Shown here piece after piece: positions 1 through 64,000 of a DNA stretch of 64,000 nucleotides. The stretch is taken from positions 186,001 to 250,000 of the IMG/VR virus record IMGVR_UViG_3300018080_008436. One strand, written 5' to 3'. The notes beneath the pieces were generated by a model, which saw only the letters and a program-made list of their open reading frames with translations, did no database searches and was not told where the DNA came from. The position numbers were made by a program, and so were the translations under genes. Every line of letters starts with the position of its first letter. Positions within the stretch are counted from its first letter, which is position 1.

Positions 1-1397
1 TCCTGGAATTTCTTCCAGTCTCTTCCAATGTCCAAAGCTTTTGAACAACGCCTCACAACCTCTTTCGATTGAAGGGAATTGTAGGTTCCAATCTTACAAC
101 AGTGATCCTGACCATACTTCCTGTAAATATAGTCATAGATCTCATTTCTTCGGTAATAATCAAAATCAACGTCAACATCAGGAGGACTAATACGTTCAGG
201 ATTTAAAAACCTCTCAAACAGCAAATCATATTTGAGTGGATCAATCTTTGTAATGCCAAGAATATAGAGAACCAAACTTCCAACAGCGCTACCTCGACCA
301 ATTCCAACTCTAATATCAGAATGCTTTGCAAAATTAATGATATCCCAGAGGATTAAGAAATACTTGACATAACCACAATTTGCAATAACGCCCATCTCAA
401 ACTTAATTCGTTCTCTGTATTCAGGCTTATTTATAAAACCATACGCCGTCATGCCTTCCTTGACCAAAGTCTTTAGATAGTGAAGCTCATCCCTATACCC
501 TTCAGGTACTTTGAATTCAGGGAGCAGATCAGGAACAAAAGTCAATAAATCTTCATCAGCAATCTTCTCAGAGATCTCTACGGTATTCTGAAGCATTTCT
601 GGAGCGCTGGAATACAACTTTAACATCTCATCAAATGATTTAAGATAAAAATCATCACTTCCAAAAGTAAAGCGGTCTGGATTATGGATATTGGCCTTGG
701 TTTGGACGCAAAGCAATGTGTCATGATGTTTGGCATCTTTTTGAGAAGCATAATGAACGTCATTAGTGCAAATGGGTTTGATGCCCATCTTTTTACTCAA
801 ACCATAAGTCGCCTTGGCTATTCTTTTTTCAGTTTCGCAGAAGCTCTGCTTCTTCGGGTTAGTGTAGGAGTGAGTCATCACCTCCAGGTAATAATCATCT
901 CCAAACAGTTCTTTGTAACGACCGACAACATCCTTAACCCTTGAAACATCTTTGTCCTGTATAGCTCTAGAGAGTTCTCCTCCTGGACAACCAGAACTAC
1001 ATATGATGCCCTCACCATACTGAGACAGCAATTCGAAATCAATCCTTGGCTTCCGATACTTCCCTCTGGTCTCAGCCATTGTGCTGAGATGCATGATATT
1101 TCTTAACCCCTGAAGGTCTTTCGCCAGTAACGTTAAATGGTATGTTGGAGATTTAGGGTCTCTCTCCTTCATCTTATCAGTTACATAAACCTCACAACCC
1201 ATTATGGGTTTAATCTCCCCCTTCCTACAAGCTCTCTGGAAATTCAACCATCCTCCACAAGTACCATGATCAGTAATTGCAAGTGATTTAAATCCCTTCA
1301 GTTTTGCCTCGGCAACCATCTCATCTGGAGATGAAAGGCCGTCGAGAATCGAATAATACGTATGATTGTGCAAATGCACAAATTTCTCATCAGTCAT
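1..1397 (-). CDS. dnaE: DNA polymerase III alpha subunit, N-terminal part (runs off the window edge)
   Basis: Manual translation from ATG 1397: MTDEKFVHLHNHTYYSILDG...LAITDHG...KPIMGCEVY (PHP domain)...GRGSAVGSLVLYILGIT...FERFLNPERISPPDVDVDF. Absent from the ORF track because it has no stop in the window. Confidence 0.95.
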   Translation of the reverse strand, partial: MTDEKFVHLHNHTYYSILDGLSSPDEMVAEAKLKGFKSLAITDHGTCGGWLNFQRACRKGEIKPIMGCEVYVTDKMKERDPKSPTYHLTLLAKDLQGLRNIMHLSTMAETRGKYRKPRIDFELLSQYGEGIICSSGCPGGELSRAIQDKDVSRVKDVVGRYKELFGDDYYLEVMTHSYTNPKKQSFCETEKRIAKATYGLSKKMGIKPICTNDVHYASQKDAKHHDTLLCVQTKANIHNPDRFTFGSDDFYLKSFDEMLKLYSSAPEMLQNTVEISEKIADEDLLTFVPDLLPEFKVPEGYRDELHYLKTLVKEGMTAYGFINKPEYRERIKFEMGVIANCGYVKYFLILWDIINFAKHSDIRVGIGRGSAVGSLVLYILGITKIDPLKYDLLFERFLNPERISPPDVDVDFDYYRRNEIYDYIYRKYGQDHCCKIGTYNSLQSKEVVRRCSKALDIGRDWKKFQ

Positions 1398-1878
1398 CTG
1401 TTCCTCTCATAAAAGCGTCGAAGTTGATTTCTTCGGCTTGCTGAGATCGATACATGTTCATATGTATAAAATCTAAAATCTTGTCAAGAAACTCTTCCCA
1501 GTTCCACCCATTCTCTTCTGGACGAACCCACTCAATAACTGATGCGGAAAAGTTAGCTAACATGCCATTTGCTGAAGTCAACTTGATCAACGTTCCATTC
1601 GTTGAAATTATAATCCTAAAATCCAACCCATTTTTCGAAAGCTCGATCTCGTTATATTCCCCTAAATTCACTACCTCAAAATGATCGATAACCTCTTGGT
1701 CTCTCAAAAGGGTTGCTATGAGAGTTAGTTTTGTGGTAGTATCTGTTAAGAGCCATGCATAATCAGCAGAGACTTTATAGGGGATATCTCCTACAATCTT
1801 AAGAAAGCTCTTGTGTTTTTTTTCAATGGTTTTTGACAACTTTGCTATCAGCTTGTTATCCATTCTTCCTTTCCTCAA
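1390..1878 (-). CDS. hypothetical protein
   Basis: 162-aa ORF overlapping tmk upstream and dnaE downstream. Confidence 0.7.
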   Translation of the reverse strand: MRKGRMDNKLIAKLSKTIEKKHKSFLKIVGDIPYKVSADYAWLLTDTTTKLTLIATLLRDQEVIDHFEVVNLGEYNEIELSKNGLDFRIIISTNGTLIKLTSANGMLANFSASVIEWVRPEENGWNWEEFLDKILDFIHMNMYRSQQAEEINFDAFMRGTDD

Positions 1879-2467
1879 TTAATTGGTAAGCAGTCTCCGC
1901 AACTTCATCTGCCGTTTTGTCCGTTGTATCAATTACAACGCACTCTGTATCTCTCAATTCAAGATAAGCAGGTAAGTCCTCCCGATAAATCTTCATGAGT
2001 CTGCGAACTGTCTCTTGTTTTTTGGTCCAAGTACACTTCCCATGATCTGGGTTTTTTGCCCGTTCCCCCTCAACTCGTTCAAGTAAAATATTGTCCTCTC
2101 CATCAAGAAGAATAACAAGATCTATAACCTCATCATCATGAATTGTATGCTCCATGAACTCAACACTTATACCTTGTAACATACATTGATAAACGTAAGT
2201 AGAAGTCCACCATCTGTCGGCAACAACAACTTCGTCTTTGTTGGCTACGCATTCAATATATTCATCAAGTCTTGCGGCACTAAATAAAAGGAATTGGACT
2301 TTTTTATGAATCCCTTCCCATGGTTCAACGCCTCGGCATGCAGGTCTCAGAAGTTTGGCCAAATCTGTTCCATTAGGACTACTAAGAGTCTCATATCCTT
2401 TGGCCTTCAGATTTTTGATCAGTGTGGTTTTCCCTGCTCCATTTGGTCCCTCAACTACTACAAACAT
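1856..2467 (-). CDS. tmk: thymidylate (dTMP) kinase
   Basis: VVVEGPNGAGKTT P-loop; LLFSAARLD; VVADRW motif. Confidence 0.9.
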   Translation of the reverse strand: MFVVVEGPNGAGKTTLIKNLKAKGYETLSSPNGTDLAKLLRPACRGVEPWEGIHKKVQFLLFSAARLDEYIECVANKDEVVVADRWWTSTYVYQCMLQGISVEFMEHTIHDDEVIDLVILLDGEDNILLERVEGERAKNPDHGKCTWTKKQETVRRLMKIYREDLPAYLELRDTECVVIDTTDKTADEVAETAYQLIEERKNG

Positions 2468-2476
2468 ACCATTCTC

Positions 2477-2662
2477 CTATTTTTTTGCGATAATTATTTG
2501 AAAATTACCTGATTTTATTACTGGGTTCATCCGATTCTTGACCACGATGCCATCAATCATAACTATGTTCGCCTTTACCATCTCCTGACGAACTTCAGCT
2601 TTTATTTCTCCCTCAGTAGTATAGTCACTTGGCTCAACGATCAAAACATCTGTAACATACAT
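2477..2662 (-). CDS. hypothetical protein
   Basis: 61-aa ORF packed between clpP and tmk. Confidence 0.6.
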   Translation of the reverse strand: MYVTDVLIVEPSDYTTEGEIKAEVRQEMVKANIVMIDGIVVKNRMNPVIKSGNFQIIIAKK

Positions 2663-2664
2663 CT

Positions 2665-3264
2665 TTATTTCCCAATAATTTCGTCAACAATCCCATACTC
2701 CAAGGCATCCTTGGCGCTCATGTAATTATCCCTTTCCATATCCTCTTCTATCGTCTTAACCTTCTGTCCCGTATGTCGGGCCATATGGCTGTTGAGGATC
2801 TTCTTCAAACGCTGAATCTCATTGGCATGGATCTGAATATCAGTCGCTTGCCCCCCATAACCTCCAGATGGTTGATGAATCATAATAGTGGCATTGGGCA
2901 AAGCATATCTTTTCCCTTTAGCTCCTGCGGACAACAGAAATGCACCCATTGATGCCGCTTGTCCTACAACAGTGGTTGCTATATCGCATTTTACCAGATT
3001 CATGGCATCGTATATTCCAAGACCAGCAGTAACGACTCCACCTGGAGAGTTAATGTAGATCTGTATATCATCTTTGTCACTTTCTGACTGAAGAAAAAGA
3101 AGTTGAGCGATTACCAAACTCGCCATCTCTTTATTCACTTCTCCACTCAACATGATAATACGATCTTTGAGAAGTCTGGAATAAATGTCATATGCTCTTT
3201 CACCATTTACAGACTTTTCAATAACAGTAGGAATAAGATAATTAGTTGGCTCCATATGACCCAC
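2665..3264 (-). CDS. clpP: ATP-dependent Clp protease proteolytic subunit
   Basis: [29 protein letters not shown] (catalytic Ser), MIHQPSGG (His), [18 protein letters not shown]. Confidence 0.97.
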
Positions 3265-3348
3265 TCCTTTTTTTTCAAAATACTATTCAGCTATAGTTTA
3301 TGGTAGACAAGGGAATTCCAGAAAACAAGTAAAGACCCAAATTTTCTA

Positions 3349-3861
3349 CTACAAAACCATCTCCATCAATCTCTCAGGCGAGATATTGTATGGGATTTCG
3401 GTGAAAGAAACATTATGACCCTTAAGGAAATCTTTAATTTCTTGATCAATTTCCTTAGCCCTTTCATAAGTTTCATTCCGACCTTCTTGAACATAATCAT
3501 TCGGATCTTCAGATCTGTTGATGAAATACACGTCATTGTCATAACTATTAAAAACCTCGACCATCAATGATACAAAGTTCTCGTAGTATTTTTTTGGCAT
3601 GTATATCTCACCAAGGAGCAGACATGAATCGAAAACCACATAATCAACCTTACCCTTCAGTCTTCTCAACATGTTGTTCTGGACCCCTAAAATAGTAAGC
3701 TGATCAGATAAACAATAATATCTCCGATCCCAAGTCAAGTCTTTTGCATATTCATGCACTAACTCGACATTAACTCCAGATCTCTTCATTTCATAAAAAA
3801 GACCTGAACAAACCGTTGACTTACCTGCCCCCGCCCCTGCAATGAAATTAATCACCTTCAT
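3349..3861 (-). CDS. P-loop nucleotide kinase-like / NadR-type AAA protein
   Basis: VINFIAGAGAGKST Walker A; ELVHEYAKDL; VVFDS. Confidence 0.65.
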   Translation of the reverse strand: MKVINFIAGAGAGKSTVCSGLFYEMKRSGVNVELVHEYAKDLTWDRRYYCLSDQLTILGVQNNMLRRLKGKVDYVVFDSCLLLGEIYMPKKYYENFVSLMVEVFNSYDNDVYFINRSEDPNDYVQEGRNETYERAKEIDQEIKDFLKGHNVSFTEIPYNISPERLMEMVL

Positions 3862-4174
3862 TTACACAATACCTCTCTATTCCACCCTTGTAAAACGGAT
3901 CATCATCTTCAAAATCACTTTCTTCTGGAAATGAAGTAAAAGTCCCAGACCAATTATGAAAATCCAAATACCCACATTCAGTATGTTTTACTAACACATC
4001 AACTTCATCTTTTTCATACGTTTCTGTTGAAAGTTCATACGTTTCCGACAGATCCAGGTTTCGCAACAATTCGTCTAACTTAACCTTTAGCTCTTCTTCA
4101 ATATACATGTAGAAGTGCCAACTCTCACCTTCCCAATCGTTATATTCTGTAAAACGATAAATATTCATAATCAA
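3848..4174 (-). CDS. hypothetical protein
   Basis: 108-aa ORF coupled to both neighbours. Confidence 0.65.
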   Translation of the reverse strand: MIMNIYRFTEYNDWEGESWHFYMYIEEELKVKLDELLRNLDLSETYELSTETYEKDEVDVLVKHTECGYLDFHNWSGTFTSFPEESDFEDDDPFYKGGIERYCVNEGD

Positions 4175-4572
4175 TTACCCTCGTTAGCCTCAATATAATC
4201 TCTAATATACTCTATTGCTTCATCTAACGTAATCATAATTACGTCTGCCCTGTTTCTCAACCATGGAGAAGGATTTCCCGATGAATGAATGACAACTGTA
4301 TGTTTGTGCATCGCCCAGGCCATCTGCAAACCCATTGCCGTTCCCCATGAAGGTCTCTCAGCCAGAACCAAAACAATATCGCATGATGCGATACCAGCAG
4401 TGTCATAATCTACTAATGCTTGCTCTAGTTCAAACTCTCTTCCTCGACAATCAAAATCCATAGGATTGTGGAAAGTTGCGATATCTTCCAACTCTTGGAT
4501 TACTTTATCTCTCCAGTCGTTGCAGACACTGTCACTACATTTGTTGATTGCGCCTTCTAATGCAATTTTCAT
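4171..4572 (-). CDS. nucleoside 2-deoxyribosyltransferase-like protein
   Basis: D..I..CDIVLV...PSWGTAM pattern. The usual catalytic Glu (GT..E) is Gly here. Confidence 0.55.
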   Translation of the reverse strand: MKIALEGAINKCSDSVCNDWRDKVIQELEDIATFHNPMDFDCRGREFELEQALVDYDTAGIASCDIVLVLAERPSWGTAMGLQMAWAMHKHTVVIHSSGNPSPWLRNRADVIMITLDEAIEYIRDYIEANEGN

Positions 4573-4574
4573 TT

Positions 4575-5210
4575 CTATTCTCCCAATTCAAATACTAATG
4601 GTGGTTTTTTGTCTACATCGCTGATTGAGAACCCTGCCAACGATGCGTTGTAGAAAGTTGTGATCAAATCAAAATACTTTCCATATGAATAATGGACATG
4701 TCCAAATACATGTAACTTCGGTTTTACCCTCTCAACAGCTTTTAACAATGCTTTAGAGCCTATTGATTCTCCATACGCAGTCATGTCCAGAATACCCTTC
4801 GGAGGACCATGCGTAATCATTACGTCTACATTATCATAGATTCTATCGTAGACTTTTTCAACATCTTTTTCAGATTTTCCAAAAGCGCCGAAAAATGGAG
4901 GTGTCCAAGGTGAACCAAAAAACTTTACCCCCTCATATTCATAATGTTCATCGATTAGGATAACTGCATTGTGTAATCTTCTGAGATGCCCCATCTCAAT
5001 TGCTTTATCATGATTACCAGGAACGCAGATAATTTTCTTAAAGTCTTGTTTCTCAAACCACCTGTCAAGACTCTTAATTTGCTCTGCGGTTGTAGTTGGA
5101 GTACCACAAACAAGATCGCACATATCCCCTGAATGAATAAGGACATCACCCTTGGGCAGTGCGATCTTGTCATGATAACCATGAGTGTCGCTAATCGCAA
5201 CTATTCTCAC
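4575..5210 (-). CDS. calcineurin-like metallophosphoesterase
   Basis: ISDTHG, HSGD, VPGNHD, ITHGPP, VFGHVH motifs. Confidence 0.92.
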   Translation of the reverse strand: MRIVAISDTHGYHDKIALPKGDVLIHSGDMCDLVCGTPTTTAEQIKSLDRWFEKQDFKKIICVPGNHDKAIEMGHLRRLHNAVILIDEHYEYEGVKFFGSPWTPPFFGAFGKSEKDVEKVYDRIYDNVDVMITHGPPKGILDMTAYGESIGSKALLKAVERVKPKLHVFGHVHYSYGKYFDLITTFYNASLAGFSISDVDKKPPLVFELGE

Positions 5211-5639
5211 TTATACTCCCAGAAGAGCCTTGTACTTCTCGATCTCCATTGAAGTCTTGCCTTCGCTACTGATGAGCGAATCGAGTTTCTTCTGAGTTGC
5301 GTCAAGGCTTTTCTTGTCTTCGTTCCACTGGATGAAATCAATTCTTGCCTGGAAATCTTCTTCCCAGTCTTCCAGTGTATAACCATACCATTTGAAATCA
5401 ATACTGACTCCAAGTCTACGACAGGCTTCTTCGTACTTGTCCTTTCTGGTAAGAAGGTAAGCCAAAGCATTCACCAGCGTATCAATATTGGAAATAGTGT
5501 TAATATTGAAGAAGTTGTCATCGTCATACTTGAAAAGACCGTTGGTAACCAACGAGGATCTTTTCTTCTTTCCGAGCTTTGCTTTCTTCTCTTCAACGAC
5601 TTTGATCAGTTCTTCGATTTGTTTGTCATTAGCGTTCAT
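5211..5639 (-). CDS. hypothetical protein
   Basis: Likely start MNANDK at 5639 behind AAGGAG; the ORF-track start at 5726 overlaps the upstream gene. Confidence 0.65.
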   Translation of the reverse strand: MNANDKQIEELIKVVEEKKAKLGKKKRSSLVTNGLFKYDDDNFFNINTISNIDTLVNALAYLLTRKDKYEEACRRLGVSIDFKWYGYTLEDWEEDFQARIDFIQWNEDKKSLDATQKKLDSLISSEGKTSMEIEKYKALLGV

Positions 5640-5664
5640 TTTTTTACACTCCTTTTTTAGTGGT

Positions 5665-6786
5665 TTAGTATTTACGGCTGATGTTTTCTCTTTTCCCATT
5701 CTCCATCTCAACAAAGAGAACGCCAATCTCTTCTCTTTTTAGTGAAACTGGCTTGTCGTCATAACTCTCATAGCCTCCCCAGCGGGAAGTGGATTTTACT
5801 TGATATTTGGATCGGATGCTTGTTTCTACATACTCCCCATCTTTGATCTCAATCCGCCTGATTGGGTAAAACTTCTCTTCATCTGCGTTATAACGTCCAA
5901 GCTCATATTCCCCATTATTATTCCTGCACAAATCATAGTAGTAGTGATGGTACGTTCTACCTTTACTATATGGATCGTTGTACTTCTTTGGGGGTACTTT
6001 TCTAAAGACAAGTTTCTTGGGAACAGAAGTGTATTTACTATTTTTGAGCTTCTCATACTCTTCTGCATAGTTGTCAAGCGGAGTTTCGCTGGTTCTGGTT
6101 GCAAGCTTTGTGAATCCAGACTCAACGTGATAACGATATCTTCCTTTCTCTTTTGTCTCCAAAAGAAGGAAGATGTGTTTCTTTTTCCCACCGAAAGATC
6201 TTGTATGATATTGACTTCCCCAATACTTGAGTTCATACCAAGCATGACGACCAAGATACATCACCTCTTCATTCTGCTTGGTCATATAGGAACAACCTTC
6301 GACCATATCTTTCCTGGTGACTTTCTTGGTTTGGAGGGAAGTAAATTCAACGGATTTCTTGTACTCTTTGGATTCAATAGGGAGAAGAACGATTTGGCTA
6401 CCGCTCCATCCATAGACGAATTCGCCTTCTAACCCTTTACCCTTAATAGAAGAGCATTCCTGAAGGATGAACAGGAGATTGTCAACGGTAATCTCAATTT
6501 CGAAACCTCTTGGGTCAAACACTCGAACTTTCTCTCTACGAGCGTTCCAACTCCATGATCTTTGGGTTCCACCAACATCTCTGTTCAAAACAAAACCCTG
6601 GATAGGTTCGTTATCATATTCTTCAACGGGGATTTTGTCGTCTTTCCATCTGTTCCAGGATTTTGTTGAAGAGACATCTCCATTCTTCTTCACATAGACG
6701 ACAAAGGCGAGTTTTTTGGTGTAGGTGTCGTTTCGTTTGTTGAATCCGACTTTGAGTTTGGCAGGGACATTCAGTTTCTCTTGCAT
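5665..6786 (-). CDS. hypothetical phage protein
   Basis: 373-aa ORF with GAGG upstream; no recognised motif. Confidence 0.75.
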   Translation of the reverse strand: MQEKLNVPAKLKVGFNKRNDTYTKKLAFVVYVKKNGDVSSTKSWNRWKDDKIPVEEYDNEPIQGFVLNRDVGGTQRSWSWNARREKVRVFDPRGFEIEITVDNLLFILQECSSIKGKGLEGEFVYGWSGSQIVLLPIESKEYKKSVEFTSLQTKKVTRKDMVEGCSYMTKQNEEVMYLGRHAWYELKYWGSQYHTRSFGGKKKHIFLLLETKEKGRYRYHVESGFTKLATRTSETPLDNYAEEYEKLKNSKYTSVPKKLVFRKVPPKKYNDPYSKGRTYHHYYYDLCRNNNGEYELGRYNADEEKFYPIRRIEIKDGEYVETSIRSKYQVKSTSRWGGYESYDDKPVSLKREEIGVLFVEMENGKRENISRKY

Positions 6787-6972
6787 TTCAGTACCTCTTG
6801 TTTGTAGTTTTTAGAAATTCAGTAAAGTACTATTATACATATTTTTCAACGTATTTTCCTACTATAATTCAAAAAAAAAATAAGAAAGCAAGTCGAAAGA
6901 CTAAAAAAGGGAGATCTTTTTTATCATATCTCCCTCTCAGAGTCATAAGTTGTTGAAAATTAATGACTTTTG

Positions 6973-7352
6973 TGGAGATGGCGAGAGTCGAACTCGCGTC
7001 CAGTATATCGATCCAAAAAGGTCTCTACATGCATAGTTGAGTGATTGTTTTTCAGGCTCATCCCAACAAGCCCTTAATCGTCTTACCGATTGTAGCAGTC
7101 TTTCCTATTGTCAGCGATCTTTCTCGTCGTAGCGTCCTATTCCACCAACGTGATCTTTTCTTCTGTCTGCTCAGTTAAAAACAGGCAACCCTGAGTAAGA
7201 CATCCGCTTGATTAAGCGGCTACTGCCGAAGCAGTAGGGAATTCAATTACTTTTTTAGCAATTATATTTTTGACCGATGATTAACGAGGCCAACGATCAT
7301 CCTCGACATGCAACCTAGATTTCATGACACCTGTCGATACCATTTCATCCCC
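6973..7352 (-). ncRNA. ssrA: tmRNA
   Basis: 5' GGGGATGAAATGGTATCGAC; 3' GCGAG-TTCGACT-CTCGC-CATCTCC-A; G3.U70 acceptor pair; tag frame 7259-7212 after ATAATT encodes AKKVIEFPTASAVAA-stop; CCA not encoded. Confidence 0.96.
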
Positions 7353-7364
7353 AATTACAACCTT

Positions 7365-7392
7365 ATTATAGCATATCTTAAAACAAAGTCAA
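7365..7392 (-). promoter_or_regulatory. sigma70-type promoter of tmRNA
   Basis: TTGACT-16 nt-TATAAT ending 13 nt before the tmRNA 5' end. Confidence 0.8.
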
Positions 7393-7414
7393 GTCGTTCT
7401 GGTATAATATTTTC

Positions 7415-7600
7415 ATGAAAGCGAAAATTATATATCCTGTTTGCGAACCAGAGATTGAAGTTAAAGTCTCAATCACTAAACTAAATCCAGATGGTTCGAG
7501 TGAATCATCAGATACAATGTGGAAGGAAAGTGAGGAATACACCCTCAAAATATACAACAAGCCAATTATCGACGCAGTAGGCGAACAATGTTCAGAATAA
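7415..7600 (+). CDS. hypothetical protein
   Basis: 61-aa ORF, first of the plus-strand block. Confidence 0.55.
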   Translation: MKAKIIYPVCEPEIEVKVSITKLNPDGSSESSDTMWKESEEYTLKIYNKPIIDAVGEQCSE

Positions 7601-8001
7601 GAATCCCGTTTATGTCGAAGATATTGTCATTCTTCGCTCAAAAAATAGTGCAGTTATTTTTTGGTAATGCAAAAATTCAAAGAATTGAAAGACCACAACT
7701 CGAAACAAGACAGGCTCTAATAGCTCAAGCATTAGAAACGCCCGAAGGAAGGCAGGCATTAGCAAATTCTATACCTCTAAGAAGAAGTTTGGATTATCAA
7801 GGAGTCAACAGAAGACTTCTGATGGTTGAAGAACTCCCACCAGGAGCATATGTTCGATATGAACGTGACATTAGGCAAACTGCCAACATAATACAAAAAG
7901 CGACTCCAGCCGACATGATTGCATTTACACCTGAGAATTCGTTCCGTCCCTTCGTTTATAAAGAAACTGATGATGACATCTCGATCATTGGAATTAAGTA
8001 G
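7588..8001 (+). CDS. hypothetical protein resembling the N-terminal part of a large-phage major capsid protein
   Basis: LIAQALETPEGRQALA..PLRRSLDYQGVNRRLLMVEELPPGAYVRYERDI. The resemblance is recalled, not searched. Confidence 0.45.
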   Translation: MFRIRIPFMSKILSFFAQKIVQLFFGNAKIQRIERPQLETRQALIAQALETPEGRQALANSIPLRRSLDYQGVNRRLLMVEELPPGAYVRYERDIRQTANIIQKATPADMIAFTPENSFRPFVYKETDDDISIIGIK

Positions 8002-8061
8002 GATTCTTCCTTATAAATAAAGAAAAATGTGTTCTAATCAACTGTAACTTACAGGGAACAT

Positions 8062-8523
8062 ATGGAAAACTATTGGACAGACACCACTCACTCTGTAAAA
8101 ATGGCAACCCCCAGACTTATCCAAGGATACGGTTACCTTTATATTTTTGATTGTGAGGCAGATGGAAGGAACTTCGTTCAAATGTCTCAGATCTTTGTTC
8201 CAAAAGAATTGAGATATGATCCTATTGGGATCTACAAACACTTCAAAAATTTAGACAGTCAATTCCCCATTTCTACGATAACTTCACTGCATAGAGGTCA
8301 AGGTCGGGATGAAAAGTGGGCTATTGAAAAAGCTAAAGACTTTGCAAAAAAGCAAGAAGAGAACCGAATGAAGGCTGAGAAAAGAGTTGAAGATAAAGAG
8401 AAAGAAAGGGGCGAACCTGCAAGCGAAGAGTTCAAAGAAGAATTCTTTGAGATGATGAAGAAGAAACACCCACCAAAAGAAGCAAGTAGTTGGTATAATA
8501 AGTATAAAGAATCTAGGAAATAG
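8062..8523 (+). CDS. hypothetical protein
   Basis: 153-aa ORF with AGGGA upstream. Confidence 0.7.
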   Translation: MENYWTDTTHSVKMATPRLIQGYGYLYIFDCEADGRNFVQMSQIFVPKELRYDPIGIYKHFKNLDSQFPISTITSLHRGQGRDEKWAIEKAKDFAKKQEENRMKAEKRVEDKEKERGEPASEEFKEEFFEMMKKKHPPKEASSWYNKYKESRK

Positions 8524-8584
8524 GTTTCTTGCACTATTTTTTTGAACAAATATAGATACCAAAACAAATTTGGAGTTATAAAAG

Positions 8585-8947
8585 ATGGACATTAAAACAC
8601 AAGTTACAACTAATGAGCTTGGACAAACTGTTATTCAACTTTCTAAAGAAGACTGGGAAACATATGGTAAGCAGGCTGGTTATTGGCCAGAGATGACCAA
8701 ACAAGCTGAAACAGAAGAGACTGATGAGGAAGCAGTGGAAGAAGTCACTGAAGATGATCCTCAAGATACGGTTACTGAAGCTTCTGAAGAAGTAGAAGTT
8801 AAAGAAACTGCTGTTGATCCTAATGGTGGAGTAGGCTCTCCTATTCTTATAAAAGAAGATAGCGGCTTCAATGCAGAAAACTATCCAAATCTCATTGCAG
8901 AGCAAGAAAAAGATGGCTTAATTGGTCCTTTTGCACCTAGGAAATAA
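8585..8947 (+). CDS. acidic hypothetical protein
   Basis: 120 aa; carries LSKEDWETYGKQAGYW, similar to a motif in the next ORF. Confidence 0.7.
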   Translation: MDIKTQVTTNELGQTVIQLSKEDWETYGKQAGYWPEMTKQAETEETDEEAVEEVTEDDPQDTVTEASEEVEVKETAVDPNGGVGSPILIKEDSGFNAENYPNLIAEQEKDGLIGPFAPRK

Positions 8948-8952
8948 GGAGT

Positions 8953-9252
8953 TTGGAAATGAAATTAGTAAAGTCATTTAGTGGGAAAACAAAAATAAAA
9001 ATGTCCCAAAAAGAATGGGTAGAGATGGGCAAAAGGGCTGGTTGGCTAAAAGAATCCGCCTACCCAAGTTTTCCAGGATATGATAATTGGAAAACTCTTC
9101 CAGACGATTATTATGGTGAAGAGCCAGAAGAGAAACCAGATCCAAGATGTCCTAAGTGTGACAAAGAAATGTATGGAGATGGTATGGGAGAATGGAGATG
9201 TGACGACAAAGAATGCGATGGTATAGTACATATCGATCCGCATGGGGAATAA
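8953..9252 (+). CDS. hypothetical protein with C-terminal Zn-ribbon
   Basis: MSQKEWVEMGKRAGWL motif; CPKC...C....C; AAGGAG SD. Confidence 0.7.
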   Translation: MEMKLVKSFSGKTKIKMSQKEWVEMGKRAGWLKESAYPSFPGYDNWKTLPDDYYGEEPEEKPDPRCPKCDKEMYGDGMGEWRCDDKECDGIVHIDPHGE

Positions 9253-9307
9253 GTTTACTTTCCATTTCGACTGAACGGAGAAAATTGAGAATTTTCTTTA
9301 TTCCAAC

Positions 9308-9335
9308 TTGAAAAGCCCAAAAGACAGCTTATAAT
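9308..9335 (+). promoter_or_regulatory. promoter of the Gln/Asn tRNA operon
   Basis: TTGAAA-AGCCCAAAAGACAGCT-TATAAT, near-identical to the promoters at 38088-38115 and 53401-53428. Confidence 0.85.
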
Positions 9336-9375
9336 GGTAGCAACGATCAATTAAGATCAATAAGGAATTAATAAA

Positions 9376-9450
9376 ATGTCAGTACAAGTTCAGCAGAATA
9401 ATCAAAATAACCAAGCCCTTGAGGGTTTTGGGAGGTTGTTCTCTGCTTGA
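9376..9450 (+). CDS. putative attenuator leader peptide MSVQVQQNNQNNQALEGFGRLFSA
   Basis: TAAGGA SD; 9 of codons 4-13 are Gln/Asn; followed by a terminator and then Gln/Asn tRNAs. Confidence 0.88.
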   Translation: MSVQVQQNNQNNQALEGFGRLFSA

Positions 9451-9467
9451 ACATAATCCGATTTACC

Positions 9468-9500
9468 AAAGCCCTCAGGTTTCGACCTGGGGGCTTTTTT
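9468..9500 (+). terminator. attenuator terminator A
   Basis: AAAGCCCTCAGG-TTTCGA-CCTGGGGGCTTTTTT. Confidence 0.9.
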
Positions 9501-9502
9501 AT

Positions 9503-9579
9503 TGTCCGATAGCATAACTGGCTAATGCAACTGGTTCTGATCCAGTAGATTCTAGGTTCAAATCCTAGTCGGACAACCA
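9503..9579 (+). tRNA. tRNA-Gln(CTG)
   Basis: TGTCCGA/TCGGACA acceptor; ACTGG-TTCTGAT-CCAGT; encoded CCA. Confidence 0.93.
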
Positions 9580-9581
9580 AT

Positions 9582-9655
9582 GGCTCTGTAGCTCAGTGGC
9601 GAGCATTTGGCTGTTAACCAAAAGGAAGCGAGTTCGATTCTCGTCGGGGCCTCCA
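9582..9655 (+). tRNA. tRNA-Asn(GTT), short D-loop
   Basis: TTTGG-CTGTTAA-CCAAA; T arm GCGAG-TTCGATT-CTCGT; CCA. The 6-nt D loop and U73 are atypical. Confidence 0.8.
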
Positions 9656-9677
9656 GAAGTTCTTTGATAATTTATGT

Positions 9678-9768
9678 TGGTAGGTGACCCGAATGGTAAG
9701 GGCCTCGGCTGTTAACCGAGTATGGGCAGGGATGTCCTTTGCGAGTTCAAGTCTCGCCCTACCAGCCA
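9678..9768 (+). tRNA. tRNA-Asn(GTT) with long variable arm (type II)
   Basis: CTCGG-CTGTTAA-CCGAG, then V-arm GGGCA-GGGA-TGTCC; G73; CCA. Confidence 0.88.
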
Positions 9769-9771
9769 AAC

Positions 9772-9896
9772 TGTGGCGTAGCTTAATGGTTAAAGCTCTA
9801 AAAGAAAGGAGTCTGATAATAAGACTCGTTACTGCAATAATTATTCTAAATTCGTCTATTAAACGAGAGATCTTGGTTCGAATCCAAGCGCCACAG
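9772..9896 (+). tRNA. tRNA-Asn(ATT) with a 53-nt insert (9800-9852) in the anticodon stem
   Basis: TGTGGCG/CGCCACA acceptor. Removing 9800-9852 gives a perfect CTCGT-CTATTAA-ACGAG arm and a 72-nt cloverleaf. No encoded CCA. Confidence 0.7.
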
Positions 9897-9904
9897 CTAA
9901 TGAT

Positions 9905-9981
9905 TGCCTCGTAGCATAATTGGTATTGCACCAGATTTTGATTCTGGGAATTTCTGGGTTCGAGTCCCAGCGAGGCATCCA
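9905..9981 (+). tRNA. tRNA-Gln(TTG)
   Basis: TGCCTCG/CGAGGCA; CCAGA-TTTTGAT-TCTGG; CCA. Confidence 0.92.
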
Positions 9982-10032
9982 TTTTTTACCACAAATCGTT
10001 CTATTGGTAACATTAATTTGTATAATAAAACT

Positions 10033-10776
10033 ATGTTCCCAAAAGTGGAGTCGGTTGTGAAAGAAAGGGAAAAAAGAAGTTTACTTTGGCACAAATATAA
10101 TGATGAAGAATTTAGAGAACTAGTAAAAAAGTCTCAAACATATTCTGACATACTTAGAGATCATGGCATGTCAAACAAAGGGGGGAATTGCAACACGCTA
10201 AAAAAGAGAATTGCTAAACTTGGGGTTAATGACGATCATATTGCAAAGGGGCATTCTTCTAATAAAGGTAAAAAGTTCATCTCTAAAAAGATTCCACTTA
10301 ATAAGATACTTGTAGAAAATTCTACCTACAATAGGGGGCATCTAAAAAATAGAATTATAGAAGAGAAACTAATAGATTACAAATGTCAAAAATGCGGAAT
10401 AACAAATAAATGGGAAGGCAGTGAACTTGTTTTAGTACTTGATCACATAAATGGTGTCAGTAATGATCATCGACTAAAAAACCTTCGTTTTCTATGCCCC
10501 AACTGCAACAGCCAGACAAAAACTTTTGCTGGAAGAAGTAAACGCAAAAGATATTACTGTGAACAATGCGGAAAAGAAAAATCGTATAAGCATTCTAAAA
10601 AATGCAAAAGTTGTGCCGCAAAAGATCTAGAAAAACGTAAAGTCCAAAACCGCCCTTCCAAAGAAGAACTTGCCGAAATGATTGATACAATGTCTTGGCT
10701 GGCAATCGGAAAAAAATATGGAGTTTCTGATAATGCAATCAGAAAATGGGCAAGATCTTACGGTATAATATCCTAA
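10033..10776 (+). CDS. HNH homing endonuclease with C-terminal HTH
   Basis: CQKC...LDHINGVSNDHRLKNLRFLCPNCNSQT. Start is ATG 10033 or GTG 10057 (GGAG upstream), not 9904, which lies at the tRNA. Confidence 0.9.
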   Translation: MFPKVESVVKEREKRSLLWHKYNDEEFRELVKKSQTYSDILRDHGMSNKGGNCNTLKKRIAKLGVNDDHIAKGHSSNKGKKFISKKIPLNKILVENSTYNRGHLKNRIIEEKLIDYKCQKCGITNKWEGSELVLVLDHINGVSNDHRLKNLRFLCPNCNSQTKTFAGRSKRKRYYCEQCGKEKSYKHSKKCKSCAAKDLEKRKVQNRPSKEELAEMIDTMSWLAIGKKYGVSDNAIRKWARSYGIIS

Positions 10777-10794
10777 CCTTAATGGAGAAGAGCA

Positions 10795-11028
10795 ATGAAA
10801 TTCCGCATCAAATACAAAAAAGGATTGGGCTTTTACGCTCAAGTCAAAAGATCATTCTGGGAAAACTGGATGAAAATTGGCAAACACACTGTTGGTTTTG
10901 GTCACTACCGCGAGGATTGCCTAAGCCATCCAATGGAAACCATTGAAGAAGCCAAGAAACGTGTTGAAAAGTACAAGGAGTGGGTAAGACTAACCAATCA
11001 AAAAGCAGAATATTACGAACTTCCATAA
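10795..11028 (+). CDS. hypothetical protein
   Basis: 77 aa with GGAG upstream. Confidence 0.6.
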   Translation: MKFRIKYKKGLGFYAQVKRSFWENWMKIGKHTVGFGHYREDCLSHPMETIEEAKKRVEKYKEWVRLTNQKAEYYELP

Positions 11029-11076
11029 TGGACAACAGACCGAAAGTCATAAAAGAAGCTGTTGACAAGATAACTG

Positions 11077-11116
11077 AATCAGAAGGTTGCGAGTTCGATC
11101 CTCGCTGGGACATCCA
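11077..11116 (+). pseudogene. 3' half of a tRNA (T arm, 3' acceptor strand, CCA)
   Basis: AATCAGAAGGTT-GCGAG-TTCGATC-CTCGC-TGGGACA-T-CCA; no 5' TGTCCCA strand upstream. Confidence 0.7.
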
Positions 11117-11138
11117 AATTTTGTATAATAGGAATAAT

Positions 11139-11212
11139 TACCCTATAGTGTAATGGTAGCACAAAAGTTTTTGGCACTTTTGGTCGGGGTTCAAATCCCT
11201 GTAGGGTAGCCA
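11139..11212 (+). tRNA. tRNA-Gln(TTG)
   Basis: TACCCTA/TAGGGTA; AAAGT-TTTTGGC-ACTTT; U1-A72, G73; CCA. Confidence 0.9.
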
Positions 11213-11263
11213 ACTATCTCCCCTCCTGTATAATATCTCTAAACCTTATAGGAGAAACCATTC

Positions 11264-11437
11264 ATGTCTAAAGAATTCGCCATCAATTCAAAAGAAATTA
11301 ACGAGAATAAGAGATATTCACTTTTAGCTTATGTCATAAACGAAAGATTACGTTTAGAAGGGATTAGCACAAACATTAACATACGTGAAACTGCTGATAA
11401 AATCATAGTTGACGTAAACAAGAAAGATACCACTTAA
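11264..11437 (+). CDS. small hypothetical protein (57 aa)
   Basis: AGGAGA SD, MSKEFAINSKEINE...; below the ORF-track cutoff. Confidence 0.55.
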   Translation: MSKEFAINSKEINENKRYSLLAYVINERLRLEGISTNINIRETADKIIVDVNKKDTT

Positions 11438-11679
11438 CACTTGGCTTTCATAAAAACATAGCAAATACTTGAGAGTAATGAAGTGAACGATCTAGAAAGA
11501 CATAAACAAAGACTAGCCCAAATCCATTCAGATAGCAAAAAGATAAGAGAAGATGTGGAAAACACTCTGAACATATTCAAAATATTATGGTGTCTCTTCA
11601 AAGCTTGGAGATTAAAATCAGAAGTAATTTATATAATCAAAGAGCTTGAAAAATCCTCATAACTTGCTATACTACCTGT

Positions 11680-11844
11680 ATGGCTAAAAAGAAGAAAAAG
11701 AAATACAAGAACTTCCTGGAATTCCTTGAAACCCGTCTGAATAGCGAGAATTTTAAGAAAAACGCTAGTGAAGAAGAATACCAGAAGACTCTTGAAAAAT
11801 ACAAGAAAGAGAAACTCATCCAACGATTCGGGAACAAAAAATGA
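11680..11844 (+). CDS. small basic hypothetical protein (54 aa)
   Basis: MAKKKKKKYKNFLEFLE...; ATGA overlap with the next ORF; promoter TTGAAA-16-TATACT at 11646-11673. Confidence 0.55.
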   Translation: MAKKKKKKYKNFLEFLETRLNSENFKKNASEEEYQKTLEKYKKEKLIQRFGNKK

Positions 11845-12200
11845 AACCATTTGAAGAAGTCTTTAAGATGTATCACGACATGGCAGGAGAGTGGAGAATG
11901 AATCTCGACAATCTGGCTTCTCTTCATCCTGACAGTCATATTGTTTTCGGAGCCGAAGAACCTGAATATGTATCAAAAGACTCTGTTATTGAAATGGATG
12001 TTTATCTCGCTGGAGAGAAAATCGGAGTCACAAGAGCCTGCGGAGAATTAGACAATGATGTCATTCGCAGAAATATGATTGGAATGAAAAGAGTCGGAGT
12101 AAAAAATGAGAGTGGTCATCACAATGCTTACTCCACAGGATTTGAGTTAACAGTTGATAAGGATAATAAAAGGATAGATTTAACTCCAAAAAAGTTTTAG
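11841..12200 (+). CDS. hypothetical protein
   Basis: 119-aa ORF whose stop overlaps the first base of tRNA-Cys. Confidence 0.65.
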   Translation: MKPFEEVFKMYHDMAGEWRMNLDNLASLHPDSHIVFGAEEPEYVSKDSVIEMDVYLAGEKIGVTRACGELDNDVIRRNMIGMKRVGVKNESGHHNAYSTGFELTVDKDNKRIDLTPKKF

Positions 12201-12319
12201 GTCGCGTAGTGTAATGGCAAGCATCTTATAAAATGAACCTGACATAAGGTTCTCTTCAGCAATAGTTAAAATCGTCTGCAAAACGAAGGGTCTGGGTTCG
12301 AATCCCAGCGCGACCTCCA
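12200..12319 (+). tRNA. tRNA-Cys(GCA) with a 45-nt insert (12228-12272) in the anticodon stem
   Basis: GGTCGCG/CGCGACC, U73, CCA. Removing 12228-12272 gives a perfect TTCGT-CTGCAAA-ACGAA arm. Confidence 0.8.
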
Positions 12320-12339
12320 ATTTAACATGTCAATTTAGT

Positions 12340-12367
12340 TTGACAAATTCAAAGCTGATGCTATATT
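12340..12367 (+). promoter_or_regulatory. sigma70-type promoter of rtcB
   Basis: TTGACA-16 nt-TATATT. Confidence 0.7.
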
Positions 12368-12411
12368 TATAGTATCGGCTTTTTTATGCAACAAAAAAAA
12401 CAGGTAGAAAG

Positions 12412-13680
12412 ATGATAATTTTGAAAGGCAAATACAACGAAGCGAAGATTTTCACAGATAACGTTGAATCTTCTGCTCAGGGCCAGATCATTACCTTCTT
12501 AAATGACAAAACATTTGAGAACGGAAATATCAGGATCATGCCAGATGTTCATGCAGGTGCAGGAGCCGTTATCGGGTTTACCGCTCCAGTTGGAGATAGG
12601 ATCATTCCAAACGTCATTGGAGTTGATATTGGCTGTGGAGTCTGCGCGTTCAAACTTGGACACAGAAAAGACATTGGTGAGAAGTTTGACAAACTCGACA
12701 AATTCATTGAAAAAACCATTCCTCATGGAATGAACGTTAATGGGGACTACAGAGATCTAGCCAAAAGCGGATATTGTGGAACCAAGGATGAGTTTGACGC
12801 ATTTACCGCAGAAGTAAAAGAAGTCTGCAATAGAACTGAACAGAACTTTACCAGAGTTATGTGCTCTTTGGGTTCTTTAGGTGGTGGAAACCATTTCATT
12901 GAAATTGACAAAGATGACGAAGGTAACCTCTGGTTAGTTGTTCATTCTGGTTCCAGGAATTTCGGTTTACAGATCGCCAAGTATCACCAGAACAAAGCAA
13001 AAGAATACTTGGACTTCATGAAATCGTCTGAGAACGCTAAGTTAGTGGCAGAAGTCAAAAAGACTGCGAACAAAAAAGAGATATCTGGGAAGATCAAAAA
13101 AGCCAAAGATGAGGCTAAAGAGAAGTATGGTGTACATACTGGTCTTGAGTATCTTGAAGGTGGAGGTGCTGACCAATATAAAAAGGATATGGACGTAGCT
13201 CAAAGGTTCGCAAGTTTTAACCGATTGGTTATGGTTGGTCGAATCGTTGAAGGTTTTTATGGACTGAAGTATTCAGAGATGGAAGTTTATCACTCAATCC
13301 ATAACTATATCAACTTCGAAGATGGAATCGTTCGAAAAGGAGCAATCTCTGCTCATTGTGGTGAGAAAGTTGTCATTCCTTTAAATATGGCTGATGGAAC
13401 AATCATTGGCATCGGAAAAGGAAATGAGGACTGGAATAACAGTGCGCCTCATGGAGCAGGACGTAAAATGTCCCGTTCAAAAGCCAAGAAGTCTTTGGAT
13501 GTGGATTATTTCAGGAAAAGAATGAAACAAGCTGGAGTCTGGTCTAGTTGTGTTGGAAAAAGTACATTGGATGAAGCACCAATGGCTTACAAAAAGGCCC
13601 AAGAGATTATTGACTATTTGGAGCCAACTGTTGAGATCCAATGTCACATGAAACCAGTTTATAACTTCAAGGCGCATTAA
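12412..13680 (+). CDS. rtcB: RtcB-family RNA 2',3'-cyclic/3'-phosphate ligase
   Basis: MPDVHAG, GVDIGCG, GSLGGGNHFIE, VHSGSRNFG, HNY, RKGA, SAPHGAGR, DEAPMAYK. Confidence 0.97.
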   Translation: MIILKGKYNEAKIFTDNVESSAQGQIITFLNDKTFENGNIRIMPDVHAGAGAVIGFTAPVGDRIIPNVIGVDIGCGVCAFKLGHRKDIGEKFDKLDKFIEKTIPHGMNVNGDYRDLAKSGYCGTKDEFDAFTAEVKEVCNRTEQNFTRVMCSLGSLGGGNHFIEIDKDDEGNLWLVVHSGSRNFGLQIAKYHQNKAKEYLDFMKSSENAKLVAEVKKTANKKEISGKIKKAKDEAKEKYGVHTGLEYLEGGGADQYKKDMDVAQRFASFNRLVMVGRIVEGFYGLKYSEMEVYHSIHNYINFEDGIVRKGAISAHCGEKVVIPLNMADGTIIGIGKGNEDWNNSAPHGAGRKMSRSKAKKSLDVDYFRKRMKQAGVWSSCVGKSTLDEAPMAYKKAQEIIDYLEPTVEIQCHMKPVYNFKAH

Positions 13681-13682
13681 GC

Positions 13683-13988
13683 ATGACTAAAGAAGAGATT
13701 AGAGAATGGATGAGATCCGCAGAATGTGTCGCAACTCATAGATATGAAGATTATGGTAACATATACCAATCCAGAATCTATGAGAAAGATGGGAAGCTCT
13801 ACTTAATAGAACTTTGCAATGGTGGAGTCTCAGAGAAATTTGGAAAGAAAGGATACATACGTGGAGAGTATGAACTTGTCGAAGTTCAGAAAAGAGAATA
13901 TACCGTTCAGATGGATGTTACTGAATACTCTGTTGATGGGCAAGGCGTTGTTTATGAAAAAGACGAGTGGATAGAGGTGGAACAATGA
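13683..13988 (+). CDS. hypothetical protein
   Basis: 101-aa ORF in the rtcB run. Confidence 0.65.
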   Translation: MTKEEIREWMRSAECVATHRYEDYGNIYQSRIYEKDGKLYLIELCNGGVSEKFGKKGYIRGEYELVEVQKREYTVQMDVTEYSVDGQGVVYEKDEWIEVEQ

Positions 13989-15031
13989 GAGTTCTAGTTA
14001 CTGGAATGATTGCAGGTCTTGGTGAAGAACAGTATATCAAGAAAGTCATCAACCTCGGAAAGGATGATGGAGTTTGCATCCAATACTACAACCTTCTTAA
14101 ATGCCTTCAATCGACTTCTGGGACCAATCGACTCATGGGGGCAACCAACTACCTGTTTGAGGTTCTAAGAGAGCGAGAATACGCTAAAATCGGTTGTGCG
14201 CTTGCAGATGATGACTGCGAGAACGCAATTATAAGAGTTCCTGCAACAATTGCCTGGAATCATGTCAACCACAAGCTCAAAGACCACAAAATCATCAAAG
14301 AGATTATTAAACCTGATGTGGTCGTTACTTTGATTGATGCGGAGTGGACAATTCGGAAAAGATTGGGGCAGGGGCATTTCAACGATCCATTTCGCAAACA
14401 AATCAATGAAGAGAACCCATCTATTCAACATGTGTTACGTTGGATGAATGAAGAGGTTAGTTTGTCTGAAGATTGGGCAAAATATTTTGGTGTTCCTCAT
14501 TATGTCATTCCCATGGCTCAACATCCTTGGTCTTTGTATAAATTAATCAAACATCCAAATATCCCATCCTTTTACGTTTCGTACTCGATGACTCATGCAG
14601 ATGATGAAGCTCGTAAAAAAATTAATGAGGTTGTTTTAAAACTTTGTGATTATGGACTGGTAATTGATCCTCAAGCAATTGAAATTGGTCATCAGAAGAT
14701 GAGTTCTTTGGACAAAGAATTCACTTACTCCTTTACTGTTCATAGAGACTTACACTGGTTTGTTGGTAAAGTTGATTCTGTTGTTGCGATCCATCCATAT
14801 GATACAAAACCTCCTTTGTCCACTGGTATGATGGATGAGTTAGGTCATGCCAGGGATTATATGAAGAATAGATATATGATTTTCCCACCTGAGCATTTGA
14901 GTCCATTCACTACCAACAGTTATGTTGACAAAGGATGTGTATTTAAAGATGCTAAGTCATTCTTCATCGCTCTTGAAGAAGAAGGGTATGAACAACTGGA
15001 AGATTTGTCAAATTTGGAGTTAGAAAAATGA
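13985..15031 (+). CDS. putative kinase-like protein fused to a nucleoside-deoxyribosyltransferase-like domain
   Basis: MRVLVTG start; PDVVVTLID; C-terminal FYVSYSMT...RDLHWFV..VD.VVA...LSTG...E..HA. The P-loop is degenerate. Confidence 0.45.
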   Translation: MRVLVTGMIAGLGEEQYIKKVINLGKDDGVCIQYYNLLKCLQSTSGTNRLMGATNYLFEVLREREYAKIGCALADDDCENAIIRVPATIAWNHVNHKLKDHKIIKEIIKPDVVVTLIDAEWTIRKRLGQGHFNDPFRKQINEENPSIQHVLRWMNEEVSLSEDWAKYFGVPHYVIPMAQHPWSLYKLIKHPNIPSFYVSYSMTHADDEARKKINEVVLKLCDYGLVIDPQAIEIGHQKMSSLDKEFTYSFTVHRDLHWFVGKVDSVVAIHPYDTKPPLSTGMMDELGHARDYMKNRYMIFPPEHLSPFTTNSYVDKGCVFKDAKSFFIALEEEGYEQLEDLSNLELEK

Positions 15032-15342
15032 TCATTGATGCAAACACTGAATTCGAAGTTCATCTTCTGGAAGACGATGAAAGGACTGGGATGAAAAAAG
15101 GTGACATCCTTTATCCCAAAGGAGTGTATTGGAACAAAGGTAACCTCATTGTCGTTGGTAGCACTGTTGTTGACAATACCACCAGATTGTCTTTCCCAAA
15201 AGAAAATGTAGAAGTCAGAATATCAAATGGTTTACACCATGTCTGGACTGTTGGAAAACATTTGAAGTTATATGCTGATCGGGATGAAAAATTGTGTTCT
15301 TGTAATGGAAGTATTCATATATTAAATTTTGGATGTCATTAA
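15028..15342 (+). CDS. hypothetical protein
   Basis: 104-aa ORF with ATGA coupling. Confidence 0.6.
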   Translation: MIIDANTEFEVHLLEDDERTGMKKGDILYPKGVYWNKGNLIVVGSTVVDNTTRLSFPKENVEVRISNGLHHVWTVGKHLKLYADRDEKLCSCNGSIHILNFGCH

Positions 15343-15353
15343 AGGAGTGAATC

Positions 15354-16334
15354 ATGAAGAGAATTATTTTTTTTTGTTTGGCGGTAATTTGTGTAACAGT
15401 ATTTGCGAAAGATGAGAACAAATACAGATCGATCTCTTTGTATGAAGAGAATGACATTGTTGCAGGCACTGACCTTGACTATACAAATGGTTTCAGGTTA
15501 CAGTACATCAGTAGTGATATTGAGACCTGGGACTTGCCAGACTGGGCCATCAAAATTGGCAAGAATCTTCCGTTATTCAATCATGAAGGTTACAAAAACA
15601 ATATTGGGATCGGATTTGGTCAGGATATGTACACTCCTACCGATATTGAAGATTTCAATTTAAGAGAAGATGACAGGCCATACGCAGGATGGCTGTATTT
15701 AGCCTTTAGTCTACATCATAAAGACGAAAATGATTTACATAAGTTGGAGTTGACGTTGGGAGTTGTTGGTCCTTACTCATTAGCTTGTGATACCCAAAAA
15801 ACAATTCATGAGTGGATTGATTCAAGAAACCCAAATGGTTGGGATCATCAGTTGGGTAATGAGTTCGGCTTGAACCTATCTTATGAATTCCGCAAGAAGT
15901 ATCTTTTCTTAGATAATTGGGTTGATGTTATCCCTAGTGCTAAGGTTAGTATTGGTAACGTTTCAACATATTTAGCAACTGGAACTACTGTTCGTTGTGG
16001 ATATAACTTGCCGAATGATTTTCATAGCAACAGGATTAGTTCTTCTGGGTTTGCTTTGCCAACCAATTACAGCAACAAAGGGGATTGGAGTGTTTATATT
16101 TTTGGCAATGTAACTGGATATGCAGTTGCTAGAGACATCTTCTTGGATGGAAATACCTTTGAGGACAGTCATAGCGTCGATAAGAAGCATTTTAAGGCCG
16201 AATTCGAGCTAGGAGTCGGGATGAGCTACAAACGCTTTTTTATGACCTATACAAGGGTTTATAAGACGAAAGAGTATGATACTCAGGAAAAGAATCATAC
16301 TTATGGATCTGTAAACCTTGGATTCAGGTTCTAA
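15354..16334 (+). CDS. lpxR: LpxR-family (lipid A deacylase-like) outer-membrane beta-barrel
   Basis: Signal peptide; ENDIVAGTDLDYTNG, GQDMYTP, DRPYAGWLY, GWDHQL, RDIFLDGNTF; C-terminal Phe. Confidence 0.85.
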   Translation: MKRIIFFCLAVICVTVFAKDENKYRSISLYEENDIVAGTDLDYTNGFRLQYISSDIETWDLPDWAIKIGKNLPLFNHEGYKNNIGIGFGQDMYTPTDIEDFNLREDDRPYAGWLYLAFSLHHKDENDLHKLELTLGVVGPYSLACDTQKTIHEWIDSRNPNGWDHQLGNEFGLNLSYEFRKKYLFLDNWVDVIPSAKVSIGNVSTYLATGTTVRCGYNLPNDFHSNRISSSGFALPTNYSNKGDWSVYIFGNVTGYAVARDIFLDGNTFEDSHSVDKKHFKAEFELGVGMSYKRFFMTYTRVYKTKEYDTQEKNHTYGSVNLGFRF

Positions 16335-16354
16335 CTTGAACTACTAGATTCTAA

Positions 16355-16418
16355 TTCATCTAAATCAATGCTGATCGTTATTCTCTTTCATCTAAATCAG
16401 TGCTGATCGTTATTCTCT
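16355..16418. repeat. 32-bp tandem duplication
   Basis: TTCATCTAAATCARTGCTGATCGTTATTCTCT x2 with one mismatch. Confidence 0.9.
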
Positions 16419-17916
16419 CGATATCGGCAGTTAGTCCACCTCCACCATTTAGGCGAACTCCAAATCGAGGTGCGAGGGTTTGTTTTGTTGTTGATATTGT
16501 TTCTGAATACCTTACTACGTCATCAACTATATATTGGATATGAAATCCATCCTTTATTATTTTCAGTGAATACGTTGTTTTAGCGGTTTCAAATGATGAT
16601 ACGACCTGTGTTCCAGAAGAGTTGACAACTCTAATCCAATGATTTCCCCCAGTATTAGCCAAAATGCTAATAATCATATTGCTAGTATTAACGAGGTAAA
16701 GATTTATCTGATCATAGTTTCCACTTGCATTAGGAAGAGAGACGTTAGAGTAGTCAACCTCGAATGAATAATCGTTGAAGTCAAATGCTGGATTTGCATT
16801 TTTCAATTGGAAACTTGTATATCTAGAAGAAAGCCCCGTATCATTAATTACTATTTTCCCTCCAGAAACATTCCACAATGTTACTTCGTCATTTGGTTCA
16901 TTGTACTTTTGGTCAGTAAGTGATGTACCTGGGAATTCATCAGATAAATCATCTAAAAGATATCTACTTGCCTGATCTACAGCAATTGCGTCGAAATCTG
17001 CACTTTTATCTTCTGCCCAACCAATAACAGTTTGTACCCATGCAGGTCCAGATGTACCTCCTTGATGTCTTCCCATGCTACTTCCAGCGGTAGTGCTAGT
17101 TGAAGCAAGAGATATATTTTCAGTATCAATTCCAAACATTTGTATTTTACTACTAGATCCATTAAATAATCCCATACAAAGTGCCGATCCTTCACTAAGT
17201 GCCCTTGCAGTTCCAATACCACCTGCGCCACCATCATACAAATTCCAACTCCAAGAGCCAAAACTGTTGCTCTGCACATTACAATAATTACCTGTTGAAG
17301 GGGCATTATCAATAATATAATTAGCTTGACTTCCATTTTGCCTAATTGCTCTTGTCGCATAGGTATAGGTTGTTCCAACTACTGTCGTATCAGTATTAAC
17401 TAAAGCACTAGTACTAGCATTAACCTTGATAAAAGCATAACCCCAAGGGTCTTTGTTGACAACTCCACTTTCACAAATTGTACTGGCGGTTCCACTTCCA
17501 TTCCTAGTCAAATCTTTTCCATTAACAGACTGATCATACCAAGTTATAACAACACCATTTGTTCCAGAACAAAATGTTTCTATAGCGTCAATATCTACAT
17601 GTCCAGTTCCGTCAGCATAAAAATCTTGAGAGGAAGTATCGCTAGTTCTTTCGACTTCAATTAATGGACCTGAATAACTTGGGTTTTCTTGCCAAAGTGA
17701 GTATATTTTATCTCCATCTGATAAAATTGGAGTGGGTCCATCAGAAGAAGAACTAGATGAACTCTCCAAAGCACACTCCAAGCAAAAATCATAAGTTCCG
17801 CCAATTTCAGATGGTTCTGCATTTTTGGAGCTTGTTGTCTCACCAATATACTTATAGCAAACTCCATTTATTTTAATAGATGGTCCATGATAATCATCAA
17901 ATATCTTATCTGCCAT
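16378..17916 (-). CDS. Ser-linker protein, shared N-terminal module plus lectin/jelly-roll-like domains (putative virion adhesin)
   Basis: Start MADKIFDDYHGPSIKINGVCYKYIGET...CLECALESSSS. Confidence 0.75.
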   Translation of the reverse strand: MADKIFDDYHGPSIKINGVCYKYIGETTSSKNAEPSEIGGTYDFCLECALESSSSSSSDGPTPILSDGDKIYSLWQENPSYSGPLIEVERTSDTSSQDFYADGTGHVDIDAIETFCSGTNGVVITWYDQSVNGKDLTRNGSGTASTICESGVVNKDPWGYAFIKVNASTSALVNTDTTVVGTTYTYATRAIRQNGSQANYIIDNAPSTGNYCNVQSNSFGSWSWNLYDGGAGGIGTARALSEGSALCMGLFNGSSSKIQMFGIDTENISLASTSTTAGSSMGRHQGGTSGPAWVQTVIGWAEDKSADFDAIAVDQASRYLLDDLSDEFPGTSLTDQKYNEPNDEVTLWNVSGGKIVINDTGLSSRYTSFQLKNANPAFDFNDYSFEVDYSNVSLPNASGNYDQINLYLVNTSNMIISILANTGGNHWIRVVNSSGTQVVSSFETAKTTYSLKIIKDGFHIQYIVDDVVRYSETISTTKQTLAPRFGVRLNGGGGLTADIERITISTDLDERE

Positions 17917-17920
17917 AATT

Positions 17921-19453
17921 TTACCAATTATCTCCTCTTTCCCAAGTGTAAGTAATGTTCCCAGGAGTAGTAAATGAACCAAATTGATTGTCGTTTATGC
18001 GATAGTCACTTTTACTTCCAAGTGGAGCATCCAAACCAACAGTAAAACTTCTGGTTGTAAATGTTTGAGTTGTTGCAGGTCCGAATCTCTGAGCAGAATA
18101 AATGTTCCCATCTCTTAGTTTAACAAGATTGAAGTATTGTTTAAACGTAAATGTCCCATTGTCATAAAGATTATATGATCTTTGAATCTCAAGATAACGT
18201 GGGGGATGATCTGAAACATTTCTCCATTCTTCTTTATATATAAAAGTAGAGAAAGGTGATGCAGGTGGAGTATATAAACTATATCCGCCTGAACTTGCAC
18301 AAACTCTTTTCTTAACACCATTGTCTGTAGGTAAATTCCAAGTCTCCCCACACCAATCTATCGTTTCTGTTGCGCCTGCATTTGAAACAGTAAGTATCAT
18401 ATCAGGTTCACTATTTGGGCAACTAACTGGCCCAGGAAGATCTCCTCCAGATTCACTTGAAGAACTCTCAGATGCAGAACTCTCAGATGCAGAACTCTCA
18501 GATTGGCTAGATGAACTTGAACTACGCGCTCCACATTCAAAACATGCAAAGCCAATAACATTTCTATAGCTTGCATTAGGGTTATTTTTATATCCTGTCC
18601 TATCTACAGAAACAACATTTGAGCTAATTCTTGATCCCCCAGTATCATTACATTTTTGATTTATGTATTCATCTATACTGTTCTCAACTGCGGCGATAGC
18701 TTCTTCTTCAGTTTCATATGTATTAGGACCAGCAGTAAATGGTCCCCATGAAGTTTGATATGTTGGAGTTTGATATGGAGCATCATTTTGATCACAAACA
18801 GTACATTCTGGAGTCATTGCCTCATAGAACTCTCTTGACTCTAATTGAGGTGCTCCTTGGCTACAAGGATTAATATAGAATATATTGTGCTGATCGACAA
18901 TATTATCAAATCCGCCAGTTCCAGTCCAGTTATCTAATATCCAAGTTTCAAGTGCCCAATCTTCTCCGACAGTCCCTCCCCTAAACAACTCTCCAATCTG
19001 CCAATAACATTCTTCTCCGTCTGCCAAAACAGGCCATGTCGCTGATGAATCTGAGAAATCGCAAGTATTCACGTCAAATCCAACAAACCAAATGCTGTAC
19101 GCTTCTTGTGAACTTTCTGACACTTCACTTTGTTGATCTCCATCTCCTGACTCAGATGACTCTGAAACTTCTGATTCTGATCCTGTTGAAAGAGAATTTG
19201 ACCATGAACTCATGGAGACGCTACTTCTGGATACACTAGATAATGAAGAAGAAACATTTCCTTCTGATTCTGAACTAGCTGAACTAGTTGAAGATGAACT
19301 TTCAATATCACATGCAAGACATGAATCAAATGTTCCTTCTATTTCAAATGGATATGTATTAACGGCTTCAGTCACTTCGCCTATGTAATTATAACAGATA
19401 CCATCTATTTTGACGGATACTCCTTGATATTCTTTAAAAACTTTCATCGCCAT
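17921..19453 (-). CDS. Ser-linker protein with shared N-terminal module
   Basis: MKVFKEYQGVSVKIDGICYNYIGE...SCLACDIESSSS; Cys-rich modules between Ser tracts. Confidence 0.8.
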   Translation of the reverse strand: MAMKVFKEYQGVSVKIDGICYNYIGEVTEAVNTYPFEIEGTFDSCLACDIESSSSTSSASSESEGNVSSSLSSVSRSSVSMSSWSNSLSTGSESEVSESSESGDGDQQSEVSESSQEAYSIWFVGFDVNTCDFSDSSATWPVLADGEECYWQIGELFRGGTVGEDWALETWILDNWTGTGGFDNIVDQHNIFYINPCSQGAPQLESREFYEAMTPECTVCDQNDAPYQTPTYQTSWGPFTAGPNTYETEEEAIAAVENSIDEYINQKCNDTGGSRISSNVVSVDRTGYKNNPNASYRNVIGFACFECGARSSSSSSQSESSASESSASESSSSESGGDLPGPVSCPNSEPDMILTVSNAGATETIDWCGETWNLPTDNGVKKRVCASSGGYSLYTPPASPFSTFIYKEEWRNVSDHPPRYLEIQRSYNLYDNGTFTFKQYFNLVKLRDGNIYSAQRFGPATTQTFTTRSFTVGLDAPLGSKSDYRINDNQFGSFTTPGNITYTWERGDNW

Positions 19454-19463
19454 AATTTACTCC

Positions 19464-22058
19464 TTAGCATCCCCATCCTGAGGTTCCGCCATCGCCTCTT
19501 GCCCAAGATATAGTTATTCCATCATTAGTCGTCACTTTCCCTCCAAACATGTTGTTGCCAATTGCTCCATCCAAAGTAAATAAAGAAGCTCTCCCAGAGT
19601 GAGTTGACATATTATTAGTATGATTTGTTGTTGTCTGAGTAGAAGTTCCCCCAGTAGTCTTAATTCTTCTAAACTCTGCTGTATGTCCATTGTATGAGTC
19701 GATGTATTTGGATACAAAAACACGTTGATATGCTTGTGTCGGATGATATTGTGTAGTTGAGCCATACCTACCCTGCAATTGGAGAGAGTCTTTACTATTT
19801 GACAAAGAGAATCCAGCCCACGACTCCTCAGAAATAATCGTTCCAGTTCCTCCTGTGGTACAATTATAGGAACCACAAATCTCTTTAGTTTCTCCATTTG
19901 TCCATTCGCATCCCATGAAAGTTTTAGTGCCTCCACCAGAGAATGTCAGGGTAACATTAACTTTGGGGTTATCTTCATTTGTTACATCACATGCTTCATC
20001 ACATCTTTCTAGTGCGGCTTGTGACTCTGAAGAGCTTGATGAACTTACATTACCTTCAGATTCGGATGACTCTGAAGATGATGATTCACTAACTGAACTA
20101 TCTGAGTATCCATCAGATGATTCTGAACTACTTGATGAGTTATCGTCTTGTTTCCAAATATAAGTGTCACCAGCGCCTCCCTTCTCCCAAGAAATAACAG
20201 TTCCATCATCAAGAGTGACAGACGCTTTCATAGCAGGCCATTGGACTTGGGGCAACAGCCTCATAAGAGTGGAGCTTGGAAAATCTGGTTGATTTTCCGT
20301 CATTCCATTATAGCCTTTACTTATCTGATACGAGTTTCTGACTACAGTTGGGTTGTCTGAAGGGAAGTGATTAATATGACTCAAATCAACATTATAGTTG
20401 CTGTCATAGAAAAACTTAATTCTTCCATCAAATCTATAGGTTGATGGAGAATTAATATACAAATCTCCCTTGAAATAGAAATCCTTACTGGCAGTATTCC
20501 AATATTCACCATTCGCATTAACACTATAAGAATCTGGGCAAATTGCTTTAGTTTCGCCGCTAGACCAGTCACAACCTAAGAATGTCTTTGTCCCGCCACC
20601 AGAGAATGTCATCGTTACGTTGATTCTTGGATAGTCAGAATTATTACTAACATCACAACGGCATTCTTCAACTTCTGAAGATGAAGATGAACTCACATTG
20701 CCTTCAGATTCAGATGACTCTGAAGAGCTATTAGAACTATCTGAATAACCTTCCGAACTGGAAGATTCTGAATAACCTTCAGAACTGGAGGAACTCGAAC
20801 TTTGTGGGTTGTCGTAAAAATATCCAGGAGTTGTTCCAGTACCAGCATTCCAGACATTTCCACTATTCAATGGATATACCTCATTTGCATCTCCATAAAA
20901 GGTCCATGAAGCAAGAGTATCAACTATTGATGTATGTATTGCCCAGTAATTATTACCACTATCTTCACCATAGAATAAATAAACCCCAGTACCATTTTGA
21001 TAAACTGGATATCCATTATGAGTTTGATCTGTCTTATTATATGCTCCATTGAAATTAGGAGGACGACCTTCCATTGCGCCGATATCCCATGCAGAACCTT
21101 GAGGTCTAGAAGTTCCAATAGCATCAGTACTAAATGATCCAATAGTTGTGCCAGCGTCCCTGATATCTCCTCCTATTTTAGGGACAACATTAGTTCCAGG
21201 ATTTTCAAAACAATTAGCCGCTGTCTTTTGGATAATATTGCCTGATCCCAACCAATCATCCGCTGTATCATCTGAAGAACAACAATAGGTTTGAGTGATG
21301 GTTTGGGTAACTGTCCCTGAAGTGAACGCACTAAAATCAAAAGATGGACCTATAGACACGTTGTTTGTGGAAGTAACCGTTGATGTGACTGTTCCCGTCC
21401 CGTAATTCAGGCACTGAAAATAAAAACCATAATTACAATCACCTGTATTATATATGGTGTTATTAAACAAGTTTGCTGTCAACGATGAATCATTTGTACT
21501 GGACCCAAAAGACTGAAGCCCGACACCTGCACCGTTTGCTGAACTTGATTCGTGGTATACAATACAATTCCTTATTGTAGCCGAAGTTGTGCTGTTAACA
21601 GAAGCCATGAAGAAGAAATTGTTGATATTAGTTATCGAATTTGATATTCTAGTCACACAACCATCTATAATGGCTCCAGTCAATGTGCTTCCAGTTTGGT
21701 GCTGAACCTGCACAAGGGTAGATACAGAACCCGAAAAATCCGCATTAATCCTAATCCCTTCCACTCTGGTATAACTTGTTCGAACACCTATACCCACTGA
21801 TGAGTTAACCACACTAATATAAGCCCCATTCAAAGATGTCGTACCATCATGCCGATGACCAGATGCCGCATAAATGCGAGGATAGAGGGAAACCGTTGGG
21901 GTCGCCGTCCAACTCTGCATGTCAATAATACCCATATCAAATCCAGAATAGCATTCAGCCCACTGATCAGCACTTGCTTGATCATCAGCCCAGTTTTCCC
22001 AAGCTTGCAAGGTACTAAAATCACCACCGCTACTTTTAATTGTTTTTACTGTTGCCAT
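19464..22058 (-). CDS. beta-helix-like protein with Ser linkers (putative tailspike/fibre)
   Basis: TIKSSGGDFSTLQAWE, RVEGIRI, IRNCIVY, LFNNTIYN, SRPQGSAWDIGAME; duplicated C-terminal module. Confidence 0.75.
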   Translation of the reverse strand: MATVKTIKSSGGDFSTLQAWENWADDQASADQWAECYSGFDMGIIDMQSWTATPTVSLYPRIYAASGHRHDGTTSLNGAYISVVNSSVGIGVRTSYTRVEGIRINADFSGSVSTLVQVQHQTGSTLTGAIIDGCVTRISNSITNINNFFFMASVNSTTSATIRNCIVYHESSSANGAGVGLQSFGSSTNDSSLTANLFNNTIYNTGDCNYGFYFQCLNYGTGTVTSTVTSTNNVSIGPSFDFSAFTSGTVTQTITQTYCCSSDDTADDWLGSGNIIQKTAANCFENPGTNVVPKIGGDIRDAGTTIGSFSTDAIGTSRPQGSAWDIGAMEGRPPNFNGAYNKTDQTHNGYPVYQNGTGVYLFYGEDSGNNYWAIHTSIVDTLASWTFYGDANEVYPLNSGNVWNAGTGTTPGYFYDNPQSSSSSSSEGYSESSSSEGYSDSSNSSSESSESEGNVSSSSSSEVEECRCDVSNNSDYPRINVTMTFSGGGTKTFLGCDWSSGETKAICPDSYSVNANGEYWNTASKDFYFKGDLYINSPSTYRFDGRIKFFYDSNYNVDLSHINHFPSDNPTVVRNSYQISKGYNGMTENQPDFPSSTLMRLLPQVQWPAMKASVTLDDGTVISWEKGGAGDTYIWKQDDNSSSSSESSDGYSDSSVSESSSSESSESEGNVSSSSSSESQAALERCDEACDVTNEDNPKVNVTLTFSGGGTKTFMGCEWTNGETKEICGSYNCTTGGTGTIISEESWAGFSLSNSKDSLQLQGRYGSTTQYHPTQAYQRVFVSKYIDSYNGHTAEFRRIKTTGGTSTQTTTNHTNNMSTHSGRASLFTLDGAIGNNMFGGKVTTNDGITISWARGDGGTSGWGC

Positions 22059-22070
22059 AAATTATCTCTT

Positions 22071-22553
22071 TTAACTAGATGAGCTACTTTCATCCTCCGT
22101 CATATCTGTCAAATTAAATGGATTTCCTGGTTGCTCTGCTGTTTTCTTCTTCCTCAAAACGGGAGTCTCTGTTTCTCTGTCATTCATAGCGCTCTCAGTC
22201 GTTCCTAGTAATCCTAGTGTGGCCACTGACATTAGGTCTCTTCTAAATCTATATTTAGAACGAGTTGTCATTACTGGACTTGACAATCCGTCAGATGATT
22301 CGGATTCTGAACCAGAATTTAAAACTTCATCATATTGGGCATATGGATAAACAGCAACTGGATGAGGTTCTCCTGCATCATATTTCGCTTGCAATTCGGC
22401 TTCCAAAACTTCATCCTCTATTGCTATTCTTAGAAAATATGCTTTTTCTAGATCACTCCAATCGCTATGATCTAATTTCACACAAATTATATCGTTCTGT
22501 TTTTTAATATTTTTATCTGTTGGTCTATTGTCAACTAATGCTATGAGTCCCAT
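22071..22553 (-). CDS. hypothetical protein, paralog of 47274-47675
   Basis: Shared M.LIALV.N...VKLD.S.W...E...F.RI...D..LE..L......GE.HP..VYPYA. Confidence 0.75.
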   Translation of the reverse strand: MGLIALVDNRPTDKNIKKQNDIICVKLDHSDWSDLEKAYFLRIAIEDEVLEAELQAKYDAGEPHPVAVYPYAQYDEVLNSGSESESSDGLSSPVMTTRSKYRFRRDLMSVATLGLLGTTESAMNDRETETPVLRKKKTAEQPGNPFNLTDMTEDESSSSS

Positions 22554-22567
22554 AATTTTACCTCTTT

Positions 22568-25500
22568 TTATTCCTCAAAACCATCTCCAAAATACTGCTC
22601 TGGGAATGCCTCTGAGCTACTTGATTCTGAATATTCTTCGGAACTACTACTTGATTCTGAATATTCTTCGGAACTACTACTTGATTCAGATTCTGAACTT
22701 GAACTTTCGCTTTCTGAACTACTTGATTCGCTTTCTGAACTACTTGATTCTGAATATTCTTCGGAACTACTACTTGATTCAGATTCTGAACTTGAACTTT
22801 CGCTTTCTGAACTGCTTGATTCGCTTTCTGAACTGCTTGATTCGCTTTCTGAACTTTCACTCTGGGATGAGGACGATTCAGACTGAGAACTACTGGACTC
22901 TGACTGAGATGATTCACTCTGGGAACTACTGGATTCTGATTTGGAACTACTGGATTCACTTTGAGATGATTCACTCTGGGAACTACTAGATTCTGACTGA
23001 GAACTATCACTCTGGGATGAGGACGATTCAGATTTGGAACTACTAGATTCTGACTGAGAACTATCACTCTGAGAACTACTAGATTCTGATTTGGAACTAC
23101 TAGATTCTGACTGAGAACTATCACTCTGAGAACTACTAGAACTTTCTGAATAACCTTCTGAACTAGTTGAAGAACTTTCTGAATATTGTTCAGAACTAGA
23201 ACTTGATTCATTTGGACAATCATATGGAGCAGTTGGAACATCAAAATTATCAGTCCAAACAGCTAAACCTTTAACAATTCTAACTTCATCTATATGACCA
23301 CCAAAATATGTTCCACCTCTGGTATAATATCCTATGTAAGATTGTTGGGTAAAATTAGTAAATGTACCTGAGTATGAGCCAGTTGATGTTTGAGCTACAC
23401 CATCAATATACAAGGTCTGCGTATTATTATCTGCATTATGAACAAACGCAATATGCGTCCATGTACTGGAAGAAATCGCACTATTACTCATAATTTCAAA
23501 ATCCCAAGATCCTCCAGTAAGATGACCAGCATACACAACTCCGTTCAATGCTACATAAACTGTGAATAAGTTGTTTGTATCTGTACGAAATTCTATAAGT
23601 CCTCCGCCAGCAGTATATCGTGCCCAACAATCAAACGTAAGGCTCCCAGATCCGATGTTCCAATCATCGCTGTCAGGAATTGATAGGTAATCAGAATTAC
23701 CATCTAACAAGAGACTTGCTCCACCAAATTTACTTTGAGCAGTATCAACTTGAGCAGTGCCATTTGCCGTAACAACATGTTTACTGTCAGATTCATCTGG
23801 GAAGTTAGTTGATCCATCCTCTCCGTCGCAGTGAAGAAGAAGTTTTGTATTCAAGCAAACTTGTTCAGTTGACTCAGATGAACTTTCTGAGTAACCTAAC
23901 GAAGACGAACTAGAACTCTCTGAATAACCTTCTGAACTACTACTTGATTCTGAACTTGAACTTTCGCTTTCTGAACTGCTTGATTCGCTTTCTGAACTGC
24001 TTGATTCGCTTTCTGAACTGCTTGATTCGCTTTGTGAACTGCTTGATTCGCTTTGTGAACTATTTGACTGAGAGCTACTTGACTCTGATTGAGATGACTC
24101 ACTCTGAGAACTAATACTTTCAGTAAAAAGATCACAAGGAAGATAGATGTGATTTATATTCTCAGTTGAACTACTTGAGCTTTCTGATTTGGAACTACTT
24201 GATTCAGAGTAATTTTCTGAAGAACTTGAACTTCCTGAGCTTTCAGATTGAGAACTTTCAGATTGGGACGACTCTGATTGAGAACTTGAACTTTCAGATG
24301 AACTACTGGATTGTGACGACTCAGATTGCGAAGAAGAACTTTCAGATTGCGAAGAAGAACTCTCTGAGAATCCTTCAGATGAACTACTGGATTGTGACGA
24401 CTCAGACTGCGAAGAGGAACTTTCAGATTGCGAAGAAGAACTCTCTGAGAATCCTTCAGATGAACTACTGGATTGTGACGACTCAGACTGCGAAGAGGAA
24501 CTTTCAGACTGCGAAGAAGACGATTCTGATTGACTACTTTCTGAATACCCACCTGAACTACTAGACTCTGATTGTGATGACTCTGATTGTGATGACTCTG
24601 AGCTAATACTCTCAGTAAACAAGTCACACTCTCTATACCTATGTCGAACATTCTCGGTTGAACTACTGGATGAGTTACTACTAGAGGATTCACTACTAGA
24701 GGATTCACTACTTATGCTTTCAGTAAACAATTCGCAAGGAAGATAGCCGAAGTGAACATTCTCAGTTGAGCTACTTGAAGACTCACTTGATTCGGATTGA
24801 GATGATTCACTTTGAGATGAAGACGACTCAGATTCAGATTTTGATGATTCACTCTGAGAACTGTCTGATTGTGATGAACTGGATTCAGATTTTGATGATT
24901 CACTCTGACTACTTGAGCTTTCTGACTTACTGGATTCTGATTGACTACTGTCAGACTGCGAACTGTCTGATTGACTACTGTCAGACTGCGAACTTGAGGA
25001 CTCAGATTTTGACGATTCACTTTGAGATGATTCAGAATAAGAACTTATACTTTCAGTAAACAAATCACATGGAGCGTACTCATGATTTACATTCTCAGTG
25101 GAAGAACTGCTTGAACTCTCTGATTGAGAACTCTCACTTTGACTAGAAGATGATTCTGATTGAGAGGAGCTTGATTCTGAATAATTCTCAGAACTTGTGC
25201 TTGAACTCTCAGAATAACCTTCACTTGAAGTCGATGAACTTGAATCCTTGGAAGAACTTGAACTTGAATCCTTGGAAGAACTTGAAGAACTTACAGGACA
25301 AACTCCAGGCTCTAACGTTGGCGCAGGAGATGTTCCTGTATTTACAAACCATTCCAATGAACTTGGTGATACCCATGGTGCTGTTACGGCTGTATCGTAT
25401 ACAGATACTCCATCTAAGATATCAGACATCGTCCATTTACTTGAATCTGAAAAATATAAAAACCTAGATCCGTTGTAATAATATGTTGTATCATTATGTA

Positions 25501-28500
25501 CTCCAGCACTCAAATAATTCCCATTATAGCTCCCATCTCCCGCCAATTCTGCACAATATCTAATTGCCAAATCTTCGCTAGATATTGAGCTTGTACTGGA
25601 TGACTCAGAATAATTCTCTGATGAACTTGACTCAGATTGAGAGGAACTTGATTCTGATTGAGATGATTCAGATTGAGAACTACTTGATTCACTTTGAGAC
25701 GAAGAGCTTTCGGATTGACTACTTGATGATTCAGACTGAGATGATTCAGACTGAGATGAAGATGATTCAGACTGAGAAGAACTTGACTCACTTTGTGATG
25801 ACTCAGATTGAGAACTTTCAGATTGACTACTATCTGATTGTGATGAGCTTGACTCAGATTGAGATGAAGAACTCTCAGACTGAGAGCTTATACTCTCTGT
25901 AAATAAATCACATTCTGCATACTCAAAATTGACATTCTCAGTTGAAGAACTGCTTGAATCACTTTGAGAGCTACTGGATTCAGAATAATTTTCAGAAGAG
26001 CTACTGGATTCGCTTTTTGAGCTTGAAGATTCTGACTGAGATGAAGAACTTTCAGAATAATTTTCAGAAGAACTACTGGATTCGCTTTGCGAACTTTCTG
26101 ATTGAGATGACTCACTCTGAGATGATTCTGATTGAGAACTACTTGACTCAGAATAATTTTCTGATGAACTCGAACTTCTTGAGCTTTCGCTTTGCGAACT
26201 ATCTGATTGTGATGAACTTGACTCAGATTGAGATGAAGAACTCTCAGACTGAGAACTTATACTCTCTGTAAATAAATCACATTCTGCATACTCAAAATTG
26301 ACATTCTCAGTTGAAGAACTGCTTGAATCACTTTGAGAGCTACTGGATTCAGAATAATTTTCAGAAGAACTACTGGATTCGCTTTGTGAGCTTGAAGATT
26401 CTGACTGAGATGAAGAACTTTCAGAATAATTTTCAGAAGAACTACTGGATTCGCTTTGCGAACTTTCTGATTGAGACGACTCACTCTGAGATGATTCTGA
26501 TTGAGAACTACTTGACTCAGAATAATTTTCTGATGAACTCGAACTTCTTGAGCTTTCGCTTTGCGAACTATCTGATTGTGATGAGCTTGACTCAGATTGA
26601 GATGAAGAACTCTCAGACTGAGAACTTATACTCTCTGTAAAAAGCGCACACTCTTCATATACATAATTAATGTTCTCAGTTGAACTACTAGACGATTCTG
26701 ATTGACTACTACTTGACTCCGATTGAGAACTACTCGACTCCGATTGAGAACTACTTGATTCTGATTGAGATGAAGAACTCTCAGAATAGTTTTCTGAAGA
26801 ACTTGACGATTCAGATTGGCTACTGCTTGATTCACTCTGAGATGAAGACGATTCAGATTGAGACGATTCACTCTGAGATGAGGATGATTCAGATTTGGAA
26901 CTACTTGATTCTGATTGAGATGATTCACTCTGAGATGACTCTGATTTACTGCTACTTGATTCACTTTCAGATTGAGAACTCTCGGACAAAGATGAACTTG
27001 ACTCGCTTTGAGAACTTTCACTCTGAGAGCTACTGGACTCGCTTTGAGATGAGCTTGATTCAGACTGAGAACTTTCAGATTGAGAACTAGAGCTTTCTGA
27101 TTGGCTACTGGAACTTTCAGATTGAGATGAACTCGATTCAGATTGAGATGATTCACTTTGGCTACTTTCGCTTTGTGAACTGCTTGATTCTGATTGACTA
27201 CTTGAACTCTCTGATTGAGATGACTCACTCTGAGAACTAATACTCTCGGTAAATAAATCACAAAGTGCGTACTCAAAATTAACATTCTCAGTTGAACTAC
27301 TTGAACTTTCACTTTTTGAACTAGAGCTTTCGGAGACTGAGCTTTCGGAGACTGAGCTTTCAGAATAATTCTCAGAACTTGTACTTGACGATTCTGAATA
27401 ATTTTCACTTGAAGTCGATGAACTTTCAGAACTCGCAGAATAAACTTCGCTTGAAGTCGATGAACTTGAATCCTTGGAAGAACTTGAACTTGAATCCTTG
27501 GAAGAACTTGAAGAACTTACAGGACAAACTCCAGGTTCTAGTGTTGGAGCAGGAGGAGTCCCAGAAATTACAAACCATTCCAATGAACTCGGTGACACCC
27601 ATGGTTCTGTTGAGGCCGTATTATATGCAGAAGTACCTCCTAGAACATCAGACATTACCCATTTACTTGAATCTGAGAAATATAAGAACCTAGATCCGTT
27701 GTAATAATATGTTGTATCATTATGTACTCCAGCTATCTGGTAATTTCCATTAAATGATATGTCTCCAGCAAGCTCAACACAAATAGTTCCTGGCAGATTC
27801 CCACTAGAAATTGAAGAACTTGAAGAAAACTGCTCTGAACTACTTGAACTTCCTGATGACTCAGAACTATTTGAATATTGTTCTGATGAACTACTTGATT
27901 CAGATTTGGAACTAGACGATTCTGATTGAGATGAGGAACTTTCTGACTGGGATGATTCTGACTGTGAAGACTCGCTCTGAGAACTGCTGGATTCACTTTG
28001 GCTACTAGAACTTTCACTCTGGGAACTGCTAGATTCTGATTGGCTACTGTCAGACTGGGAGCTTTCGCTTTGAGAACTTTCAGATTGCGAACTAGAAGAT
28101 TCACTGTCACTCTGGGACGAATCGCTCTTTGAACTACTAGATTCGCTTTGAGATGATTCGCTTTGAGATGATTCGCTTTGAGATGATTCAGATTGGGAAC
28201 TCTCACTTTGACTAGATGATGATTCAGATTTACTACTGCTTGATTCAGACTGGGAACTTTCTGACTGACTGCTACTCGATTCACTCTGAGAGGAGGAACT
28301 TTCTGACTGAGAACTCTCGGATTGAGACGACTGAGAAGATTCTGATTGAGAGCTTGAGCTTTCTGACTGGGAGCTATCACTTTGGCTACTGCTACTCTCT
28401 GACTGAGAAGATTCAGATTGTGAACTACTTGATTCAGATTGTGAACTACTTGATTCAGATTGTGAACTGCTACTCTCTGACTGAGATGATGAGCTTTCTG

Positions 28501-30151
28501 ATTGAGAACTTTCAGATTTACTACTGCTCGATTCACTTTGGGAAGACTCAGATTTGGATGATTCAGATTGGGATGATGAACTCTCTGATTTTGAACTACT
28601 GGATTCGGATTGAGACGATTCACTCTTACTACTACTGGACTCGCTTTGAGAGCTTTCGGATTGAGACGAAGAACTTTCAGACTGCGATGATGAACTCTCG
28701 GATTGAGATGACTCAGATTGGGAACTCTCAGATTGTGAGCTAGAAGACTCGCTATCACTCTGGGACGACTCAGATTGGGAACTGCTAGACTCAGACTTAC
28801 TACTCTCAGATTGAGACGATTCTGACTGTGAACTTTCACTTTGAGAACTACTTGATTCACTTTGAGAGGATGAACTCTCGGACTGACTACTCTCACTCTT
28901 TGAACTACTTGACTCTGATTGGGACGACTCACTCTTTGAACTACTTGACTCTGATTGGGACGACTCACTCTGAGACGATTCCGACTGTGAACTTTCACTT
29001 TGAGAACTGCTTGATTCTGATTGAGAACTTTCGGACTGACTACTTTCACTCTTTGAACTACTTGATTCACTCTGAGATGATTCACTCTGAGATGATTCAC
29101 TCTGAGATGATTCACTCTGAGAGCTACTTGATTCCGATTGAGAACTCTCACTTTGAGAACTTTCAGAATGCGCCAAACTTGAAGTTGATGAACTTGAATC
29201 CTTGGAAGAACTTGAACTTGAATCCTTGGAAGAACTCGAAGAGCTTACAGGACAAATTCCGTTCTCTGTTACTGGGGCTGGAGGAGTTCCATTATCAACA
29301 AACCAAGACAAATACCCAGGACCAATCCAAGGGGGAACTAAGTTTGTACTATACGCAGATACCCCTCCAAGAGTCGTTGACAATGTCCATCTACTAAGAT
29401 TCGAATAAAATAGAAATCTTGATCCACTGGAATAATAAACTGTCTCATTGTAAATGCCAACAGCACTGTAAGTAGCATTATAAGAAGTATCTCCAGCATG
29501 TTCCACACAAACATCATCTATCAAACCGCCACTAGAAATTGAAGAACTTGAAGAAAACTGCTCTGAACTACTTGATTCAGATTGAGATGAGGAGCTTTCA
29601 CTATATAGTTGAGATGAGGAGCTACTTTCACTTGACTCACTTGAGATACTTCTGGAACTATCGGAATAATTCTCTGATGAACTTGACTCGCTTGAGATAC
29701 TACTTGAACTCTCAGATGATCCAGAGCTAACACTATATTGTTCTGAACTACTTGAGCTACTTTCACTAGAGCTACTATCACATAAAGTTGGGAGACGAAC
29801 AATAGTTATTGAAGGCCAAACGCCTGTTGTAGTTTGAGCATCAATAAATGTTTGAACCTGTGGTATTGTTGGGTCAGGAGTTATGATATCTGTGAACACC
29901 CAAGCATATTCACAACGAACATCATTAATTGATCTGTCAACATTGCCATCAAAATCAGCATCAGGTATCTCAGGAAGTCTAGCAACAGTTATCGATGGCC
30001 AAACGCCTGTTGCTGTTTGAGCATCAACAAAATCTTGAACCTGAGCTATACTTGGGTTAGGAGTAAATTGATCTACAAAAACCCAAGCATAATAAATACG
30101 AACATCATTTATAGTGATGTCTTTGTCATTGTCGAAATCTGCACAACCCAT
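22568..30151 (-). CDS. 2527-aa serine-rich repeat protein: dockerin-like N-terminus, three repeated domains, LamG-like domain
   Basis: Uninterrupted 7.6-kb frame; DFDNDKDITIND / DFDGNVDRSIND loops; (SQSESSS)n tracts; LLLHCDG...SLLLDGNSDYLSIPDSDDW LamG-type segment. Confidence 0.9.
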   Translation of the reverse strand: MGCADFDNDKDITINDVRIYYAWVFVDQFTPNPSIAQVQDFVDAQTATGVWPSITVARLPEIPDADFDGNVDRSINDVRCEYAWVFTDIITPDPTIPQVQTFIDAQTTTGVWPSITIVRLPTLCDSSSSESSSSSSEQYSVSSGSSESSSSISSESSSSENYSDSSRSISSESSESSSSSQLYSESSSSQSESSSSEQFSSSSSISSGGLIDDVCVEHAGDTSYNATYSAVGIYNETVYYSSGSRFLFYSNLSRWTLSTTLGGVSAYSTNLVPPWIGPGYLSWFVDNGTPPAPVTENGICPVSSSSSSKDSSSSSSKDSSSSTSSLAHSESSQSESSQSESSSSQSESSQSESSQSESSQSESSSSKSESSQSESSQSESSSSQSESSQSESSQSESSQSESSSSKSESSQSESSSSKSESSQSESSSSQSESSSSQSESSQSESSQSESSKSESSSSQSESSQSDSESSSSQSESSQSESSQSESSSSQSESSSSQSESSQSESSSSKSESSQSESSSSKSESSSSQSESSKSESSQSESSSSKSESSQSESSSSQSESSSSQSESSSSQSESSSSQSESSQSESSSSQSDSSQSESSSSQSESSQSSQSESSQSESSSSQSESSSSQSESSQSESSSSKSESSSSQSESSQSESSQSESSQSESSQSESSSSKSDSSQSDSESSSSQSESSQSESSQSDSSQSESSSSQSESSSSQSESSSSQSESSQSESSQSESSSSQSESSSSKSESSSSSEQYSNSSESSGSSSSSEQFSSSSSISSGNLPGTICVELAGDISFNGNYQIAGVHNDTTYYYNGSRFLYFSDSSKWVMSDVLGGTSAYNTASTEPWVSPSSLEWFVISGTPPAPTLEPGVCPVSSSSSSKDSSSSSSKDSSSSTSSEVYSASSESSSTSSENYSESSSTSSENYSESSVSESSVSESSSSKSESSSSSTENVNFEYALCDLFTESISSQSESSQSESSSSQSESSSSQSESSQSESSQSESSSSQSESSSSQSESSSSQSESSQSESSSSQSESSSSQSESSQSESSSSLSESSQSESESSSSKSESSQSESSQSESSSSKSESSSSQSESSQSESSSSQSESSSSQSESSSSSENYSESSSSQSESSSSQSESSSSQSESSSSQSESSSSSTENINYVYEECALFTESISSQSESSSSQSESSSSQSDSSQSESSRSSSSSENYSESSSSQSESSQSESSQSESSQSESSSSSENYSESSSSQSESSSSQSESSSSSENYSESSSSQSDSSSSSTENVNFEYAECDLFTESISSQSESSSSQSESSSSQSDSSQSESSRSSSSSENYSESSSSQSESSQSESSQSESSQSESSSSSENYSESSSSQSESSSSKSESSSSSENYSESSSSQSDSSSSSTENVNFEYAECDLFTESISSQSESSSSQSESSSSQSDSSQSESSQSESSQSESSSSQSESSSSQSESSQSESSSSQSESSSSQSESSSSQSESSQSESSSSQSESSSSENYSESSSTSSISSEDLAIRYCAELAGDGSYNGNYLSAGVHNDTTYYYNGSRFLYFSDSSKWTMSDILDGVSVYDTAVTAPWVSPSSLEWFVNTGTSPAPTLEPGVCPVSSSSSSKDSSSSSSKDSSSSTSSEGYSESSSTSSENYSESSSSQSESSSSQSESSQSESSSSSSTENVNHEYAPCDLFTESISSYSESSQSESSKSESSSSQSDSSQSDSSQSDSSQSESSKSESSSSQSESSKSESSSSQSDSSQSESSKSESESSSSQSESSQSESSESSSSSTENVHFGYLPCELFTESISSESSSSESSSSNSSSSSTENVRHRYRECDLFTESISSESSQSESSQSESSSSGGYSESSQSESSSSQSESSSSQSESSQSSSSSEGFSESSSSQSESSSSQSESSQSSSSSEGFSESSSSQSESSSSQSESSQSSSSSESSSSQSESSQSESSQSESSGSSSSSENYSESSSSKSESSSSSTENINHIYLPCDLFTESISSQSESSQSESSSSQSNSSQSESSSSQSESSSSESESSSSESESSSSESESSSSESSSSSEGYSESSSSSSLGYSESSSESTEQVCLNTKLLLHCDGEDGSTNFPDESDSKHVVTANGTAQVDTAQSKFGGASLLLDGNSDYLSIPDSDDWNIGSGSLTFDCWARYTAGGGLIEFRTDTNNLFTVYVALNGVVYAGHLTGGSWDFEIMSNSAISSSTWTHIAFVHNADNNTQTLYIDGVAQTSTGSYSGTFTNFTQQSYIGYYTRGGTYFGGHIDEVRIVKGLAVWTDNFDVPTAPYDCPNESSSSSEQYSESSSTSSEGYSESSSSSQSDSSQSESSSSKSESSSSQSDSSQSESSSSKSESSSSQSDSSQSESSSSQSESSQSESSSSKSESSSSQSESSQSESSSSQSESSSSQSESSESESSSSESESSSSESESSSSESESSSSSEEYSESSSSESESSSSESESSSSESESSSSSEEYSESSSSSEEYSESSSSEAFPEQYFGDGFEE
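25830..26640. repeat. 369-bp tandem repeat, about 2.2 copies
   Basis: The same sequence recurs at 25838, 26207 and 26576; antisense ORFs are duplicated at the same offset. Confidence 0.85.
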
Positions 30152-30162
30152 TTTATTTTCCT

Positions 30163-33100
30163 TTAACTACTCGAACTTGATGAAAACAAGTTCGAACTTG
30201 ATGACGACACATTATTGAATGACTCTGAGCTAGAACTCTTAACCATCGCGTTTGTGCAATCAAACTCAATATCTTCAAAACTTTCAATCTGGAAGAAATT
30301 AATAATCGTATAAGTATGATATCCTGGGACCGTCCCTCCCAAATAAGAACCTGTAAAATTCGTTGGACCACCTTGATTAACAAGTGTCATTCTTGCTGTG
30401 ATACTAGGATTCTCTACAGGGTCTATCCTATTAATTGGTATATGCACTGCCGCTACCGTCTTGACAGGACTTATATCATAATTATAATTGTATGTGAAAC
30501 TATCTCCCCCATTAAATGACACGCTATCAGAAGCTATCTCCTCAGTTTCAGATCCTGGCTCCAAATAAGTAAGAAGAACGGATAGTTGTTTCAAACATTG
30601 TGCGTCAAGTGAACTCGATGAACTATCATCAGAATATCCCTCGGACGAACTCTCTGAATAACTCGATGAACTCTCTGAATATTGCTCAGATGAAGAACTA
30701 GAGCTACTTGAATCACTTGAATTGCTCTGAGACGATTCAGATTGAGAACTCTCTGATTGTGATGACTCAGATTGAGAACTGCTGGACTCACTTTGGGAAC
30801 TTTCAGATTGAGAACTATCACTCTGAGAACTGCTGGATTCAGATTGAGAACTCTCAGATTGAGAACTGGAAGACTCAGACTTAGAGGAAGAAGACTCACT
30901 CTCGGAACTTGAACTTTCTGAATATTGTTCAGAACTTGAACTTGACTCAGAACTAACGGAACTAACAGAATATCCTCCAGATGACGATGAACTAGATGAG
31001 TCAATACTTGAGCTACTTGAGCTACTTGAACTACTGCTGTAATTAGCATTCGCACATTCTTCACAATTGTTATAAATACTGTCAATGTTATGAGTAATTG
31101 GCTTGTCTACCAAACCAACTCTTTGGTAACAGACTCCATTTACGCTGATAAATTCTGCTTCGGTATATGGAACAACTATATTTCCGTTCCATTCATCGAT
31201 ATCGAGTGCCGTAACAACGTCTTCTATTGGACATCCAAGACCATACAATCCACTAGATGGTCCTGCAAAATTCAATCCTACAATCTTTAATTCTCCACCG
31301 ACTTCAATCAATACAGTAGAACCTGAATCTCCTCCCTGCCCCATTCTTGTATCAGCACTATATAATATTTGGTCAGTAAAATATGCCTGTAAATTGGTTC
31401 CAGACCCATCTCCATAATTGACTGTTGCCGCAGTAAACTTCTGGGTCAATGTTGCAAAAGGAGGTGGAGTAATTCCTGTTGTTCTGCCACTCTTGTAAAC
31501 TTGGTCCCCAATATTGTATTCAGATTTATTGGAAAATGCGAAAGGACCATGTCCAACTTCAAGGATATTAGTAGCCGCATCGTCAACATCAACTGAGAAA
31601 ATCGCACAGTCTACTGAATTACTAGCAACTCCGCTTCCTCCGAACTTCATAGCTACGGCTCTTTTCACCTGACCCGCTCTATCAGTAGGAGAGACACCTC
31701 CATCATTTGGAGATGGCTGTAACATCCACAAACCAGTTGTATCGGTACTACCCTCTTCTCCAAGGAAGGCTTCCTCATAAACATGAGGGTCACTGTGGTT
31801 ACTTGATATGTTCGAAAAGCTAAACTCTCCTCCACTGTAAATGACTGTAACACTATGAGTATGAGGATTCGTAGTATCTGGATCGCCACCTGACAACAAC
31901 GATCCTCCAGATGAAACAACAACACTAGAAGATATCCCATCTATCAAATTCCCAGCCTGTTGCCCAGTTATTGTAACTAAATGATAATGGCTATATCCCC
32001 AAGATTCCCCTGTACTGAAATCAAGGAAAAAATAAGTTGTTGAATAAGGAGTTCTATAATCAGGATCATATTTCAGGCCAGCACAGTGATTATTAGTAAG
32101 TGCGACCAATGAATCGTCTGTAGTATCTTTTACAATAGCTCCAAGAGTACATGCTGTTCCACTTTCCTCTATGGCACTAATTCCTCCTTGAAGTGGTCTG
32201 TACTTTTCATCATGAGGAGGACATCCGCCACCAGCACCATCTTTACAACTTCCATGAGCGAACAGTTTCTCAACTACAATAATATCTGTTTTGGTGTTAG
32301 TTGACAAACGCTCTGGAATAAGATCATTTTCGTCTAGCTCAGAAATATCAACTTTTCTCTCTACACCGACAACTACGCATGGTTCTCCAGTATCTACACC
32401 ATCAACAATCTTAGTTCCTGCCATGGCCATAACAACATTAGCTTTTGGCGCTATTTCAGCAACATACAATTCATTGGCATCTCTTTCTTCCTGACTATCA
32501 TATTCAGGAGATCTTGGGACGGCTCTTGCCGTAGCTTGACTGAAACTCCTTGGATTAGAGCACATTGTAAATTCAATATTACCATAGCTTGAAGAACTTG
32601 AAGAACTTGAAGAGTCTATCGATGAACTAGAACTGGAAGATTCTGAACTTTCAGATTGTGAACTTTCGGAATAACCTTCAGAAGAAGAACTAGAAGATTC
32701 TGAACTCAAACTCTGAGATGATTCAGAATATTGTTCAGAAGAAGAACTAGACTTACTTGAATCAGATTGTGAACTGTCAGAATAATTTTCGGAACTTGAG
32801 CTAGATTCGCTTGAAACGCTTTGTGAACTGTTAGATTGTGAACTGTCAGAGTAGCCTTGGCTAGACTTACTTGAATCAGACAATGAACTGTCAGATTGTG
32901 AACTGTCAGAATACTCTTCAGACGAACTTGACGAACTTGGAGAACTATCCGAACTGACAGAACTTACAGAGTACTCTTCAGAAGAAGAACTTGAACTACT
33001 GTGACTAGAACTACTTTCACACAGAGTTGGAAGACGAACAATAGTTATTGAAGGCCAAACACCTGTTGCTGTCTGAGCATCAATAAACGCCTGAACTTGC

Positions 33101-33390
33101 GGTATTGTTGGATCAGGAAATGTAAGGTCTGTGAACACCCATGCAAAATAACAACGGACATCATTGATTGTCCTACTTCCATTACCATCAAAATCAGCAT
33201 CAGGGATTTCAGGAAGTATATCTGCGGTTATTGATGGCCAAACACCTGAAGCTGTTTGAGCGTCAATGAAATCTTGAACTTGGGATAATGTTGGATTTGG
33301 AAAATATCTATCCATGAAAACCCAAGCATAATAAACGCGAACGTCATTTATATTCAAGTCAAAATTATGTTCGAAATCTGCACAACCCAT
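30163..33390 (-). CDS. Ser-rich protein with dockerin-like N-terminus and trypsin-like (S1) serine protease domain
   Basis: CTLG...LTNNHCA (His), VDCAIF (Asp), VYKSGRTTG, GGDSGST (Ser). Confidence 0.88.
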   Translation of the reverse strand: MGCADFEHNFDLNINDVRVYYAWVFMDRYFPNPTLSQVQDFIDAQTASGVWPSITADILPEIPDADFDGNGSRTINDVRCYFAWVFTDLTFPDPTIPQVQAFIDAQTATGVWPSITIVRLPTLCESSSSHSSSSSSSEEYSVSSVSSDSSPSSSSSSEEYSDSSQSDSSLSDSSKSSQGYSDSSQSNSSQSVSSESSSSSENYSDSSQSDSSKSSSSSEQYSESSQSLSSESSSSSSEGYSESSQSESSESSSSSSSIDSSSSSSSSSYGNIEFTMCSNPRSFSQATARAVPRSPEYDSQEERDANELYVAEIAPKANVVMAMAGTKIVDGVDTGEPCVVVGVERKVDISELDENDLIPERLSTNTKTDIIVVEKLFAHGSCKDGAGGGCPPHDEKYRPLQGGISAIEESGTACTLGAIVKDTTDDSLVALTNNHCAGLKYDPDYRTPYSTTYFFLDFSTGESWGYSHYHLVTITGQQAGNLIDGISSSVVVSSGGSLLSGGDPDTTNPHTHSVTVIYSGGEFSFSNISSNHSDPHVYEEAFLGEEGSTDTTGLWMLQPSPNDGGVSPTDRAGQVKRAVAMKFGGSGVASNSVDCAIFSVDVDDAATNILEVGHGPFAFSNKSEYNIGDQVYKSGRTTGITPPPFATLTQKFTAATVNYGDGSGTNLQAYFTDQILYSADTRMGQGGDSGSTVLIEVGGELKIVGLNFAGPSSGLYGLGCPIEDVVTALDIDEWNGNIVVPYTEAEFISVNGVCYQRVGLVDKPITHNIDSIYNNCEECANANYSSSSSSSSSSSIDSSSSSSSGGYSVSSVSSESSSSSEQYSESSSSESESSSSKSESSSSQSESSQSESSSSQSDSSQSESSQSESSSSQSESSQSESSQSESSQSNSSDSSSSSSSSEQYSESSSSYSESSSEGYSDDSSSSSLDAQCLKQLSVLLTYLEPGSETEEIASDSVSFNGGDSFTYNYNYDISPVKTVAAVHIPINRIDPVENPSITARMTLVNQGGPTNFTGSYLGGTVPGYHTYTIINFFQIESFEDIEFDCTNAMVKSSSSESFNNVSSSSSNLFSSSSSS

Positions 33391-33404
33391 TTTGTATTTT
33401 CCCT

Positions 33405-34931
33405 TTAGTTACTTGAAGTCGATGATGAAGACTCATTATTAAACGATTCTGAGCTAGAACTCTTTACCATAGCATTTGTGCAATAGAACCTAACTGAATT
33501 GAATTCCTCTATAAAATCAAAATTAACAAGCGAATACCTAGCATCATCCCCCGATGATAAGAAATCAAGATATGAAGCAACATATGTTGTTTCAAACGTA
33601 CTGTTCCTTCTAGTCATTCTAGTTGTTATTCCTAAATTCTGAGATGTATCTAACCTGTTCTTATTAATAACAAATGATACAACTGTTTGTGTTGATGGGA
33701 TGACTGCGGAATCAAAATTATAAGTAAAATAGCCATTCCCATTATAATCTACACTATTAGATGTGAATGTATCTGAACCACCCTCAATATATTCTACTTC
33801 AATAGTTAATGGCTTGAGACATTCTGTGTCATCCAAAGAACTTGAACTACTTGATGACTCACTGTAGTTCTCTGAGCTAGTTGAAGAACTAGACTCTGAA
33901 TCTAAAATAACAGCAGAACTGGACGAACTATTAGACTGGGAACTTTCGCTTGCAGAAGATTCGCTTTGAGAAGAACTTGATTCGGACTTAGACGAACTTG
34001 ACTCAGATTCCGAACTACTTGACTCAGATTCCGAACTACTAGATTCACTCTCTGAACTACTTGACTCTGAACTCTCCGACTGAGAGCTTGAACTTTGCGA
34101 ACTTTCAGACTGTGATGATTCAGACTTGGAACTTTCAGACTGTGATGATTCAGACTGTGATGACTCTGACTGTGAACTTTCAGATTGACTACTTGAACTC
34201 TCTGATTGTGAACTTTCGCTTTGAGAACTCTCACTTGCAGAACTTTCAGACTCAGAACTTTCAGACTCACTTGCAGAACTTTCAGACTCAGAACTTGAGG
34301 ATTCAGAATAGTCTTCAGAAGAGGATGAAGATTCGCTTTCTGAACTACTTGATTCTGAGGCCGAAGATTCGCTTTCTGAACTACTTGATTCGCTATTGCC
34401 CTCAGATGATGTACTTGAACTTGAGTCTAAAGAGGAGCTTGAACTTGATGTAGTTGAAGAACTTGATGAAGATACGTTATTAAAACTCTCTGAAGAACTA
34501 GACTCATCTGATATCAACTCTTCACTCGAACTTGAAGAACTTGAATCATAAACAACAATATAACCAGTTTCTTGTTCCCCAGAAGTAGGATCTCTTAACG
34601 GAATCCATTCGTTGTCAAATAAATTCGTTGTTACAGTTCTATATTTGGGTACATACCTTTTGATTGGTGGGTTGGGCTTTGTGATGAAAGGATCAGCATC
34701 TCCAACCTGAATTCTCACGATTTCTATGATATACCAAGCAGGAGAAAAACAATATCCACCATACTCATAATGGAATATCAAAATGTAAACTTTAGGAGTA
34801 ACTTCGCCCGTAACGATGTCTGTGTCTTTCTTGATGTAGAACGGCTGGCCATCATGAGTTCCTCTTAACTCATAAATACCATTAGCGTTTTCATCGCCAA
34901 AATCAATAGCGATTAGCTGGGGGAAAGACAT
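33405..34931 (-). CDS. Ser-rich protein
   Basis: 508 aa; C-terminal CLK.L......Y.E.G...CTNAMVKSSSSESFNN domain shared with the 30163 ORF. Confidence 0.8.
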   Translation of the reverse strand: MSFPQLIAIDFGDENANGIYELRGTHDGQPFYIKKDTDIVTGEVTPKVYILIFHYEYGGYCFSPAWYIIEIVRIQVGDADPFITKPNPPIKRYVPKYRTVTTNLFDNEWIPLRDPTSGEQETGYIVVYDSSSSSSSEELISDESSSSESFNNVSSSSSSTTSSSSSSLDSSSSTSSEGNSESSSSESESSASESSSSESESSSSSEDYSESSSSESESSASESESSESESSASESSQSESSQSESSSSQSESSQSESSQSESSQSESSKSESSQSESSQSSSSQSESSESSSSESESSSSESESSSSESESSSSKSESSSSQSESSASESSQSNSSSSSAVILDSESSSSTSSENYSESSSSSSSLDDTECLKPLTIEVEYIEGGSDTFTSNSVDYNGNGYFTYNFDSAVIPSTQTVVSFVINKNRLDTSQNLGITTRMTRRNSTFETTYVASYLDFLSSGDDARYSLVNFDFIEEFNSVRFYCTNAMVKSSSSESFNNESSSSTSSN

Positions 34932-35084
34932 GTTATTATCTCCAAAATCATATGCAACAATTATTTAACAGATTAATTTTTAGAATGTTTTTTACAATCC
35001 TCTGACTATAATTGATATTCACGTTCTTAATAAATTCGCGTTTTGTCAACAAGAAACCTTTTCCAAAAGCAAAAAACTACTAAA

Positions 35085-35888
35085 TTACTCCTCATTAAAG
35101 AAGTCTGACTTAATAACTTTCATAATCCCTGTGTAACGAGACATGTTTTCGCGATAATTATATGTTGATCGATTACTTAAAATTGCCCAGTTCTGAACCG
35201 TATCTATACTCCACTTATTTAAACAAGGAATAATAGGACCAGTGGCAATCGCAATAACATACTTGACTTTCGTGGAGATATTACCAATTTGCATTAAATT
35301 TAAACCGTAATCCAAAGTACATGGGGCGGCACCACTATCAAGATGTCTTGTTACTATGATCTTATAACGATCTTTTAGTCTATCTACAAAAGTATCAAAA
35401 GTACTGGCTGGTTTCTTGTATTGACCACTACATGCCCTTGAGTTGACCAACAATATGTCGAAATCTTCTGGGATATCTTTATGCGCTCTTTCTAAAATCG
35501 ATGGGTTGTTCATCAATATATCATCAACCTTAGTAAAAGGACAGTGAACTCCAATTTCCTTTGACAACAATTGAAAATAGTCAAGGTAAATTTCATTCAA
35601 ACAAAAAGCACCCTTATATCTCTTTCGTTTGAATGGTATACTCGCATACCAGGTGTTAACAGTTTTGTTCCCTGTTGATTTTTCATACCGTCTTCTTGCT
35701 TGCATTGTCCCCAGTTTAATGCGATCTTCCAAACCAACAATATGTGACTGAAGTTCTTTCTTGTACTTTTTCATTACATAGAAAATACAATTTACATCAT
35801 CATTCTGAATGCAAAGGTTTCTCATGTAATGAATCTGATAGACACAATCTCCTAAATGACGACCATTATGGAAATAAATCTCTCTCAT
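35085..35888 (-). CDS. putative glycosyltransferase-like protein
   Basis: HLGDCVY N-terminus and VIAIATGPI resemble GT-B heptosyltransferase-like motifs; weak. Confidence 0.4.
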   Translation of the reverse strand: MREIYFHNGRHLGDCVYQIHYMRNLCIQNDDVNCIFYVMKKYKKELQSHIVGLEDRIKLGTMQARRRYEKSTGNKTVNTWYASIPFKRKRYKGAFCLNEIYLDYFQLLSKEIGVHCPFTKVDDILMNNPSILERAHKDIPEDFDILLVNSRACSGQYKKPASTFDTFVDRLKDRYKIIVTRHLDSGAAPCTLDYGLNLMQIGNISTKVKYVIAIATGPIIPCLNKWSIDTVQNWAILSNRSTYNYRENMSRYTGIMKVIKSDFFNEE

Positions 35889-35890
35889 TT

Positions 35891-36211
35891 TTAATAAGGC
35901 TCTTCAGGTGGAGCAGGAAAATCGTCTGTGTCTAATTCTTCAATTGATGGGTTAAATGCATTAAGAAATGCTTGTCTTTGCTCCAATGGAACATTTAAAA
36001 AATCCATACGTTCATCTGGAATCTTTAAAACAGCCCAACGGCCATCAATCATTTCTTTTGGGGCATCAGCCCATTTAGTTGTTGCCTGCGATTCTGGAGC
36101 AGGCTTTCCATTCTTATTTCCTATTACTGGGAATTGTGGAGAATTATTCAAAGCGTTTAAAGCCGCAATTGCAACATTCTCATCATCCCATACATAATAA
36201 AGCATTCCCAT
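35891..36211 (-). CDS. hypothetical protein
   Basis: 106 aa, AAAGGAG upstream. Confidence 0.7.
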   Translation of the reverse strand: MGMLYYVWDDENVAIAALNALNNSPQFPVIGNKNGKPAPESQATTKWADAPKEMIDGRWAVLKIPDERMDFLNVPLEQRQAFLNAFNPSIEELDTDDFPAPPEEPY

Positions 36212-36267
36212 TTTTTCTCTCCTTTAGAGTTTTGTTATTAATTCAAAAATCAGGAAGGGAATACCTA

Positions 36268-36295
36268 CAAAAAAGCCCCCAAAAAATGGGGGCTT
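36268..36295 (-). terminator. intrinsic terminator closing the Thr/Lys tRNA operon
   Basis: AAGCCCCC-loop-GGGGGCTT followed by a U tract on the minus strand. Confidence 0.75.
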
Positions 36296-36349
36296 GAATT
36301 GCTATATGGGATATATTTTTAATTGGAAATATTACCCACATAGCAATAT

Positions 36350-36437
36350 TGGTGGAGCCGACAGGATTCGAACCTGCGCGGAGCTTGCGCTCTCTTGATT
36401 AAAAGTCAAGTACCTTCAGCCACTCGGTTACGACTCC
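36350..36437 (-). tRNA. tRNA-Lys(TTT) with long variable arm (type II)
   Basis: CTTGA-CTTTTAA-TCAAG; V-arm GAGC-GCAA-GCTC; type II-like D arm; A73; CCA. Confidence 0.9.
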
Positions 36438-36439
36438 AA

Positions 36440-37315
36440 TTAAATTATTCCATAACTTCTCGCCCATTTACGAATTGTATTACATGTTACCCCATATTTT
36501 TTACCAATAGCAACCCAAGTCATCTTATCTATCATGTCTTTTAGCTCTTCTTTAGATGGGCGATTCTGAACCTTACGACGACTTGGCAACTTACCATTAC
36601 ATGAAGTACATCTGGTGCTTCTATGCTCAATTGCTTTGTTGCAATCTACACATCTATTTGTTTTTTCTTCCTCTAGCTTTTTAACATATTCCTCTATGGT
36701 TGTTTCAATTTTACAGTTTGCACATTTGTCCTTAATGACATTTTTGATCTGGGCAACAACCATTTTTCTATGCTTTTTGTCAAGCTTATTGTATTTAGAC
36801 CACCTGATTCTATATACGAACCATCCATTGTCTTCCAAATATTTATTTCTACGCTTATCACTTTTTATTATTTTTTCATCGCAATAATGTTGCTCTCCAT
36901 CGATTTCTATGTCTATTTTTCTTATTGGATCAGAGAAATCGAGTTGATATGTGCCAACTCTGTGATGGTATATTAACTCTATATTCTCATTTCTAAATAA
37001 CTTCTCAAAATATTTTTCTGGGTACGACATTCCTTTGCTATGATGGTTAAGTAAATACGGGACTTTATCTGGATTTTCTTTAAGAAACTTTCTTCTTGCC
37101 TTACTAATCTTTTCTTTTGTTTTCTCTGACAGTTTTCTGGGTTTTAGTTTACAACTTAATTTCATGGCACTCGATCTTTCTCTTGATACAAAATCTCCTC
37201 GTTTTCTGGCAGACGTAATTGCCGCCATACTAACTCCAAATTCCTCAATAACTTCTCTCCATGTATGTCCTTCGTCATAAAACTTCTGAATTTCAATCCA
37301 ATTGTATCTAGGCAT
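36440..37315 (-). CDS. Vsr/DUF559-like endonuclease (putative homing endonuclease) with C-terminal HTH
   Basis: YQLDFS...IDIEIDGEQHY...DKRRNKYLEDNGWFVYRIRW; C-terminus nearly identical to that of the HNH ORF. Confidence 0.88.
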   Translation of the reverse strand: MPRYNWIEIQKFYDEGHTWREVIEEFGVSMAAITSARKRGDFVSRERSSAMKLSCKLKPRKLSEKTKEKISKARRKFLKENPDKVPYLLNHHSKGMSYPEKYFEKLFRNENIELIYHHRVGTYQLDFSDPIRKIDIEIDGEQHYCDEKIIKSDKRRNKYLEDNGWFVYRIRWSKYNKLDKKHRKMVVAQIKNVIKDKCANCKIETTIEEYVKKLEEEKTNRCVDCNKAIEHRSTRCTSCNGKLPSRRKVQNRPSKEELKDMIDKMTWVAIGKKYGVTCNTIRKWARSYGII

Positions 37316-37404
37316 AACAACACTCCTTTTTAGTTGTATTGTTATGTATTTCTAGATAAGTATAGCAACATCCTTTGAGAAATTGGACTTTTATGGTTCA
37401 AATT

Positions 37405-37481
37405 TGGTGGGCTGGGTGGGACTTGAACCCACGACCAACGGAGTAAGAATCCGCGACTCTATCCAACTGAGTTACCAACCC
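37405..37481 (-). tRNA. tRNA-Lys(CTT)
   Basis: GCGGA-TTCTTAC-TCCGT; CCA. Confidence 0.92.
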
Positions 37482-37486
37482 ATTTT

Positions 37487-37561
37487 TGGTGGACCTGGAG
37501 AATTTTGAAATCTCGACCAACGGATTAAAAGTCCGCGACTCTGCCTCTGAGTTACAGGTCC
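37487..37561 (-). tRNA. tRNA-Lys(TTT)
   Basis: GCGGA-CTTTTAA-TCCGT; CCA. Confidence 0.9.
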
Positions 37562-37616
37562 AAAGTGAGAGAGCATATCTACTTCGAAGACTTAACAATA
37601 TGCTTTTAAACTCTCT

Positions 37617-37692
37617 TGGAGCCGCCTGACGGAATTGAACCGACATCCTCTGAGTACAAAACAGAGATAATAATCCTTTATACTAAGGCGGC
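37617..37692 (-). tRNA. tRNA-Thr(TGT)
   Basis: GCCGCCT/AGGCGGC; loop TTTGTAC with a U31-U39 mismatch; CCA. Confidence 0.85.
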
Positions 37693-37698
37693 GTCATA

Positions 37699-37770
37699 AG
37701 CCCTTGCCCAGCAACGATCTGGGACTAATCCCTTACGAGGGGATAGTTCTGCCAATTAAACTACAAGGGC
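37699..37770 (-). tRNA. tRNA-Thr(CGT)
   Basis: ATCCC-CTCGTAA-GGGAT; atypical T loop ATCGTTG; no encoded CCA. Confidence 0.8.
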
Positions 37771-37798
37771 ATCTTACTTAAATTTTCAAAGATCATTC

Positions 37799-37873
37799 TG
37801 GAGCATCCAATCGGACTCGAACCGATAACCCCCTCCTTACCATGGAGGAATTCTACCATTGAACTATGGATGC
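37799..37873 (-). tRNA. tRNA-Thr(GGT)
   Basis: CCTCC-ATGGTAA-GGAGG; CCA. Confidence 0.9.
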
Positions 37874-37881
37874 ATAGGCAC

Positions 37882-37915
37882 AAAAAAACCCGAAGTCTTT
37901 ATCGGACTTCGGGTT
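37882..37915 (-). terminator. attenuator terminator B
   Basis: AACCCGAAGTC-CGATAAA-GACTTCGGGTT-TTTTT. Confidence 0.9.
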
Positions 37916-37937
37916 GGTCAGTATCTTTACGTTCAGG

Positions 37938-38015
37938 TCAAGACAACAAACCTCCCGAAGCCACGCGTTTCTTCGTGGTTTTGGTTGTTTTAGTTGTCTT
38001 GGTTGTAGCGTACAT
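37938..38015 (-). CDS. putative attenuator leader peptide MYATTKTTKTTKTTKKRVASGGLLS
   Basis: TAAGGA SD; codons 4-16 are all Thr (8) or Lys (5); precedes the terminator and the Thr/Lys tRNAs. Confidence 0.9.
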   Translation of the reverse strand: MYATTKTTKTTKTTKKRVASGGLLS

Positions 38016-38087
38016 TTTTAAAATTCCTTATCTTCATTTAATTGAAGTTTATGAGCATTGTTCATTAAACTCGCTCAAGTTACCCCT

Positions 38088-38115
38088 ATTATAAGCTATG
38101 TTTGGAGCTTTTCAA
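38088..38115 (-). promoter_or_regulatory. promoter of the Thr/Lys tRNA operon
   Basis: TTGAAA-AGCTCCAAACATAGCT-TATAAT. Confidence 0.85.
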
Positions 38116-38139
38116 GCGCAACTGAGATTTTTTTTGAAA

Positions 38140-39348
38140 TTATGGACAAGTCTCGTTTCCAACAGTAGGAACGTATGATGGCGCACCTTTCCATCCTGCC
38201 CAAGTATCAGTTCCAACACCATTAGCTTGGAGTGCATCCCACTTAATGGTCAAATTACCATATGACCCCAAACTAGAAGCATCAAATGTAACGAATGTAA
38301 AACTGCTATTGGGAATAACTGTGGTTGAAGTTAGTGTACCTACATAAACTCCAGCAGAAATCCTGTTGTTATATTGAGAGTTTGTTCCCAAATTGATCCA
38401 TACATGATGGTAAATATTGCTTCTTAAATAACAAGCAACTTTTTGAAATGTGGAATAAGATCCGCCAATTCTTAATTGCATTGATCCATTATAAGTGTTA
38501 TTCCAAGATTCTGCTGGACTATTGCTATACGTACCTGGACATATTATTTTTGATTCTCCATTGTACCATGAGACGAATCCTGTCCCATCATGCAACCAGT
38601 TAATGCTGTTTGCCGTTCCAGTCCAACAAAGAGTAACTTTCATTCTAGGATCTGAATTCCCCCCACACATAATTTTGGGCAATGGAGGTCCATCACTTTC
38701 TGAAGAACTTGAGGAACTATCTGGAGGTAAACCAGAACTGGAAGATTCAGAGTATGAACTCTCAGAGTATGAACTGGAAGATTCAGAGTATGAAGATTCA
38801 GAATATGAACTGGATGATTCAGAATATGAACTTTCGGAGTATGAACTGCTAGACTCTGAAGAATTGCACCCTCCTTCACATACTTCTATTACTTCTCCCT
38901 CTGTGTAATTTAGATATGCTCCTGGAGTTGCTAAGACAATTGCATCCTCACTACCCCAATTTGTATAAGTCCCTTCATCAAATCCATTAATACAGACAGT
39001 TCCCTCTGAGATATTGCCAAAAAGAGTTGGTGGAGAAAACCAAAGGGTATTTTTAACTTCTGATATCCCACCAATTGTTACGTTAACACATTCAATAGAG
39101 CTTGAAGAAGATGGTGCGGCCAAAGATTCTGAAGAAGATGATCCTCCACCAAAAGACTCTGAAGATTCAGACAAAAGGCTCTCGGAGGAAGAGCTTGCGA
39201 GTTCACAAGCCAAACAGGAATCAAAAGTACCCTCAATCTCAAATGGGAAAGCATTTCTTGGTTTTGTTGTTTCACCAGAGAATTTGTAACATTGACCATC
39301 TATCTTTATAGATGATCCTTGATAATCATCAAATACTTTGCTTGACAT
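38140..39348 (-). CDS. Ser-linker protein with shared N-terminal module
   Basis: MSSKVFDDYQGSSIKIDGQCYKFSGET...SCLACELASSSS. Confidence 0.8.
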   Translation of the reverse strand: MSSKVFDDYQGSSIKIDGQCYKFSGETTKPRNAFPFEIEGTFDSCLACELASSSSESLLSESSESFGGGSSSSESLAAPSSSSSIECVNVTIGGISEVKNTLWFSPPTLFGNISEGTVCINGFDEGTYTNWGSEDAIVLATPGAYLNYTEGEVIEVCEGGCNSSESSSSYSESSYSESSSSYSESSYSESSSSYSESSYSESSSSGLPPDSSSSSSESDGPPLPKIMCGGNSDPRMKVTLCWTGTANSINWLHDGTGFVSWYNGESKIICPGTYSNSPAESWNNTYNGSMQLRIGGSYSTFQKVACYLRSNIYHHVWINLGTNSQYNNRISAGVYVGTLTSTTVIPNSSFTFVTFDASSLGSYGNLTIKWDALQANGVGTDTWAGWKGAPSYVPTVGNETCP

Positions 39349-39413
39349 AATTGGGATTCCAGCACATTTTGTTTCGAAATATTTTTCTTTGTGCTATACC
39401 CAAATACCTGCAA

Positions 39414-39605
39414 TTATTTTTTGGATCGTTCCCTATTTAACGACTCTCTAAGGGAATAAGTGTCGAAGGCCATGACCGAAATCATTTCAAGCATTACTTG
39501 ATCCAAAGGCTTATAGCCACCTTTATACAATTTTAGTAAACTCTCTACGTGATAATTATGTTTGGCGATTCTCTCCAATTCCCCTAACAGCTTCCTCTTC
39601 CTCAT
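39414..39605 (-). CDS. hypothetical protein
   Basis: 63 aa, overlaps the upstream ORF. Confidence 0.5.
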   Translation of the reverse strand: MRKRKLLGELERIAKHNYHVESLLKLYKGGYKPLDQVMLEMISVMAFDTYSLRESLNRERSKK

Positions 39606-40005
39606 TTGTACCAGCCATTAGTTTAATCCTTTTCTTTGTTTTCTCGATAACGTCAGCAAACTTTGAACCCCCAAAAGGGCAATAGTGACATTCCATGTCT
39701 TTATTCCTCATTTCCCTCATCATAACCTTTGCTCCACGCAAATTTAATGAGTGAACAATGATAGATAATTTCTTATTTGGAGTCTCATGAAGTCGTCTTG
39801 CAACAGTAGCCCCAGTATTAAATTCATCACTATCTACATACTGTCTTCCCTCAAGATCATGATCTAGGAAAATATAGTCATACTTATTGGTATTTAGCCA
39901 CTCCATTGCAAGGTCAACTTGGTCAGTAATGTCTAACTGACATGGTAAATGCTCTCTAAAAATTGCGATTCTTCTTGGGTCATCTTCCAGGATAAAAACT
40001 CTCAT
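39556..40005 (-). CDS. stand-alone receiver-like domain (cyclic-phosphate-processing receiver type)
   Basis: MRVFILEDDPRR...YIFLDHDLEG...IIVHSLN..G..M pattern. Confidence 0.65.
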   Translation of the reverse strand: MRVFILEDDPRRIAIFREHLPCQLDITDQVDLAMEWLNTNKYDYIFLDHDLEGRQYVDSDEFNTGATVARRLHETPNKKLSIIVHSLNLRGAKVMMREMRNKDMECHYCPFGGSKFADVIEKTKKRIKLMAGTNEEEEAVRGIGENRQT

Positions 40006-40400
40006 TGTATCTCCTTTATGAATTCTTCATCTTCCATTAATTCATCCATTGCTTTTTCGACCTTATCTGCCGTTTTCTCCAACAGAAACTCTCTAAGCAA
40101 AGGTATGGCCATTATAAAATATAAAACGCCATACTTTCCAAATTGCCATTTATGATGCAATTCATGGGCGACAACACTCACGAGCATCTCTGGAGCATCT
40201 TTCCCATAATGAATTAGGTTTATCTCTGATGGTTTCTTCCAATCAAAACTGCCTAATATACCATTATTAGCATCATATTTCTCATTCCAATATATCTTCA
40301 CACCTGAAGGGTCAGCAATTGGGTAAGGCAACCTGTCTTTGGCCTTAGAAATAATTTTTACGAAATATTCTTGTTCCTTTTGAGTTAGTTCTTGTTTCAT
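40002..40400 (-). CDS. putative zinc metallopeptidase
   Basis: VVAHELHH (HExxH) motif. Confidence 0.55.
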   Translation of the reverse strand: MKQELTQKEQEYFVKIISKAKDRLPYPIADPSGVKIYWNEKYDANNGILGSFDWKKPSEINLIHYGKDAPEMLVSVVAHELHHKWQFGKYGVLYFIMAIPLLREFLLEKTADKVEKAMDELMEDEEFIKEIQ

Positions 40401-40536
40401 TCCCCGAACCCCCTATAAATTCTCTAATACTATTATAACTTCAAAAATACATATTCCAAGAGCCACAACAAAAAAGACCATAGATACCTATGGTCTTTAA
40501 ATTAGTGTTTTATTGATAGAGTTTAGAGTTTAGAGT

Positions 40537-40803
40537 TTAGAGTTTAGAATCTCTAAGGGCTGTAAGGGCATCAATCCTACCTTGCATTAAAGTGATTCTG
40601 TCATTTAACTGTTCAACCGTCAATTGACTTAATTGAGCCTGTCTAATAATTGGTCTGATGACTTGAGCAGTATATTTGGCGATCAAATCTCTTCTTACTC
40701 TACCAGGCTTTTCATCAGGATAATCGTTTGTAACGATGTCCTGTAAAGTTCTTCCGCCTTCAAGTTTAGTTTTTACATCTTCAAGTTGAGTATCATTTAA
40801 CAT
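40537..40803 (-). CDS. hypothetical protein
   Basis: 88 aa with coiled-coil C-terminus, followed by an (AGAGTTT)4 repeat near 40517-40545. Confidence 0.6.
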   Translation of the reverse strand: MLNDTQLEDVKTKLEGGRTLQDIVTNDYPDEKPGRVRRDLIAKYTAQVIRPIIRQAQLSQLTVEQLNDRITLMQGRIDALTALRDSKL

Positions 40804-40876
40804 TTTTAATCCTCTAATTTTGAATTTTGATTAATATTTTTGTTTCTAATTATACAAAGAAAATCCTTTATGAATT

Positions 40877-41863
40877 TTATGGTGGACTACTCTTATATGG
40901 ATGTCCAGTTGGTAAACTTCCTTCTTGGCCCCACTTCCAAGCGAGATATCCCTCAACCTCTTGACGCTCTGTGTTTGTTAGTGCCTTTCTATAAACAAGA
41001 ACCTCTGCATAATCTGCTTGCATGAAGTTACTATATCCCTCATTCAGTGCGCCCAAGGTAAGTGTAGAGCTATAGTTCGGAATAGATGTGCTAGTTTCTG
41101 TACTTGTTTTACTTAAGCTACCGTCCACATACAATTTTGATCTTTGAGAAGCGATCAAAGATCCGTCAAATACTGTTTCCATCATATAAACCGTTCCACT
41201 ACTGAAAGTTTGAGGATCGGAATCCCACCTATCCCCAATACCGTTAATATCGATATATACATAACTATCATTCCAATAGAACATGCCATAAGCGTATTCC
41301 CCGAATTCGCCAAAACCAGTGCGCTTAGCGATAATGCCATCTGGATCTCCACTTAAAGTTGGTTTTAGCATTACCAATATTGTTAATCCTGAAGTTCCGT
41401 CTAAAGTGTCATCGTCTGGAACAACCAATATGTCTGAAACTCCATCAAATCTAACGACATATTTTCCATCTAAGGCATTTGAGACATATGTGGGTTGATC
41501 AGTACCCGTACCTTGAGCCGCATGGTTTTCATTCCCTGATTTATCGTCCCATTGACTAACGAATCCTCCTGATTCAGTAATCGTATCAGAGTCGTCTGCA
41601 TCAAGCCACAGAACTAAATTTGATATATCGGACGGCATAAATCCATCTGAACTCGAAGAACTACTTGAAGATACGTTGTTGAAACTTTCAGAGCTTTCTG
41701 AAGAACTTGATTCTAGAGCACACTCTAGACAAGAATCAAAAGTTCCACCTACTTCAGATGGATCAGTATCAACTGGGGCCAAGGTTTCTCCTACAAAAAG
41801 ATAACATTCTCCATTTATTTTAATTGAAAGCCCTTGGTAATCTTGTAAAATCTTATCTGCCAT
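40877..41863 (-). CDS. shared N-module + LamG/concanavalin-like protein (paralog 6 of 6)
   Basis: LWLDADD...SQWDDKSGN...EVLVYRKAL...VEGYLAWKWG; 1-nt stop/start overlap. Confidence 0.82.
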   Translation of the reverse strand: MADKILQDYQGLSIKINGECYLFVGETLAPVDTDPSEVGGTFDSCLECALESSSSESSESFNNVSSSSSSSSDGFMPSDISNLVLWLDADDSDTITESGGFVSQWDDKSGNENHAAQGTGTDQPTYVSNALDGKYVVRFDGVSDILVVPDDDTLDGTSGLTILVMLKPTLSGDPDGIIAKRTGFGEFGEYAYGMFYWNDSYVYIDINGIGDRWDSDPQTFSSGTVYMMETVFDGSLIASQRSKLYVDGSLSKTSTETSTSIPNYSSTLTLGALNEGYSNFMQADYAEVLVYRKALTNTERQEVEGYLAWKWGQEGSLPTGHPYKSSPP

Positions 41864-42822
41864 TATGGTGCCGCTCCTTTGTATGGATGTGTTAACGGTA
41901 AATTATCTTCTAGCCCCCATTTCCAAGCAAGATAGCCTTCTAATTTTTGTCTGGTGTCAGTTGTTATATCGTTCTCAATAACGATTATCTCGCAAATGTA
42001 TCCATCCAAACGTTCGGTTGCTCTGTCAGCGACTCCCATTCCTTGAGAAGCGGTATTTGAAGTATTTCCTGCGGTTTGAAATGCTGTTGGCCCAGAAAGC
42101 GTTCCGTCATAAGTCGAATATACTTGTGCATTAGCCCAATCTGCAATAGAAACAAACATATGTGGGTCTGTATCGGTTGTTTGCCAAAAAATTTCTAAAT
42201 AGGAATCACTATCTAATCTTCTACCAGCAGTACCCAGGTCTCCAGCTTCAACCTGATGCTTTAATCTTGTGGAACCACTATTCTGATAAACCTCAAATAG
42301 AATATTTGTCCCAGTAATAACATCCTTCTTGTGAACAGTTAAAATCATAGCAGAAGGAACGTTTTGTAGATAAGCACCCGACCCGATAGCAATACTGTCA
42401 TCTCCATCAAAGTCTATTACATTTAAGCCATTTTGCGTTGTGGCACCAGTAGTTGGCTGTTCGGCACCAGTTCCTTGAGTTAAATGATAATCATTTCCTG
42501 ATTTATCATCCCATTGACTAACACTCCCTCCAGAATCAGTAATGGTATCTGTATCAGCCGCATCATACCAACCTAGCAATGTCAATTCTGCTGGGGTGAA
42601 ACCTCTACTTGATGAGCTACTTGATGAAGATACATTGTTAAAACTTTCAGAACTTTCTGAAGAGCTAGATTCTAAAGCACACTCTAAACAAGAATCGTAA
42701 GTTCCACCTATCTCTGAAGGGTCAGTGTCAACTGGAGCAGTCGTTTCCCCTACAAAAAGATAACATTCTCCATTTATCTTTATTGAAGGTCCCTGATATT
42801 GTTGTAAAATTTTATCTTCCAT
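41863..42822 (-). CDS. shared N-module + LamG-like protein (5 of 6)
   Basis: GWYDAADTDTITDSGGSVSQWDDKSGN. Confidence 0.82.
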   Translation of the reverse strand: MEDKILQQYQGPSIKINGECYLFVGETTAPVDTDPSEIGGTYDSCLECALESSSSESSESFNNVSSSSSSSSRGFTPAELTLLGWYDAADTDTITDSGGSVSQWDDKSGNDYHLTQGTGAEQPTTGATTQNGLNVIDFDGDDSIAIGSGAYLQNVPSAMILTVHKKDVITGTNILFEVYQNSGSTRLKHQVEAGDLGTAGRRLDSDSYLEIFWQTTDTDPHMFVSIADWANAQVYSTYDGTLSGPTAFQTAGNTSNTASQGMGVADRATERLDGYICEIIVIENDITTDTRQKLEGYLAWKWGLEDNLPLTHPYKGAAP

Positions 42823-43787
42823 TATGGTGGCGCTCCTTTATATGGATGATCTGATGGTAAATTATCTTCTAGACTCCATTTCCAGGCCAAATAACCTTCG
42901 AGTTTTTGTCTTGTATCCAAAGTCTCGTCTTCAACAACTATTAACTCCCCAATAGCTCCATCAAAACGTTTATTTCCTCCCCCAACATCTCCATCCCCGA
43001 TCTCAAATAACTGAGTTGTATCATTGGGAATAGAAGTTGGGTTCGTTTGAACAGACTCAGCTTGCTCAACCCCATTCACAAAACATCTAGCATCTCCATA
43101 TGTCCCACCCTGAGGTCTTGTCATTACAGTTATGGTAGGGGTACTAAGAGTTACTGGTGTATATTTGTCATTACCATTATTATATCTCCAAGCCCATCCA
43201 TCAGAACCAACAGACACCTTAATTGAATTTGTGACATTTCCACTAAAACCACACCAACGATCATCTGAAGTTACACTACTATCAACCACTATGACTACGG
43301 CAATCATAACATCAGGGTTAGCTCCAAGACCAAGTCTTGAATTTATAGATAATTCTTTTTGTGGGAAATCTAGAATATTTAACCCATTTATATTTCTTGT
43401 TCCTGTAATTGGTTGATCTGATCCGCTTCCTTGAGTTACATCATAATTATTCCCAGACTTGTCGTCCCATTGACTTACATTTCCACCTGAATCCGTTATG
43501 GTGTCAGAATCTGTTGCGTCCCACCAACCAACAGGACTGACATCTAATGGATTAAACCCTCTACTTGATGAAGAACTGCTAGAAGAAACATTATTAAAAC
43601 TCTCCGAACTGTCTGAGGAACTAGAAGTACTTGATTCCAATGTACACTCAAGACAAGAGTCAAAAACCCCACCTATTTCAGATGGATCTGCATTAATTGC
43701 TTCAGTTGTCTCTTCAACAAATAAATAGCATTGTCCATCTATCTTAACTGAAGCCCCCTGATAATCTTGAAATATCTTAACTGACAT
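42822..43787 (-). CDS. shared N-module + LamG-like protein (4 of 6)
   Basis: Start MSVKIFQDYQG at 43787 (TAATG overlap). Confidence 0.82.
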   Translation of the reverse strand: MSVKIFQDYQGASVKIDGQCYLFVEETTEAINADPSEIGGVFDSCLECTLESSTSSSSDSSESFNNVSSSSSSSSRGFNPLDVSPVGWWDATDSDTITDSGGNVSQWDDKSGNNYDVTQGSGSDQPITGTRNINGLNILDFPQKELSINSRLGLGANPDVMIAVVIVVDSSVTSDDRWCGFSGNVTNSIKVSVGSDGWAWRYNNGNDKYTPVTLSTPTITVMTRPQGGTYGDARCFVNGVEQAESVQTNPTSIPNDTTQLFEIGDGDVGGGNKRFDGAIGELIVVEDETLDTRQKLEGYLAWKWSLEDNLPSDHPYKGAPP

Positions 43788-44668
43788 TATGGAACCCACT
43801 TATTATTCAAATAATTAATCACAGTATCTTGCTCAGAACTTGTCAAATCTTCGTTATAGAAAATCAATTCGCAAAGAGCCATTTTTAAATACCTAACATT
43901 CCCTGAGATAGGATCACCACCTATACGGATGTTGTTATAAACTGATCCTGCAATTGTTGAACCTCTCTGAAACTTAGAAACTTGTATCTGATCAAAAGTA
44001 AAACTAGCTGATGCAACTCCATTAACTTCAAAATCACCATCTGTATAACAAAAATCATTGGCATCATTTGTTGGTCTCCAAGCCGCAACAGTTCCACTAG
44101 CTAGTCGAATGTTACCTCTATCGCCTGCATTTGAGACCAAACCACTACAACATCCAGTATTTGGCTGACCAGACTTTACAATGACTGCCGCAAAGACCCA
44201 CTCCATATCTGTAACATTAATAGAATTCCTTTGCAGAAAATCATTTGAACCATCAAAAGTTAAAGTGTTAAGATTATTTTGAGTTTCCAATTCTGTTTGA
44301 GGCTGATTCGACCCAGTTCCCTGAGTTACATGGAAATTGTTTCCTGATTTATCATCCCATTGACTAACAAATCCACCTGAATCGGTTATAGTGTCCGTAT
44401 CAGATGCGTCATACCACAAAGACAAGCCTGGGATATCATATGGGAAGAAGCCACTTGATGACGAACTGGAAGAAGAAGTATTTCCTATGCTTTCAGAACT
44501 GTCTGAAGAACTTGATTCTAGAGCACACTCTAAACACGAACTAAAAGTCCCACCTACCTCTGATGGATCGGTATCTACTGGAGCAGTTGTTTCTCCTACA
44601 AAAAGATAACACTCTCCGTTTATCTTAATTGAAGGACCTTGATATTCTTGTAAGATTTTATCATCCAT
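43787..44668 (-). CDS. shared N-module + LamG-like protein (3 of 6)
   Basis: Start MDDKILQEYQG at 44668 (TAATG overlap). Confidence 0.82.
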   Translation of the reverse strand: MDDKILQEYQGPSIKINGECYLFVGETTAPVDTDPSEVGGTFSSCLECALESSSSDSSESIGNTSSSSSSSSGFFPYDIPGLSLWYDASDTDTITDSGGFVSQWDDKSGNNFHVTQGTGSNQPQTELETQNNLNTLTFDGSNDFLQRNSINVTDMEWVFAAVIVKSGQPNTGCCSGLVSNAGDRGNIRLASGTVAAWRPTNDANDFCYTDGDFEVNGVASASFTFDQIQVSKFQRGSTIAGSVYNNIRIGGDPISGNVRYLKMALCELIFYNEDLTSSEQDTVINYLNNKWVP

Positions 44669-45534
44669 TATATGCCCCACTTATCAGACAAATAATCTTC
44701 CACTTGTAATCTCTCACTAGTCGTTAAAGCTCTATTGTATATTATTATTTCTCCAATATCACCATTAAAAGTCTCCCCAATACGCAAACTATAATTAGAT
44801 GGGTTGGCAAAATCATTTGTTGTTAAGTCGCTGAACTGGGAGGTTCCATTCATCCAAACATTCTGGCCAACACCATCTTCATTCCTCATGGTAAAATAAT
44901 TCCAGTTATTACCTCCAGTCCAAGACCACTGACACCTTCCTCCAGCACTCCATTCTCCAAAATCGAAATACCCATCACCAGTACTCCACGTCAAGTGACA
45001 TCCAATTCTATTTACTTCTCTTGGATTTGAAAAAATTGGATAGCTTGCTGTAGTTACGCTTCTTTTCTGAACGATGAACATTGTTATATCATCTTGAGGC
45101 CATGTATATGGATCTTTATCCATGTAATCTCCCCCATCCCATCTAATAATATTATTGCCATTTTGAACATTTGTTTGATAGGTTGGTTGTAACGAACCAG
45201 TCCCTTGAGTAACATCATTGTCATTACCTGATTTGTCATCCCATTGACTAACACTGCCAGAGGATTCTGTTATGGTATTAGAATCAGCCGCGTCAAGCCA
45301 CAATTGAATGTCTGCAATATCATATGGGAAGAAACCACTCGAACTGGAAGAAGAACTTGAATCCAACGAACTTGATGAACTTTCTAGAGTACACTCCAAA
45401 CAAGAATCATAGGTCCCTCCAATCTCAGATGGGTCAGCATTAATACTTTCAGTTGTTTCCTCAACAAATATATAACACTGCCCATCGATTTTAACAGAAA
45501 AGCCTTGATAATTTTGAAATATCTTAACTGACAT
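44668..45534 (-). CDS. shared N-module + LamG-like protein (2 of 6)
   Basis: Start MSVKIFQNYQG at 45534 (TGATG overlap). Confidence 0.82.
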   Translation of the reverse strand: MSVKIFQNYQGFSVKIDGQCYIFVEETTESINADPSEIGGTYDSCLECTLESSSSSLDSSSSSSSSGFFPYDIADIQLWLDAADSNTITESSGSVSQWDDKSGNDNDVTQGTGSLQPTYQTNVQNGNNIIRWDGGDYMDKDPYTWPQDDITMFIVQKRSVTTASYPIFSNPREVNRIGCHLTWSTGDGYFDFGEWSAGGRCQWSWTGGNNWNYFTMRNEDGVGQNVWMNGTSQFSDLTTNDFANPSNYSLRIGETFNGDIGEIIIYNRALTTSERLQVEDYLSDKWGI

Positions 45535-46457
45535 CAGATTCCCCACTTATCCATTAAATAATTTTCAACAGTAATTCTTTCACCATCTGTTAAATCTCTA
45601 TCATAAATAACAACTTCTCCACAATAGAACCTGGCATAAGCATTGTTCCCTCGATTAACTCCTAATCTAATTCTACTTGAAAAAAGACTAAAAGTATCAT
45701 TTCTAGTTGAGCCTGTTTGACTACCGTTTAAAAAGGCTTTTTGTTGAGATCCTGTATTCCAAGCTGTAAAAAGATATCTAGTATTATTAACTGGACTTCC
45801 ATATGTTATCTGCCTTTGAGTTGTGGTAGCATCATGATATCTATAGTCCATATTAGCTGACCCTGCAAAACTTAACTGTAATGCTCCAGCAAAATTAAAT
45901 ACATTATGACTACTATATATACCATCATTAGTGTCAAATGGAGAGAACGCAGTAACAGCCATAAAAATTGTAAATGCTCCTGATGGACTTGCAGATAAGT
46001 TTTCCATATCATCATCAACTCCATCAAAAAACATACAGCCAAGGCCATTAAAACCAGAAGAAAGATATTGAGGTTGTTTGGTTCCAGTCCCTTGAGTTAA
46101 ATCCCACCCTCCAGTCCATTTGTCATCAATTTGGGAAATAGATCCTGCTGACTCTGTAATCGTATTAGAATCTGATGCATCATACCAAGCATAAAGGTTG
46201 TTGATGTCATATGGGTAGAAACCACTTGAGGAAGAGCTACTGGAAGAAACATTATTGAAACTCTCAGAACTTTCCGAAGAACTAGAAGTACTTGAAGAAC
46301 TAGACTCTAATTCACATTGAAGACAAGAGTCGTAAATTCCACCAATCTCAGATGGGTCAGCATTAATTGCTTCGGTAGTTTCCTCAACGAATATATAACA
46401 CTGCCCATCGATTTTAACAGAAGAGCCTTGGTAATCTTGAAATATCTTGACTGACAT
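45534..46457 (-). CDS. shared N-module + LamG-like protein (1 of 6)
   Basis: AWYDASD...EVVIYDRDLT...VENYLMDKWG. Confidence 0.82.
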   Translation of the reverse strand: MSVKIFQDYQGSSVKIDGQCYIFVEETTEAINADPSEIGGIYDSCLQCELESSSSSTSSSSESSESFNNVSSSSSSSSGFYPYDINNLYAWYDASDSNTITESAGSISQIDDKWTGGWDLTQGTGTKQPQYLSSGFNGLGCMFFDGVDDDMENLSASPSGAFTIFMAVTAFSPFDTNDGIYSSHNVFNFAGALQLSFAGSANMDYRYHDATTTQRQITYGSPVNNTRYLFTAWNTGSQQKAFLNGSQTGSTRNDTFSLFSSRIRLGVNRGNNAYARFYCGEVVIYDRDLTDGERITVENYLMDKWGI

Positions 46458-46499
46458 TAGTATAAAAAGTTTTGATTGTCTCGATATTTATTTCAAGAT

Positions 46500-47217
46500 T
46501 TACCCTCTTAACCCCTTGCTGATTTTGGAATACTCATCATAGATCAGGTTCAATTTCCCTTTCATAATATCTTGGGGTCTGAACTTTTTCTTTATTCTTT
46601 CGTCCTTAACTCTACTCTCAATGAAATTATAGGTTCTAACCCTGGTCCCTCTGCCCATGTCTCCTATTTGCTCTCTACGTTTATTATTATGATCGTTATG
46701 GTCCTTTGCGCCTTGCATGGCGTTAATACGGCTAGTAACGACTGAGAGAGCTATTTGACGGTTTCTGTGCTGATTCTTGGTATTGGCGCAAGCAGATATG
46801 CCAGTAGGCTTATGAGTTATCTTGACATTAGAGGCAGTTCTATTCCTATGTTGACCACCAGGACCTCCACCACAGAAACATTCAATTTCGAAATCAGCCA
46901 TATTTAACTGATATTCGTAACATTCTGTGTATGGAAGAACTGCAACAGCAATAGTAGAGGTATGTCGTCTACCTTTTGACTCTGTGGGGGGACACCTCTG
47001 AACGCGATGTATGCCGCTTTCTAAAGAGAACTTATTGGTGAGATTTTTGCCTGACAACAGGAATGAATATGAAGAAACAGAATGGCTAAAGACAATCCAT
47101 GGAGATGTCTTCTGCCTTACAATACCCTTGGTACATTTTTACCATGTCTACTAAGAAAAGTTTGGAGTCTTCTCCACCTTCTCCAGCTTTGAGTTCGAGT
47201 ACAATTTGTTCTTTCAT
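46500..47217 (-). CDS. RF1-type peptide chain release factor homolog lacking domain 1, joined by a +1 frameshift at CTT-TAG-C (47091-47085)
   Basis: Frame 0 from ATG 47217 (AGGAGG SD): MKEQIVLELKAGEGGEDSKLF...DCL-stop. The +1 frame continues ...ESGIHRVQRCPPTESKGRRHTST (PxT)...GGPGGQHRN (GGQ)...RTYNF. About 238 aa in total. Confidence 0.85.
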
Positions 47218-47244
47218 AATAAACCTCCTGAGGTTACAACGATC

Positions 47245-47272
47245 ATTATACCATTTATTATAGGAAAATCAA
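47245..47272 (-). promoter_or_regulatory. promoter of the release-factor gene
   Basis: TTGATT-16 nt-TATAAT. Confidence 0.7.
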
Positions 47273-47273
47273 G

Positions 47274-47675
47274 TTATTCTGTTAGATCTGTTAATTTGAA
47301 CTGAGGGCTGTTTACACTTGCTTGTAAAGGCTCGACTGGAGTTATATTATCTTCTAATTCTTCTTTTGTTGCACCAATTATTTGAAGAACCTCTCCATCA
47401 ATATTGTCTACATCAAACTTTCTATAGCTAATTTTGGTCATTTCATCTCCATCAAAAACAGCGTATGGATAGACAATTTGTGGGTGATCCTCTCCATTTA
47501 GTCTCATATTCATTAATTGAGATTCCAAATCAGGATCATCTAAATGAATTCGAATAAATTCTTTATCTTCTTGAATTCCCCAAGGTGAATCATCAAGTTT
47601 AACTATAATAATATCTCCTTTCTCGTGAACCCCATGTAGACTAAATCCATTATTTACAAGTGCTATTAATGCCAT
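47274..47675 (-). CDS. hypothetical protein, paralog of 22071-22553
   Basis: See the 22071 feature for the shared motif. Confidence 0.75.
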   Translation of the reverse strand: MALIALVNNGFSLHGVHEKGDIIIVKLDDSPWGIQEDKEFIRIHLDDPDLESQLMNMRLNGEDHPQIVYPYAVFDGDEMTKISYRKFDVDNIDGEVLQIIGATKEELEDNITPVEPLQASVNSPQFKLTDLTE

Positions 47676-47685
47676 ATTATTTCTC

Positions 47686-48846
47686 CTATGTGTTTAATTC
47701 AAATGCTCCAATATCTGGAGGATCTTTTCTAGTTGTTCCAAGTATATCTGTCTCTACTCCAGAAATAGCTATCCCAGCCGCATAGATGTCAGCACTAGAA
47801 TTTTTAACACTATGATCAGACCCAACTGTCGTCCATTGATCGGAGCTGGATTTACTTATTAAATTACCACTTCCCAACCAAGAATTCGCTGTGGTATCAG
47901 AAGAACAACAATAGTCAACATTTTCTGTAATAATTCCAAGTGTGTAAAAATCATCCCCACCATTATCCATACTAATGTTGTTCTGGCAATTCCAATCAAC
48001 AGTGACATCATTTAAGGTGCGGATGTAAAAACCTCTTGTTCCATAGTTGTAAATAGAATTATTATATGTATTAAGAGTGTAGTTATATGTGCCATCATTC
48101 TCATAAAGTTGAAATGCTACTGCACCATCTCTTGTTTCACTTCCCGAACAATAGAATGAATTATTGATAATATTAAATACACCATCTACGTTATAGACAT
48201 TAATAAATATACAAAATGCGCTATTAGCTCCCTGTAATTGGAATACGCAGTTCTTAACTGTCAAATGATTCGCATGACCTTCACCTTGAGCAAACAATGT
48301 GGTAGCAAATGTATTTGTCCCGATTACTCTCATTCCATCAATTTCTACATATGGGTCAACAATTGTAAATACACTACCACTTGAAGAACAATACGCCCCA
48401 TTGAGGGCAGTTGTTCCATCATGTTTGTGGCCATCTGCTGGAGCTATTTTTAGATGATTATTCTCATCTTGATTAGTGCCTCCACTAATTACACATGTTC
48501 CTGCGTTAAACCCTGAATCAACTAAGCCGAGAACGACACCTCTGTCCGTAAAGTCTGTATTTCTAGCCGCTTCAAATGCGGCTAATGAAGAATAATCTCC
48601 ATCGATGTTTTTTATTGTATAAACTTCTGGATCTCCAAATGATGAAGTAGAGCTAGATTCCGAATAAGCTTCAGATGATGATGAAGAACTGGATTCTAAT
48701 TTACATTCCAAACAAGAGTCGTAAGTTCCACCTATAACACTTGGGTCTGTATTAAATGGTTGAGTCGTTTCTCCAATAAATTTATAACAAACATCATTTA
48801 TTTTAATAGATGCTCCTTGATAATCATCAAATATTTTATTTGCCAT
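47686..48846 (-). CDS. shared N-module + beta-helix-like domain
   Basis: TIKNIDGDYSSLAAFE...VEIDGMRV...NNSIYN...PPDIGAFE, homologous to the N-terminal domain of the 19464 ORF. Confidence 0.8.
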   Translation of the reverse strand: MANKIFDDYQGASIKINDVCYKFIGETTQPFNTDPSVIGGTYDSCLECKLESSSSSSSEAYSESSSTSSFGDPEVYTIKNIDGDYSSLAAFEAARNTDFTDRGVVLGLVDSGFNAGTCVISGGTNQDENNHLKIAPADGHKHDGTTALNGAYCSSSGSVFTIVDPYVEIDGMRVIGTNTFATTLFAQGEGHANHLTVKNCVFQLQGANSAFCIFINVYNVDGVFNIINNSFYCSGSETRDGAVAFQLYENDGTYNYTLNTYNNSIYNYGTRGFYIRTLNDVTVDWNCQNNISMDNGGDDFYTLGIITENVDYCCSSDTTANSWLGSGNLISKSSSDQWTTVGSDHSVKNSSADIYAAGIAISGVETDILGTTRKDPPDIGAFELNT

Positions 48847-48861
48847 AATTTACTCTTTTCT

Positions 48862-49365
48862 TTATGGATAATTGGTAGGCAATAAATTCCCATAAAAAGT
48901 TACTGTTGGAGCATAAGCAACTTCTACCAAATCACCTACTTCCACATCAAAAGGTACAGATTGAGTTTTTGATCGTACTCCTCCACCTCTATACTCTTCA
49001 ACATTATTGATTTTAATGCTACAAGTGTAACCAAGGTTACCAGTATGCCAAACTCTCAAAACTCCATCTCTTGGGACAGAATCTATTAATGTTGAATATG
49101 TCCCACCAACTCCAGTTTTATAGAAATAATTCTCGCTAAGATAATATGCGACTGCATGTTCTATTGCAGTTAATGTAGTTCTACCTTGACTGTCTGCTGT
49201 TATATATGCAGAATAACCTGATATATTGTCATAGATCACAGAACTTAAACTAGCATCTTTAGGAGTTCCATCTGTTTTAGTTCCAACATACTCAAAAGCT
49301 TTTTGAGTTCCTTGGTCATTTATGACAATAGCAGAGCCAACATAAGAATAATAATGTTTACTCAT
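48862..49365 (-). CDS. hypothetical protein, paralog of 49380-49862
   Basis: Shared R.WHTGN.GYT...VEVAYAPTVTFYG..LP.NYP. Confidence 0.72.
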   Translation of the reverse strand: MSKHYYSYVGSAIVINDQGTQKAFEYVGTKTDGTPKDASLSSVIYDNISGYSAYITADSQGRTTLTAIEHAVAYYLSENYFYKTGVGGTYSTLIDSVPRDGVLRVWHTGNLGYTCSIKINNVEEYRGGGVRSKTQSVPFDVEVGDLVEVAYAPTVTFYGNLLPTNYP

Positions 49366-49379
49366 AATTCACCTCATTG

Positions 49380-49862
49380 TTATGGATAATTAAATGGCAA
49401 TATAACGCCATAAAAAGTTACTGTTGGAGCATAAGCAACTTCTACTGAAGCGCCTTCCGCAACATTAAAGCCTCTCGACAAAGTAAAAGATTTTGCATGT
49501 GATGATGCATATATTTGCGATCCGTTAACAACTACTCGCATTGTATATCCAGCGTTACCAGTATGCCAAATCCTCATAACTCCCTCTGCGGGAGCACTAG
49601 ACCATAAAGTACTTAAACTGCCAGTAACACCACTGACAGAAGCGTAATTGGTAAACGCCAACAAATACTCTGCCCCATCATAGTCTGATTTCCCCTGTGG
49701 ATCTGCATATGTAAATATAGACCCATTAGATGTTCCTGTCACTCCTGATGGGTATGCACTAGGCACTCCTGTTGTTTGACCAATACGTTCAAGGTATACA
49801 ACCTCATCCCCAATATCATACGAGACTCCATCTCCTTGATCTGATGTAAAATAATAACTCAT
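49380..49862 (-). CDS. hypothetical protein, paralog of 48862-49365
   Basis: Same shared C-terminal motif. Confidence 0.72.
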   Translation of the reverse strand: MSYYFTSDQGDGVSYDIGDEVVYLERIGQTTGVPSAYPSGVTGTSNGSIFTYADPQGKSDYDGAEYLLAFTNYASVSGVTGSLSTLWSSAPAEGVMRIWHTGNAGYTMRVVVNGSQIYASSHAKSFTLSRGFNVAEGASVEVAYAPTVTFYGVILPFNYP

Positions 49863-49873
49863 AACTTTACTCC

Positions 49874-50440
49874 TTAAAAAGATCCTTGTTGATATTCATA
49901 AACTGTTGGGGTTACATCAATAGATTTTTGGTTATATTCCCAAACATTTTGTGGGAAGCAAGCCTCTTCACAAACATCAACAACTTGGTCTTCTGAGAAA
50001 TTCTGATAAGCAAGTGGAGCGTCAAGAGTGATGATGTCTTCTGCTCCATAGTTTCTGTAATGACCACTGTAAATCGCATCTATACAAACAGGTCCTTCGT
50101 TAATGACCCCTAAAAATGGGGGTGGTGAGAACTGCAATCCATTTATGTTTTCAAGTACATGTTGAATAGTACCATTAGTACACTCATAAGAACTTGAAGA
50201 CGATTCATTACCAACAGATTCTGAAGATGAACTTTCTGCTCCAATAGATTCAGATGATTCTGACAATGAACTTTCAGATGAAGAACTATCTAAAGCACAT
50301 TCCAAACATGAATCAAAAACTTCTTCGATTTCAATTGGATAAGAATTAATAGGTTTTACGGTTTCACCGATCCATTTATAACAAACACCATTAATCTTAA
50401 TGGATGCTCCTTGATAATCGTCAAATATTTTATTCGCCAT
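49874..50440 (-). CDS. shared N-module protein
   Basis: MANKIFDDYQGASIKINGVCYKWIGET. Confidence 0.78.
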   Translation of the reverse strand: MANKIFDDYQGASIKINGVCYKWIGETVKPINSYPIEIEEVFDSCLECALDSSSSESSLSESSESIGAESSSSESVGNESSSSSYECTNGTIQHVLENINGLQFSPPPFLGVINEGPVCIDAIYSGHYRNYGAEDIITLDAPLAYQNFSEDQVVDVCEEACFPQNVWEYNQKSIDVTPTVYEYQQGSF

Positions 50441-50450
50441 AATTTACTCC

Positions 50451-51869
50451 TTAAACTGCTCCACCATCATAAACTGCTCCCCATTCTGATCCAATTGCAG
50501 TTCTCCCTGCTTCAGCGGCACCTCCCGCAGTGTATTTACTGTTGCCGAACGTTGGGATTCCTGCGGCAGGTTTTAACGATTGACCTCCCCATGAAATCAG
50601 AAGTGCATCATAGTTAGCAGTAGACAGGGCATCGTAAGGAGTGCCACGAGCTATTTCTGCCATGAACTCATGTATTACTGTGACGTTAGAAACATCCCAG
50701 TTGCTGAGGTCTTGGTCAAAATTAGGTTGGAACCTAATGGCTTGTTGAATATCAGTAACGCTTGATGTATCCCACACCCCTATCGGCTGATTGAATACGC
50801 CTCTACTGGCTAAAGTTGCACCTAGCATATTTGCCAGTGTTGTCACGTTACCCATGTTTGTAAAGTTTTGGATCGCGCCATTGAATAAAGGACAAGTATT
50901 AAACATACCTGAGCAGTCAGTGACACTATTCATGTCCCAGTTCCAATTTGCGCTTGCGCCTGTCATTCCAGTACATCCTGCGAACATCCATGAACAATCC
51001 GAACACGCCGACAAATCAGGCACATCAGATGCGGTGATTTCAAGGCCACTACAACTCGAAAATGCGTTAGCCATCTGAGGCCACTGATACGTTCCCCACT
51101 GTCGAATTTCTTTGAGCTTTGATGCATATCCCCATCCTGAAATCCAACCAGAAGAAGAAGAGAAGTCAACAGACATTTCATACTCGGTATCTGCGTCAGG
51201 ATAGATATGTTCGATTATAAATCCACCAGTAACCGTTTGTTGGTTTCCATCACCCCAATCAATATATGTTGTGTTAGGGTTACCTATGTAAATTTGAACT
51301 GTTTTATTCTCTCCTGAATCCCACAATGCTTTAAAAAGATCACCCTCAGGGTAAGAACTGCTTGACGAACTTGAAGTTGAACATGGATCATCACAAACCT
51401 CTACAACTTGTCCAACCGAATACTTACTTGCCGCACCTGGCTCAACTAAAGAAATACCAATCCAAAGACCAACATTTATCTCTCCAATATCATTTCCATT
51501 TACACAAACAAAACCTGAAAAAGTATTTAATGGAGAAGTTGATTCAAAGCCTAATACATTTCCTACAATGGTTAATATTGAAACAGTGGCACAACCTTCT
51601 GAACTTGATGAAGAAACATTTTCTTCACTTTCTGAAGAATTGGAACTAGAAGAACTGCTAACATTACCAATTGATTCAGAAGATGATGATTGAGTACTTT
51701 CTGATGAACTTGATTCAATAGCACATTCGAGACAATTATCAAAAACTTCTTCTATTTCGCTTGGGCTTGAATTAACAGAACTAGTTGTTTCACCGATCCA
51801 TTTATAACAAACCCCACCTATTTTAATTGATGCTCCTTGATAATCGTCAAATATTTTTTCTCTACCCAT
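50451..51869 (-). CDS. shared N-module + BspA/DUF285-type repeat protein
   Basis: WDMNSVTDCSGMF, WDTSSVT, NFDQDLSNWDVSNVT repeats. Confidence 0.85.
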   Translation of the reverse strand: MGREKIFDDYQGASIKIGGVCYKWIGETTSSVNSSPSEIEEVFDNCLECAIESSSSESTQSSSSESIGNVSSSSSSNSSESEENVSSSSSEGCATVSILTIVGNVLGFESTSPLNTFSGFVCVNGNDIGEINVGLWIGISLVEPGAASKYSVGQVVEVCDDPCSTSSSSSSSYPEGDLFKALWDSGENKTVQIYIGNPNTTYIDWGDGNQQTVTGGFIIEHIYPDADTEYEMSVDFSSSSGWISGWGYASKLKEIRQWGTYQWPQMANAFSSCSGLEITASDVPDLSACSDCSWMFAGCTGMTGASANWNWDMNSVTDCSGMFNTCPLFNGAIQNFTNMGNVTTLANMLGATLASRGVFNQPIGVWDTSSVTDIQQAIRFQPNFDQDLSNWDVSNVTVIHEFMAEIARGTPYDALSTANYDALLISWGGQSLKPAAGIPTFGNSKYTAGGAAEAGRTAIGSEWGAVYDGGAV

Positions 51870-51944
51870 AAAAAATCTCTCTAGATAATATTGATAAATA
51901 GTTCAATATATATATCTGAGAAACCTTTGGAAAAATAGAGAGTT

Positions 51945-52026
51945 TGGTATGGGGGGTGGGACTTGAACCCACAGAAATTCACTTGTTTATAAGACAAGCC
52001 GCTTAACCAAATTTGCGTACCCCCAC
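51945..52026 (-). tRNA. tRNA-Ile(TAT)
   Basis: CTTGT-CTTATAA-ACAAG; 9-nt variable region; A73; CCA. Confidence 0.85.
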
Positions 52027-52042
52027 ACAGGTAAGAAGTTTT

Positions 52043-52149
52043 GGGGAGGTGGGGAGGCTCACTGGGGTAAGTGGCTTCTTATTATATTGCCGTCCATTGT
52101 GTCAGCCCGTTCTCCTTCTAACGGGTGTTTCCGATGACATGGCATCCCC
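52043..52149 (-). ncRNA. unidentified structured RNA between tRNA-Val and tRNA-Ile
   Basis: Closing GGGGA/TCCCC helix; nested CCAT-TGTCA..TGACA-ATGG and CCCGTT/AACGGG stems; second hairpin GAAGCCACT/AGTGAGCCTC. GC-rich within an AT-rich context. Confidence 0.5.
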
Positions 52150-52151
52150 TT

Positions 52152-52228
52152 TGGTGGGCAGTACAGGACTCGAACCTGTCACGACCTCGGTGTAAACGAG
52201 GCATTCTAGCCAAATGAATTAACTGCCC
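52152..52228 (-). tRNA. tRNA-Val(TAC)
   Basis: CCTCG-TTTACAC-CGAGG; CCA. Confidence 0.93.
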
Positions 52229-52259
52229 AGTAAAATCATATTCGAAATACTTCTTTCAT

Positions 52260-52287
52260 ATTATAACCTAAATTTCCTTTAGTTCAA
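52260..52287 (-). promoter_or_regulatory. internal promoter upstream of tRNA-Val/ncRNA/tRNA-Ile
   Basis: TTGAAC-16 nt-TATAAT. Confidence 0.65.
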
Positions 52288-52292
52288 CAAAC

Positions 52293-52373
52293 AAGCTGAT
52301 TTATTTTTTGAAGGGTTTGAACCTTCTAGATGGTGTAAGCATCGTTAACCTGTTTTTTGCTGTAATCAGCCTT
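52293..52373 (-). ncRNA. small RNA with end-pairing stem, ACAGCAA motif and a T-arm
   Basis: AGGCTGATT/AATCAGCTT stem; internal GAAGG-TTCAAAC-CCTTC. Confidence 0.55.
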
Positions 52374-52379
52374 TATTTT

Positions 52380-52456
52380 TGGTGGACCTACACGGATTCG
52401 AACCGAGATTTCCTCCCTGCCAGAGAGGTGTGTTAGCCATTAGTCACTATAAGCCC
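52380..52456 (-). tRNA. tRNA-Ala(GGC)
   Basis: CCTCT-CTGGCAG-GGAGG; G3.U70; CCA. Confidence 0.88.
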
Positions 52457-52490
52457 TTTTTGTTTCATAACTCGTTGATAATTAACGACT

Positions 52491-52569
52491 TGGTGGAGAC
52501 GGTCGGAATCGAACCGACCACATGCTGGTTGCAAACCAGTATCGCCAAAGCCTTGGTACATGCGCCCCC
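52491..52569 (-). tRNA. tRNA-Ala(TGC), atypical D arm
   Basis: CTGG-TTTGCAA-CCAG; G3.U70; CCA. Confidence 0.82.
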
Positions 52570-52574
52570 AAGTT

Positions 52575-52820
52575 TTAAACGCCTAATTCGTTATCCTCAA
52601 AAAACACAACATCCGAAATCGGTTCTAGTCTTTCGTATGTCTCATTCCATATTTCAATTTCTTCATCCGTCAATGCAACCTTGTCATTTTTACAGTTCCA
52701 TCGATCTTTGTCTGGACACCAACAACTGCCTTCTGCATGTATCCATTGTGCCATGCATTTCTCAAACATTTTCTTGTAATCTACGTTGTCTTCCATCGTC
52801 TGTCTCCAGTATCTGGTCAT
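52575..52820 (-). CDS. hypothetical protein within the tRNA cluster
   Basis: 81 aa; may start at MEDNVDY. Confidence 0.5.
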   Translation of the reverse strand: MTRYWRQTMEDNVDYKKMFEKCMAQWIHAEGSCWCPDKDRWNCKNDKVALTDEEIEIWNETYERLEPISDVVFFEDNELGV

Positions 52821-52861
52821 TTATACGGACATCATGGCCACATAAATGGCCACATAAGTCT

Positions 52862-52938
52862 TGGTGGAGCATAAGAGACTCGAACTCTTGACATCCTGCT
52901 TGCAAAGCAGGTGCTCTAGCCATCTGAGCTAATGCCCC
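52862..52938 (-). tRNA. tRNA-Ala(TGC)
   Basis: Canonical GGGGCATTAGCTCAG...CCTGC-TTTGCAA-GCAGG; G3.U70; CCA. Confidence 0.95.
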
Positions 52939-52999
52939 AAAATACGGGATACCTAAGCATTGCCCGTTTTTGAATGGATGTCGAAACATTGCCATTCTT

Positions 53000-53092
53000 T
53001 GGTGGAGAAGATTGGAGTCGAACCAATTAAAATTGTTTGCCGAAGAGAGCCTTATAACAAGCTCAGTTTGCCCTCCGCAGGGCATCTTCTCC
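53000..53092 (-). ncRNA. tRNA-like RNA lacking a canonical anticodon arm
   Basis: GGAGAAG/CTTCTCC acceptor, GCCCT-GCGG-AGGGC arm, ATTGG-TTCGACT-CCAAT T arm, ACCA; the centre is the hairpin+TCTTCGGCAA element. Confidence 0.65.
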
Positions 53093-53129
53093 AGTTGTTT
53101 TAGAACTCTGTTCGTTAAAACATCGTTCT

Positions 53130-53206
53130 TGGTAGTTGGGACAGGACTCGAACCTGCATCCTCCGATATGTAAAAACGGTGCTCCGCGCAATTAAGCTAC
53201 CCAACC
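53130..53206 (-). tRNA. tRNA-Val(TAC)
   Basis: Loop TTTACAT, one stem mismatch; CCA. Confidence 0.8.
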
Positions 53207-53232
53207 AACAATAATAAATTGTAAAAGATCAC

Positions 53233-53263
53233 AAAAAAAGCCCTGTCATTTCTGACAGGGCTT
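53233..53263 (-). terminator. attenuator terminator C
   Basis: AAGCCCTGTCA-GAAA-TGACAGGGCTT-TTTTT. Confidence 0.92.
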
Positions 53264-53285
53264 AAACCGACTTCTGGAAACTACA

Positions 53286-53372
53286 TCATCCAGAAAGAGC
53301 AGAAAAGCCCTGCCCGTCTGCGACTACCGCGACGGCTACTACTGCTATGGCTATTTCTACTCTCTTTTTCAT
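53286..53372 (-). CDS. putative attenuator leader peptide MKKRVEIAIAVVAVAVVADGQGFSALSG
   Basis: GGAG SD 9 nt upstream; 13 of codons 5-18 are Val/Ala/Ile; both Ile codons are ATA. Confidence 0.88.
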   Translation of the reverse strand: MKKRVEIAIAVVAVAVVADGQGFSALSG

Positions 53373-53400
53373 AAAACATATCTCCAGTTACGTTGCCCCT

Positions 53401-53428
53401 ATTATAAGGCATCTATTTGGCTTTTCAA
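53401..53428 (-). promoter_or_regulatory. promoter of the Val/Ala/Ile tRNA operon
   Basis: TTGAAA-AGCCAAATAGATGCCT-TATAAT. Confidence 0.85.
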
Positions 53429-53453
53429 GCTCGAATCGAAAATAAATTCGTCT

Positions 53454-54014
53454 TTATTGAAGAAAAATCAAAAAAAACTCTCTGTGCCTGTTGCAAGCAG
53501 ATGAAGCGAACTCTTTTATGTTCTCCATATCTTCATTTGAAAGGTGCGAAGCACAATCAACAAAGACATATGTTGGCTCCAAACCCAGACCCCAACAGGA
53601 CCGAGAAGATAAGAGAAAGTGGATATTGAAGCCATCTGCTTCAGTCATTTGAGGCCACTCAATGTGGTCAATACTATGGTCTCTTAATGTAGCATTGCAC
53701 ATGTTCCTATGAAATTCAAGTTGTCGTGCGTTATGCGAGAACACAGCAGAATCTACTCTATTTCTAGCAATAAACTCCATAAGTGCAGTTGAATGACCAC
53801 TTCTTCTTGTTGCCCTAGCATGTACTGTACACCATGAATCAATCCAATTGGGATAAGAACTACCACTATCCCAAAATCGCGCTTGGTTTTGACATGTTCT
53901 TGAAATGGAAACAAGGGTCTCCAAAGCCCCCAATACCGTATCCTCACAATTTGAGACGATATTAACGGCTCTGGTTTGCATAGAGTCTAGCTTTACGACT
54001 CCGCAATTAGACAT
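53454..54014 (-). CDS. hypothetical protein with P-loop-like motif
   Basis: TRRSGHSTAL and YVFVDCAS are weakly Walker A/B-like. Confidence 0.5.
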   Translation of the reverse strand: MSNCGVVKLDSMQTRAVNIVSNCEDTVLGALETLVSISRTCQNQARFWDSGSSYPNWIDSWCTVHARATRRSGHSTALMEFIARNRVDSAVFSHNARQLEFHRNMCNATLRDHSIDHIEWPQMTEADGFNIHFLLSSRSCWGLGLEPTYVFVDCASHLSNEDMENIKEFASSACNRHREFFLIFLQ

Positions 54015-54346
54015 TATTCTTCTGCTTCTTCTGGACCTTGTTCGTCGCCATCAGCTTCATCAGGATCATCCACCTCAGGCTCAATAATGCGCATCTGAGG
54101 CATTACGGTAGAATTCATCTTTCTTCTGTTCTGAGCTTCTCTTCTTTCATCATTGATGACTTCAAAATAGTATTGAAGAGTGCCCATCAAATAACGGTAT
54201 GAACCAGTCCACTCATGGAACTCATTGTAATTACCTTCATCAGAAACGTTATTCCCCATAATGAAGAACTCTCTTACGTTTTTGATTTCGACTTCCGAAG
54301 ATCTCTGTTTTTCCTGTTCAGTTTCTGGGATCAGTTTGATAATCAT
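54014..54346 (-). CDS. hypothetical protein
   Basis: 110 aa with acidic tail. Confidence 0.65.
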   Translation of the reverse strand: MIIKLIPETEQEKQRSSEVEIKNVREFFIMGNNVSDEGNYNEFHEWTGSYRYLMGTLQYYFEVINDERREAQNRRKMNSTVMPQMRIIEPEVDDPDEADGDEQGPEEAEE

Positions 54347-54361
54347 GCTTTTCTCCTGTGA

Positions 54362-55279
54362 TTATATGTTGAGTTTTTCCTTAAGAATTTTCCTAAATGT
54401 CTTGGCCGCACCTTCTGGGGTAGCATTTTCCAAGTACCATTGATAGCCGTTTTCGGCAATTTCCTTGATATTATACCGATTTTCTAAGTCTTTGAGATCA
54501 GTATCCTCATCAATATAGATATAATGTTTACCTTCAACCAGTGGATTATAGTAATAGGGCTTGTAATTAAGCAGTAAAGGCTTCTTCATCATCATGTAAT
54601 CGATTTCTCTCCGATTCTTCTTGTCAGTAACGACAGTTGACCTTCCACCAAGAACGATACCATATTTACTTCTAGCCATATAATCTCGATATTCATCATC
54701 ATTCAGTGGTCTTCCGGTTTTCTTCAAACCTTGATCGCTTCTGATGACCTCAATTCCTTGTTTTTCTAACTCTGGAAGAAGCTTATGTCTGGCTTTCCAG
54801 TTCTTGCCACAGAAGAAACCAAGTCTATCAATTTCAACTTCTTGTTGAAGTTCTTCTTCTCTGCCAACAAACTTGGTGAACAAACGACTTGGAAAAAATG
54901 TCCAAGGACAGAACTTATCTCTGAACACTTGAAGTTCCTCAAGAGATTTTGGGATCATCTTCTTTCTATTCATATATCTATGAACTCGTTTAGTAGAAAC
55001 ATGACAATCTTGGACTTTGATAATCAAATCAAAATCATAATTGTAAACTCCCAGAGAATAACATGGACTTGGATATTCCCACAAATCAAGATAGATCTTC
55101 TTACCTGCACACTGCAATATAGTAGCTCGATACCATCTTGTTACTTTTAATGCTTCCTCATGATAAAACATGTCGTAAAGATCACTGTTTTTGAGAGCAT
55201 TCAAAAGGTATGGCATCCCTAGAGTACCACCATATCCGTCCAACTGCTTTTTATTAATACCTAACTTGATTTTTTCCAC
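54362..55279 (-). CDS. putative GT-B glycosyltransferase
   Basis: GFFCG...R.KL...YRDYMARSKYGIVLGG...REIDYMMM...LVEGKHYI...IAENG, a CgeB/GT1-like C-terminus. Confidence 0.6.
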   Translation of the reverse strand: MEKIKLGINKKQLDGYGGTLGMPYLLNALKNSDLYDMFYHEEALKVTRWYRATILQCAGKKIYLDLWEYPSPCYSLGVYNYDFDLIIKVQDCHVSTKRVHRYMNRKKMIPKSLEELQVFRDKFCPWTFFPSRLFTKFVGREEELQQEVEIDRLGFFCGKNWKARHKLLPELEKQGIEVIRSDQGLKKTGRPLNDDEYRDYMARSKYGIVLGGRSTVVTDKKNRREIDYMMMKKPLLLNYKPYYYNPLVEGKHYIYIDEDTDLKDLENRYNIKEIAENGYQWYLENATPEGAAKTFRKILKEKLNI

Positions 55280-55289
55280 TTTACTTCTC

Positions 55290-56600
55290 CTATGATCTAA
55301 ATGGCAAATGTTTAATTAATTTCCTCTCGCCTTTTGTCTTTTGAGAAACTGGTTTTGGAGTCGGAGGAACTTCTTCAATCTTCTCTATCTTTGGTTCAAC
55401 AGTAACAGTCTTAATATCAGTGTTGACCCTTTGGATATTCTGGTTACTGGACCCAACAGAAACGTCATCTCCCGTATTATCAACAGAAACTACACGATAA
55501 GATTTCTTAACTTCTGGGACTTCTTCAATCTCTGTAGTTCTAACAACAGGTTCTTGCGATTTCTTAACCTTAGCGGCAGTAGTCATTTCTCTTGATGCGG
55601 ATATAAGTTCATCTCTTTTCTCAAGATTCTTTAAATAAGGTTTCTGAGCGTCTTCTGGCTCATCTTTCGTCTTATCCTTATCTCCTGGCTTACAATACAT
55701 GCCCCAAGTTCTTTCATCCTCAACTTTTCCTAACTTTCCTGTCACTTCTTCCATAGCCTCTGAGAATGGCATGTGAGGGAAACAAGTAAGACCAGAATCA
55801 GGATTACAGTTGTAAACCTCAAGTCCTTCTTCCTTGAAATATGGCTGAAGTTTGGGATAATATTCAGTATTCATTATCTTGTATGTCTTCTTATTGCAGT
55901 TAACAGCACCTTTCTCTCGTCTTTCATCAAAATGATAAGTGTAGTCTTCAGACATTGTGAAATCTGCACCCAAAAGATAAATTCTTCTAAAACCAAGCAA
56001 GAAAAGGATTCTGACAGCAGGAAGCATAACGCTTCTACCTCCACCATACTGTCCACTATTTCCCCAGTTAATTTTATCTTCGAAAAGCCAACGGCTTGCC
56101 TCAAATTTCTCATTCCTATGAAAGAAAACGCAATTAGGGCACTCGCCAACAAGAACTTTCTTGCCCTCTTTCTTCATTTCTGACCAAGTATCATTATCAA
56201 AAATTGGCTTCTCAGCATGAGCATGTGGAACAAACTTAGTAATTGCTGGATCAAGCCAAATTGATTTAAGAAATCTCTGAGGATCATCTACGCATGACCA
56301 AAAAGTTGGTCGAAAAGTCGCAGGTCCATTGTTTACCCCATAAGTGATGACCCCTGGTTTTTTTAACGCCGCAAGATCATACATCCCACTTACTAAACTT
56401 GGCCCATTAAGAATCAAAAAAGCAGAAGCTCCTTTGTATTGACCAACCAAATTTAACTGAGCGCACTCTCTGGTAAAGAAGAATGGAGTCTGCTGATAAT
56501 ATTCATTCGACACGCAATGTCCAAGGTGTCTATCTCGATGATGCCTGAATGTCTTAATATCATTGCCGTCTTTAAGTAAGCTTCTACGTCTGGTTCCCAT
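55290..56600 (-). CDS. Maf/DUF115 (MptE-like) family protein, putative sugar transferase
   Basis: AFLILNGPSL, ITYGVNN, GGRSV...LFLLGFRRIYLLGADF, VYNCNPDS. Confidence 0.7.
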   Translation of the reverse strand: MGTRRRSLLKDGNDIKTFRHHRDRHLGHCVSNEYYQQTPFFFTRECAQLNLVGQYKGASAFLILNGPSLVSGMYDLAALKKPGVITYGVNNGPATFRPTFWSCVDDPQRFLKSIWLDPAITKFVPHAHAEKPIFDNDTWSEMKKEGKKVLVGECPNCVFFHRNEKFEASRWLFEDKINWGNSGQYGGGRSVMLPAVRILFLLGFRRIYLLGADFTMSEDYTYHFDERREKGAVNCNKKTYKIMNTEYYPKLQPYFKEEGLEVYNCNPDSGLTCFPHMPFSEAMEEVTGKLGKVEDERTWGMYCKPGDKDKTKDEPEDAQKPYLKNLEKRDELISASREMTTAAKVKKSQEPVVRTTEIEEVPEVKKSYRVVSVDNTGDDVSVGSSNQNIQRVNTDIKTVTVEPKIEKIEEVPPTPKPVSQKTKGERKLIKHLPFRS

Positions 56601-56629
56601 ATATATTCTCCATTAAGAACTTTTTTTCA

Positions 56630-56977
56630 TTATACAATAACCTCTTCACCAAACTCAACATCGAACCCAGTTACTAGAAAGGTTTTTTCTTTTGTTTCGC
56701 CATTAAATGGTTTTACATAATATTCTACTACAATTTTAGTGAATTCATCAGCCGAGGCATCGAGTCGGATAGATTTAACCGCTCCATTGCTGATTTCTTC
56801 ATTTTTTACATTACACTTTATATCCATTCCATGGATGTAGAACTGAGAATAGTGTTGTCTACCAAATATTCTTCCATCAGAAATGCAAATGGGGGATGGA
56901 AATGAAGAATCAAGTCTCCCTCCATGGAAATTACTATGTTCGGACATCCTTATACCTCTATTACGTGCTCGTCCCAT
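56630..56977 (-). CDS. hypothetical protein
   Basis: 115-aa ORF in an operon-like run. Confidence 0.55.
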   Translation of the reverse strand: MGRARNRGIRMSEHSNFHGGRLDSSFPSPICISDGRIFGRQHYSQFYIHGMDIKCNVKNEEISNGAVKSIRLDASADEFTKIVVEYYVKPFNGETKEKTFLVTGFDVEFGEEVIV

Positions 56978-57297
56978 AGCTTTTGCGCTTCTTCTCTATC
57001 ATTTGCTAAAAAATCAACATCTAAACGAGATATGGGGAATCTTGCAACCTTACCTTTTTCCCCATTTGTCCCGTAAGTTTCAATTATTAAGTAACAGACA
57101 TCTCCAGCAACAACCTCAATTGTGGCACGTTTAAGAGTATACTCATCTGGTAGTTCCCATGTATCTTTTGCGTCTATTTCAATCTTATCCCATGTTAACT
57201 TTTCAAAATCTGGACCATGTTCTCCGCTCATGTTACACATTTTTTTTGGACGACCAAAAAGACAACAAAGACAAGTATCTGATCTTAATTTTTTCAT
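56950..57297 (-). CDS. hypothetical protein
   Basis: 115-aa ORF. Confidence 0.55.
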   Translation of the reverse strand: MKKLRSDTCLCCLFGRPKKMCNMSGEHGPDFEKLTWDKIEIDAKDTWELPDEYTLKRATIEVVAGDVCYLIIETYGTNGEKGKVARFPISRLDVDFLANDREEAQKLWDEHVIEV

Positions 57298-57300
57298 GAT

Positions 57301-58041
57301 TTACCTTTGGATATTTGGCCCACCCCTATCATGATTGAGATGATATTGAGGAAGAACATTTAACGGTCTTCTGCCACCCATATGAACTCTAAACTGTCGG
57401 TCAGATTTCGTTCTTCTCCAAACATCTCTAAGTCTGTGGCAGTATCTCCCTACTTTCGTTCCATCTTCCTGAACATCACCCTTCTCTTTGATTGCCTCAA
57501 CTCTTGCCAATTGAAAATATCCAGCACAGGTTTTTCTTCCGCTAATCCATTTCTTTGGCCAATCTTTGGGAATTTGAGCCACATCCTCGATTACACAAGG
57601 ATAAACTCTCTCGTCATTTTCGAAATATTCTATGCAAAAGGGAATATCTAAAGAATGACGATCAGCCCCAAGAACTTTTGTTTCGTCTTTATAATCATCA
57701 CTCTCTAGCTTCTTCTTAATATCATCAAAAAACATTGGATCATACACCATATCAGAATCGGCAAACAAAATCCAATCAGCTTCTGTTGCTCCTGCCCTCA
57801 TATTTCGAGGAATAGCCCTATTAGGAGCCTGTTTAGGGGTCAATTCGACATCAAGTATGTTCAAACCCTTTTCTTTAAAAAAATCAATAACCTGAGGAGT
57901 TGTTGGATCTCCATTTTCAGGGGTATAAGAAATGCTAACCAGTATGTCTGGTATATCTCCTTTCTGTTGCAATATCGAACTGAGCATCCAACACAATCTT
58001 CGTTGATATGAATGACAATGTATACAAATTTCTAATTTCAT
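57301..58041 (-). CDS. GT-A (family 2-like) glycosyltransferase
   Basis: RN..A......DWILFADSDMVY (DxD); GYFQL. Confidence 0.75.
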   Translation of the reverse strand: MKLEICIHCHSYQRRLCWMLSSILQQKGDIPDILVSISYTPENGDPTTPQVIDFFKEKGLNILDVELTPKQAPNRAIPRNMRAGATEADWILFADSDMVYDPMFFDDIKKKLESDDYKDETKVLGADRHSLDIPFCIEYFENDERVYPCVIEDVAQIPKDWPKKWISGRKTCAGYFQLARVEAIKEKGDVQEDGTKVGRYCHRLRDVWRRTKSDRQFRVHMGGRRPLNVLPQYHLNHDRGGPNIQR

Positions 58042-58050
58042 AAAAACTCC

Positions 58051-58719
58051 TTAAGCTTTAACAAACCACCAAGATCTGATTACACCTCCAACAGCATGGA
58101 TCTTATAACCATATCTCGCTCCATAATAATCTACTACCGTTTTGACATGATAATCCAAACCTCTCCCCCAATAATCTTTCATGCCAGAATTCTCACCATC
58201 TTTATAATCATGACCTGCTACCACTCCACCCGTTCTAACTTTAGGAGTCCATGCATAGATATCATTAAATATTCCTTCCAAACTGTGGTCGCCATCGATG
58301 TATACAAAATCAAGAAGGCCATCTGGGATTTCCTGATAAACCTCAATACTAAATGCCTTGACTAATTCAACCCTTCCAGCATCAATAAATTCTTTCAGAT
58401 GATTCTCACAATCTTTTTGTCGATTACTTCCATCCTTGTCATACTTTTCTTTCCCATAACCAGATCCAAAATCATCAATCCATGGATCAATACAATAGTA
58501 TTTCTGCAAATCTGATTTAGAAACCATGTGGTGAGAAAACGTCCCCTTGTCAACCCCTATTTCTGCTCCGAATTGATATTTCATATCTTTGCAAAGCTTA
58601 GGAAAAAAGTGATCTCGGTACTTATTTTTTCCTTTCTCTTTAAGGATCTTACTCGCGACTTCTTCAACTTGATTGATTATTTGTTCATTCCTGTACTTCA
58701 CCATAGAAAACTCCAGCAT
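58051..58719 (-). CDS. class I SAM methyltransferase (Methyltransf_24-like)
   Basis: GAEIGVDKG, YCIDPW, DFVYIDGDHS, GGVVAGHDY; start uncertain (58719 or 58704). Confidence 0.88.
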   Translation of the reverse strand: MLEFSMVKYRNEQIINQVEEVASKILKEKGKNKYRDHFFPKLCKDMKYQFGAEIGVDKGTFSHHMVSKSDLQKYYCIDPWIDDFGSGYGKEKYDKDGSNRQKDCENHLKEFIDAGRVELVKAFSIEVYQEIPDGLLDFVYIDGDHSLEGIFNDIYAWTPKVRTGGVVAGHDYKDGENSGMKDYWGRGLDYHVKTVVDYYGARYGYKIHAVGGVIRSWWFVKA

Positions 58720-58736
58720 TATTGTATTCGAATTTA

Positions 58737-59528
58737 TTATACAGTTTCGTCGTAGATCCCACCCCATCCATTTGGGTTGGCCTTATAGGGTCTTGTCCCC
58801 CTCATCGCCTTGGTAAGAATCTTCTTGTTCTTCTCCTGACAAGCCAGATCATTTTTTAAATTTGGCTTAGAATGTGGTTGATGAAAAAGATTTATGCTTT
58901 CCATTGTCTCTCCAAGCCAAATAACCTTGGCTCCTGATCGCCCCATTCTTGTAAAAAGATCAAAATCTTCAGAACCCCACCCTACAAAAGCTTCATCAAA
59001 ACCTCCGACTTTATGCCATTGATCAATGTGAGCACACTGACAGCCGCCAGCAGTAGTTCTTTTTTTGATTCTCCCCCGTCTACATGAAGCTAAATTTTCG
59101 AATGGGTCAAGTCTCCCTTTGTATATCTGATTAGCTATTTTTGGTTTCCAATACATAGTCCTAGACTCAATGAAAACATTTGGAGCAACTCTCTTCAAAA
59201 TCTCATCAACAAAAGTTGGCCCGAAAAAGATATCAACATCAGTGGTCATGATGTATGGAGTTCTAGCATTTCTAATTCCCACATTGTTCATCTTCGCTCT
59301 TTCAAATTCTTCCCCAAGAGGCTCTTGAACAATTCTAATCAATGGTTCGCATTCTCTGGATTCAAAAAACTTCTTAAGTTCATCATAATTCTTACTCCCA
59401 CCATCAGCTATAACCACCTCAAAATCTTTATTGGTTTGCTTTTCTAATGATAATAAGAAAAACTTTGTGATATTCTTTTTAAGGTCTAACCGATCCCTAT
59501 TAGAAGCGGCTATAGTCAAGGTTTTCAT
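58737..59528 (-). CDS. family 2 / galactosyltransferase-type glycosyltransferase
   Basis: FEVVIADGGS, NVGIRNA, TDVD, GGFDEAFVGWGSEDFDL, FHQPH. Confidence 0.9.
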   Translation of the reverse strand: MKTLTIAASNRDRLDLKKNITKFFLLSLEKQTNKDFEVVIADGGSKNYDELKKFFESRECEPLIRIVQEPLGEEFERAKMNNVGIRNARTPYIMTTDVDIFFGPTFVDEILKRVAPNVFIESRTMYWKPKIANQIYKGRLDPFENLASCRRGRIKKRTTAGGCQCAHIDQWHKVGGFDEAFVGWGSEDFDLFTRMGRSGAKVIWLGETMESINLFHQPHSKPNLKNDLACQEKNKKILTKAMRGTRPYKANPNGWGGIYDETV

Positions 59529-60262
59529 TACTTCTCCTTTGGCGGGGCGTATCTATACGATGGAAGTCCCTGATAGTGTATAAAATGAACTCTTTTGGAA
59601 TTAATCTCTTTCTTTGTATATGAAGAATACTTCCATAAATTGCAAAATTCTGGCTCATGCAGTTCCCAGTATTTCTCTTGTCCCATCCATCCTCCAGATC
59701 TACGATCCATCGCCCTTGCAAGTGGAGGCTCCGCTGAATTCCCAGGTTTCTTTTCCCAACATTCTATGATCTCATCTGGGAAGGTCTTATCTCTAATGTA
59801 AAGGAATCCTGCATTAGGAAGCTTTCTGGTATCCTTCTTGCCTCTCCAGAAACATTTCCTGCGCTTATATTGCTGTAAATTAGCTTGACAGTATTCCTTC
59901 TTCCCCATAACTTCCCAGAAATCATTCGGCAATGCTTTTTTTGCGTGACAATCCCAATCAATAAACACAATCTCATCATAATCTTCCATGGCTATCTTTA
60001 AAATATCCAATTTATGTCGATATTGATTAGAAGACAAATCATATGGATGTGGATCTTTGTCCAGAAGAACCAAATTATCCATTGAAAATCTATCCCTGAG
60101 ATGATTATAATTCTCTTCTCCGAATATATAGGTTACAAATGGTGCTGTGAATGGATTCTTCAGAGTTTTATTGATATCATATTCCATCTTATAACGTCTT
60201 TCCACAACCCTATTCTCTCTTGAGAAAATCCCCCACAGTCCTCTTATAAATGCTCTTTTCAT
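59528..60262 (-). CDS. putative GT-A sugar transferase (paralog family, 4 copies)
   Basis: KRAFIRGLWG...YRHKLDIL...DEIVFIDWD...NAGF. Confidence 0.65.
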   Translation of the reverse strand: MKRAFIRGLWGIFSRENRVVERRYKMEYDINKTLKNPFTAPFVTYIFGEENYNHLRDRFSMDNLVLLDKDPHPYDLSSNQYRHKLDILKIAMEDYDEIVFIDWDCHAKKALPNDFWEVMGKKEYCQANLQQYKRRKCFWRGKKDTRKLPNAGFLYIRDKTFPDEIIECWEKKPGNSAEPPLARAMDRRSGGWMGQEKYWELHEPEFCNLWKYSSYTKKEINSKRVHFIHYQGLPSYRYAPPKEK

Positions 60263-60273
60263 AAGTTTCTCCT

Positions 60274-61005
60274 TTACCAACCAACCCTCAATCTTCTGTG
60301 GACCTGTTTTTTATTTAAGTGTTTGAAGCACCTGTTTTTTGATGCATATTGTTCTTTGGAAAATACCTTGCACTCATCTAGATAGAAAAAATCAGGCTCA
60401 AAATTATTCCAATACTCTTCCATACCTTGCCATCCACCGAGAAGATCATCTGTGTATTTTGCAATAACTCTTTCTTCAGACCATGGCCTACCCATATCTT
60501 CCCATAACTGCAATAGATCCTCTGCCACTTTCTTCTCTCTACAATAGACAAAACTAGCACAAGGGATCATCTTCAAATTTTCAGTTCTCCACTTGGCTTT
60601 TCTTCTTTTGTAAGATCGAAGTATAGCTTGTAGAGGTTGCTTTTTGCTAAGGACTTCCCAGAAATCTTCTGGCAATCTTTTGATTGGATATGTGTCCCAA
60701 TCAAGAAATACAACTTCATCAAATTCCTGCATACCTTGATAAAGAACCTCCAACTTATGTCTGAACTGTTCTGTATCTATATCCCAGACAATCGGCCTCT
60801 TATCGACCAGTTTCGCGTTAAAACCCTCATCTACCAGGAACTTATAGTTATCTTCCCCAAATACATAAGCGGTAAAAGGCTCGTTCCATGGATTCGCTTT
60901 CAAAACCTTAATGTCGTTATCTATTTTGGAGCGCCTTTTATATAAACGACGACCTTGATGGTCATGAATGCCCCACAAACCTCTTATAAAGCCTCTTTTC
61001 ATCAA
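60274..61005 (-). CDS. putative GT-A sugar transferase (paralog)
   Basis: RGFIRGLWG...FRHKLE...VFLDWD. Confidence 0.65.
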   Translation of the reverse strand: MMKRGFIRGLWGIHDHQGRRLYKRRSKIDNDIKVLKANPWNEPFTAYVFGEDNYKFLVDEGFNAKLVDKRPIVWDIDTEQFRHKLEVLYQGMQEFDEVVFLDWDTYPIKRLPEDFWEVLSKKQPLQAILRSYKRRKAKWRTENLKMIPCASFVYCREKKVAEDLLQLWEDMGRPWSEERVIAKYTDDLLGGWQGMEEYWNNFEPDFFYLDECKVFSKEQYASKNRCFKHLNKKQVHRRLRVGW

Positions 61006-61006
61006 C

Positions 61007-61567
61007 TTAATCCTTATCTAAATCACTTACTTTGAAAAGCCAACTAGTATCAATGAATTTCTTATGTGGTATCCCTAAAACTTCATGAACAGCCTTCCTA
61101 ACAGAATCTCTCTTAATATCATGGCCAGTAATATATCCAGTTTTCTTGACTTTTGGCAACCACTTTATAATATCATTCTTAACGGCTTCATATTGATGGT
61201 TGCCGTCAATATATACCAAATCTAAGCTCTCATCTTCGAACTTATCAACTGCCTCATCTCCAGGCATTTTGTATTTTTTAAGTTTATCTTTGTGTGGAGC
61301 CATTTTTTGATCGAACATCTTCTCTACAAGCTCCATTGGCCTGCTTTTAGAAGCGCCATCACTATCATCATAACCATTCTGCCAAGGGTCAATGGCATGA
61401 ATCATTTTGATATTATTGTCAGATGCAAAAATTGACGTACTATCTCCTGAATAACAACCAATTTCTACCATAACAATATCTTTCATATCACTAACGTATT
61501 TAATCATATTCTTAAGGCCGTTTATGAGTTTGGCCTTTCTTCGCATTATATTCCTACTCATTTCCAA
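61007..61567 (-). CDS. class I SAM methyltransferase (Methyltransf_24-like)
   Basis: VEIGCYSGDST, AIDPW, DLVYIDGNH, GYITGHD. Confidence 0.88.
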   Translation of the reverse strand: MEMSRNIMRRKAKLINGLKNMIKYVSDMKDIVMVEIGCYSGDSTSIFASDNNIKMIHAIDPWQNGYDDSDGASKSRPMELVEKMFDQKMAPHKDKLKKYKMPGDEAVDKFEDESLDLVYIDGNHQYEAVKNDIIKWLPKVKKTGYITGHDIKRDSVRKAVHEVLGIPHKKFIDTSWLFKVSDLDKD

Positions 61568-62289
61568 CCTCTCTTTAATCTACCAGCAACCTGCTTTTGG
61601 TTTAGGTGCTTGAAACATCTGTTCTTTGTTTTATATTGCTCTCTTGAGAACAAAATACATTCATCTAGATAGAAGAAATCAGGCTCGAAGTTATCCCAAT
61701 AAACATCCATACCCTGCCAACCACCTAAAGCCTCATCCATGTATCGTGCCATAATTATTTCTTCAGACCATGGTCTACCTCTTTGCTCCCACATTTCACA
61801 AAGTCTTTCAGTAACAGCCTTATCTCTACAATAAACAAAGCTTGCGCAAGGAACTTTTCTCTGCTCATCTTTTCGCCATGTAGCTTTCTTTCTGTGGTAA
61901 ATACGTAAAATAGCCTGAAACGATCTTTTCTTGCCAAGAACTTCCCAAAAATCCTTTGGTAATGGTTTCGTTGGTAATGTATCCCAGTCAAGGAATACCA
62001 TCTCATCGAAATCATTCATCCCTTGATCGAATGCTTCAAGTTTATGTCTGAATTGCTCTTTTTCCATATCCCAGACAATTGGTTTCTTATCGACCAATCT
62101 GGAATCAATCCCTTCGTCCAAAAGATACTTATGATTGTCCTCTCCAAAAGTATAACAAACATAAGGCTCGTTCCAGGGATTCATCTTAAGTAGTTTAATG
62201 TCATTATCAATTTTAGAACGTCTTTTATAGAGGCGACGACCCTGATGATCATGAATCCCCCATAGACTTCTTACAAAACCTCTCTTCAT
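61558..62289 (-). CDS. putative GT-A sugar transferase (close paralog of 60274)
   Basis: Identical stretch LWGIHDHQGRRLYKRRSKIDNDIK. Confidence 0.65.
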   Translation of the reverse strand: MKRGFVRSLWGIHDHQGRRLYKRRSKIDNDIKLLKMNPWNEPYVCYTFGEDNHKYLLDEGIDSRLVDKKPIVWDMEKEQFRHKLEAFDQGMNDFDEMVFLDWDTLPTKPLPKDFWEVLGKKRSFQAILRIYHRKKATWRKDEQRKVPCASFVYCRDKAVTERLCEMWEQRGRPWSEEIIMARYMDEALGGWQGMDVYWDNFEPDFFYLDECILFSREQYKTKNRCFKHLNQKQVAGRLKRGWK

Positions 62290-62299
62290 TATTTATACC

Positions 62300-63046
62300 T
62301 CATAGTAAATGTAAAAAACATGATTTCTTTCCATCTAACATGGTTTGTGAATAGACGGATTTTCTTCTTAAATTGCAAACCTCTGGCTCAAACAAATTCC
62401 AGTAGACTTCTGAACCACACCAACCACCACAGAAATCATCAATGTATTTAGACATTGCAGGTTCATCATCAAAAATCAAACTTTTTTCTCGGAACCGAAG
62501 TTCCAATCCTCTTTTCTGTCTTTCCGCCTGCTTTTCGTCAACCCATTTATGAAGGCCATCCCATATATCTATCATCTTTTCTGGGATAGAATCATCTCTA
62601 AAATAGGCGAATCCTCCATTACAAACTTTTCTAAGATCTGTTTCTCTCCAAAGGCACTTTTTAGTCCTATATTGGAATAGGTTAGCCTGGAAGGACTCTT
62701 TTTTACCCAATTCGTCCCAAACATAGTCGAATTTATCAGTTGGCACACAATCCCAATCGAGAAAAGCAATCTCATCAAAATAATTGAATGCGATATGAAA
62801 AATCTCTAGTTTATGACGGTACATCTCCGTTTCAAGATCCCACATGGTTGGGAATGTATTTACGCAGATGGAGTTAAAGCCATTATCTTCCAGCCATTTG
62901 TGGTTCTCATGCCCAAACGTAAATATCGTAAACCAATCTCGTTCTTTGGTTTCAAGAATTTCCTTTTGGATTTTACCGTTACGATGTTTCCAAACATCGC
63001 CCCACAAACCTCTTATGAATGCTCTCCTTACAGTGGACATTCCCAT
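62300..63046 (-). CDS. putative GT-A sugar transferase (paralog)
   Basis: RRAFIRGLWG...YRHKLEI...DEIAFLDWD...NGGF. Confidence 0.65.
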   Translation of the reverse strand: MGMSTVRRAFIRGLWGDVWKHRNGKIQKEILETKERDWFTIFTFGHENHKWLEDNGFNSICVNTFPTMWDLETEMYRHKLEIFHIAFNYFDEIAFLDWDCVPTDKFDYVWDELGKKESFQANLFQYRTKKCLWRETDLRKVCNGGFAYFRDDSIPEKMIDIWDGLHKWVDEKQAERQKRGLELRFREKSLIFDDEPAMSKYIDDFCGGWCGSEVYWNLFEPEVCNLRRKSVYSQTMLDGKKSCFLHLL

Positions 63047-63834
63047 CCAAGCTCCTCAGATAACTCTTTCAGTTCATCATTTTGAGTTAATTTGACGAAA
63101 CGATTGTCGTCTTTGACAGTTTCCCATCTTTTGAGAACATTCATCGACTGGGCATCCTTCTTTTTCTTCATTCCGTCAAAACTACTTCCCCATGATCTCC
63201 CATGACCTATCTTCATGACTGTATTCAATCGACTATCATCTTCTTTGAGGTCAAGAATTGTTTCCAACAACCTTCTGTACTGTGGATCTGAAAACCATTC
63301 ATCATATTTAAGAACAACCTTATGTTCAAAATTCTGAGTCTTGTTCAGACATTCTTTGGCCATTTTTATCCACATTTTTGAGAAACTATTTGGATTTGAC
63401 AAAAGTCTGTTCCTACCCCAGTTTAATACACTAGCATATTGGTTATATGGGTCTCGTATTACAAGGACATTATCTCTTCGTTTACTAAACTCATCCAGTC
63501 CATATTGTTGACAGAAATAATGTTTCTGCTCTCGAATCTCTGGGTTGAGTCCAATATCGAATACTGTAAACTCCGTTCCGAGAATGATCGCACTTGGCTT
63601 GGAATTTCCAACCTCATCATAATGAGTCAGTTCCTTATATCCCAACTCATCTTTAGTAAAAGCCCAAAAAGGGATTTCAAAACCAACCATCTTGCCTTTC
63701 TTTCTGCCAAGCTGAGACATACAGTTCTTATAAACAACTGAATCAAAATGACCTATAAGCCAAGATGTGATTGCATGCTGTCCAGTTCTCTGTACTCCCA
63801 CTACATGAATTTCTCTATCAGTTGCGTAATTCAT
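63028..63834 (-). CDS. sulfotransferase-like protein
   Basis: VVGVQRTGQHAI (5'-PSB-like) and VIRDPYNQYAS (3'-PB-like); LKYDEW. Confidence 0.7.
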   Translation of the reverse strand: MNYATDREIHVVGVQRTGQHAITSWLIGHFDSVVYKNCMSQLGRKKGKMVGFEIPFWAFTKDELGYKELTHYDEVGNSKPSAIILGTEFTVFDIGLNPEIREQKHYFCQQYGLDEFSKRRDNVLVIRDPYNQYASVLNWGRNRLLSNPNSFSKMWIKMAKECLNKTQNFEHKVVLKYDEWFSDPQYRRLLETILDLKEDDSRLNTVMKIGHGRSWGSSFDGMKKKKDAQSMNVLKRWETVKDDNRFVKLTQNDELKELSEELGWECPL

Positions 63835-64000
63835 TTTACCTCACGAATTATGAATATAAAATCTTCCTCTTTGGGTTCAATAACCTCGCACTTAGGGCAT
63901 TCAAAATCATTCTTCTTGTTTATTTTTTCACAAGTATCTGACCCACCATGTTCAAAACATAACATGGGATGAGGTTCTTCCTCAGGCATATTGGCGTTTT
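63831..64000 (-). CDS. C-terminal end of a hypothetical protein (partial)
   Basis: Open frame from the window edge ending ...CPKCEVIEPKEEDFIFIIREVK-TGA, overlapping the next ATG. Confidence 0.5.
   Translation of the reverse strand, partial: NANMPEEEPHPMLCFEHGGSDTCEKINKKNDFECPKCEVIEPKEEDFIFIIREVK

Follow-up and report, generated by a model that had tools for sequence, protein, structure and literature searches.

A tRNA-shaped RNA of an uncultured phage carries a conserved RNA module in the place of its anticodon arm

What is an RNA that keeps the acceptor and T arms of a tRNA but has another element where its anticodon arm should be? The question is raised by a locus in a 64,000-nucleotide stretch of DNA (hereafter the window), bases 186001-250000 of a 476,248-bp virus record (IMGVR_UViG_3300018080_008436) with 39% G+C, in which ARAGORN finds 59 tRNAs and a tmRNA. 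The record represents an uncultured huge phage from sediment metagenomes; three DNA runs from sediment and sea water hold the region and no RNA run does, and no cultured phage resembles it. The original prediction was that the locus is a tRNA mimic with an intact acceptor stem and ACCA end, D-like arm and T arm, that its centre is the element also inserted in a tRNA-Cys gene 40 kb away, and that the RNA could be a chargeable but non-decoding decoy or scaffold. We find that what was observed in the sequence is correct in every part. The proposed interpretation is only partly supported: the structural reading holds and a scaffold is the reading we favour, but charging and a decoy role remain conjecture, with no recognisable aminoacylation identity set. 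The prediction also did not recognise that the element is a widespread module with a circularly permuted, stand-alone form, or that an RtcB ligase gene lies next to the copy in tRNA-Cys. The features referred to below are collected in Table 1.

The 93-nt RNA, which we term X239k, reads 5' to 3' as the acceptor strand, AU, the D-like hairpin, AAACU, a 6-bp hairpin with a 6-nt loop, the tail UCUUCGGCAA, the 9-nt A/U linker ACAAUUUUA, a canonical T arm, CUUCUCC, the discriminator A73 and CCA. It folds at -33 kcal/mol with z = -3.9 against shuffled sequences, and 0 of 200 shuffles fold as well. ARAGORN does not call it and the Rfam tRNA model (RF00005) gives no hit; the only hit is to tRNA-Sec (RF01852), at 23.5 bits (E = 0.018 in a 351-nt search) against a cut-off of 47. 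The 7-bp acceptor stem, the discriminator and CCA and the T arm, with its GTTCRANYC loop, are those of a canonical tRNA, but the 5-bp anticodon arm with a 7-nt loop and U33, the D loop of 7-11 nt and a score of at least 29 bits are lacking. X239k lies in a same-strand cluster that follows a terminator and comprises Val, X239k, Ala, an uncalled Ala-like RNA, Ala, an open module unit (see below), Val and Ile. The uncalled Ala-like RNA shows the same compact D-hairpin design as X239k. Among the DNA contigs examined, no variants, indels or joints were found at X239k. The tRNA-Cys (RF00005, 40.2 bits) carries GAACCU-GACAUA-AGGUUC-UCUUCAGCAA between its D arm and anticodon stem, and the element that it shares with X239k is far beyond chance.

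The element is a defined RNA module. All copies share an A-rich 5' linker, a 6-bp helix P1 (GANNYU paired with AGNNUC), a loop that begins with G and ends with A, the tail NYUNCAGCAA, with a fixed distance of 8 nt between AAG and CAGCAA, and an A/U-rich 3' linker. A pattern search and a covariance model, R1, built from our first alignment (A1), find seven strong copies, as a hairpin, and two weaker copies without the upstream arm in the 476-kb genome, all in tRNA clusters or in one intergenic RNA operon. An exact-pattern scan of 185,579 prokaryote genomes returned a single chance hit in a coding region, and no copy was found in cultured phages. In contrast, a metagenome scan returned the four copies of this phage's own contig plus 14 tRNA-embedded copies on 13 other contigs, and IMG/VR added two more; in all, 23 copies from 16 sources were aligned (A2). 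All tRNA-embedded copies are in the sense of the tRNA. P1 is paired in every copy, with compensatory changes at two pairs in A1; over 20 P1 variants, pairs 3, 4 and 6 show 4, 5 and 4 pair types, while pairs 1 and 5 never change. The P1 loop varies from 5 to 7 nt, and in three relatives it holds an extra stable hairpin with a UUCG or UUCC loop. Moreover, the hairpin sits beside a separate, normal anticodon arm in 11 or more other tRNAs. The loop is therefore a connector and not an anticodon loop, and the hairpin is not an anticodon arm.

We found the module in four settings. In class A, the module with its linkers (about 45-50 nt) lies between nt 26/27 and 29/30, next to or inside the 5' strand of the anticodon stem, in otherwise complete tRNAs with normal 7-nt anticodon loops; in this phage these are Cys-GCA, one with AUU and one with GAG, and elsewhere the anticodons are UUC, UUU, UGA, UAC, UAG, GCU and AUG. 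Two of these module-bearing tRNAs have A34 anticodons (AUU and AUG), which are unusual in bacterial systems outside Arg-ACG. In class B, the module and its linkers replace the anticodon loop, so that there is no anticodon; this phage has two such RNAs and four more are on other contigs. In an alignment of six class B carriers from four contigs, RNAalifold keeps the acceptor, the T arm and P1, and 10 of 22 predicted pairs have double changes, so that these non-decoding carriers are under selection as RNAs; two of them, S315k of this phage and L143_2 (L numbers denote loci or contigs in our analysis), are orthologues that differ by a compensated acceptor pair. The GGUUCGAnUCC core of the T arm is invariant across the carriers. 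In class C, the whole anticodon arm is replaced, and X239k is the only example. X239k itself was found only in the same or a near-identical phage, including an identical copy in a second IMG/VR contig, and any selection on this particular locus is therefore beyond measurement.

In the fourth setting the strand order of P1 is swapped. AAG plus the 5' strand and the motif come first, and the complementary strand, followed by CUGUU, comes 35-220 nt later, so that P1 is formed by the RNA ends; there are four such open-P1 units in this phage and at least eight in L069, and their closing stems differ by compensation between units and between phages. These units enclose anticodon-stem-loop-like hairpins with CU-NNN-AA loops, or such a hairpin plus a T-arm-like hairpin, or whole tRNA bodies in permuted order. 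Of the latter, the L106 unit is a permuted class B RNA whose acceptor is 7/7 paired and closed by a loop, in the order T arm, acceptor, D arm, and a unit in L069 holds a Phe-like body with its acceptor 6/7 paired. A free CCA end is thus not universal in the family. Three open units of this phage form an operon between a near-consensus sigma-70 promoter and a terminator, a layout also seen in L069. The hairpin in X239k is the closed, circularly permuted version of the same helix-plus-motif, and its loop GUUAUA reads like the 3' trailer (CUG-UU) fused to the 5' leader (AU-AAG) of an open unit.

Table 1. Coordinates of the features discussed (window positions unless marked as genome or L).
Feature	Position	Strand	Description and support
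X239k	53000..53092	-	Whole tRNA-shaped RNA, 93 nt, class C carrier
Acceptor stem, 5' strand	53086..53092	-	GGAGAAG; seven Watson-Crick pairs with 53004-53010 (CUUCUCC); ACCA at 53000-53003; same acceptor in the module-bearing tRNA of L165
D-like hairpin	53070..53083	-	GCCCU-GCGG-AGGGC, 5 bp, 4-nt loop
Module helix P1 with loop	53047..53064	-	GAGCUU-GUUAUA-AGGCUC
Module tail	53037..53046	-	UCUUCGGCAA (family consensus NYUNCAGCAA); constant spacing after P1 in all copies
T arm	53011..53027	-	AUUGG-UUCGACU-CCAAU
Cys198k, tRNA-Cys(GCA)	12200..12316	+	Module at 12235-12262 plus A/U-rich linkers, inserted after nt 27; removing about 45 nt restores a perfect cloverleaf
N195k, tRNA with anticodon loop CUAUUAA (AUU)	9772..9896	+	RF00005, 45.5 bits; module at 9809-9837 (P1 GAGUCU/AGACUC), 5' of the anticodon stem
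Open-P1 unit	52292..52372	-	Just after tRNA-Ala(ggc); in order AAGGCUGAU, UUACAGCAA, anticodon-like hairpin (loop CUUACAC), T-arm-like hairpin, AUCAGCUU-GUU
RtcB RNA ligase gene	12412..13680	+	PF01139, 224-226 bits; 96 nt downstream of Cys198k, same strand
RtcB and following genes	12412-16334	+	RtcB; 101-aa ORF; 354-aa protein with an N-terminal P-loop kinase (adenylate-kinase-like) fold; 104-aa ORF; LpxR-family outer-membrane lipid A deacylase (342 bits), unexpected in a phage
Uncalled tRNA-Ala-like RNA	52491-52569	-	Acceptor GGGGGCG/CGUCUCC with G3:U70, A73 and CCA; anticodon loop UUUGCAA (UGC); D arm replaced by CCAA-GGCU-UUGG hairpin; only hit the two ends of the Rfam tmRNA model (28.3 bits)
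HNH endonuclease ORF	9904-10776	+	Inside the Gln/Asn tRNA cluster; listed TTG start overlaps tRNA-Gln, true start probably later
tmRNA	6972-7352	-	143.5 bits; tag peptide AKKVIEFPTASAVAA
tRNAs with long variable arms	9678-9768	+	This and the next two rows: 87-91 nt; Asn, Lys, Gly, Met, Glu, Ile or Cys anticodons, each beside a normal-length isoacceptor
As above	36350-36437	-	
As above	genome 78813-78899, 79926-80014, 282409-282499, 303188-303278, 318294-318381		
Short class-I-like tRNAs	genome 317319-317395, 317848-317923		Leu anticodons
Class B carriers of this phage	genome 315933-316051, 282011-282138		Module and linkers in place of the anticodon loop
I281k (locus L046 855-930)	genome 281853-281930	-	Module between a tRNA 3' fragment (T arm plus acceptor 3' strand) and a downstream tRNA 5' part whose acceptor strand is 6/7 complementary to it
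Small-RNA operon (locus L062)	genome 308350-308890	-	Promoter TTGAAA-16-TATAAT, three open-P1 units (about 150, 54 and 58 nt), rho-independent terminator
tRNA with CUA anticodon	genome 409748-409822		Outside the window; amber-suppressor type, labelled Pyl by ARAGORN
Repeated intergenic hairpin	genome 4.2-6.2 kb, 10.6 kb, 16.3 kb, 30.5 kb		Outside the window; form AAAAAGAGTACT..CTG ... CAGCAGTACTCTTTTT; may be a family of terminators or another repeat element
Module-bearing tRNA (AUG)	L165 11558-11680		A34 anticodon
Permuted class B RNA	L106 38-147		Order T arm, acceptor, D arm
Permuted tRNA-Phe-like unit	L069 8847-8970		Acceptor 6/7 paired
tRNA fragments and half modules	L069 8727-8970		
Operon of open units	L069 9400-9990		Same layout as L062
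Modules with a hairpin in the P1 loop	L141 3867-3946; L138 2409-2563; L143 470-610		5' arm duplicated in L141

Several known RNAs resemble parts of this family. The open units that enclose permuted tRNA bodies have the topology of the bacterial YrlA Y RNAs, that is, an end stem, T arm, acceptor stem-loop, D arm and end stem (Chen et al., 2014; PMC4201824), and X239k likewise combines a tRNA-like domain with a separate helix away from the anticodon position. An RtcB gene lies next to one family member, as yrlA lies next to rtcB in Salmonella. However, the Ro-binding motif GNCGAAN0-1G is absent and is replaced by AAG-P1 plus YUNCAGCAA, no Ro60/TROVE gene (PF05731) was found in the phage genome, no Rfam Y RNA hit reaches threshold, and X239k has the unpermuted order, with a free ACCA and a closed distal helix. 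Three open units gave full-length hits to RF01414, the Dictyostelium Class I RNA, but at 20.6, 22.5 and 22.9 bits, below the cut-off of 41.5; the alignments match the 6-bp end stem, the terminal CUG and UUACAGCAA, which corresponds to the Rfam consensus CUUACAGCAAU. The published description of Class I RNAs, of 42-65 nt with a covarying 6-bp stem joining the ends, AAG at the start, CUGU at the end and an 11-nt motif beside the 5' strand (Kjellin et al., 2021; PMC7919456), fits open units of 54-62 nt, in which an A/U-rich variable part follows the motif, whereas X239k shows these features only in permuted form. The hosts are bacterial viruses from sediment and sea water and not amoebae, and there is no DUSE promoter. 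We report this as a resemblance of architecture and not as homology, which is unproven; convergence is possible.

The relation between closed and open forms also mirrors that between the protein-spliced tRNA introns and the circularly permuted tRNA genes of archaea and the red alga Cyanidioschyzon, in which a short insert sits at non-canonical positions, its removal restores the cloverleaf and an RtcB-type ligase is present. Here, however, there is no bulge-helix-bulge motif and no EndA, the host is bacterial (tmRNA present, CCA encoded), and X239k has no anticodon arm to restore. A tRNA-like acceptor/T domain without an anticodon arm, joined to another functional domain, is also found in tmRNA, of which natural circular permutations exist. 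X239k, however, has A3-U70 and not G3:U70, no pseudoknots and no tag reading frame, as the frame from GCA runs into the T arm without a stop; frames from GCA are inconsistent among copies, only noise at 12 bits was seen with permuted-tmRNA models, and the phage has a normal tmRNA of its own. The engineered tRNA scaffold for recombinant RNA, reported by Ponchon and Dardel, likewise replaces the anticodon arm by a cargo while the acceptor, D and T parts give processing and stability, but that design is artificial, and here the cargo is a conserved module also found on its own.

Other identities were not supported. A mimic of CRISPR repeats (Racr-like) is excluded because the genome has no array and the pattern is essentially absent from the prokaryote genomes scanned. 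A boxB-boxA/nut-like antiterminator shows only a loose likeness to boxA, and its CUCUU part is not conserved among copies. Known self-cleaving ribozymes and riboswitches gave no Rfam hit at E up to 5-10, and the hammerhead core CUGANGA is absent. A group I intron, with a ribozyme core of 200 nt or more (P1-P9), is not compatible with an insert of about 45 nt, and no Rfam intron was hit. The search for a partner protein was also negative: Pfam searches of the genome found no Ro60, RRM, EndA (PF01974), EndoU or T7-type RNA polymerase (PF00940), and the genes near X239k and RtcB included no nuclease by Pfam or PHROGs. A structural similarity of the 101-aa ORF after RtcB to EndoU (TM 0.45) is too weak to use.

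Our preferred, though tentative, explanation is that X239k is a non-decoding small RNA that keeps the acceptor/T-arm half of a tRNA, plus a compact D hairpin, as a scaffold to display an autonomous module: P1 with its invariant A-U and U-A pairs, the single-stranded motif YUNCAGCAA and the A-rich linkers. The analysis establishes that the module is a conserved, covarying RNA structure, that it is attached in the sense orientation to tRNA bodies in many uncultured phages, that non-decoding tRNA-like carriers are conserved with compensatory changes, and that the same fold exists circularly permuted, with the topology of YrlA and the architecture of Class I RNAs. The function, in contrast, is inferred from DNA sequence alone. 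Possibly, the tRNA part gives RNase P/Z processing, a CCA end and stability, and may engage tRNA-binding enzymes, while the module would be the binding site of an unidentified trans-acting factor, perhaps part of an RtcB-linked RNA repair or processing set; X239k would then act as an adaptor or tether (Y-RNA-like) and not in decoding. This view is favoured by the class B carriers, which can never decode, by the tolerance of the fold to where the ends lie, by the stand-alone units and by the absence of any mismatch in the helices of X239k. X239k shares its acceptor, D-stem start and P1 loop with its nearest relative, the L165 tRNA, but differs by the loss of about 30 nt, a rebuilt D hairpin and a fully compensated T stem, and we infer that it probably arose from a module-bearing tRNA of the L165 type by loss of the anticodon arm.

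The main rival, which we consider less likely, is that the module with its linkers is an intron-like processing signal, cut by an unknown endoribonuclease that leaves 2',3'-cyclic phosphate and 5'-OH ends, with the exons resealed by the phage RtcB. The open units and permuted bodies would be handled by the same machinery, in parallel with BHB introns and the permuted tRNA genes reported by Soma et al. (2007), and X239k would be a degenerate derivative, or the source of a roughly 48-nt acceptor/D/T mini-RNA. In the class A tRNAs pairing across the insert is kept, including split anticodon stems, and the anticodon loops are normal 7-nt loops, at a site where, judging from tRNA-ribosome contacts, an unspliced insert of 45 nt should hinder ribosome use; this favours removal and counts against a displayed handle. 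Moreover, local excision gives ARAGORN-callable tRNAs for Cys198k, N195k, E282k (another module-bearing tRNA of this phage) and 8 or more tRNAs of other phages, although ARAGORN is too tolerant to fix exact boundaries, and rtcB next to Cys198k is followed by a P-loop kinase-like protein. The permuted tRNA-Phe-like unit in L069 also fits this reading. Excision does not, however, restore a cloverleaf in X239k or in the class B RNAs, which are nonetheless conserved. No EndA or EndoU homologue was found in the genome, the A-rich linkers do not pair consistently and vary in length (5' 5-10 nt, 3' 7-14 nt), as does the insertion site, so that no obvious ruler exists, and a pattern spanning a hypothetical exon-exon junction found no intron-less allele of the Glu-type tRNA in IMG/VR. 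RtcB was not found on the other records, but these are fragments and the absence is uninformative. The two readings are not exclusive, since the factor that binds the module could be a processing or repair enzyme.

Less probable still is a selfish or recombinogenic mini-element that spreads or recombines among phage tRNA genes, with X239k a functionless tRNA left by insertion plus deletion of the anticodon arm. The many contexts and the tRNA fragments and half modules in L069 and at I281k (where, as parsed by hand only, the module would sit at the acceptor ends of a body open at the anticodon) suggest rearrangement at the module; a direct repeat CCAAAAAA flanks the S315k copy, and an HNH endonuclease ORF lies in the tRNA cluster. 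Against this stand the uniform sense orientation of the tRNA-embedded copies, the covariation of P1, which points to selection on the RNA, the helices kept through compensatory change in the carriers, the perfect helices and re-engineered D hairpin of X239k, and the near absence of the module from prokaryote genomes and its absence from cultured phages. A DNA-level promoter, in which TGnTATAAG acts as an extended -10 box and transcription starts near CAGCAA to drive the downstream tRNAs, is very unlikely. X239k reads TGTTATAAG, the AAG-CAGCAA spacing is constant and copies often follow tRNA 3' ends; but in the open units the AAG-side strand covaries with a strand 35-220 nt downstream and must be transcribed, so that the start lies upstream of the motif, two units lie just downstream of near-consensus sigma-70 promoters, a promoter scan finds nothing at X239k and the genome has no T7-type polymerase. 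Least likely is a decoding tRNA of the tRNA-Sec/allo-tRNA type, with a 9/3 or 8/4 acceptor/T fold, a 5-bp D stem with a 4-nt loop and a deviant anticodon arm, for example UUA reading UAA. The minimum-free-energy fold does extend the acceptor to 9 bp, tRNA-Sec is the best Rfam hit and the genome has a suppressor-like CUA tRNA. However, the score is far below the cut-off, the hairpin loop has 6 nt without U33, and the same hairpin sits next to genuine anticodon arms and tolerates inserted hairpins. The features that define tRNA-Sec and allo-tRNAs, an 8/5 or 9/4 fold, a 6-bp D stem with a 4-nt loop, a UCA anticodon loop and a long variable arm, are not fulfilled, and there is no anticodon loop.

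The most far-reaching possibility, which seems unlikely but is not excluded, is that bacteriophages possess a protein-dependent tRNA splicing and permutation pathway for which P1 plus YUNCAGCAA is the recognition signal. Cutting by an unknown endonuclease and resealing by the phage RtcB would give short non-group-I tRNA introns, permuted tRNA genes and small circular or tRNA-shaped by-products such as X239k in a bacterial virus. Alternatively, or in addition, the module would be the prokaryotic-virus counterpart of the Dictyostelid Class I RNA core and bind a conserved partner.

tRNA-like non-coding RNAs such as tmRNA and Y RNAs are few, and each has opened a field. Here, a compact, covarying module is grafted onto tRNA bodies in at least four ways and also exists as a stand-alone, circularly permuted small RNA in several uncultured large phages from sediments and sea water. 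The family also shows that standard tRNA finders miss a set of phage tRNA genes. The unexpected match to the defining features of Dictyostelium Class I RNAs, whose function is unknown and which are thought to be unique to social amoebae, although below the Rfam threshold, gives a second system in which to ask what that motif does. If the module is a handle, it defines a new class of phage adaptor RNAs that borrow tRNA processing; if it is an intron-like signal, it would be the first enzyme-spliced short tRNA intron system in the bacterial world.

What the first reader, a model, noticed from the sequence alone, without database searches (positions are those of the whole stretch)
53233..53428. 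Attenuator C: Val/Ala/Ile leader uses only AUA for Ile, matching tRNA-Ile(UAU)
The leader MKKRVEIAIAVVAVAVVAD uses GTA/GTC, GCC/GCA/GCG and ATA x2. The cluster holds Val(TAC) x2, Ala(TGC) x2, Ala(GGC) and Ile(TAT). GCAGGGCTT pairs with AAGCCCTGT (antiterminator) and AGAGTAGAAA pairs with TTTCTGCTCT (1:2). The match extends to codon level. An internal promoter at 52260-52287 may let the last tRNAs bypass attenuation.
Basis: partly seen in the sequence, partly recalled or inferred. Interest (0 to 1): 0.86.

Follow-up and report, generated by a model that had tools for sequence, protein, structure and literature searches.

The report
Leader-peptide attenuators gating phage tRNA genes
A roughly 524-kb phage places each of its tRNA gene clusters behind a tiny test gene made of the codons those tRNAs read, followed by a transcription stop signal, so it probably makes its own tRNAs only when decoding of those codons slows down.

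Summary
On the minus strand at 53428-53233 there is a near-consensus sigma-70 promoter, a Shine-Dalgarno site, a 28-codon ORF (MKKRVEIAIAVVAVAVVADGQGFSALSG) and an 11-bp terminator with a U-tract, 26 nt before tRNA-Val(UAC).

It is one of seven units of the same design in one phage genome. Three are in the window (Gln/Asn, Thr/Lys, Val/Ala/Ile). I found four outside it: Glu/Pro, Phe, Arg/Trp/Ile/Val/Asp/Met/His, and Cys/Tyr/Leu/Ser. Each leader is rich in the amino acids of its own tRNA cluster. The true leader-cluster pairing beats all 5039 other permutations, and 34 of 37 tRNA species have a cognate codon in their own leader.

The codon-level claim holds. Leader C uses ATA and mostly GTA before Ile(UAU)/Val(UAC). 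Leader F uses ATT and GTT before Ile(GAU)/Val(GAC) (P=0.003).

The best reading is classical ribosome-mediated attenuation applied to tRNA genes, giving an on-demand, self-limiting tRNA supply. I found no relatives and no published precedent, and there is no expression data. The internal promoter is no better than chance.

The parts
53401..53428 (-). Unit C promoter: -35 TTGAAA (53428-53423), 16-nt spacer, -10 TATAAT (53406-53401). It belongs to an extended promoter type, cTTGAAAAGC..N11..CTTATAAT, followed by aGGGGcAAC.
   Evidence: 11 of 12 matches; the extended pattern occurs exactly 3 times in the 64-kb window, always at a leader unit (0.15 expected).
53381..53385 (-). Shine-Dalgarno GGAGA, 8 nt upstream of the leader ATG
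   Evidence: all five leaders tested there have an SD pentamer 8-9 nt before the ATG (7% background).
53286..53372 (-). Leader ORF C, 28 codons plus TGA: MKKRVEIAIAVVAVAVVADGQGFSALSG. The regulatory run V5-A18 lies at 53360-53319.
   Evidence: (14 of 27 residues V/A/I, P = 8e-6)
53349..53365 (-). Region 1 (AGAGAGUAGAAAUAGCC), which pairs with region 2 when no ribosome is present
   Evidence: MFE structure; coordinates
53294..53315 (-). Region 2. The 3' part GGCUUUUCUGCUCUUU (53309-53294) pairs with region 1. The 5' part GGGCAGGGCUUU (53315-53304) pairs with the terminator 5' arm and forms the antiterminator.
   Evidence: (duplex -18.1 kcal/mol, p = 0.0005-0.002)
53233..53263 (-). Intrinsic terminator (regions 3 and 4): AAGCCCUGUCA-GAAA-UGACAGGGCUU, -19 kcal/mol, followed by a U-tract
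51945..53206 (-). Regulated tRNA cluster C, in order:
- Val(UAC) 53206-53130
- odd tRNA-like gene 53093-53003
- Ala(UGC) 52938-52862
- 81-aa ORF 52820-52575
- degenerate Ala(UGC)-like gene 52569-52491
- Ala(GGC) 52456-52380
- Val(UAC) 52228-52152
- Ile(UAU) 52026-51945
52260..52287 (-). Promoter-like match TTGAAC-16-TATAAT between Ala(GGC) and the second Val(UAC). It lacks the extended features of the leader promoters.
   Evidence: 4 such sites found against 6.4 expected in shuffles, so it is not distinguishable from chance.
9308..9500 (+). Unit A:
- promoter 9308-9335
- leader ORF 9376-9450, MSVQVQQNNQNNQALEGFGRLFSA
- antiterminator segment 9417-9430
- terminator 9468-9497 plus U-tract
It lies directly before tRNA Gln(CUG), Asn(GUU) x2 and Gln(UUG) x2 (from 9503).
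   Evidence: (9 of 23 residues Q/N, P = 1e-4)
37882..38115 (-). Unit B:
- promoter 38115-38088
- leader ORF 38015-37938, MYATTKTTKTTKTTKKRVASGGLLS
- antiterminator segment 37963-37953
- terminator 37914-37888 plus U-tract
It lies before tRNA Thr(GGU), Thr(CGU), Thr(UGU), Lys(UUU), Lys(CUU) and Lys(UUU) (37873-36350).
   Evidence: (13 of 24 residues T/K, P = 3e-7)

Best explanation
Unit C is a ribosome-mediated (leader-peptide) transcription attenuator that controls a cluster of tRNA genes instead of biosynthetic genes.

Proposed mechanism:
1. Host sigma-70 RNA polymerase starts at 53394 or nearby, and a ribosome translates the 28-codon leader.
2. If Val (GUA), Ala (GCN) and Ile (AUA) codons are decoded quickly, the ribosome runs on over region 2. 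The terminator (3:4) then forms and transcription stops 26 nt before the first tRNA.
3. If decoding of those codons is slow, the ribosome stalls on the run and covers region 1. Region 2 pairs with the terminator's 5' arm, and the polymerase reads into Val(UAC), Ala(UGC), Ala(GGC), Val(UAC) and Ile(UAU).
4. The new tRNAs, once charged, speed up leader translation and shut the unit off again.

The result is a negative-feedback, on-demand tRNA supply. Seven such units in this ~524-kb phage gate about 60 ARAGORN-called tRNA genes (37 distinct anticodon species) for 19 amino acids, and each leader samples the codons of its own cluster.

Shown from sequence: the anatomy, the pairings, and the amino-acid and codon matching. 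Inferred: translation of the leaders, the switching itself, and the physiological signal. That signal is probably a shortage of usable tRNA during a long infection or after host tRNA loss or cleavage, rather than amino-acid starvation.
For: Anatomy of unit C.

Replication of the design: A, B; D: MNNYMYIREPEREEPP... before Glu/Pro tRNAs; E: MNNLNNIFRFF... before Phe tRNAs; F: MNVVRDMHIIRRDWSHR... before Arg x4, Trp, Ile(GAU) x2, Val(GAC), Asp x2, Met, His; G: MKSLSLSLCSSYLSL... before Cys, Tyr, Leu, Ser tRNAs.

Statistics:
- Amino-acid enrichment computed for four leaders: P = 1e-4 (A), 3e-7 (B), 8e-6 (C), 1e-6 (F).
- The true leader-cluster assignment has the best codon-anticodon match of all 5040 permutations.
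- 34 of 37 tRNA species have a cognate codon in their own leader.
- Codon-level contrast between C and F: P = 0.0034.

Structure:
- In all 7 units a segment at nt 41-70 of the leader ORF (just after the stop in E) is complementary to the terminator 5' arm: -13 to -20 kcal/mol, p = 0.0003-0.005 each.
- Sequences differ between units while the pairings are kept.
- In the ribosome-masking model the 5' arm is sequestered when the ribosome sits on the regulatory codons and freed when it moves on. Unit E gives 0.01, 0.96 and 0.01.

Other support:
- An SD lies 8-9 nt before the ATG in leaders A-E and 10 nt before it in F and G (sequences).
- In six units only 2-30 nt separate the U-tract from the first tRNA, so those tRNAs can only be made by read-through. 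Unit G has a spacer of about 130 nt.
- The genome also carries tmRNA, RtcB, a PNKP-like kinase/phosphatase, an RF-1-domain (ArfB-like) protein and IF3. This is a kit for coping with damaged or scarce translation components.
Against: - There are no expression, 5'-end or ribosome-profiling data.
- Everything comes from one phage lineage. All assemblies are 100% identical over the units, so conservation across species and true covariation could not be tested.
- The equilibrium folding model is not clean for every unit. For A, D and F the antiterminator is already favoured with no ribosome, in the transcript that lacks region 4. For A, C, F and G it reappears when the ribosome sits at the stop codon. 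The switch therefore depends on kinetics and sterics that I could not model.
- Two GTC codons in leader C are not cognate to Val(UAC). Three tRNA species (Glu CUC, Pro GGG, Arg UCG) are not sampled by their leaders.
- Attenuators sense aminoacyl-tRNA, so tRNA shortage and amino-acid shortage cannot be separated from sequence.
- Host and host tRNA pool are unknown.
- That the replicon is a phage rests on its IMG/VR label and a few PHROG hits.
Confidence: 0.8

Rival explanations
1. The machinery is the same, but the signal is amino-acid starvation, as in trp, his and ilv. The phage raises tRNA output when Val, Ala or Ile (and the other amino acids) are scarce.
For: Leader-peptide attenuators respond to the level of charged tRNA, which falls in starvation (established knowledge of trpL, hisL, ilvL). 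Nothing in the sequence excludes this.
Against: Making more tRNA does not relieve a lack of amino acid, so the output does not fit that input.

Codon choice tracks the isoacceptor encoded downstream: ATA against ATT, and GTA against GTT, in leaders C and F. Leaders B and G sample every Thr, Lys, Leu and Ser isoacceptor. This is expected if tRNA species are being sensed and is not needed if amino acids are being sensed.
Confidence: 0.12
2. The units are alarm switches aimed at host anticodon nucleases or other tRNA-depleting defences. They stay off in a normal infection and release replacement tRNAs only when host tRNAs are cut. This is a special case of the best explanation.
For: The same genome carries RtcB, a PNKP-like enzyme, tmRNA and an RF-1-domain rescue-factor-like protein. 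This is the classic repair and rescue set against tRNA cleavage (T4 Pnk/Rnl against PrrC is established knowledge). The first units found cover Lys, Thr, Asn and Gln. From memory, Lys, Thr and Asn tRNAs are known targets of anticodon nucleases; I did not check this.
Against: All 19 amino acids seen are covered, not only known nuclease targets. That fits general supply control better. No defence or anti-defence gene was identified next to the units. The host is unknown.
Confidence: 0.25
3. It is coincidence. The short ORFs are not translated, the hairpins are ordinary terminators of upstream genes, and the tRNAs have their own promoters.
For: Short ORFs and terminator-like hairpins are common in AT-rich DNA (25 terminator-like sites against 13 expected in 20 kb). 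In other phages a terminator upstream of a tRNA is followed by a separate promoter.
Against: - Seven of seven leaders match their clusters; the true pairing ranks first of 5040 permutations.
- An SD lies at a near-constant distance of 8-10 nt in all seven.
- Antiterminator complementarity has p <= 0.005 in all seven.
- The dedicated extended promoter occurs only at these units.
- In six of seven units there is no room for a promoter between the U-tract and the first tRNA.
Confidence: 0.02
4. The leaders act as RNA that binds tRNA directly, like a T-box, without translation.
For: T-box leaders also sit before an intrinsic terminator and match a tRNA through codon-like triplets (established knowledge).
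Against: No T-box or other Rfam cis-regulatory family matches the window at gathering score or in a permissive scan of unit C. The cognate triplets are all in one frame, starting at an ATG with an SD and ending at a stop. There are 3-18 of them rather than one specifier.
Confidence: 0.02

Closest known systems
E. coli ilvGMEDA (ilvL) and ilvBN (ivbL) leader-peptide attenuators (multivalent Ile/Val/Leu attenuation)
   Same: Both have a promoter, SD, a short ORF with a run of Val, Ile (and Ala or Leu) codons, a 1:2 hairpin, an antiterminator overlapping the terminator's 5' arm, and an intrinsic terminator. Both sense several amino acids with one leader.
   Different: The regulated genes here are tRNAs, not biosynthetic enzymes. 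There is no sequence or Rfam homology. The unit is phage-borne. Synonymous codon choice follows the isoacceptors encoded downstream.
E. coli pheST attenuator (pheM leader) and thrL / hisL / trpL / pheL leaders
   Same: All use ribosome stalling at cognate codons to decide termination. pheM is the closest in logic because it controls a translation component (the Phe-tRNA synthetase) according to charged tRNA-Phe. Unit E (MNNLNNIFRFFSHL before tRNA-Phe x2) is the Phe counterpart.
   Different: The output is the tRNA itself, which closes a direct feedback loop. Units D and E have two tandem terminators whose arms allow a relay: the 3' arm of T1 pairs with the 5' arm of T2.
T-box riboswitches
   Same: Both are leader RNAs before an intrinsic terminator that monitor a specific tRNA and control translation-related genes.
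   Different: T-boxes bind uncharged tRNA directly through one specifier codon and a conserved T-box motif, and they need no translation. Neither motif nor Rfam match is present here, and the triplets here form a translatable ORF.
tRNA arrays of large phages (T4, T5, KVP40-like, huge phages)
   Same: Both carry many phage-encoded tRNAs in clusters with homing-endonuclease ORFs between them, alongside tRNA repair enzymes.
   Different: In the other tRNA-bearing phage loci fetched here the clusters are mixed in specificity. None has a terminator abutting the first tRNA with a matched leader: 3 of 65 tRNAs have an upstream terminator, and in each a promoter-like TATA-rich stretch lies between it and the tRNA. 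In this phage the clusters are sorted by amino acid and each is gated.

Membership tests
Ribosome-mediated (leader-peptide) transcription attenuators | Promoter followed by a short ORF with a ribosome-binding site | tested here: met
   TTGAAA-16-TATAAT promoter; SD GGAGA 8 nt before the ATG; 28-codon ORF. The same holds in the six other units.
Ribosome-mediated (leader-peptide) transcription attenuators | Run of regulatory codons for specific amino acid(s) inside the leader | tested here: met
   14 of 27 residues V/A/I, P = 8e-6; the cognate codons form one contiguous block in every leader.
Ribosome-mediated (leader-peptide) transcription attenuators | Intrinsic terminator between the leader and the regulated genes | tested here: met
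   11-bp stem, -19 kcal/mol, U-tract, 26 nt before the first tRNA.
Ribosome-mediated (leader-peptide) transcription attenuators | Mutually exclusive antiterminator (2:3) that uses the terminator's 5' arm | tested here: met
   -18.1 kcal/mol, p = 0.0005-0.002. The equivalent segment is present in all 7 units, p <= 0.005 each.
Ribosome-mediated (leader-peptide) transcription attenuators | 1:2 hairpin that overlaps the regulatory codons and holds region 2 when no ribosome stalls | tested here: met
   for unit C; for A and B; for E. For A, D and F the truncated-transcript model prefers 2:3 even without a ribosome, so timing matters.
Ribosome-mediated (leader-peptide) transcription attenuators | Regulated genes are amino-acid biosynthesis, transport or synthetase genes for the sensed amino acid | tested here: not met
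   the regulated genes are tRNAs for the sensed amino acids, plus one 81-aa ORF. This is the respect in which it is a new variant.
Ribosome-mediated (leader-peptide) transcription attenuators | Read-through rises when the cognate charged tRNA is limiting | not testable with these tools
   This needs in vitro coupled transcription-translation or reporter assays.
Rfam leader families (Thr_leader, His_leader, Leu_leader, Trp_leader, Phe_leader and others) | Match to the covariance model at gathering score | tested here: not met
   (whole window, gathering score) found only tRNA and tmRNA. One search (permissive scan of 51850-53450) found no leader family.
T-box riboswitch | Specifier loop plus conserved T-box sequence (Rfam RF00230) | tested here: not met
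   no match.

The most novel reading that the evidence does not exclude
This phage runs a genome-wide decoding-capacity regulon. Seven leader peptides act as codon samplers, one for each amino-acid-sorted tRNA cluster. Each senses the supply of the very isoacceptors encoded behind it and switches that cluster on only when they run short, whether from host tRNA decay, cleavage by defence nucleases or codon-usage mismatch. The tRNAs then switch their own synthesis off again. This would be the first case of tRNA genes controlled by leader-peptide attenuation, and direct evidence that phage tRNAs are kept to fill measured gaps in the host pool.
Probability: 0.6. Interest if true: 0.93.

Novelty: new variant of a known kind. 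Interest (0 to 1): 0.9.

Why it matters
Why phages carry tRNAs is still debated. The candidates are codon-usage matching, replacement of a decaying host pool, and escape from anticodon nucleases.

Here the regulatory logic is written in the DNA. Each tRNA cluster is wired to be made when ribosomes slow down on exactly the codons those tRNAs read. That turns the question into simple experiments: reporter fusions and defined-tRNA cell-free systems.

It also extends a textbook mechanism (trp/his/ilv attenuation) to a new class of target, stable RNA genes, and to a virus. It gives a natural set of seven orthogonal, codon-specific sensors of tRNA availability that could serve as tools. And it suggests that amino-acid-sorted tRNA clusters in other large phages should be screened for the same design.

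Tried and rejected
**Relatives**
- Megablast and blastn of the locus and leader against 50,697 phage records found nothing beyond generic tRNA similarity.
- Neighbouring proteins used as queries (186-aa upstream ORF, RtcB, IF3, 402-aa ORF) returned only the same phage, or unrelated RtcB phages without such units.
- Promoter-pattern scans of viral contigs found only this phage.
- The genome collection scan returned only chance promoters.
- Cross-species conservation and covariation are therefore untested. The assemblies of this phage are identical over the units.

**Precedent**
- Eight full-text searches found no paper on leader-peptide attenuation of tRNA genes (papers read).
- I vaguely recalled that E. 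coli pheV (tRNA-Phe) has an attenuator-like leader. This was checked and not supported: only about 100 nt with no Phe-rich ORF lie upstream of pheV in K-12.

**Other points**
- Rfam leader and T-box families gave no match.
- The Asp/Met/His tRNAs at first looked like an ungated mixed cluster. More sequence showed they are the distal part of cluster F behind leader F.
- A Gly unit was not found in about 150 kb of walked genome.
- ARAGORN's intron readings of the odd tRNA-like genes disagree with each other, so I did not adopt them.
Full report
**1. What is at 53233-53428**

Read on the minus strand, the stretch holds the following parts in order.
- A near-consensus sigma-70 promoter, TTGAAA-16-TATAAT, 11 of 12 matches, at 53428-53401.
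- A Shine-Dalgarno GGAGA at 53385-53381.
- An ATG 8 nt further on at 53372, opening a 28-codon ORF that ends with TGA at 53286: MKKRVEIAIAVVAVAVVADGQGFSALSG.
- A perfect intrinsic terminator, AAGCCCTGTCA-GAAA-TGACAGGGCTT, at 53263-53238, with a U-tract to 53233.
- tRNA-Val(UAC), which starts 26 nt later at 53206.

The leader RNA folds far better than shuffles (-63.2 kcal/mol, z = -4.2). It forms a long hairpin between the start of the coding region (region 1, 53365-53349) and its 3' part (region 2, 53309-53294), plus the terminator. GGGCAGGGCUUU (53315-53304) is complementary to the terminator's 5' arm at -18.1 kcal/mol, p = 0.0005-0.002 against shuffles.

Val, Ala and Ile make up 14 of 27 residues against 15% in the window's proteins, P = 8e-6.

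**2. The cluster behind it**

ARAGORN and Rfam agree on Val(UAC), Ala(UGC), Ala(GGC), Val(UAC) and Ile(UAU). It is called only at a relaxed threshold. Two further items sit in the cluster: an odd 91-nt tRNA-like gene (53003-53093) and an 81-aa ORF (52575-52820).

**3. It is one of a set**

The extended promoter cTTGAAAAGC-N11-CTTATAAT occurs exactly three times in the window, each time in front of the same design.
- Unit A (9308-9500, plus strand) encodes MSVQVQQNNQNNQALEGFGRLFSA and abuts tRNA Gln/Asn.
- Unit B (38115-37882, minus strand) encodes MYATTKTTKTTKTTKKRVASGGLLS and abuts tRNA Thr/Lys.

The window comes from IMG/VR contig 3300018080_008436 (476 kb). The same replicon is assembled as 524,692 bp (JGI) and 523,871 bp (ENA). 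A relaxed promoter scan and a walk along that contig gave four more units outside the window.

| Unit | Locus | Leader peptide | tRNAs behind it |
|---|---|---|---|
| D | L032 | MNNYMYIREPEREEPPAFGRRSADL | Glu(UUC) x2, Glu(CUC), Pro(UGG) x2, Pro(GGG) |
| E | L036 | MNNLNNIFRFFSHL | Phe(GAA) x2 |
| F | L198 8370-8634 | MNVVRDMHIIRRDWSHRASDLRYRMF | Arg(CCU, UCU, ACG, UCG), Trp, Ile(GAU) x2, Val(GAC), Asp x2, Met, His |
| G | L203 about 3345-3545 | MKSLSLSLCSSYLSLRWTGLCVQRT | Cys x2, Tyr x2, Leu(UAA, GAG, CAA, UAG x2), Ser(GCU x2, CGA, UGA, GGA) |

Seven units thus gate tRNAs for 19 amino acids. No Gly tRNA was seen in the roughly 150 kb inspected.

**4. Is the match more than chance?**

- Amino-acid enrichment was computed for four leaders: P = 1e-4 (A), 3e-7 (B), 8e-6 (C) and 1e-6 (F).
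- I scored every leader against every cluster with standard wobble rules. The true pairing has the highest total of all 5040 permutations (diagonal sum 3.24, mean 0.97).
- 34 of 37 tRNA species have a cognate codon in their own leader. Leaders B and G use a codon for every Thr, Lys, Leu and Ser isoacceptor behind them.
- Leaders A-E have an SD pentamer 8-9 nt before the ATG, against a 7% background for any SD-like pentamer. F and G have one 10 nt before the ATG (sequences).
- In all seven units a segment at nt 41-70 of the ORF (just after the stop in the short leader E) pairs with the terminator's 5' arm at -13 to -20 kcal/mol, p = 0.0003-0.005 each.
- The helices differ in sequence from unit to unit while the architecture is kept. 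This is the only form of covariation available here.

**5. The codon-level claim**

Within leader C alone it is weak. ATA is 28% of Ile codons in the window, so two of two has p = 0.08. GTA x4 of 6 Val codons also has p of about 0.08, and the two GTC codons are not read by Val(UAC) under standard wobble.

The contrast with leader F settles it. F lies before Ile(GAU) and Val(GAC) and uses ATT ATT and GTT GTT. C lies before Ile(UAU) and Val(UAC) and uses ATA ATA and no GTT, although GTT is 55% of Val codons. Ten of 12 informative codons are cognate to their own cluster against 5.2 expected, P = 0.0034.

**6. How it most likely works**

The parts are those of a trp/his/ilv-type attenuator. A ribosome stalled on the regulatory run covers region 1, so region 2 takes the terminator's 5' arm and the polymerase reads on. 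A ribosome that runs through covers region 2, so the terminator forms.

I tested this with a simple equilibrium model. It masks 28 nt around each A-site codon and folds the transcript up to the terminator loop. The table gives the probability that the 5' arm is paired.

| Unit | No ribosome | Ribosome on regulatory codons | Ribosome further on |
|---|---|---|---|
| E | 0.01 | 0.96 | 0.01 |
| C | 0.38 | 0.8-0.9 (codons 2-15) | 0.26-0.5 |
| D | 0.98 | 0.98 | about 0.4 |
| G | 0.52 | about 0.9 | about 0.5 |

The model is not clean everywhere.
- For A, D and F the antiterminator is already favoured without a ribosome.
- For A, C, F and G it returns when the ribosome sits on the stop codon.

The decision must therefore rest on co-transcriptional order and sterics, as in the classical cases. 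This step is inferred, not shown.

In six units only 2-30 nt separate the U-tract from the first tRNA, so those tRNAs can only arise by read-through and processing. Unit G is the exception, with a spacer of about 130 nt.

Units D and E carry two tandem terminators. The 3' arm of the first is complementary to the 5' arm of the second, which would relay antitermination from one to the next. That relay is my inference.

**7. What is sensed**

The output is tRNA. More tRNA cures a lack of tRNA, not a lack of amino acid, and codon choice follows isoacceptors. The most sensible signal is therefore decoding capacity for those tRNA species, with negative feedback once the phage tRNAs are made and charged.

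The genome context fits a phage that expects trouble with translation.
- tmRNA at 6972-7352
- RtcB at 12412-13680
- a PNKP-like kinase/phosphatase
- an RF-1-domain rescue-factor-like protein at 46500-47057
- IF3

Whether the trigger is host tRNA decay during a long infection, codon mismatch or cleavage by defence nucleases cannot be told from sequence.

Five of the seven promoters have a G-rich stretch after the -10 (TATAATaGGGGcAAC). This recalls the GC-rich discriminators of stringently controlled stable-RNA promoters. If it works that way, it would keep the units off during true amino-acid starvation. That is speculation.

**8. Comparison with what is known**

It works like ilvL, ivbL, thrL, hisL, pheL and especially pheM (pheST). 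It meets every structural criterion of that class. It differs in three ways: the target is tRNA genes, it lives in a phage, and codons are matched to isoacceptors. It has no Rfam homology to the known leader families or to T-boxes.

Eight full-text searches found no report of leader-peptide attenuation of tRNA genes. A half-remembered attenuator before E. coli pheV is not there.

In the other tRNA-bearing phage loci fetched here, clusters are mixed. The few upstream terminators are followed by a promoter-like TATA-rich stretch before the tRNA.

I rate it a new variant of a known kind.

**9. Limits**

- It is one phage lineage, identical in all assemblies.
- There are no transcript or ribosome data, and the host is unknown. 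An LpxR homologue at 15354-16334 hints at a Gram-negative host.
- The internal promoter at 52287-52260 is a 10-of-12 match without the extended features of the leader promoters. Such matches are at chance level, so it remains open.

Noticed in passing
window 53003-53093(-), 12200-12319(+), 9772-9897(+); L203 6075-6198(+): Four odd, long tRNA-like genes have normal acceptor and T arms. They share an extra covarying hairpin (GARYYU-loop UG..AUAA-ARRYUC) followed by UCUUCRGCAA (alignment A2). Rfam calls one a tRNA at 40 bits and another a weak tRNA-Sec. ARAGORN's intron readings disagree with each other. One sits just before RtcB, so they might be intron-bearing or UCA-anticodon (opal-reading or Sec-like) tRNAs.
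   Followed up: partly
L032 about 2470-2730(-) and L036 about 7340-7581(-) (outside the window): Units D and E have two tandem terminators. The 3' arm of the first (GGGAGGGC; GUCGGGG) is complementary to the 5' arm of the second (GCCCUCU; CCCCGAC). Antitermination at the first could therefore be relayed to the second.
   Followed up: partly
window 6972-7352(-), 12412-13680(+), 46500-47057(-); L200 2579-4006; L030 2215-2727: The phage has a translation rescue and repair kit:
- tmRNA (tag AKKVIEFPTASAVAA) with its own TTGACT-16-TATAAT promoter
- RtcB RNA ligase
- an RF-1-domain (ArfB-like) protein
- a PNKP-like kinase/phosphatase
- IF3
   Followed up: partly
window 9904-10776(+), 36440-37315(-); L030 20163-20834; L201 5833-6852: Homing-endonuclease-type ORFs lie inside or next to the tRNA clusters, between tRNA genes. 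They are HNH, DUF559/Vsr-like with HTH, an HTH ORF, and LAGLIDADG.
   Followed up: partly
window 52575-52820(-): An 81-aa Cys-rich ORF with no Pfam match sits inside tRNA cluster C. Its likely real start is the ATG at 52796, after a GGAGA. It would be co-regulated with the tRNAs by attenuator C.
   Followed up: partly
window 52491-52569(-): A degenerate tRNA-Ala(UGC)-like gene has a G3:U70 pair and a UGC loop but an aberrant D-arm. The tRNA model misses it, and only the ends of the tmRNA model match it.
   Followed up: partly
L203 3545-3668(+): In unit G, unlike the others, about 130 nt separate the terminator from the first tRNA. This spacer holds two copies of a palindrome (TTACCGAGCGGTAA and TTACCGAACGGGAA). 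They may be a protein-binding site or RNA hairpins.
   Followed up: no
L032 and L036 leaders (units D and E): The Arg codon CGA sits inside the regulatory runs of leaders D (E-P-E-R-E-E-P-P, CGA x2) and E (F-R-F-F), although no Arg tRNA is in those clusters. It could be a deliberately slow codon, or a cross-link to Arg(UCG) of cluster F.
   Followed up: no
window 9336-9344, 38087-38079, 53400-53392: A G-rich stretch lies right after the -10 (TATAATaGGGGcAAC) in five of the seven leader promoters. It resembles the GC-rich discriminator of stringently controlled stable-RNA promoters.
   Followed up: no
window 15354-16334(+): There is a full-length LpxR (lipid A 3'-O-deacylase) homologue, Pfam E = 4e-102. 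This is unusual for a phage and suggests a Gram-negative host.
   Followed up: no
window 40877-46457(-) and 57301-63834(-); L199 and L200: There are two tandem arrays of paralogous genes. One has six copies of about 300 aa, of which the one tested (40877-41863) hits a virion structural protein PHROG. The other has nine copies of about 245 aa. Beyond the window lies a large block of glycosyltransferase, methyltransferase, NeuB and sulfotransferase genes.
   Followed up: no

Follow-up and report, generated by a model that had tools for sequence, protein, structure and literature searches.

Motility accessory factor (Maf) enzymes (PF01973; structure 5mu5) are soluble, cytoplasmic transferases that O-link nonulosonic acids directly to Ser/Thr of flagellin (bioRxiv 10.1101/2020.06.03.131540). 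In Gram-positive bacteria, serine-rich repeat proteins (SRRPs) serving as adhesins are hyper-O-glycosylated in the cytoplasm by several soluble glycosyltransferases (GTs), with a GtfA/GtfB core followed by GT8 and other extension enzymes (PMC8498110). Viruses can also encode soluble GTs, and in chlorovirus PBCV-1 a methyltransferase, that glycosylate structural proteins independently of host secretory machinery (PMC4691112); examples include PBCV-1 A064R, the mimivirus fibril glycosylation clusters, and the glycans on mycobacteriophage capsid and tail tube proteins (Freeman et al., as cited in PMC12619734). Finally, clusters of paralogous GTs and sugar-activating enzymes in jumbo cyanophages, which vary between relatives, have been read as capsular or O-antigen modification systems (Iyer et al., PMC7824862).

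Here we examined a candidate glycan-building locus in a 476-kb uncultivated phage from marine sediment (98% complete; IMG/VR record IMGVR_UViG_3300018080_008436). The window analysed is a 64,000-nucleotide stretch, positions 186,001 to 250,000 of that record. A first-pass annotation of the sequence alone had described about eight GT-like genes, two methyltransferases, and a sulfotransferase-like gene in this region, including a Maf/DUF115-type protein and four paralogs of an RGLWG...HKL...DWD family. Our analysis confirmed this description. Thirteen ORFs tile the minus strand of positions 54362-63834 of the window with overlaps or gaps of a few bases (Table 1). Eight are GT-like: one clear GT2, two weak GT hits, the Maf-like protein, and the four RGLWG paralogs.

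Table 1. Features of the predicted glycan island and candidate acceptors (window coordinates).
Position	Strand	Feature	Supporting observations
22568..30151	-	Candidate acceptor: 2,527-aa protein, 49% Ser (1,233 Ser)	SQSESSS-type repeats interrupted by small globular domains and a Laminin_G_3 domain (1.3e-18); that domain hits PHROGs annotated as virion structural protein or baseplate wedge
30163..34931	-	Candidate acceptors: 1,075-aa protein (25% Ser, protease-like domain) and 508-aa protein (35% Ser)	PHROG 20754 protease at 2.9e-37
53238..53263	-	Strong terminator-like hairpin	
54362..55279	-	305-aa GT-B-like protein (Glyco_trans_1_2/CgeB-like C-terminal half); last gene of the conserved core	Pfam PF13524 E 0.003, below cut-off; C-terminal 115 aa align to the island's clear Glyco_trans_1_2 protein at E 1e-4; 49% identical ortholog at the same position in viral contig G004
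55290..56600	-	436-aa Maf-like/sialyltransferase-fold enzyme (catalytic core about residues 10-300) with a disordered charged tail (339-436); predicted transferase of a CMP-activated ulosonic acid	Pfam MptE-like 25.5 bits (cut-off 34.6); PHROG 4603 'alpha-2,3-sialyltransferase' 7.6e-9; AF2 core pLDDT 85-95; more than 462 metagenomic homologs 55-86% identical over the core
56630..57297	-	Two overlapping 115-aa ORFs (56630-56977 and 56950-57297)	No Pfam or PHROG hit; not similar to each other
57301..58041	-	246-aa GT2-like GT-A protein, DSD motif; conserved core	Pfam Glycos_transf_2 E 0.008, below cut-off; 16.4 bits in the own-genome scan; 59% identical to the G004 ortholog; homologs beside Maf-like genes in 6 PVC loci
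58051..58767	-	238-aa SAM-dependent methyltransferase	Methyltransf_24 7.6e-15
58737..59528	-	263-aa GT2 with a galactosyltransferase-type C-terminal region	Glyco_tranf_2_2 1.2e-13; Glyco_transf_7C 6.9e-11; Glycos_transf_2 1.6e-7
59528..61005	-	RGLWG-family predicted GT-A paralogs A (59528-60280) and B (60274-61005)	HMM hits of 335 and 392 bits
61007..61567	-	186-aa SAM-dependent methyltransferase	Methyltransf_24 1.4e-19
61558..63046	-	RGLWG-family predicted GT-A paralogs C (61558-62289, the one modelled) and D (62300-63046)	AF2 pLDDT 95.2; D101-W-D103 invariant, read here as the DxD motif
63028..63834	-	268-aa sulfotransferase-fold protein	No Pfam, NCBIfam, or PDB sequence hit; ESM Atlas model of this exact protein aligns to Sulfotransfer_3 clusters (TM 0.67 over 235 residues); C-terminus weakly matches the island's clear sulfotransferase (E 0.003)
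63831..64000	-	3' end of a 616-aa protein with two GT-A-like halves, continuing to window-equivalent 65681 (L001:31-1881)	N-half profile hits glycogenin (GT8) in PDB at E 3e-5; DSD and DAD motifs; 67% identical in G004 and 65% in L047; halves occur separately or fused to Maf-like in Planctomycetota loci

The first-pass coordinates cover only the downstream third of a single-strand island of roughly 25 kb, which continues about 16 kb past the end of the window. This extension encodes the double GT-A protein, a clear sulfotransferase, a NeuB-type nonulosonic-acid synthase, a CMP-sugar synthetase, and more GT2, GT4, GT32, and methyltransferase genes; counting these, about ten further GT and methyltransferase genes lie in the same genome, and the gene content is richer than could be seen from the window. 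Every Pfam GT2 hit above the family cut-off in the genome lies in the island. The genome also encodes an APS kinase (1.4e-43). None of the enzyme-sized island proteins has a hydrophobic 19-residue segment above 1.6; the only such segment among 35 ORFs is in a 102-aa ORF of unknown function. No flippase, polymerase, or polyprenyl-phosphate transferase is evident.

We next used structure prediction to place the two families with little or no support from sequence profiles. The best structural match of the Maf-like AF2 model is Maf 5mu5 (VIA-align Z 12.9, rmsd 3.8, 206 residues), followed by the GT42 sialyltransferases CstI/CstII at Z about 10. As in Maf systems, a NeuB-type synthase and a CMP-sugar synthetase are co-encoded, the enzyme is predicted to be soluble and cytoplasmic, and the expected acceptor is Ser/Thr hydroxyls. 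However, only the central domain of Maf (chain residues 247-517) is matched, with the flanking Maf domains replaced by a short N-terminus and the charged tail. No flagellin is in view; the neighbours are instead Ser-rich phage or repeat proteins, and the family is found mainly in viruses and in PVC-bacterial loci, one of them a prophage. The four RGLWG paralogs are 40-70% identical, share invariant R..LWG, RHKL, and DWD motifs, and have no Pfam, PHROG, or NCBIfam hit. Foldseek and VIA-align place the model as a GT-A fold closest to the retaining enzymes Gat1, glycogenin (GT8), GT6, and UGGT at Z 11-13. PBCV-1 A064R is also among the structural matches (2p6w, Z 11.1).

Comparison with the other described systems revealed further differences. 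Like SRRP glycosylation, this locus combines several predicted soluble GTs, including GT8-like GT-A enzymes, with very long Ser-rich repeat proteins as proposed acceptors. In contrast, no GtfA/GtfB pair or accessory Sec system was identified, the system is encoded by a phage rather than an adhesin locus, nonulosonic-acid, methylation, and sulfation modules are added, and the repeat is SQSESSS-like rather than an SRRP dipeptide repeat. Relative to virus-encoded virion glycosylation, the scale is about 30 genes, the proposed acceptors are poly-Ser tracts rather than capsid C-termini or atypical N-sequons, sulfation and nonulosonic-acid functions are present, and there is no sequence homolog in 50,697 deposited phage genomes. 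Relative to the jumbo cyanophage clusters, there are no sugar kinases or dehydratases in view, and the specific families are linked to Ser-rich structural genes in other phages.

The first-pass annotation had inferred a methylated, sulfated virion glycan coat on thousands of Ser acceptors, with modification of DNA or the host surface as alternatives. This interpretation is partly supported. The count of thousands is correct, as the genome has 20 Ser-rich ORFs holding 3,893 serines, the largest of which (2,527 aa) carries a virion-type Laminin_G_3 domain. To test the proposed link, we examined gene neighbourhoods elsewhere, and these gave it independent comparative support. In viral contig G001, the only RGLWG gene sits between Ser-rich ORFs of 1,191 and 576 aa, in a run of five that lies within the head-tail module, between the portal, major head, and adaptor genes and the major tail gene. 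Contigs G003, G004, and G005 also have Ser-rich ORFs 3-9 kb from their RGLWG genes, though the single one in G004 is only moderately Ser-rich; in G004 and G005 these are the only Ser-rich ORFs on the contig. Maf-like homologs in Planctomycetota and Verrucomicrobiota have a Ser-rich frame within 5 kb in 56 of 79 loci, against 5 of 57 beyond 5 kb. These loci are largely orthologous, so the counts overstate the number of independent events; in genomes of 65-70% GC, long Ser-rich frames can be partly non-coding, and the threshold (at least 40% Ser in 60 aa) was our choice. In the one locus examined in detail, CP054186.1, the Maf-like gene and a methyltransferase close a prophage head-tail module, followed by a Ser/Gly-rich protein with a Hint-like core read by eye. 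In Verrucomicrobiota and Planctomycetaceae loci, the neighbours are 1,000-2,500-aa frames with YD-type repeats, also read by eye, and an N-terminal poly-Ser tract. Finally, a third sulfotransferase in the phage genome directly precedes a Ser-rich ORF inside a run of giant ORFs.

Other observations do not fit this pattern as well. The island is 19 kb from the nearest extreme Ser-rich ORF in this genome and is flanked upstream by PhoH-like and RecD-like genes, not structural genes. G004 keeps the core island despite its single moderately Ser-rich ORF, and G002, a complete 51-kb phage, has an RGLWG gene and no Ser-rich ORF. Distant RGLWG relatives (21-28% identity) mostly lack Ser-rich neighbours within 10 kb.

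Taken together, we consider it most likely, with only moderate confidence, that the island builds a decorated O-linked glycan on the Ser-rich tracts of the phage's own large structural or fibre proteins, in the host cytoplasm before or during assembly. The enzyme assignments, the absence of membrane segments, the APS kinase, the Ser-rich ORFs, and the gene linkage are results of the analysis. That the Ser tracts are glycosylated at all, that the products sit on the virion surface, which enzyme starts the chain, and the order of steps are inferred, in the absence of biochemical or expression data; only DNA runs hold the sequence. In this view, a protein-directed transferase, either of the RGLWG family or the Maf-like enzyme, would put the first sugar on Ser. 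The GT2, GT4, and GT32 enzymes and the double GT-A protein would extend the chain, Methyltransf_24 and other methyltransferases would O-methylate it, and the sulfotransferases would add sulfate from PAPS, supplied in part by the phage's own APS kinase. A nonulosonic or ulosonic acid would be made by the NeuB-like synthase, activated by the cytidylyltransferase, and transferred by the Maf-like enzyme. A conserved core of double GT-A, MT24, RGLWG, GT2-like, Maf-like, and GT-B-like genes is shared with other huge phages and in part with PVC-bacterial loci, with the NeuB, sulfotransferase, and GT4 block and the paralog expansion accessory to this genome.

A less likely but possible alternative is that the island remodels host surface glycans (LPS, capsule, or S-layer glycan) during infection, which could block superinfection or change cell-surface properties. 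Iyer et al. read paralogous GT clusters in jumbo phages as diversifying outer polysaccharides to pre-empt attachment of other phages (PMC7824862). Nonulosonic acids, methylation, and sulfation are common on bacterial surface glycans. The location of the island outside the structural operon and its variable content between relatives, as expected for a surface-diversifying locus, are also consistent with this reading. The lack of transmembrane segments in enzyme-sized proteins, and thus of a flippase, polymerase, ligase, ABC transporter, or initiating phosphoglycosyltransferase, weakens this proposal but does not exclude it. Soluble GTs can also act on lipid-linked intermediates that host machinery then exports. 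The surface-glycan reading does not explain why RGLWG and Maf-like genes sit next to Ser-rich ORFs inside virion modules of unrelated small phages and prophages.

It is similarly doubtful, though conceivable, that the enzymes act on acceptors unrelated to the Ser tracts, such as other phage or host cytoplasmic proteins or a small or lipid-linked molecule, leaving the tracts as unmodified flexible linkers. G002 and G004 show that the families can exist with few or no Ser-rich ORFs, the structural neighbours of the RGLWG fold are tied within about 1.5 Z units and have very different acceptors, and the two 115-aa ORFs and several other island proteins have no assigned function. In contrast, close linkage to Ser-rich genes recurs in several different gene arrangements, and an investment of about 30 genes suggests an abundant acceptor.

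Glycan hypermodification of phage DNA to escape restriction is very unlikely: although phage GTs decorate 5-hydroxymethylpyrimidines (bioRxiv 10.1101/2023.12.21.572611) and both MT24 proteins hit PHROG 2675, whose label 'DNA methyltransferase' is a family name only, no thymidylate-synthase-family hydroxymethylase was found in the genome in a search with a working control, no TET/JBP hit was obtained in a search whose control was uninformative, NeuB, CMP-sugar synthetase, sulfotransferases, and APS kinase have no known role in DNA modification, and the Ser-rich linkage is left unexplained. Although the overall terminator count is not above chance, the hairpin listed in Table 1, with an 11-bp stem, 6 GC pairs, and a T-run, lies just before the tRNA cluster and may end the minus-strand unit.

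The window covers bases 186001-250000 of a single 476,248-bp viral contig with 39% GC, which CheckV estimates to be 98% complete. It holds a tmRNA with the tag AKKVIEFPTASAVAA, 16 tRNAs, virion-type PHROG hits, and giant ORFs, and the last of the four tmRNA/tRNA clusters sits directly downstream of the glycan island. A near-identity DNA search of the region against 50,697 deposited phages returned no match, and tblastn of an RGLWG paralog and of the Maf-like core against the same collection also found none, no cultured relative being available. The DNA of the region is found in sediment and seawater metagenomes from three studies, and a search of sequencing runs returned only DNA runs. Promoter and terminator counts were not above chance. 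The features discussed below are collected in the following table.

Coordinates of the features discussed; positions are in the window unless another record is named
Coordinates	Strand	Feature
54362-63834	-	Thirteen ORFs tiled with overlaps or gaps of a few bases
54362-55279	-	305-aa GT-B-like protein; sub-threshold Pfam hit to Glyco_trans_1_2
55290-56600	-	Maf-like protein; sub-threshold Pfam hit to MptE-like
56630-57297	-	Two 115-aa ORFs without an assigned function
57301-58041	-	GT2-like protein; sub-threshold Pfam hit to GT2
58051-58767	-	Methyltransf_24 protein
58737-59528	-	Clear GT2
61007-61567	-	Methyltransf_24 protein
63028-63834	-	Sulfotransferase-like protein
L001 (same island, outside the window):3162-3863		233-aa NeuB homolog
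6972-7352	-	tmRNA/tRNA cluster
9503-11212	+	tmRNA/tRNA cluster
36350-37873	-	tmRNA/tRNA cluster
51945-53206	-	tmRNA/tRNA cluster
16378-17982	-	534-aa ORF with an arabinofuranosidase-type domain
22568-30151		2,527-aa Ser-rich protein
30163-33390	-	1,075-aa Ser-rich protein with a protease-like domain
40877-46457	-	Six tandem ORFs of about 300 aa, including 40877-41863 and 45534-46457
G000:C1 (this genome, outside the window):97640-98092	+	APS kinase
G000:C1 (this genome, outside the window):364610-365701	-	Third sulfotransferase
L004 (viral contig G001):6433-10008		1,191-aa Ser-rich protein
L129 (CP054186.1):2614454-2635362		Phycisphaeraceae prophage with a Maf-like gene

The four paralogs sharing RGLWG..HKL..DWD, reported in the first-pass annotation, are real. 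They are 40-70% identical, with 56 columns invariant among the four, and match no Pfam, PHROG, or NCBIfam family at E up to 0.01; a word search found at least 297 metagenomic relatives, all unnamed. The AF2 model of paralog C (mean pLDDT 95) is a GT-A fold whose best structural matches are retaining enzymes: Gat1 (6mw5, Z 12.9), glycogenin (Z 12.5), GT6 blood-group transferases, the UGGT catalytic domain, and PBCV-1 A064R (Z 11.1). D101 and D103 of the D-W-D motif are invariant in 44 sequences, and the motif sits where we expect the DxD motif. Although the predicted fold and acidic motif are those expected of a GT8 (glycogenin-type) enzyme, sequence membership in GT8 was not supported, as the RGLWG profile finds nothing in PDB sequences and GT6, GT24, and other retaining GT-A enzymes tie within about 1.5 Z units. 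We therefore file the paralogs as a new family within the GT-A fold. A pattern scan for RGLWG in 185,579 species' genomes, which has limited sensitivity, found no relative, but our HMM later found the family in two Planctomycetota loci.

The Maf-like protein scores 25.5 bits against the PF01973 gathering cut-off of 34.6, with only profile positions 109-170 matched, although the precomputed table of the sequence collection does list PF01973 for it. Its model, in contrast, finds the solved Maf glycosyltransferase 5mu5 as the top Foldseek hit (E 2.5e-5) and as the best structural alignment (Z 12.9, rmsd 3.8, 206 aligned residues), followed by the sialyltransferases CstII (Z 10.3) and CstI (Z 10.1) and then mammalian sialyltransferases, supporting a predicted catalytic domain of the Maf/GT42 type. 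Only residues 247-517 of the 632-residue Maf chain align, so that the flanking Maf domains are missing; the model has a short N-terminus and a disordered tail at residues 339-436. A supply of a CMP-activated nonulosonic or ulosonic acid is predicted to be co-encoded, as NeuB (8.1e-33) and CTP_transf_3 (6.9e-19) genes lie 8-9 kb upstream in the same island, although both are absent from the related viral contig G004. Whereas known Maf enzymes act on flagellin, the genes found next to the Maf-like family are Ser-rich proteins.

The sulfotransferase-like protein has no Pfam (PF13469/PF00685) or NCBIfam hit, but the Atlas model of this exact sequence (pTM 0.80) aligns to Sulfotransfer_3 clusters at TM 0.67 over 235 residues. 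Because this compares predicted models with predicted models, it provides only a lead. Sequence-only PDB searches gave nothing usable for the Maf-like protein, the sulfotransferase-like protein, a 616-aa protein and a 328-aa weak epimerase hit, or the 305-aa GT-B-like protein, and the best PDB sequence hit of one alignment profile (A3) was a sialyltransferase at a non-significant E of 0.72. Overall, the inventory in the first-pass annotation of eight glycosyltransferase-like genes, two methyltransferases, and one sulfotransferase-like gene holds, although two of the eight rest on weak evidence.

The island is larger than that annotation could show, as the same strand continues without a break past base 64000. 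In order, Pfam finds the 616-aa protein (no Pfam hit), Sulfotransfer_3 (2.7e-21), NeuB, the CTP_transf_3 cytidylyltransferase, GT2 (5.8e-29), Methyltransf_24, a second GT2, a class-I methyltransferase, a weak Epimerase_2 hit, a weak GT1 hit followed by a methyltransferase, two clear GT1/GT4 proteins and a clear Glyco_trans_1_2, and a GT32 (Gly_transf_sug plus Gb3_synth). The 616-aa protein has two GT-A-like halves (double GT-A). A profile of its N-half hits glycogenin in PDB at E 3e-5, whereas hhalign of this half against the RGLWG profile gave 3% probability, so the two are not demonstrably the same family. The C-half has no PDB hit, and its GT-A nature rests on a conserved LKLDxD motif only. 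Every Pfam GT2 hit above the family cut-off in the genome lies in this island. Elsewhere the genome has one more GT1, a third sulfotransferase, and an APS kinase (PF01583, 1.4e-43), but searches found no ATP sulfurylase or CysD; the phage can therefore boost PAPS supply for its three predicted sulfotransferases.

The identity of the predicted acidic sugar is not resolved by the NeuB homolog. It scores 114 bits against the Pfam NeuB cut-off of 22, but its NCBIfam scores of 106 bits for PseI and 96 bits for NeuB fall far below the equivalog cut-offs of 340 and 400, and at 233 aa there is no room for a C-terminal SAF domain. No DegT aminotransferase was found in the genome, so the phage does not encode a full pseudaminic or legionaminic acid route.

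Comparison with relatives distinguishes core from accessory genes. G004, a 161-kb viral contig, keeps in the same order the double GT-A (67% identical), MT24, one RGLWG gene (45%), MT24, the GT2-like gene (59%), the Maf-like gene (60%), and the GT-B-like gene (49%). It lacks the 16-kb block with NeuB, sulfotransferase, and GT4 genes and three of the four RGLWG paralogs. Contigs of 182 kb and 148 kb show the same order. The conserved genes upstream of the island are PhoH-like and RecD-like, not structural. Several proteins of relatives were annotated only by BLAST or HMM against this island.

We next considered the likely acceptor. The Ser-rich proteins are real and extreme, with 20 ORFs in the genome having at least 40% Ser in a 60-aa window (a threshold of our own choice) and 3,893 Ser in total. 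The largest, of 2,527 aa, has 1,233 Ser and carries SQSESSS-type repeats between small globular domains, together with a Laminin_G_3 domain (1.3e-18) that hits PHROGs annotated as virion structural protein and baseplate wedge. The repeated globular domain has no tblastn relatives in the other contigs, which precluded a reverse search from the acceptor side. The 1,075-aa protein contains a protease-like domain between its two Ser tracts (PHROG 20754, 2.9e-37; weak Nal1 hits). Next to the Ser-rich genes, a 534-aa ORF carries an alpha-L-arabinofuranosidase B catalytic-type domain (PF09206, 1.4e-9) and may be a virion-associated glycan-degrading enzyme. Of the six tandem ORFs, the two tested match PHROG 10356 'virion structural protein', suggesting a paralog array of structural proteins.

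To test the proposed link to these proteins, we fetched in full five other viral contigs that carry an RGLWG homolog (G001-G005). In G001 (40.8 kb), the only RGLWG gene (46% identical) lies directly between Ser-rich ORFs of 1,191 and 576 aa, on the same strand, within a run of five Ser-rich ORFs located between the portal, major head, and head-tail adaptor genes and the major tail protein gene. The 1,191-aa protein matches PHROG 9915 (unknown function, E 2e-100), indicating that Ser-rich proteins of this kind already exist, unannotated, among catalogued phage families, although part of the score may be compositional. In G003, three Ser-rich ORFs occupy the same head-to-tail position about 9 kb from the RGLWG gene. 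In G004 and G005, the only Ser-rich ORFs of each contig lie 3-7 kb from the RGLWG genes, although the single one in G004 is only moderately Ser-rich. In contrast, G002, a complete 51-kb phage, has none, and more distant RGLWG relatives (21-28% identity) mostly have none within 10 kb.

The Maf-like family provided a second, independent test, with homologs of 36-50% identity in 164 stretches of bacterial assemblies, nearly all Verrucomicrobiota or Planctomycetota. Of 79 loci with enough flank, 56 have a Ser-rich window within 5 kb of the gene, whereas only 5 of 57 have one further out. The split is 41 of 45 against 1 of 34 in the Phycisphaerales group and 15 of 34 against 4 of 23 in the remaining loci. 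In 44 of 80 loci the Ser-rich frame is on the same strand and starts within 3 kb downstream. Because the bacterial loci are largely orthologous, these counts are not independent events, and genomes of 65-70% GC have long open frames, and gene callers split the Ser-rich gene. Homologs of the double GT-A (12-14 loci), the GT2-like protein (6), MT24 (4-5), and RGLWG (2) accompany the Maf-like gene, and in one case the Maf-like domain is fused to a double-GT-A C-half.

In the complete chromosome CP054186.1, the one locus examined at this level, the Maf-like gene and a methyltransferase close a prophage module (Phage_capsid_4, cement, head-tail joining, Phage_tail_2, and others). They are followed by a Ser/Gly-rich protein with what looks by eye like a Hint-type core, and then by cellular heavy-metal resistance genes. 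Prophage status of the other Phycisphaerales loci is inferred from their similar arrangement. About 40 Phycisphaerales assemblies share the Maf-like plus Ser-rich pair, which suggests PVC bacteria as hosts of the family. Inducible Phycisphaerales prophages could serve as a tractable experimental entry point. In Verrucomicrobiota and Planctomycetaceae loci, the neighbors are frames of 1,000-2,500 aa with an N-terminal poly-Ser tract and, read by eye, YD-type repeats. Among six such Verrucomicrobiota and Planctomycetota MAG loci (L049, L051, L058, L069, L077, L082), the giant frames begin in five with a poly-Ser tract of 60-150 residues and lie next to Maf-like, double GT-A, GT2-like, and MT24 genes. 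Poly-Ser N-termini on such repeat proteins paired with a glycosylation cassette did not turn up in our literature searches. Within the present genome, the third sulfotransferase (363 aa; Sulfotransfer_3, 27 bits) lies immediately upstream of a 1,091-aa Ser-rich ORF, both inside a 36-kb run of giant ORFs (up to 2,638 aa) with seven Ser-rich members.

Taken together, these data partly support the proposal in the first-pass annotation of a methylated, sulfated virion glycan coat on thousands of Ser acceptors. In the mechanism we propose, soluble enzymes would build an O-glycan on Ser tracts of virion proteins in the cytoplasm: RGLWG and/or the Maf-like enzyme would initiate, GT2, GT4, GT32, and the double GT-A would extend the chain, and O-methylation and sulfation from PAPS, supported by the phage APS kinase, would precede addition of a NeuB-derived ulosonic acid by the Maf-like enzyme. 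What the analysis shows directly is the (predicted) enzyme folds and the gene linkage; in the absence of expression or biochemical data, the order of steps, the acceptor, and the virion location are inferred. Neither family strictly requires Ser-rich proteins, as G002 and G004 illustrate, and the island in this genome is not adjacent to the Ser-rich genes, the nearest extreme one being 19 kb away. We consider this explanation only somewhat more likely than not.

The first-pass annotation had also named host-surface and DNA modification as alternatives. Jumbo-phage glycosyltransferase clusters have been read as host-surface modification systems (PMC7824862). However, a Kyte-Doolittle 19-residue scan, a crude predictor, gave no segment above 1.6 in 34 of 35 island proteins, the exception being a 102-aa ORF and not an enzyme-sized protein. 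The island therefore lacks its own flippase, polymerase, transporter, or initiating phosphoglycosyltransferase, which fits a cytoplasmic soluble acceptor rather than a Wzx/Wzy- or ABC-dependent locus. Glycosylated hydroxymethyl bases are argued against by the absence from the genome of a thymidylate-synthase-family gene (PF00303, whose control matched in 10 of 14 reference genomes), while TET/JBP (PF12851) was also absent in a search whose control matched nowhere.

Virus-encoded protein glycosylation is established. Serine-rich repeat adhesins of Gram-positive bacteria are hyper-O-glycosylated by cytoplasmic enzymes (PMC8498110); of the components of such systems, acceptor-like Ser-rich proteins are present here, and the island contains GT4-type genes of 292-363 aa, assigned at the level of family only and not as a GtfA/GtfB-type initiating pair. 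Maf enzymes O-link nonulosonic acids, including Neu5Ac and Kdo, to flagellin Ser/Thr (bioRxiv 10.1101/2020.06.03.131540; PMC4065374), large DNA viruses glycosylate their capsids or fibrils autonomously (PMC4691112), and mycobacteriophage capsid and tail tube proteins are reported to carry glycans (Freeman et al., as cited in PMC12619734). Literature searches for serine-rich proteins together with huge, jumbo, or mega-phages found no paper combining them. New here are the scale, the poly-Ser acceptor class proposed, the sulfation and ulosonic-acid modules, the unannotated RGLWG and short Maf-like families, and the sharing with PVC-bacterial loci. Virion glycosylation by phage-encoded enzymes is known from a few cases with two or three genes, whereas this phage devotes about 5% of its genome to predicted glycan synthesis and nearly 4,000 serines to possible acceptor sites. 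If the link holds, these phages would carry a mucin-like coat that could affect adsorption, particle stability, sticking to marine polymers, or evasion of host recognition. The analysis also gives names and testable roles to three protein families with hundreds of metagenomic members and no annotation: the RGLWG GT-A family, the short Maf-like family, and the double GT-A protein.

A broader possibility, which we regard as less likely than not, is that a clade of uncultivated huge phages, together with small phages and prophages of Planctomycetota and Verrucomicrobiota, makes mucin-like virion fibers. These would be poly-Ser tracts carrying methylated, sulfated O-glycans capped with a sialic-acid-like sugar and built by a dedicated cytoplasmic pathway, in which the protein-directed enzymes would be a previously undescribed GT-A family (RGLWG) and a stripped-down Maf. 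The same cassette would also modify the poly-Ser N-termini of giant YD-repeat proteins in PVC bacteria.

Finally, a 249-kb contig labelled as a Nanoarchaeota MAG (L050, JBBTAN010000017.1; 29% GC) carries Maf-like, GT2-like, and full-length double GT-A homologs in the huge-phage arrangement and may be a phage contig binned into an archaeal MAG. The MAG labels 'Synergistaceae' and 'Methanomassiliicoccales' on other homologs look similar.
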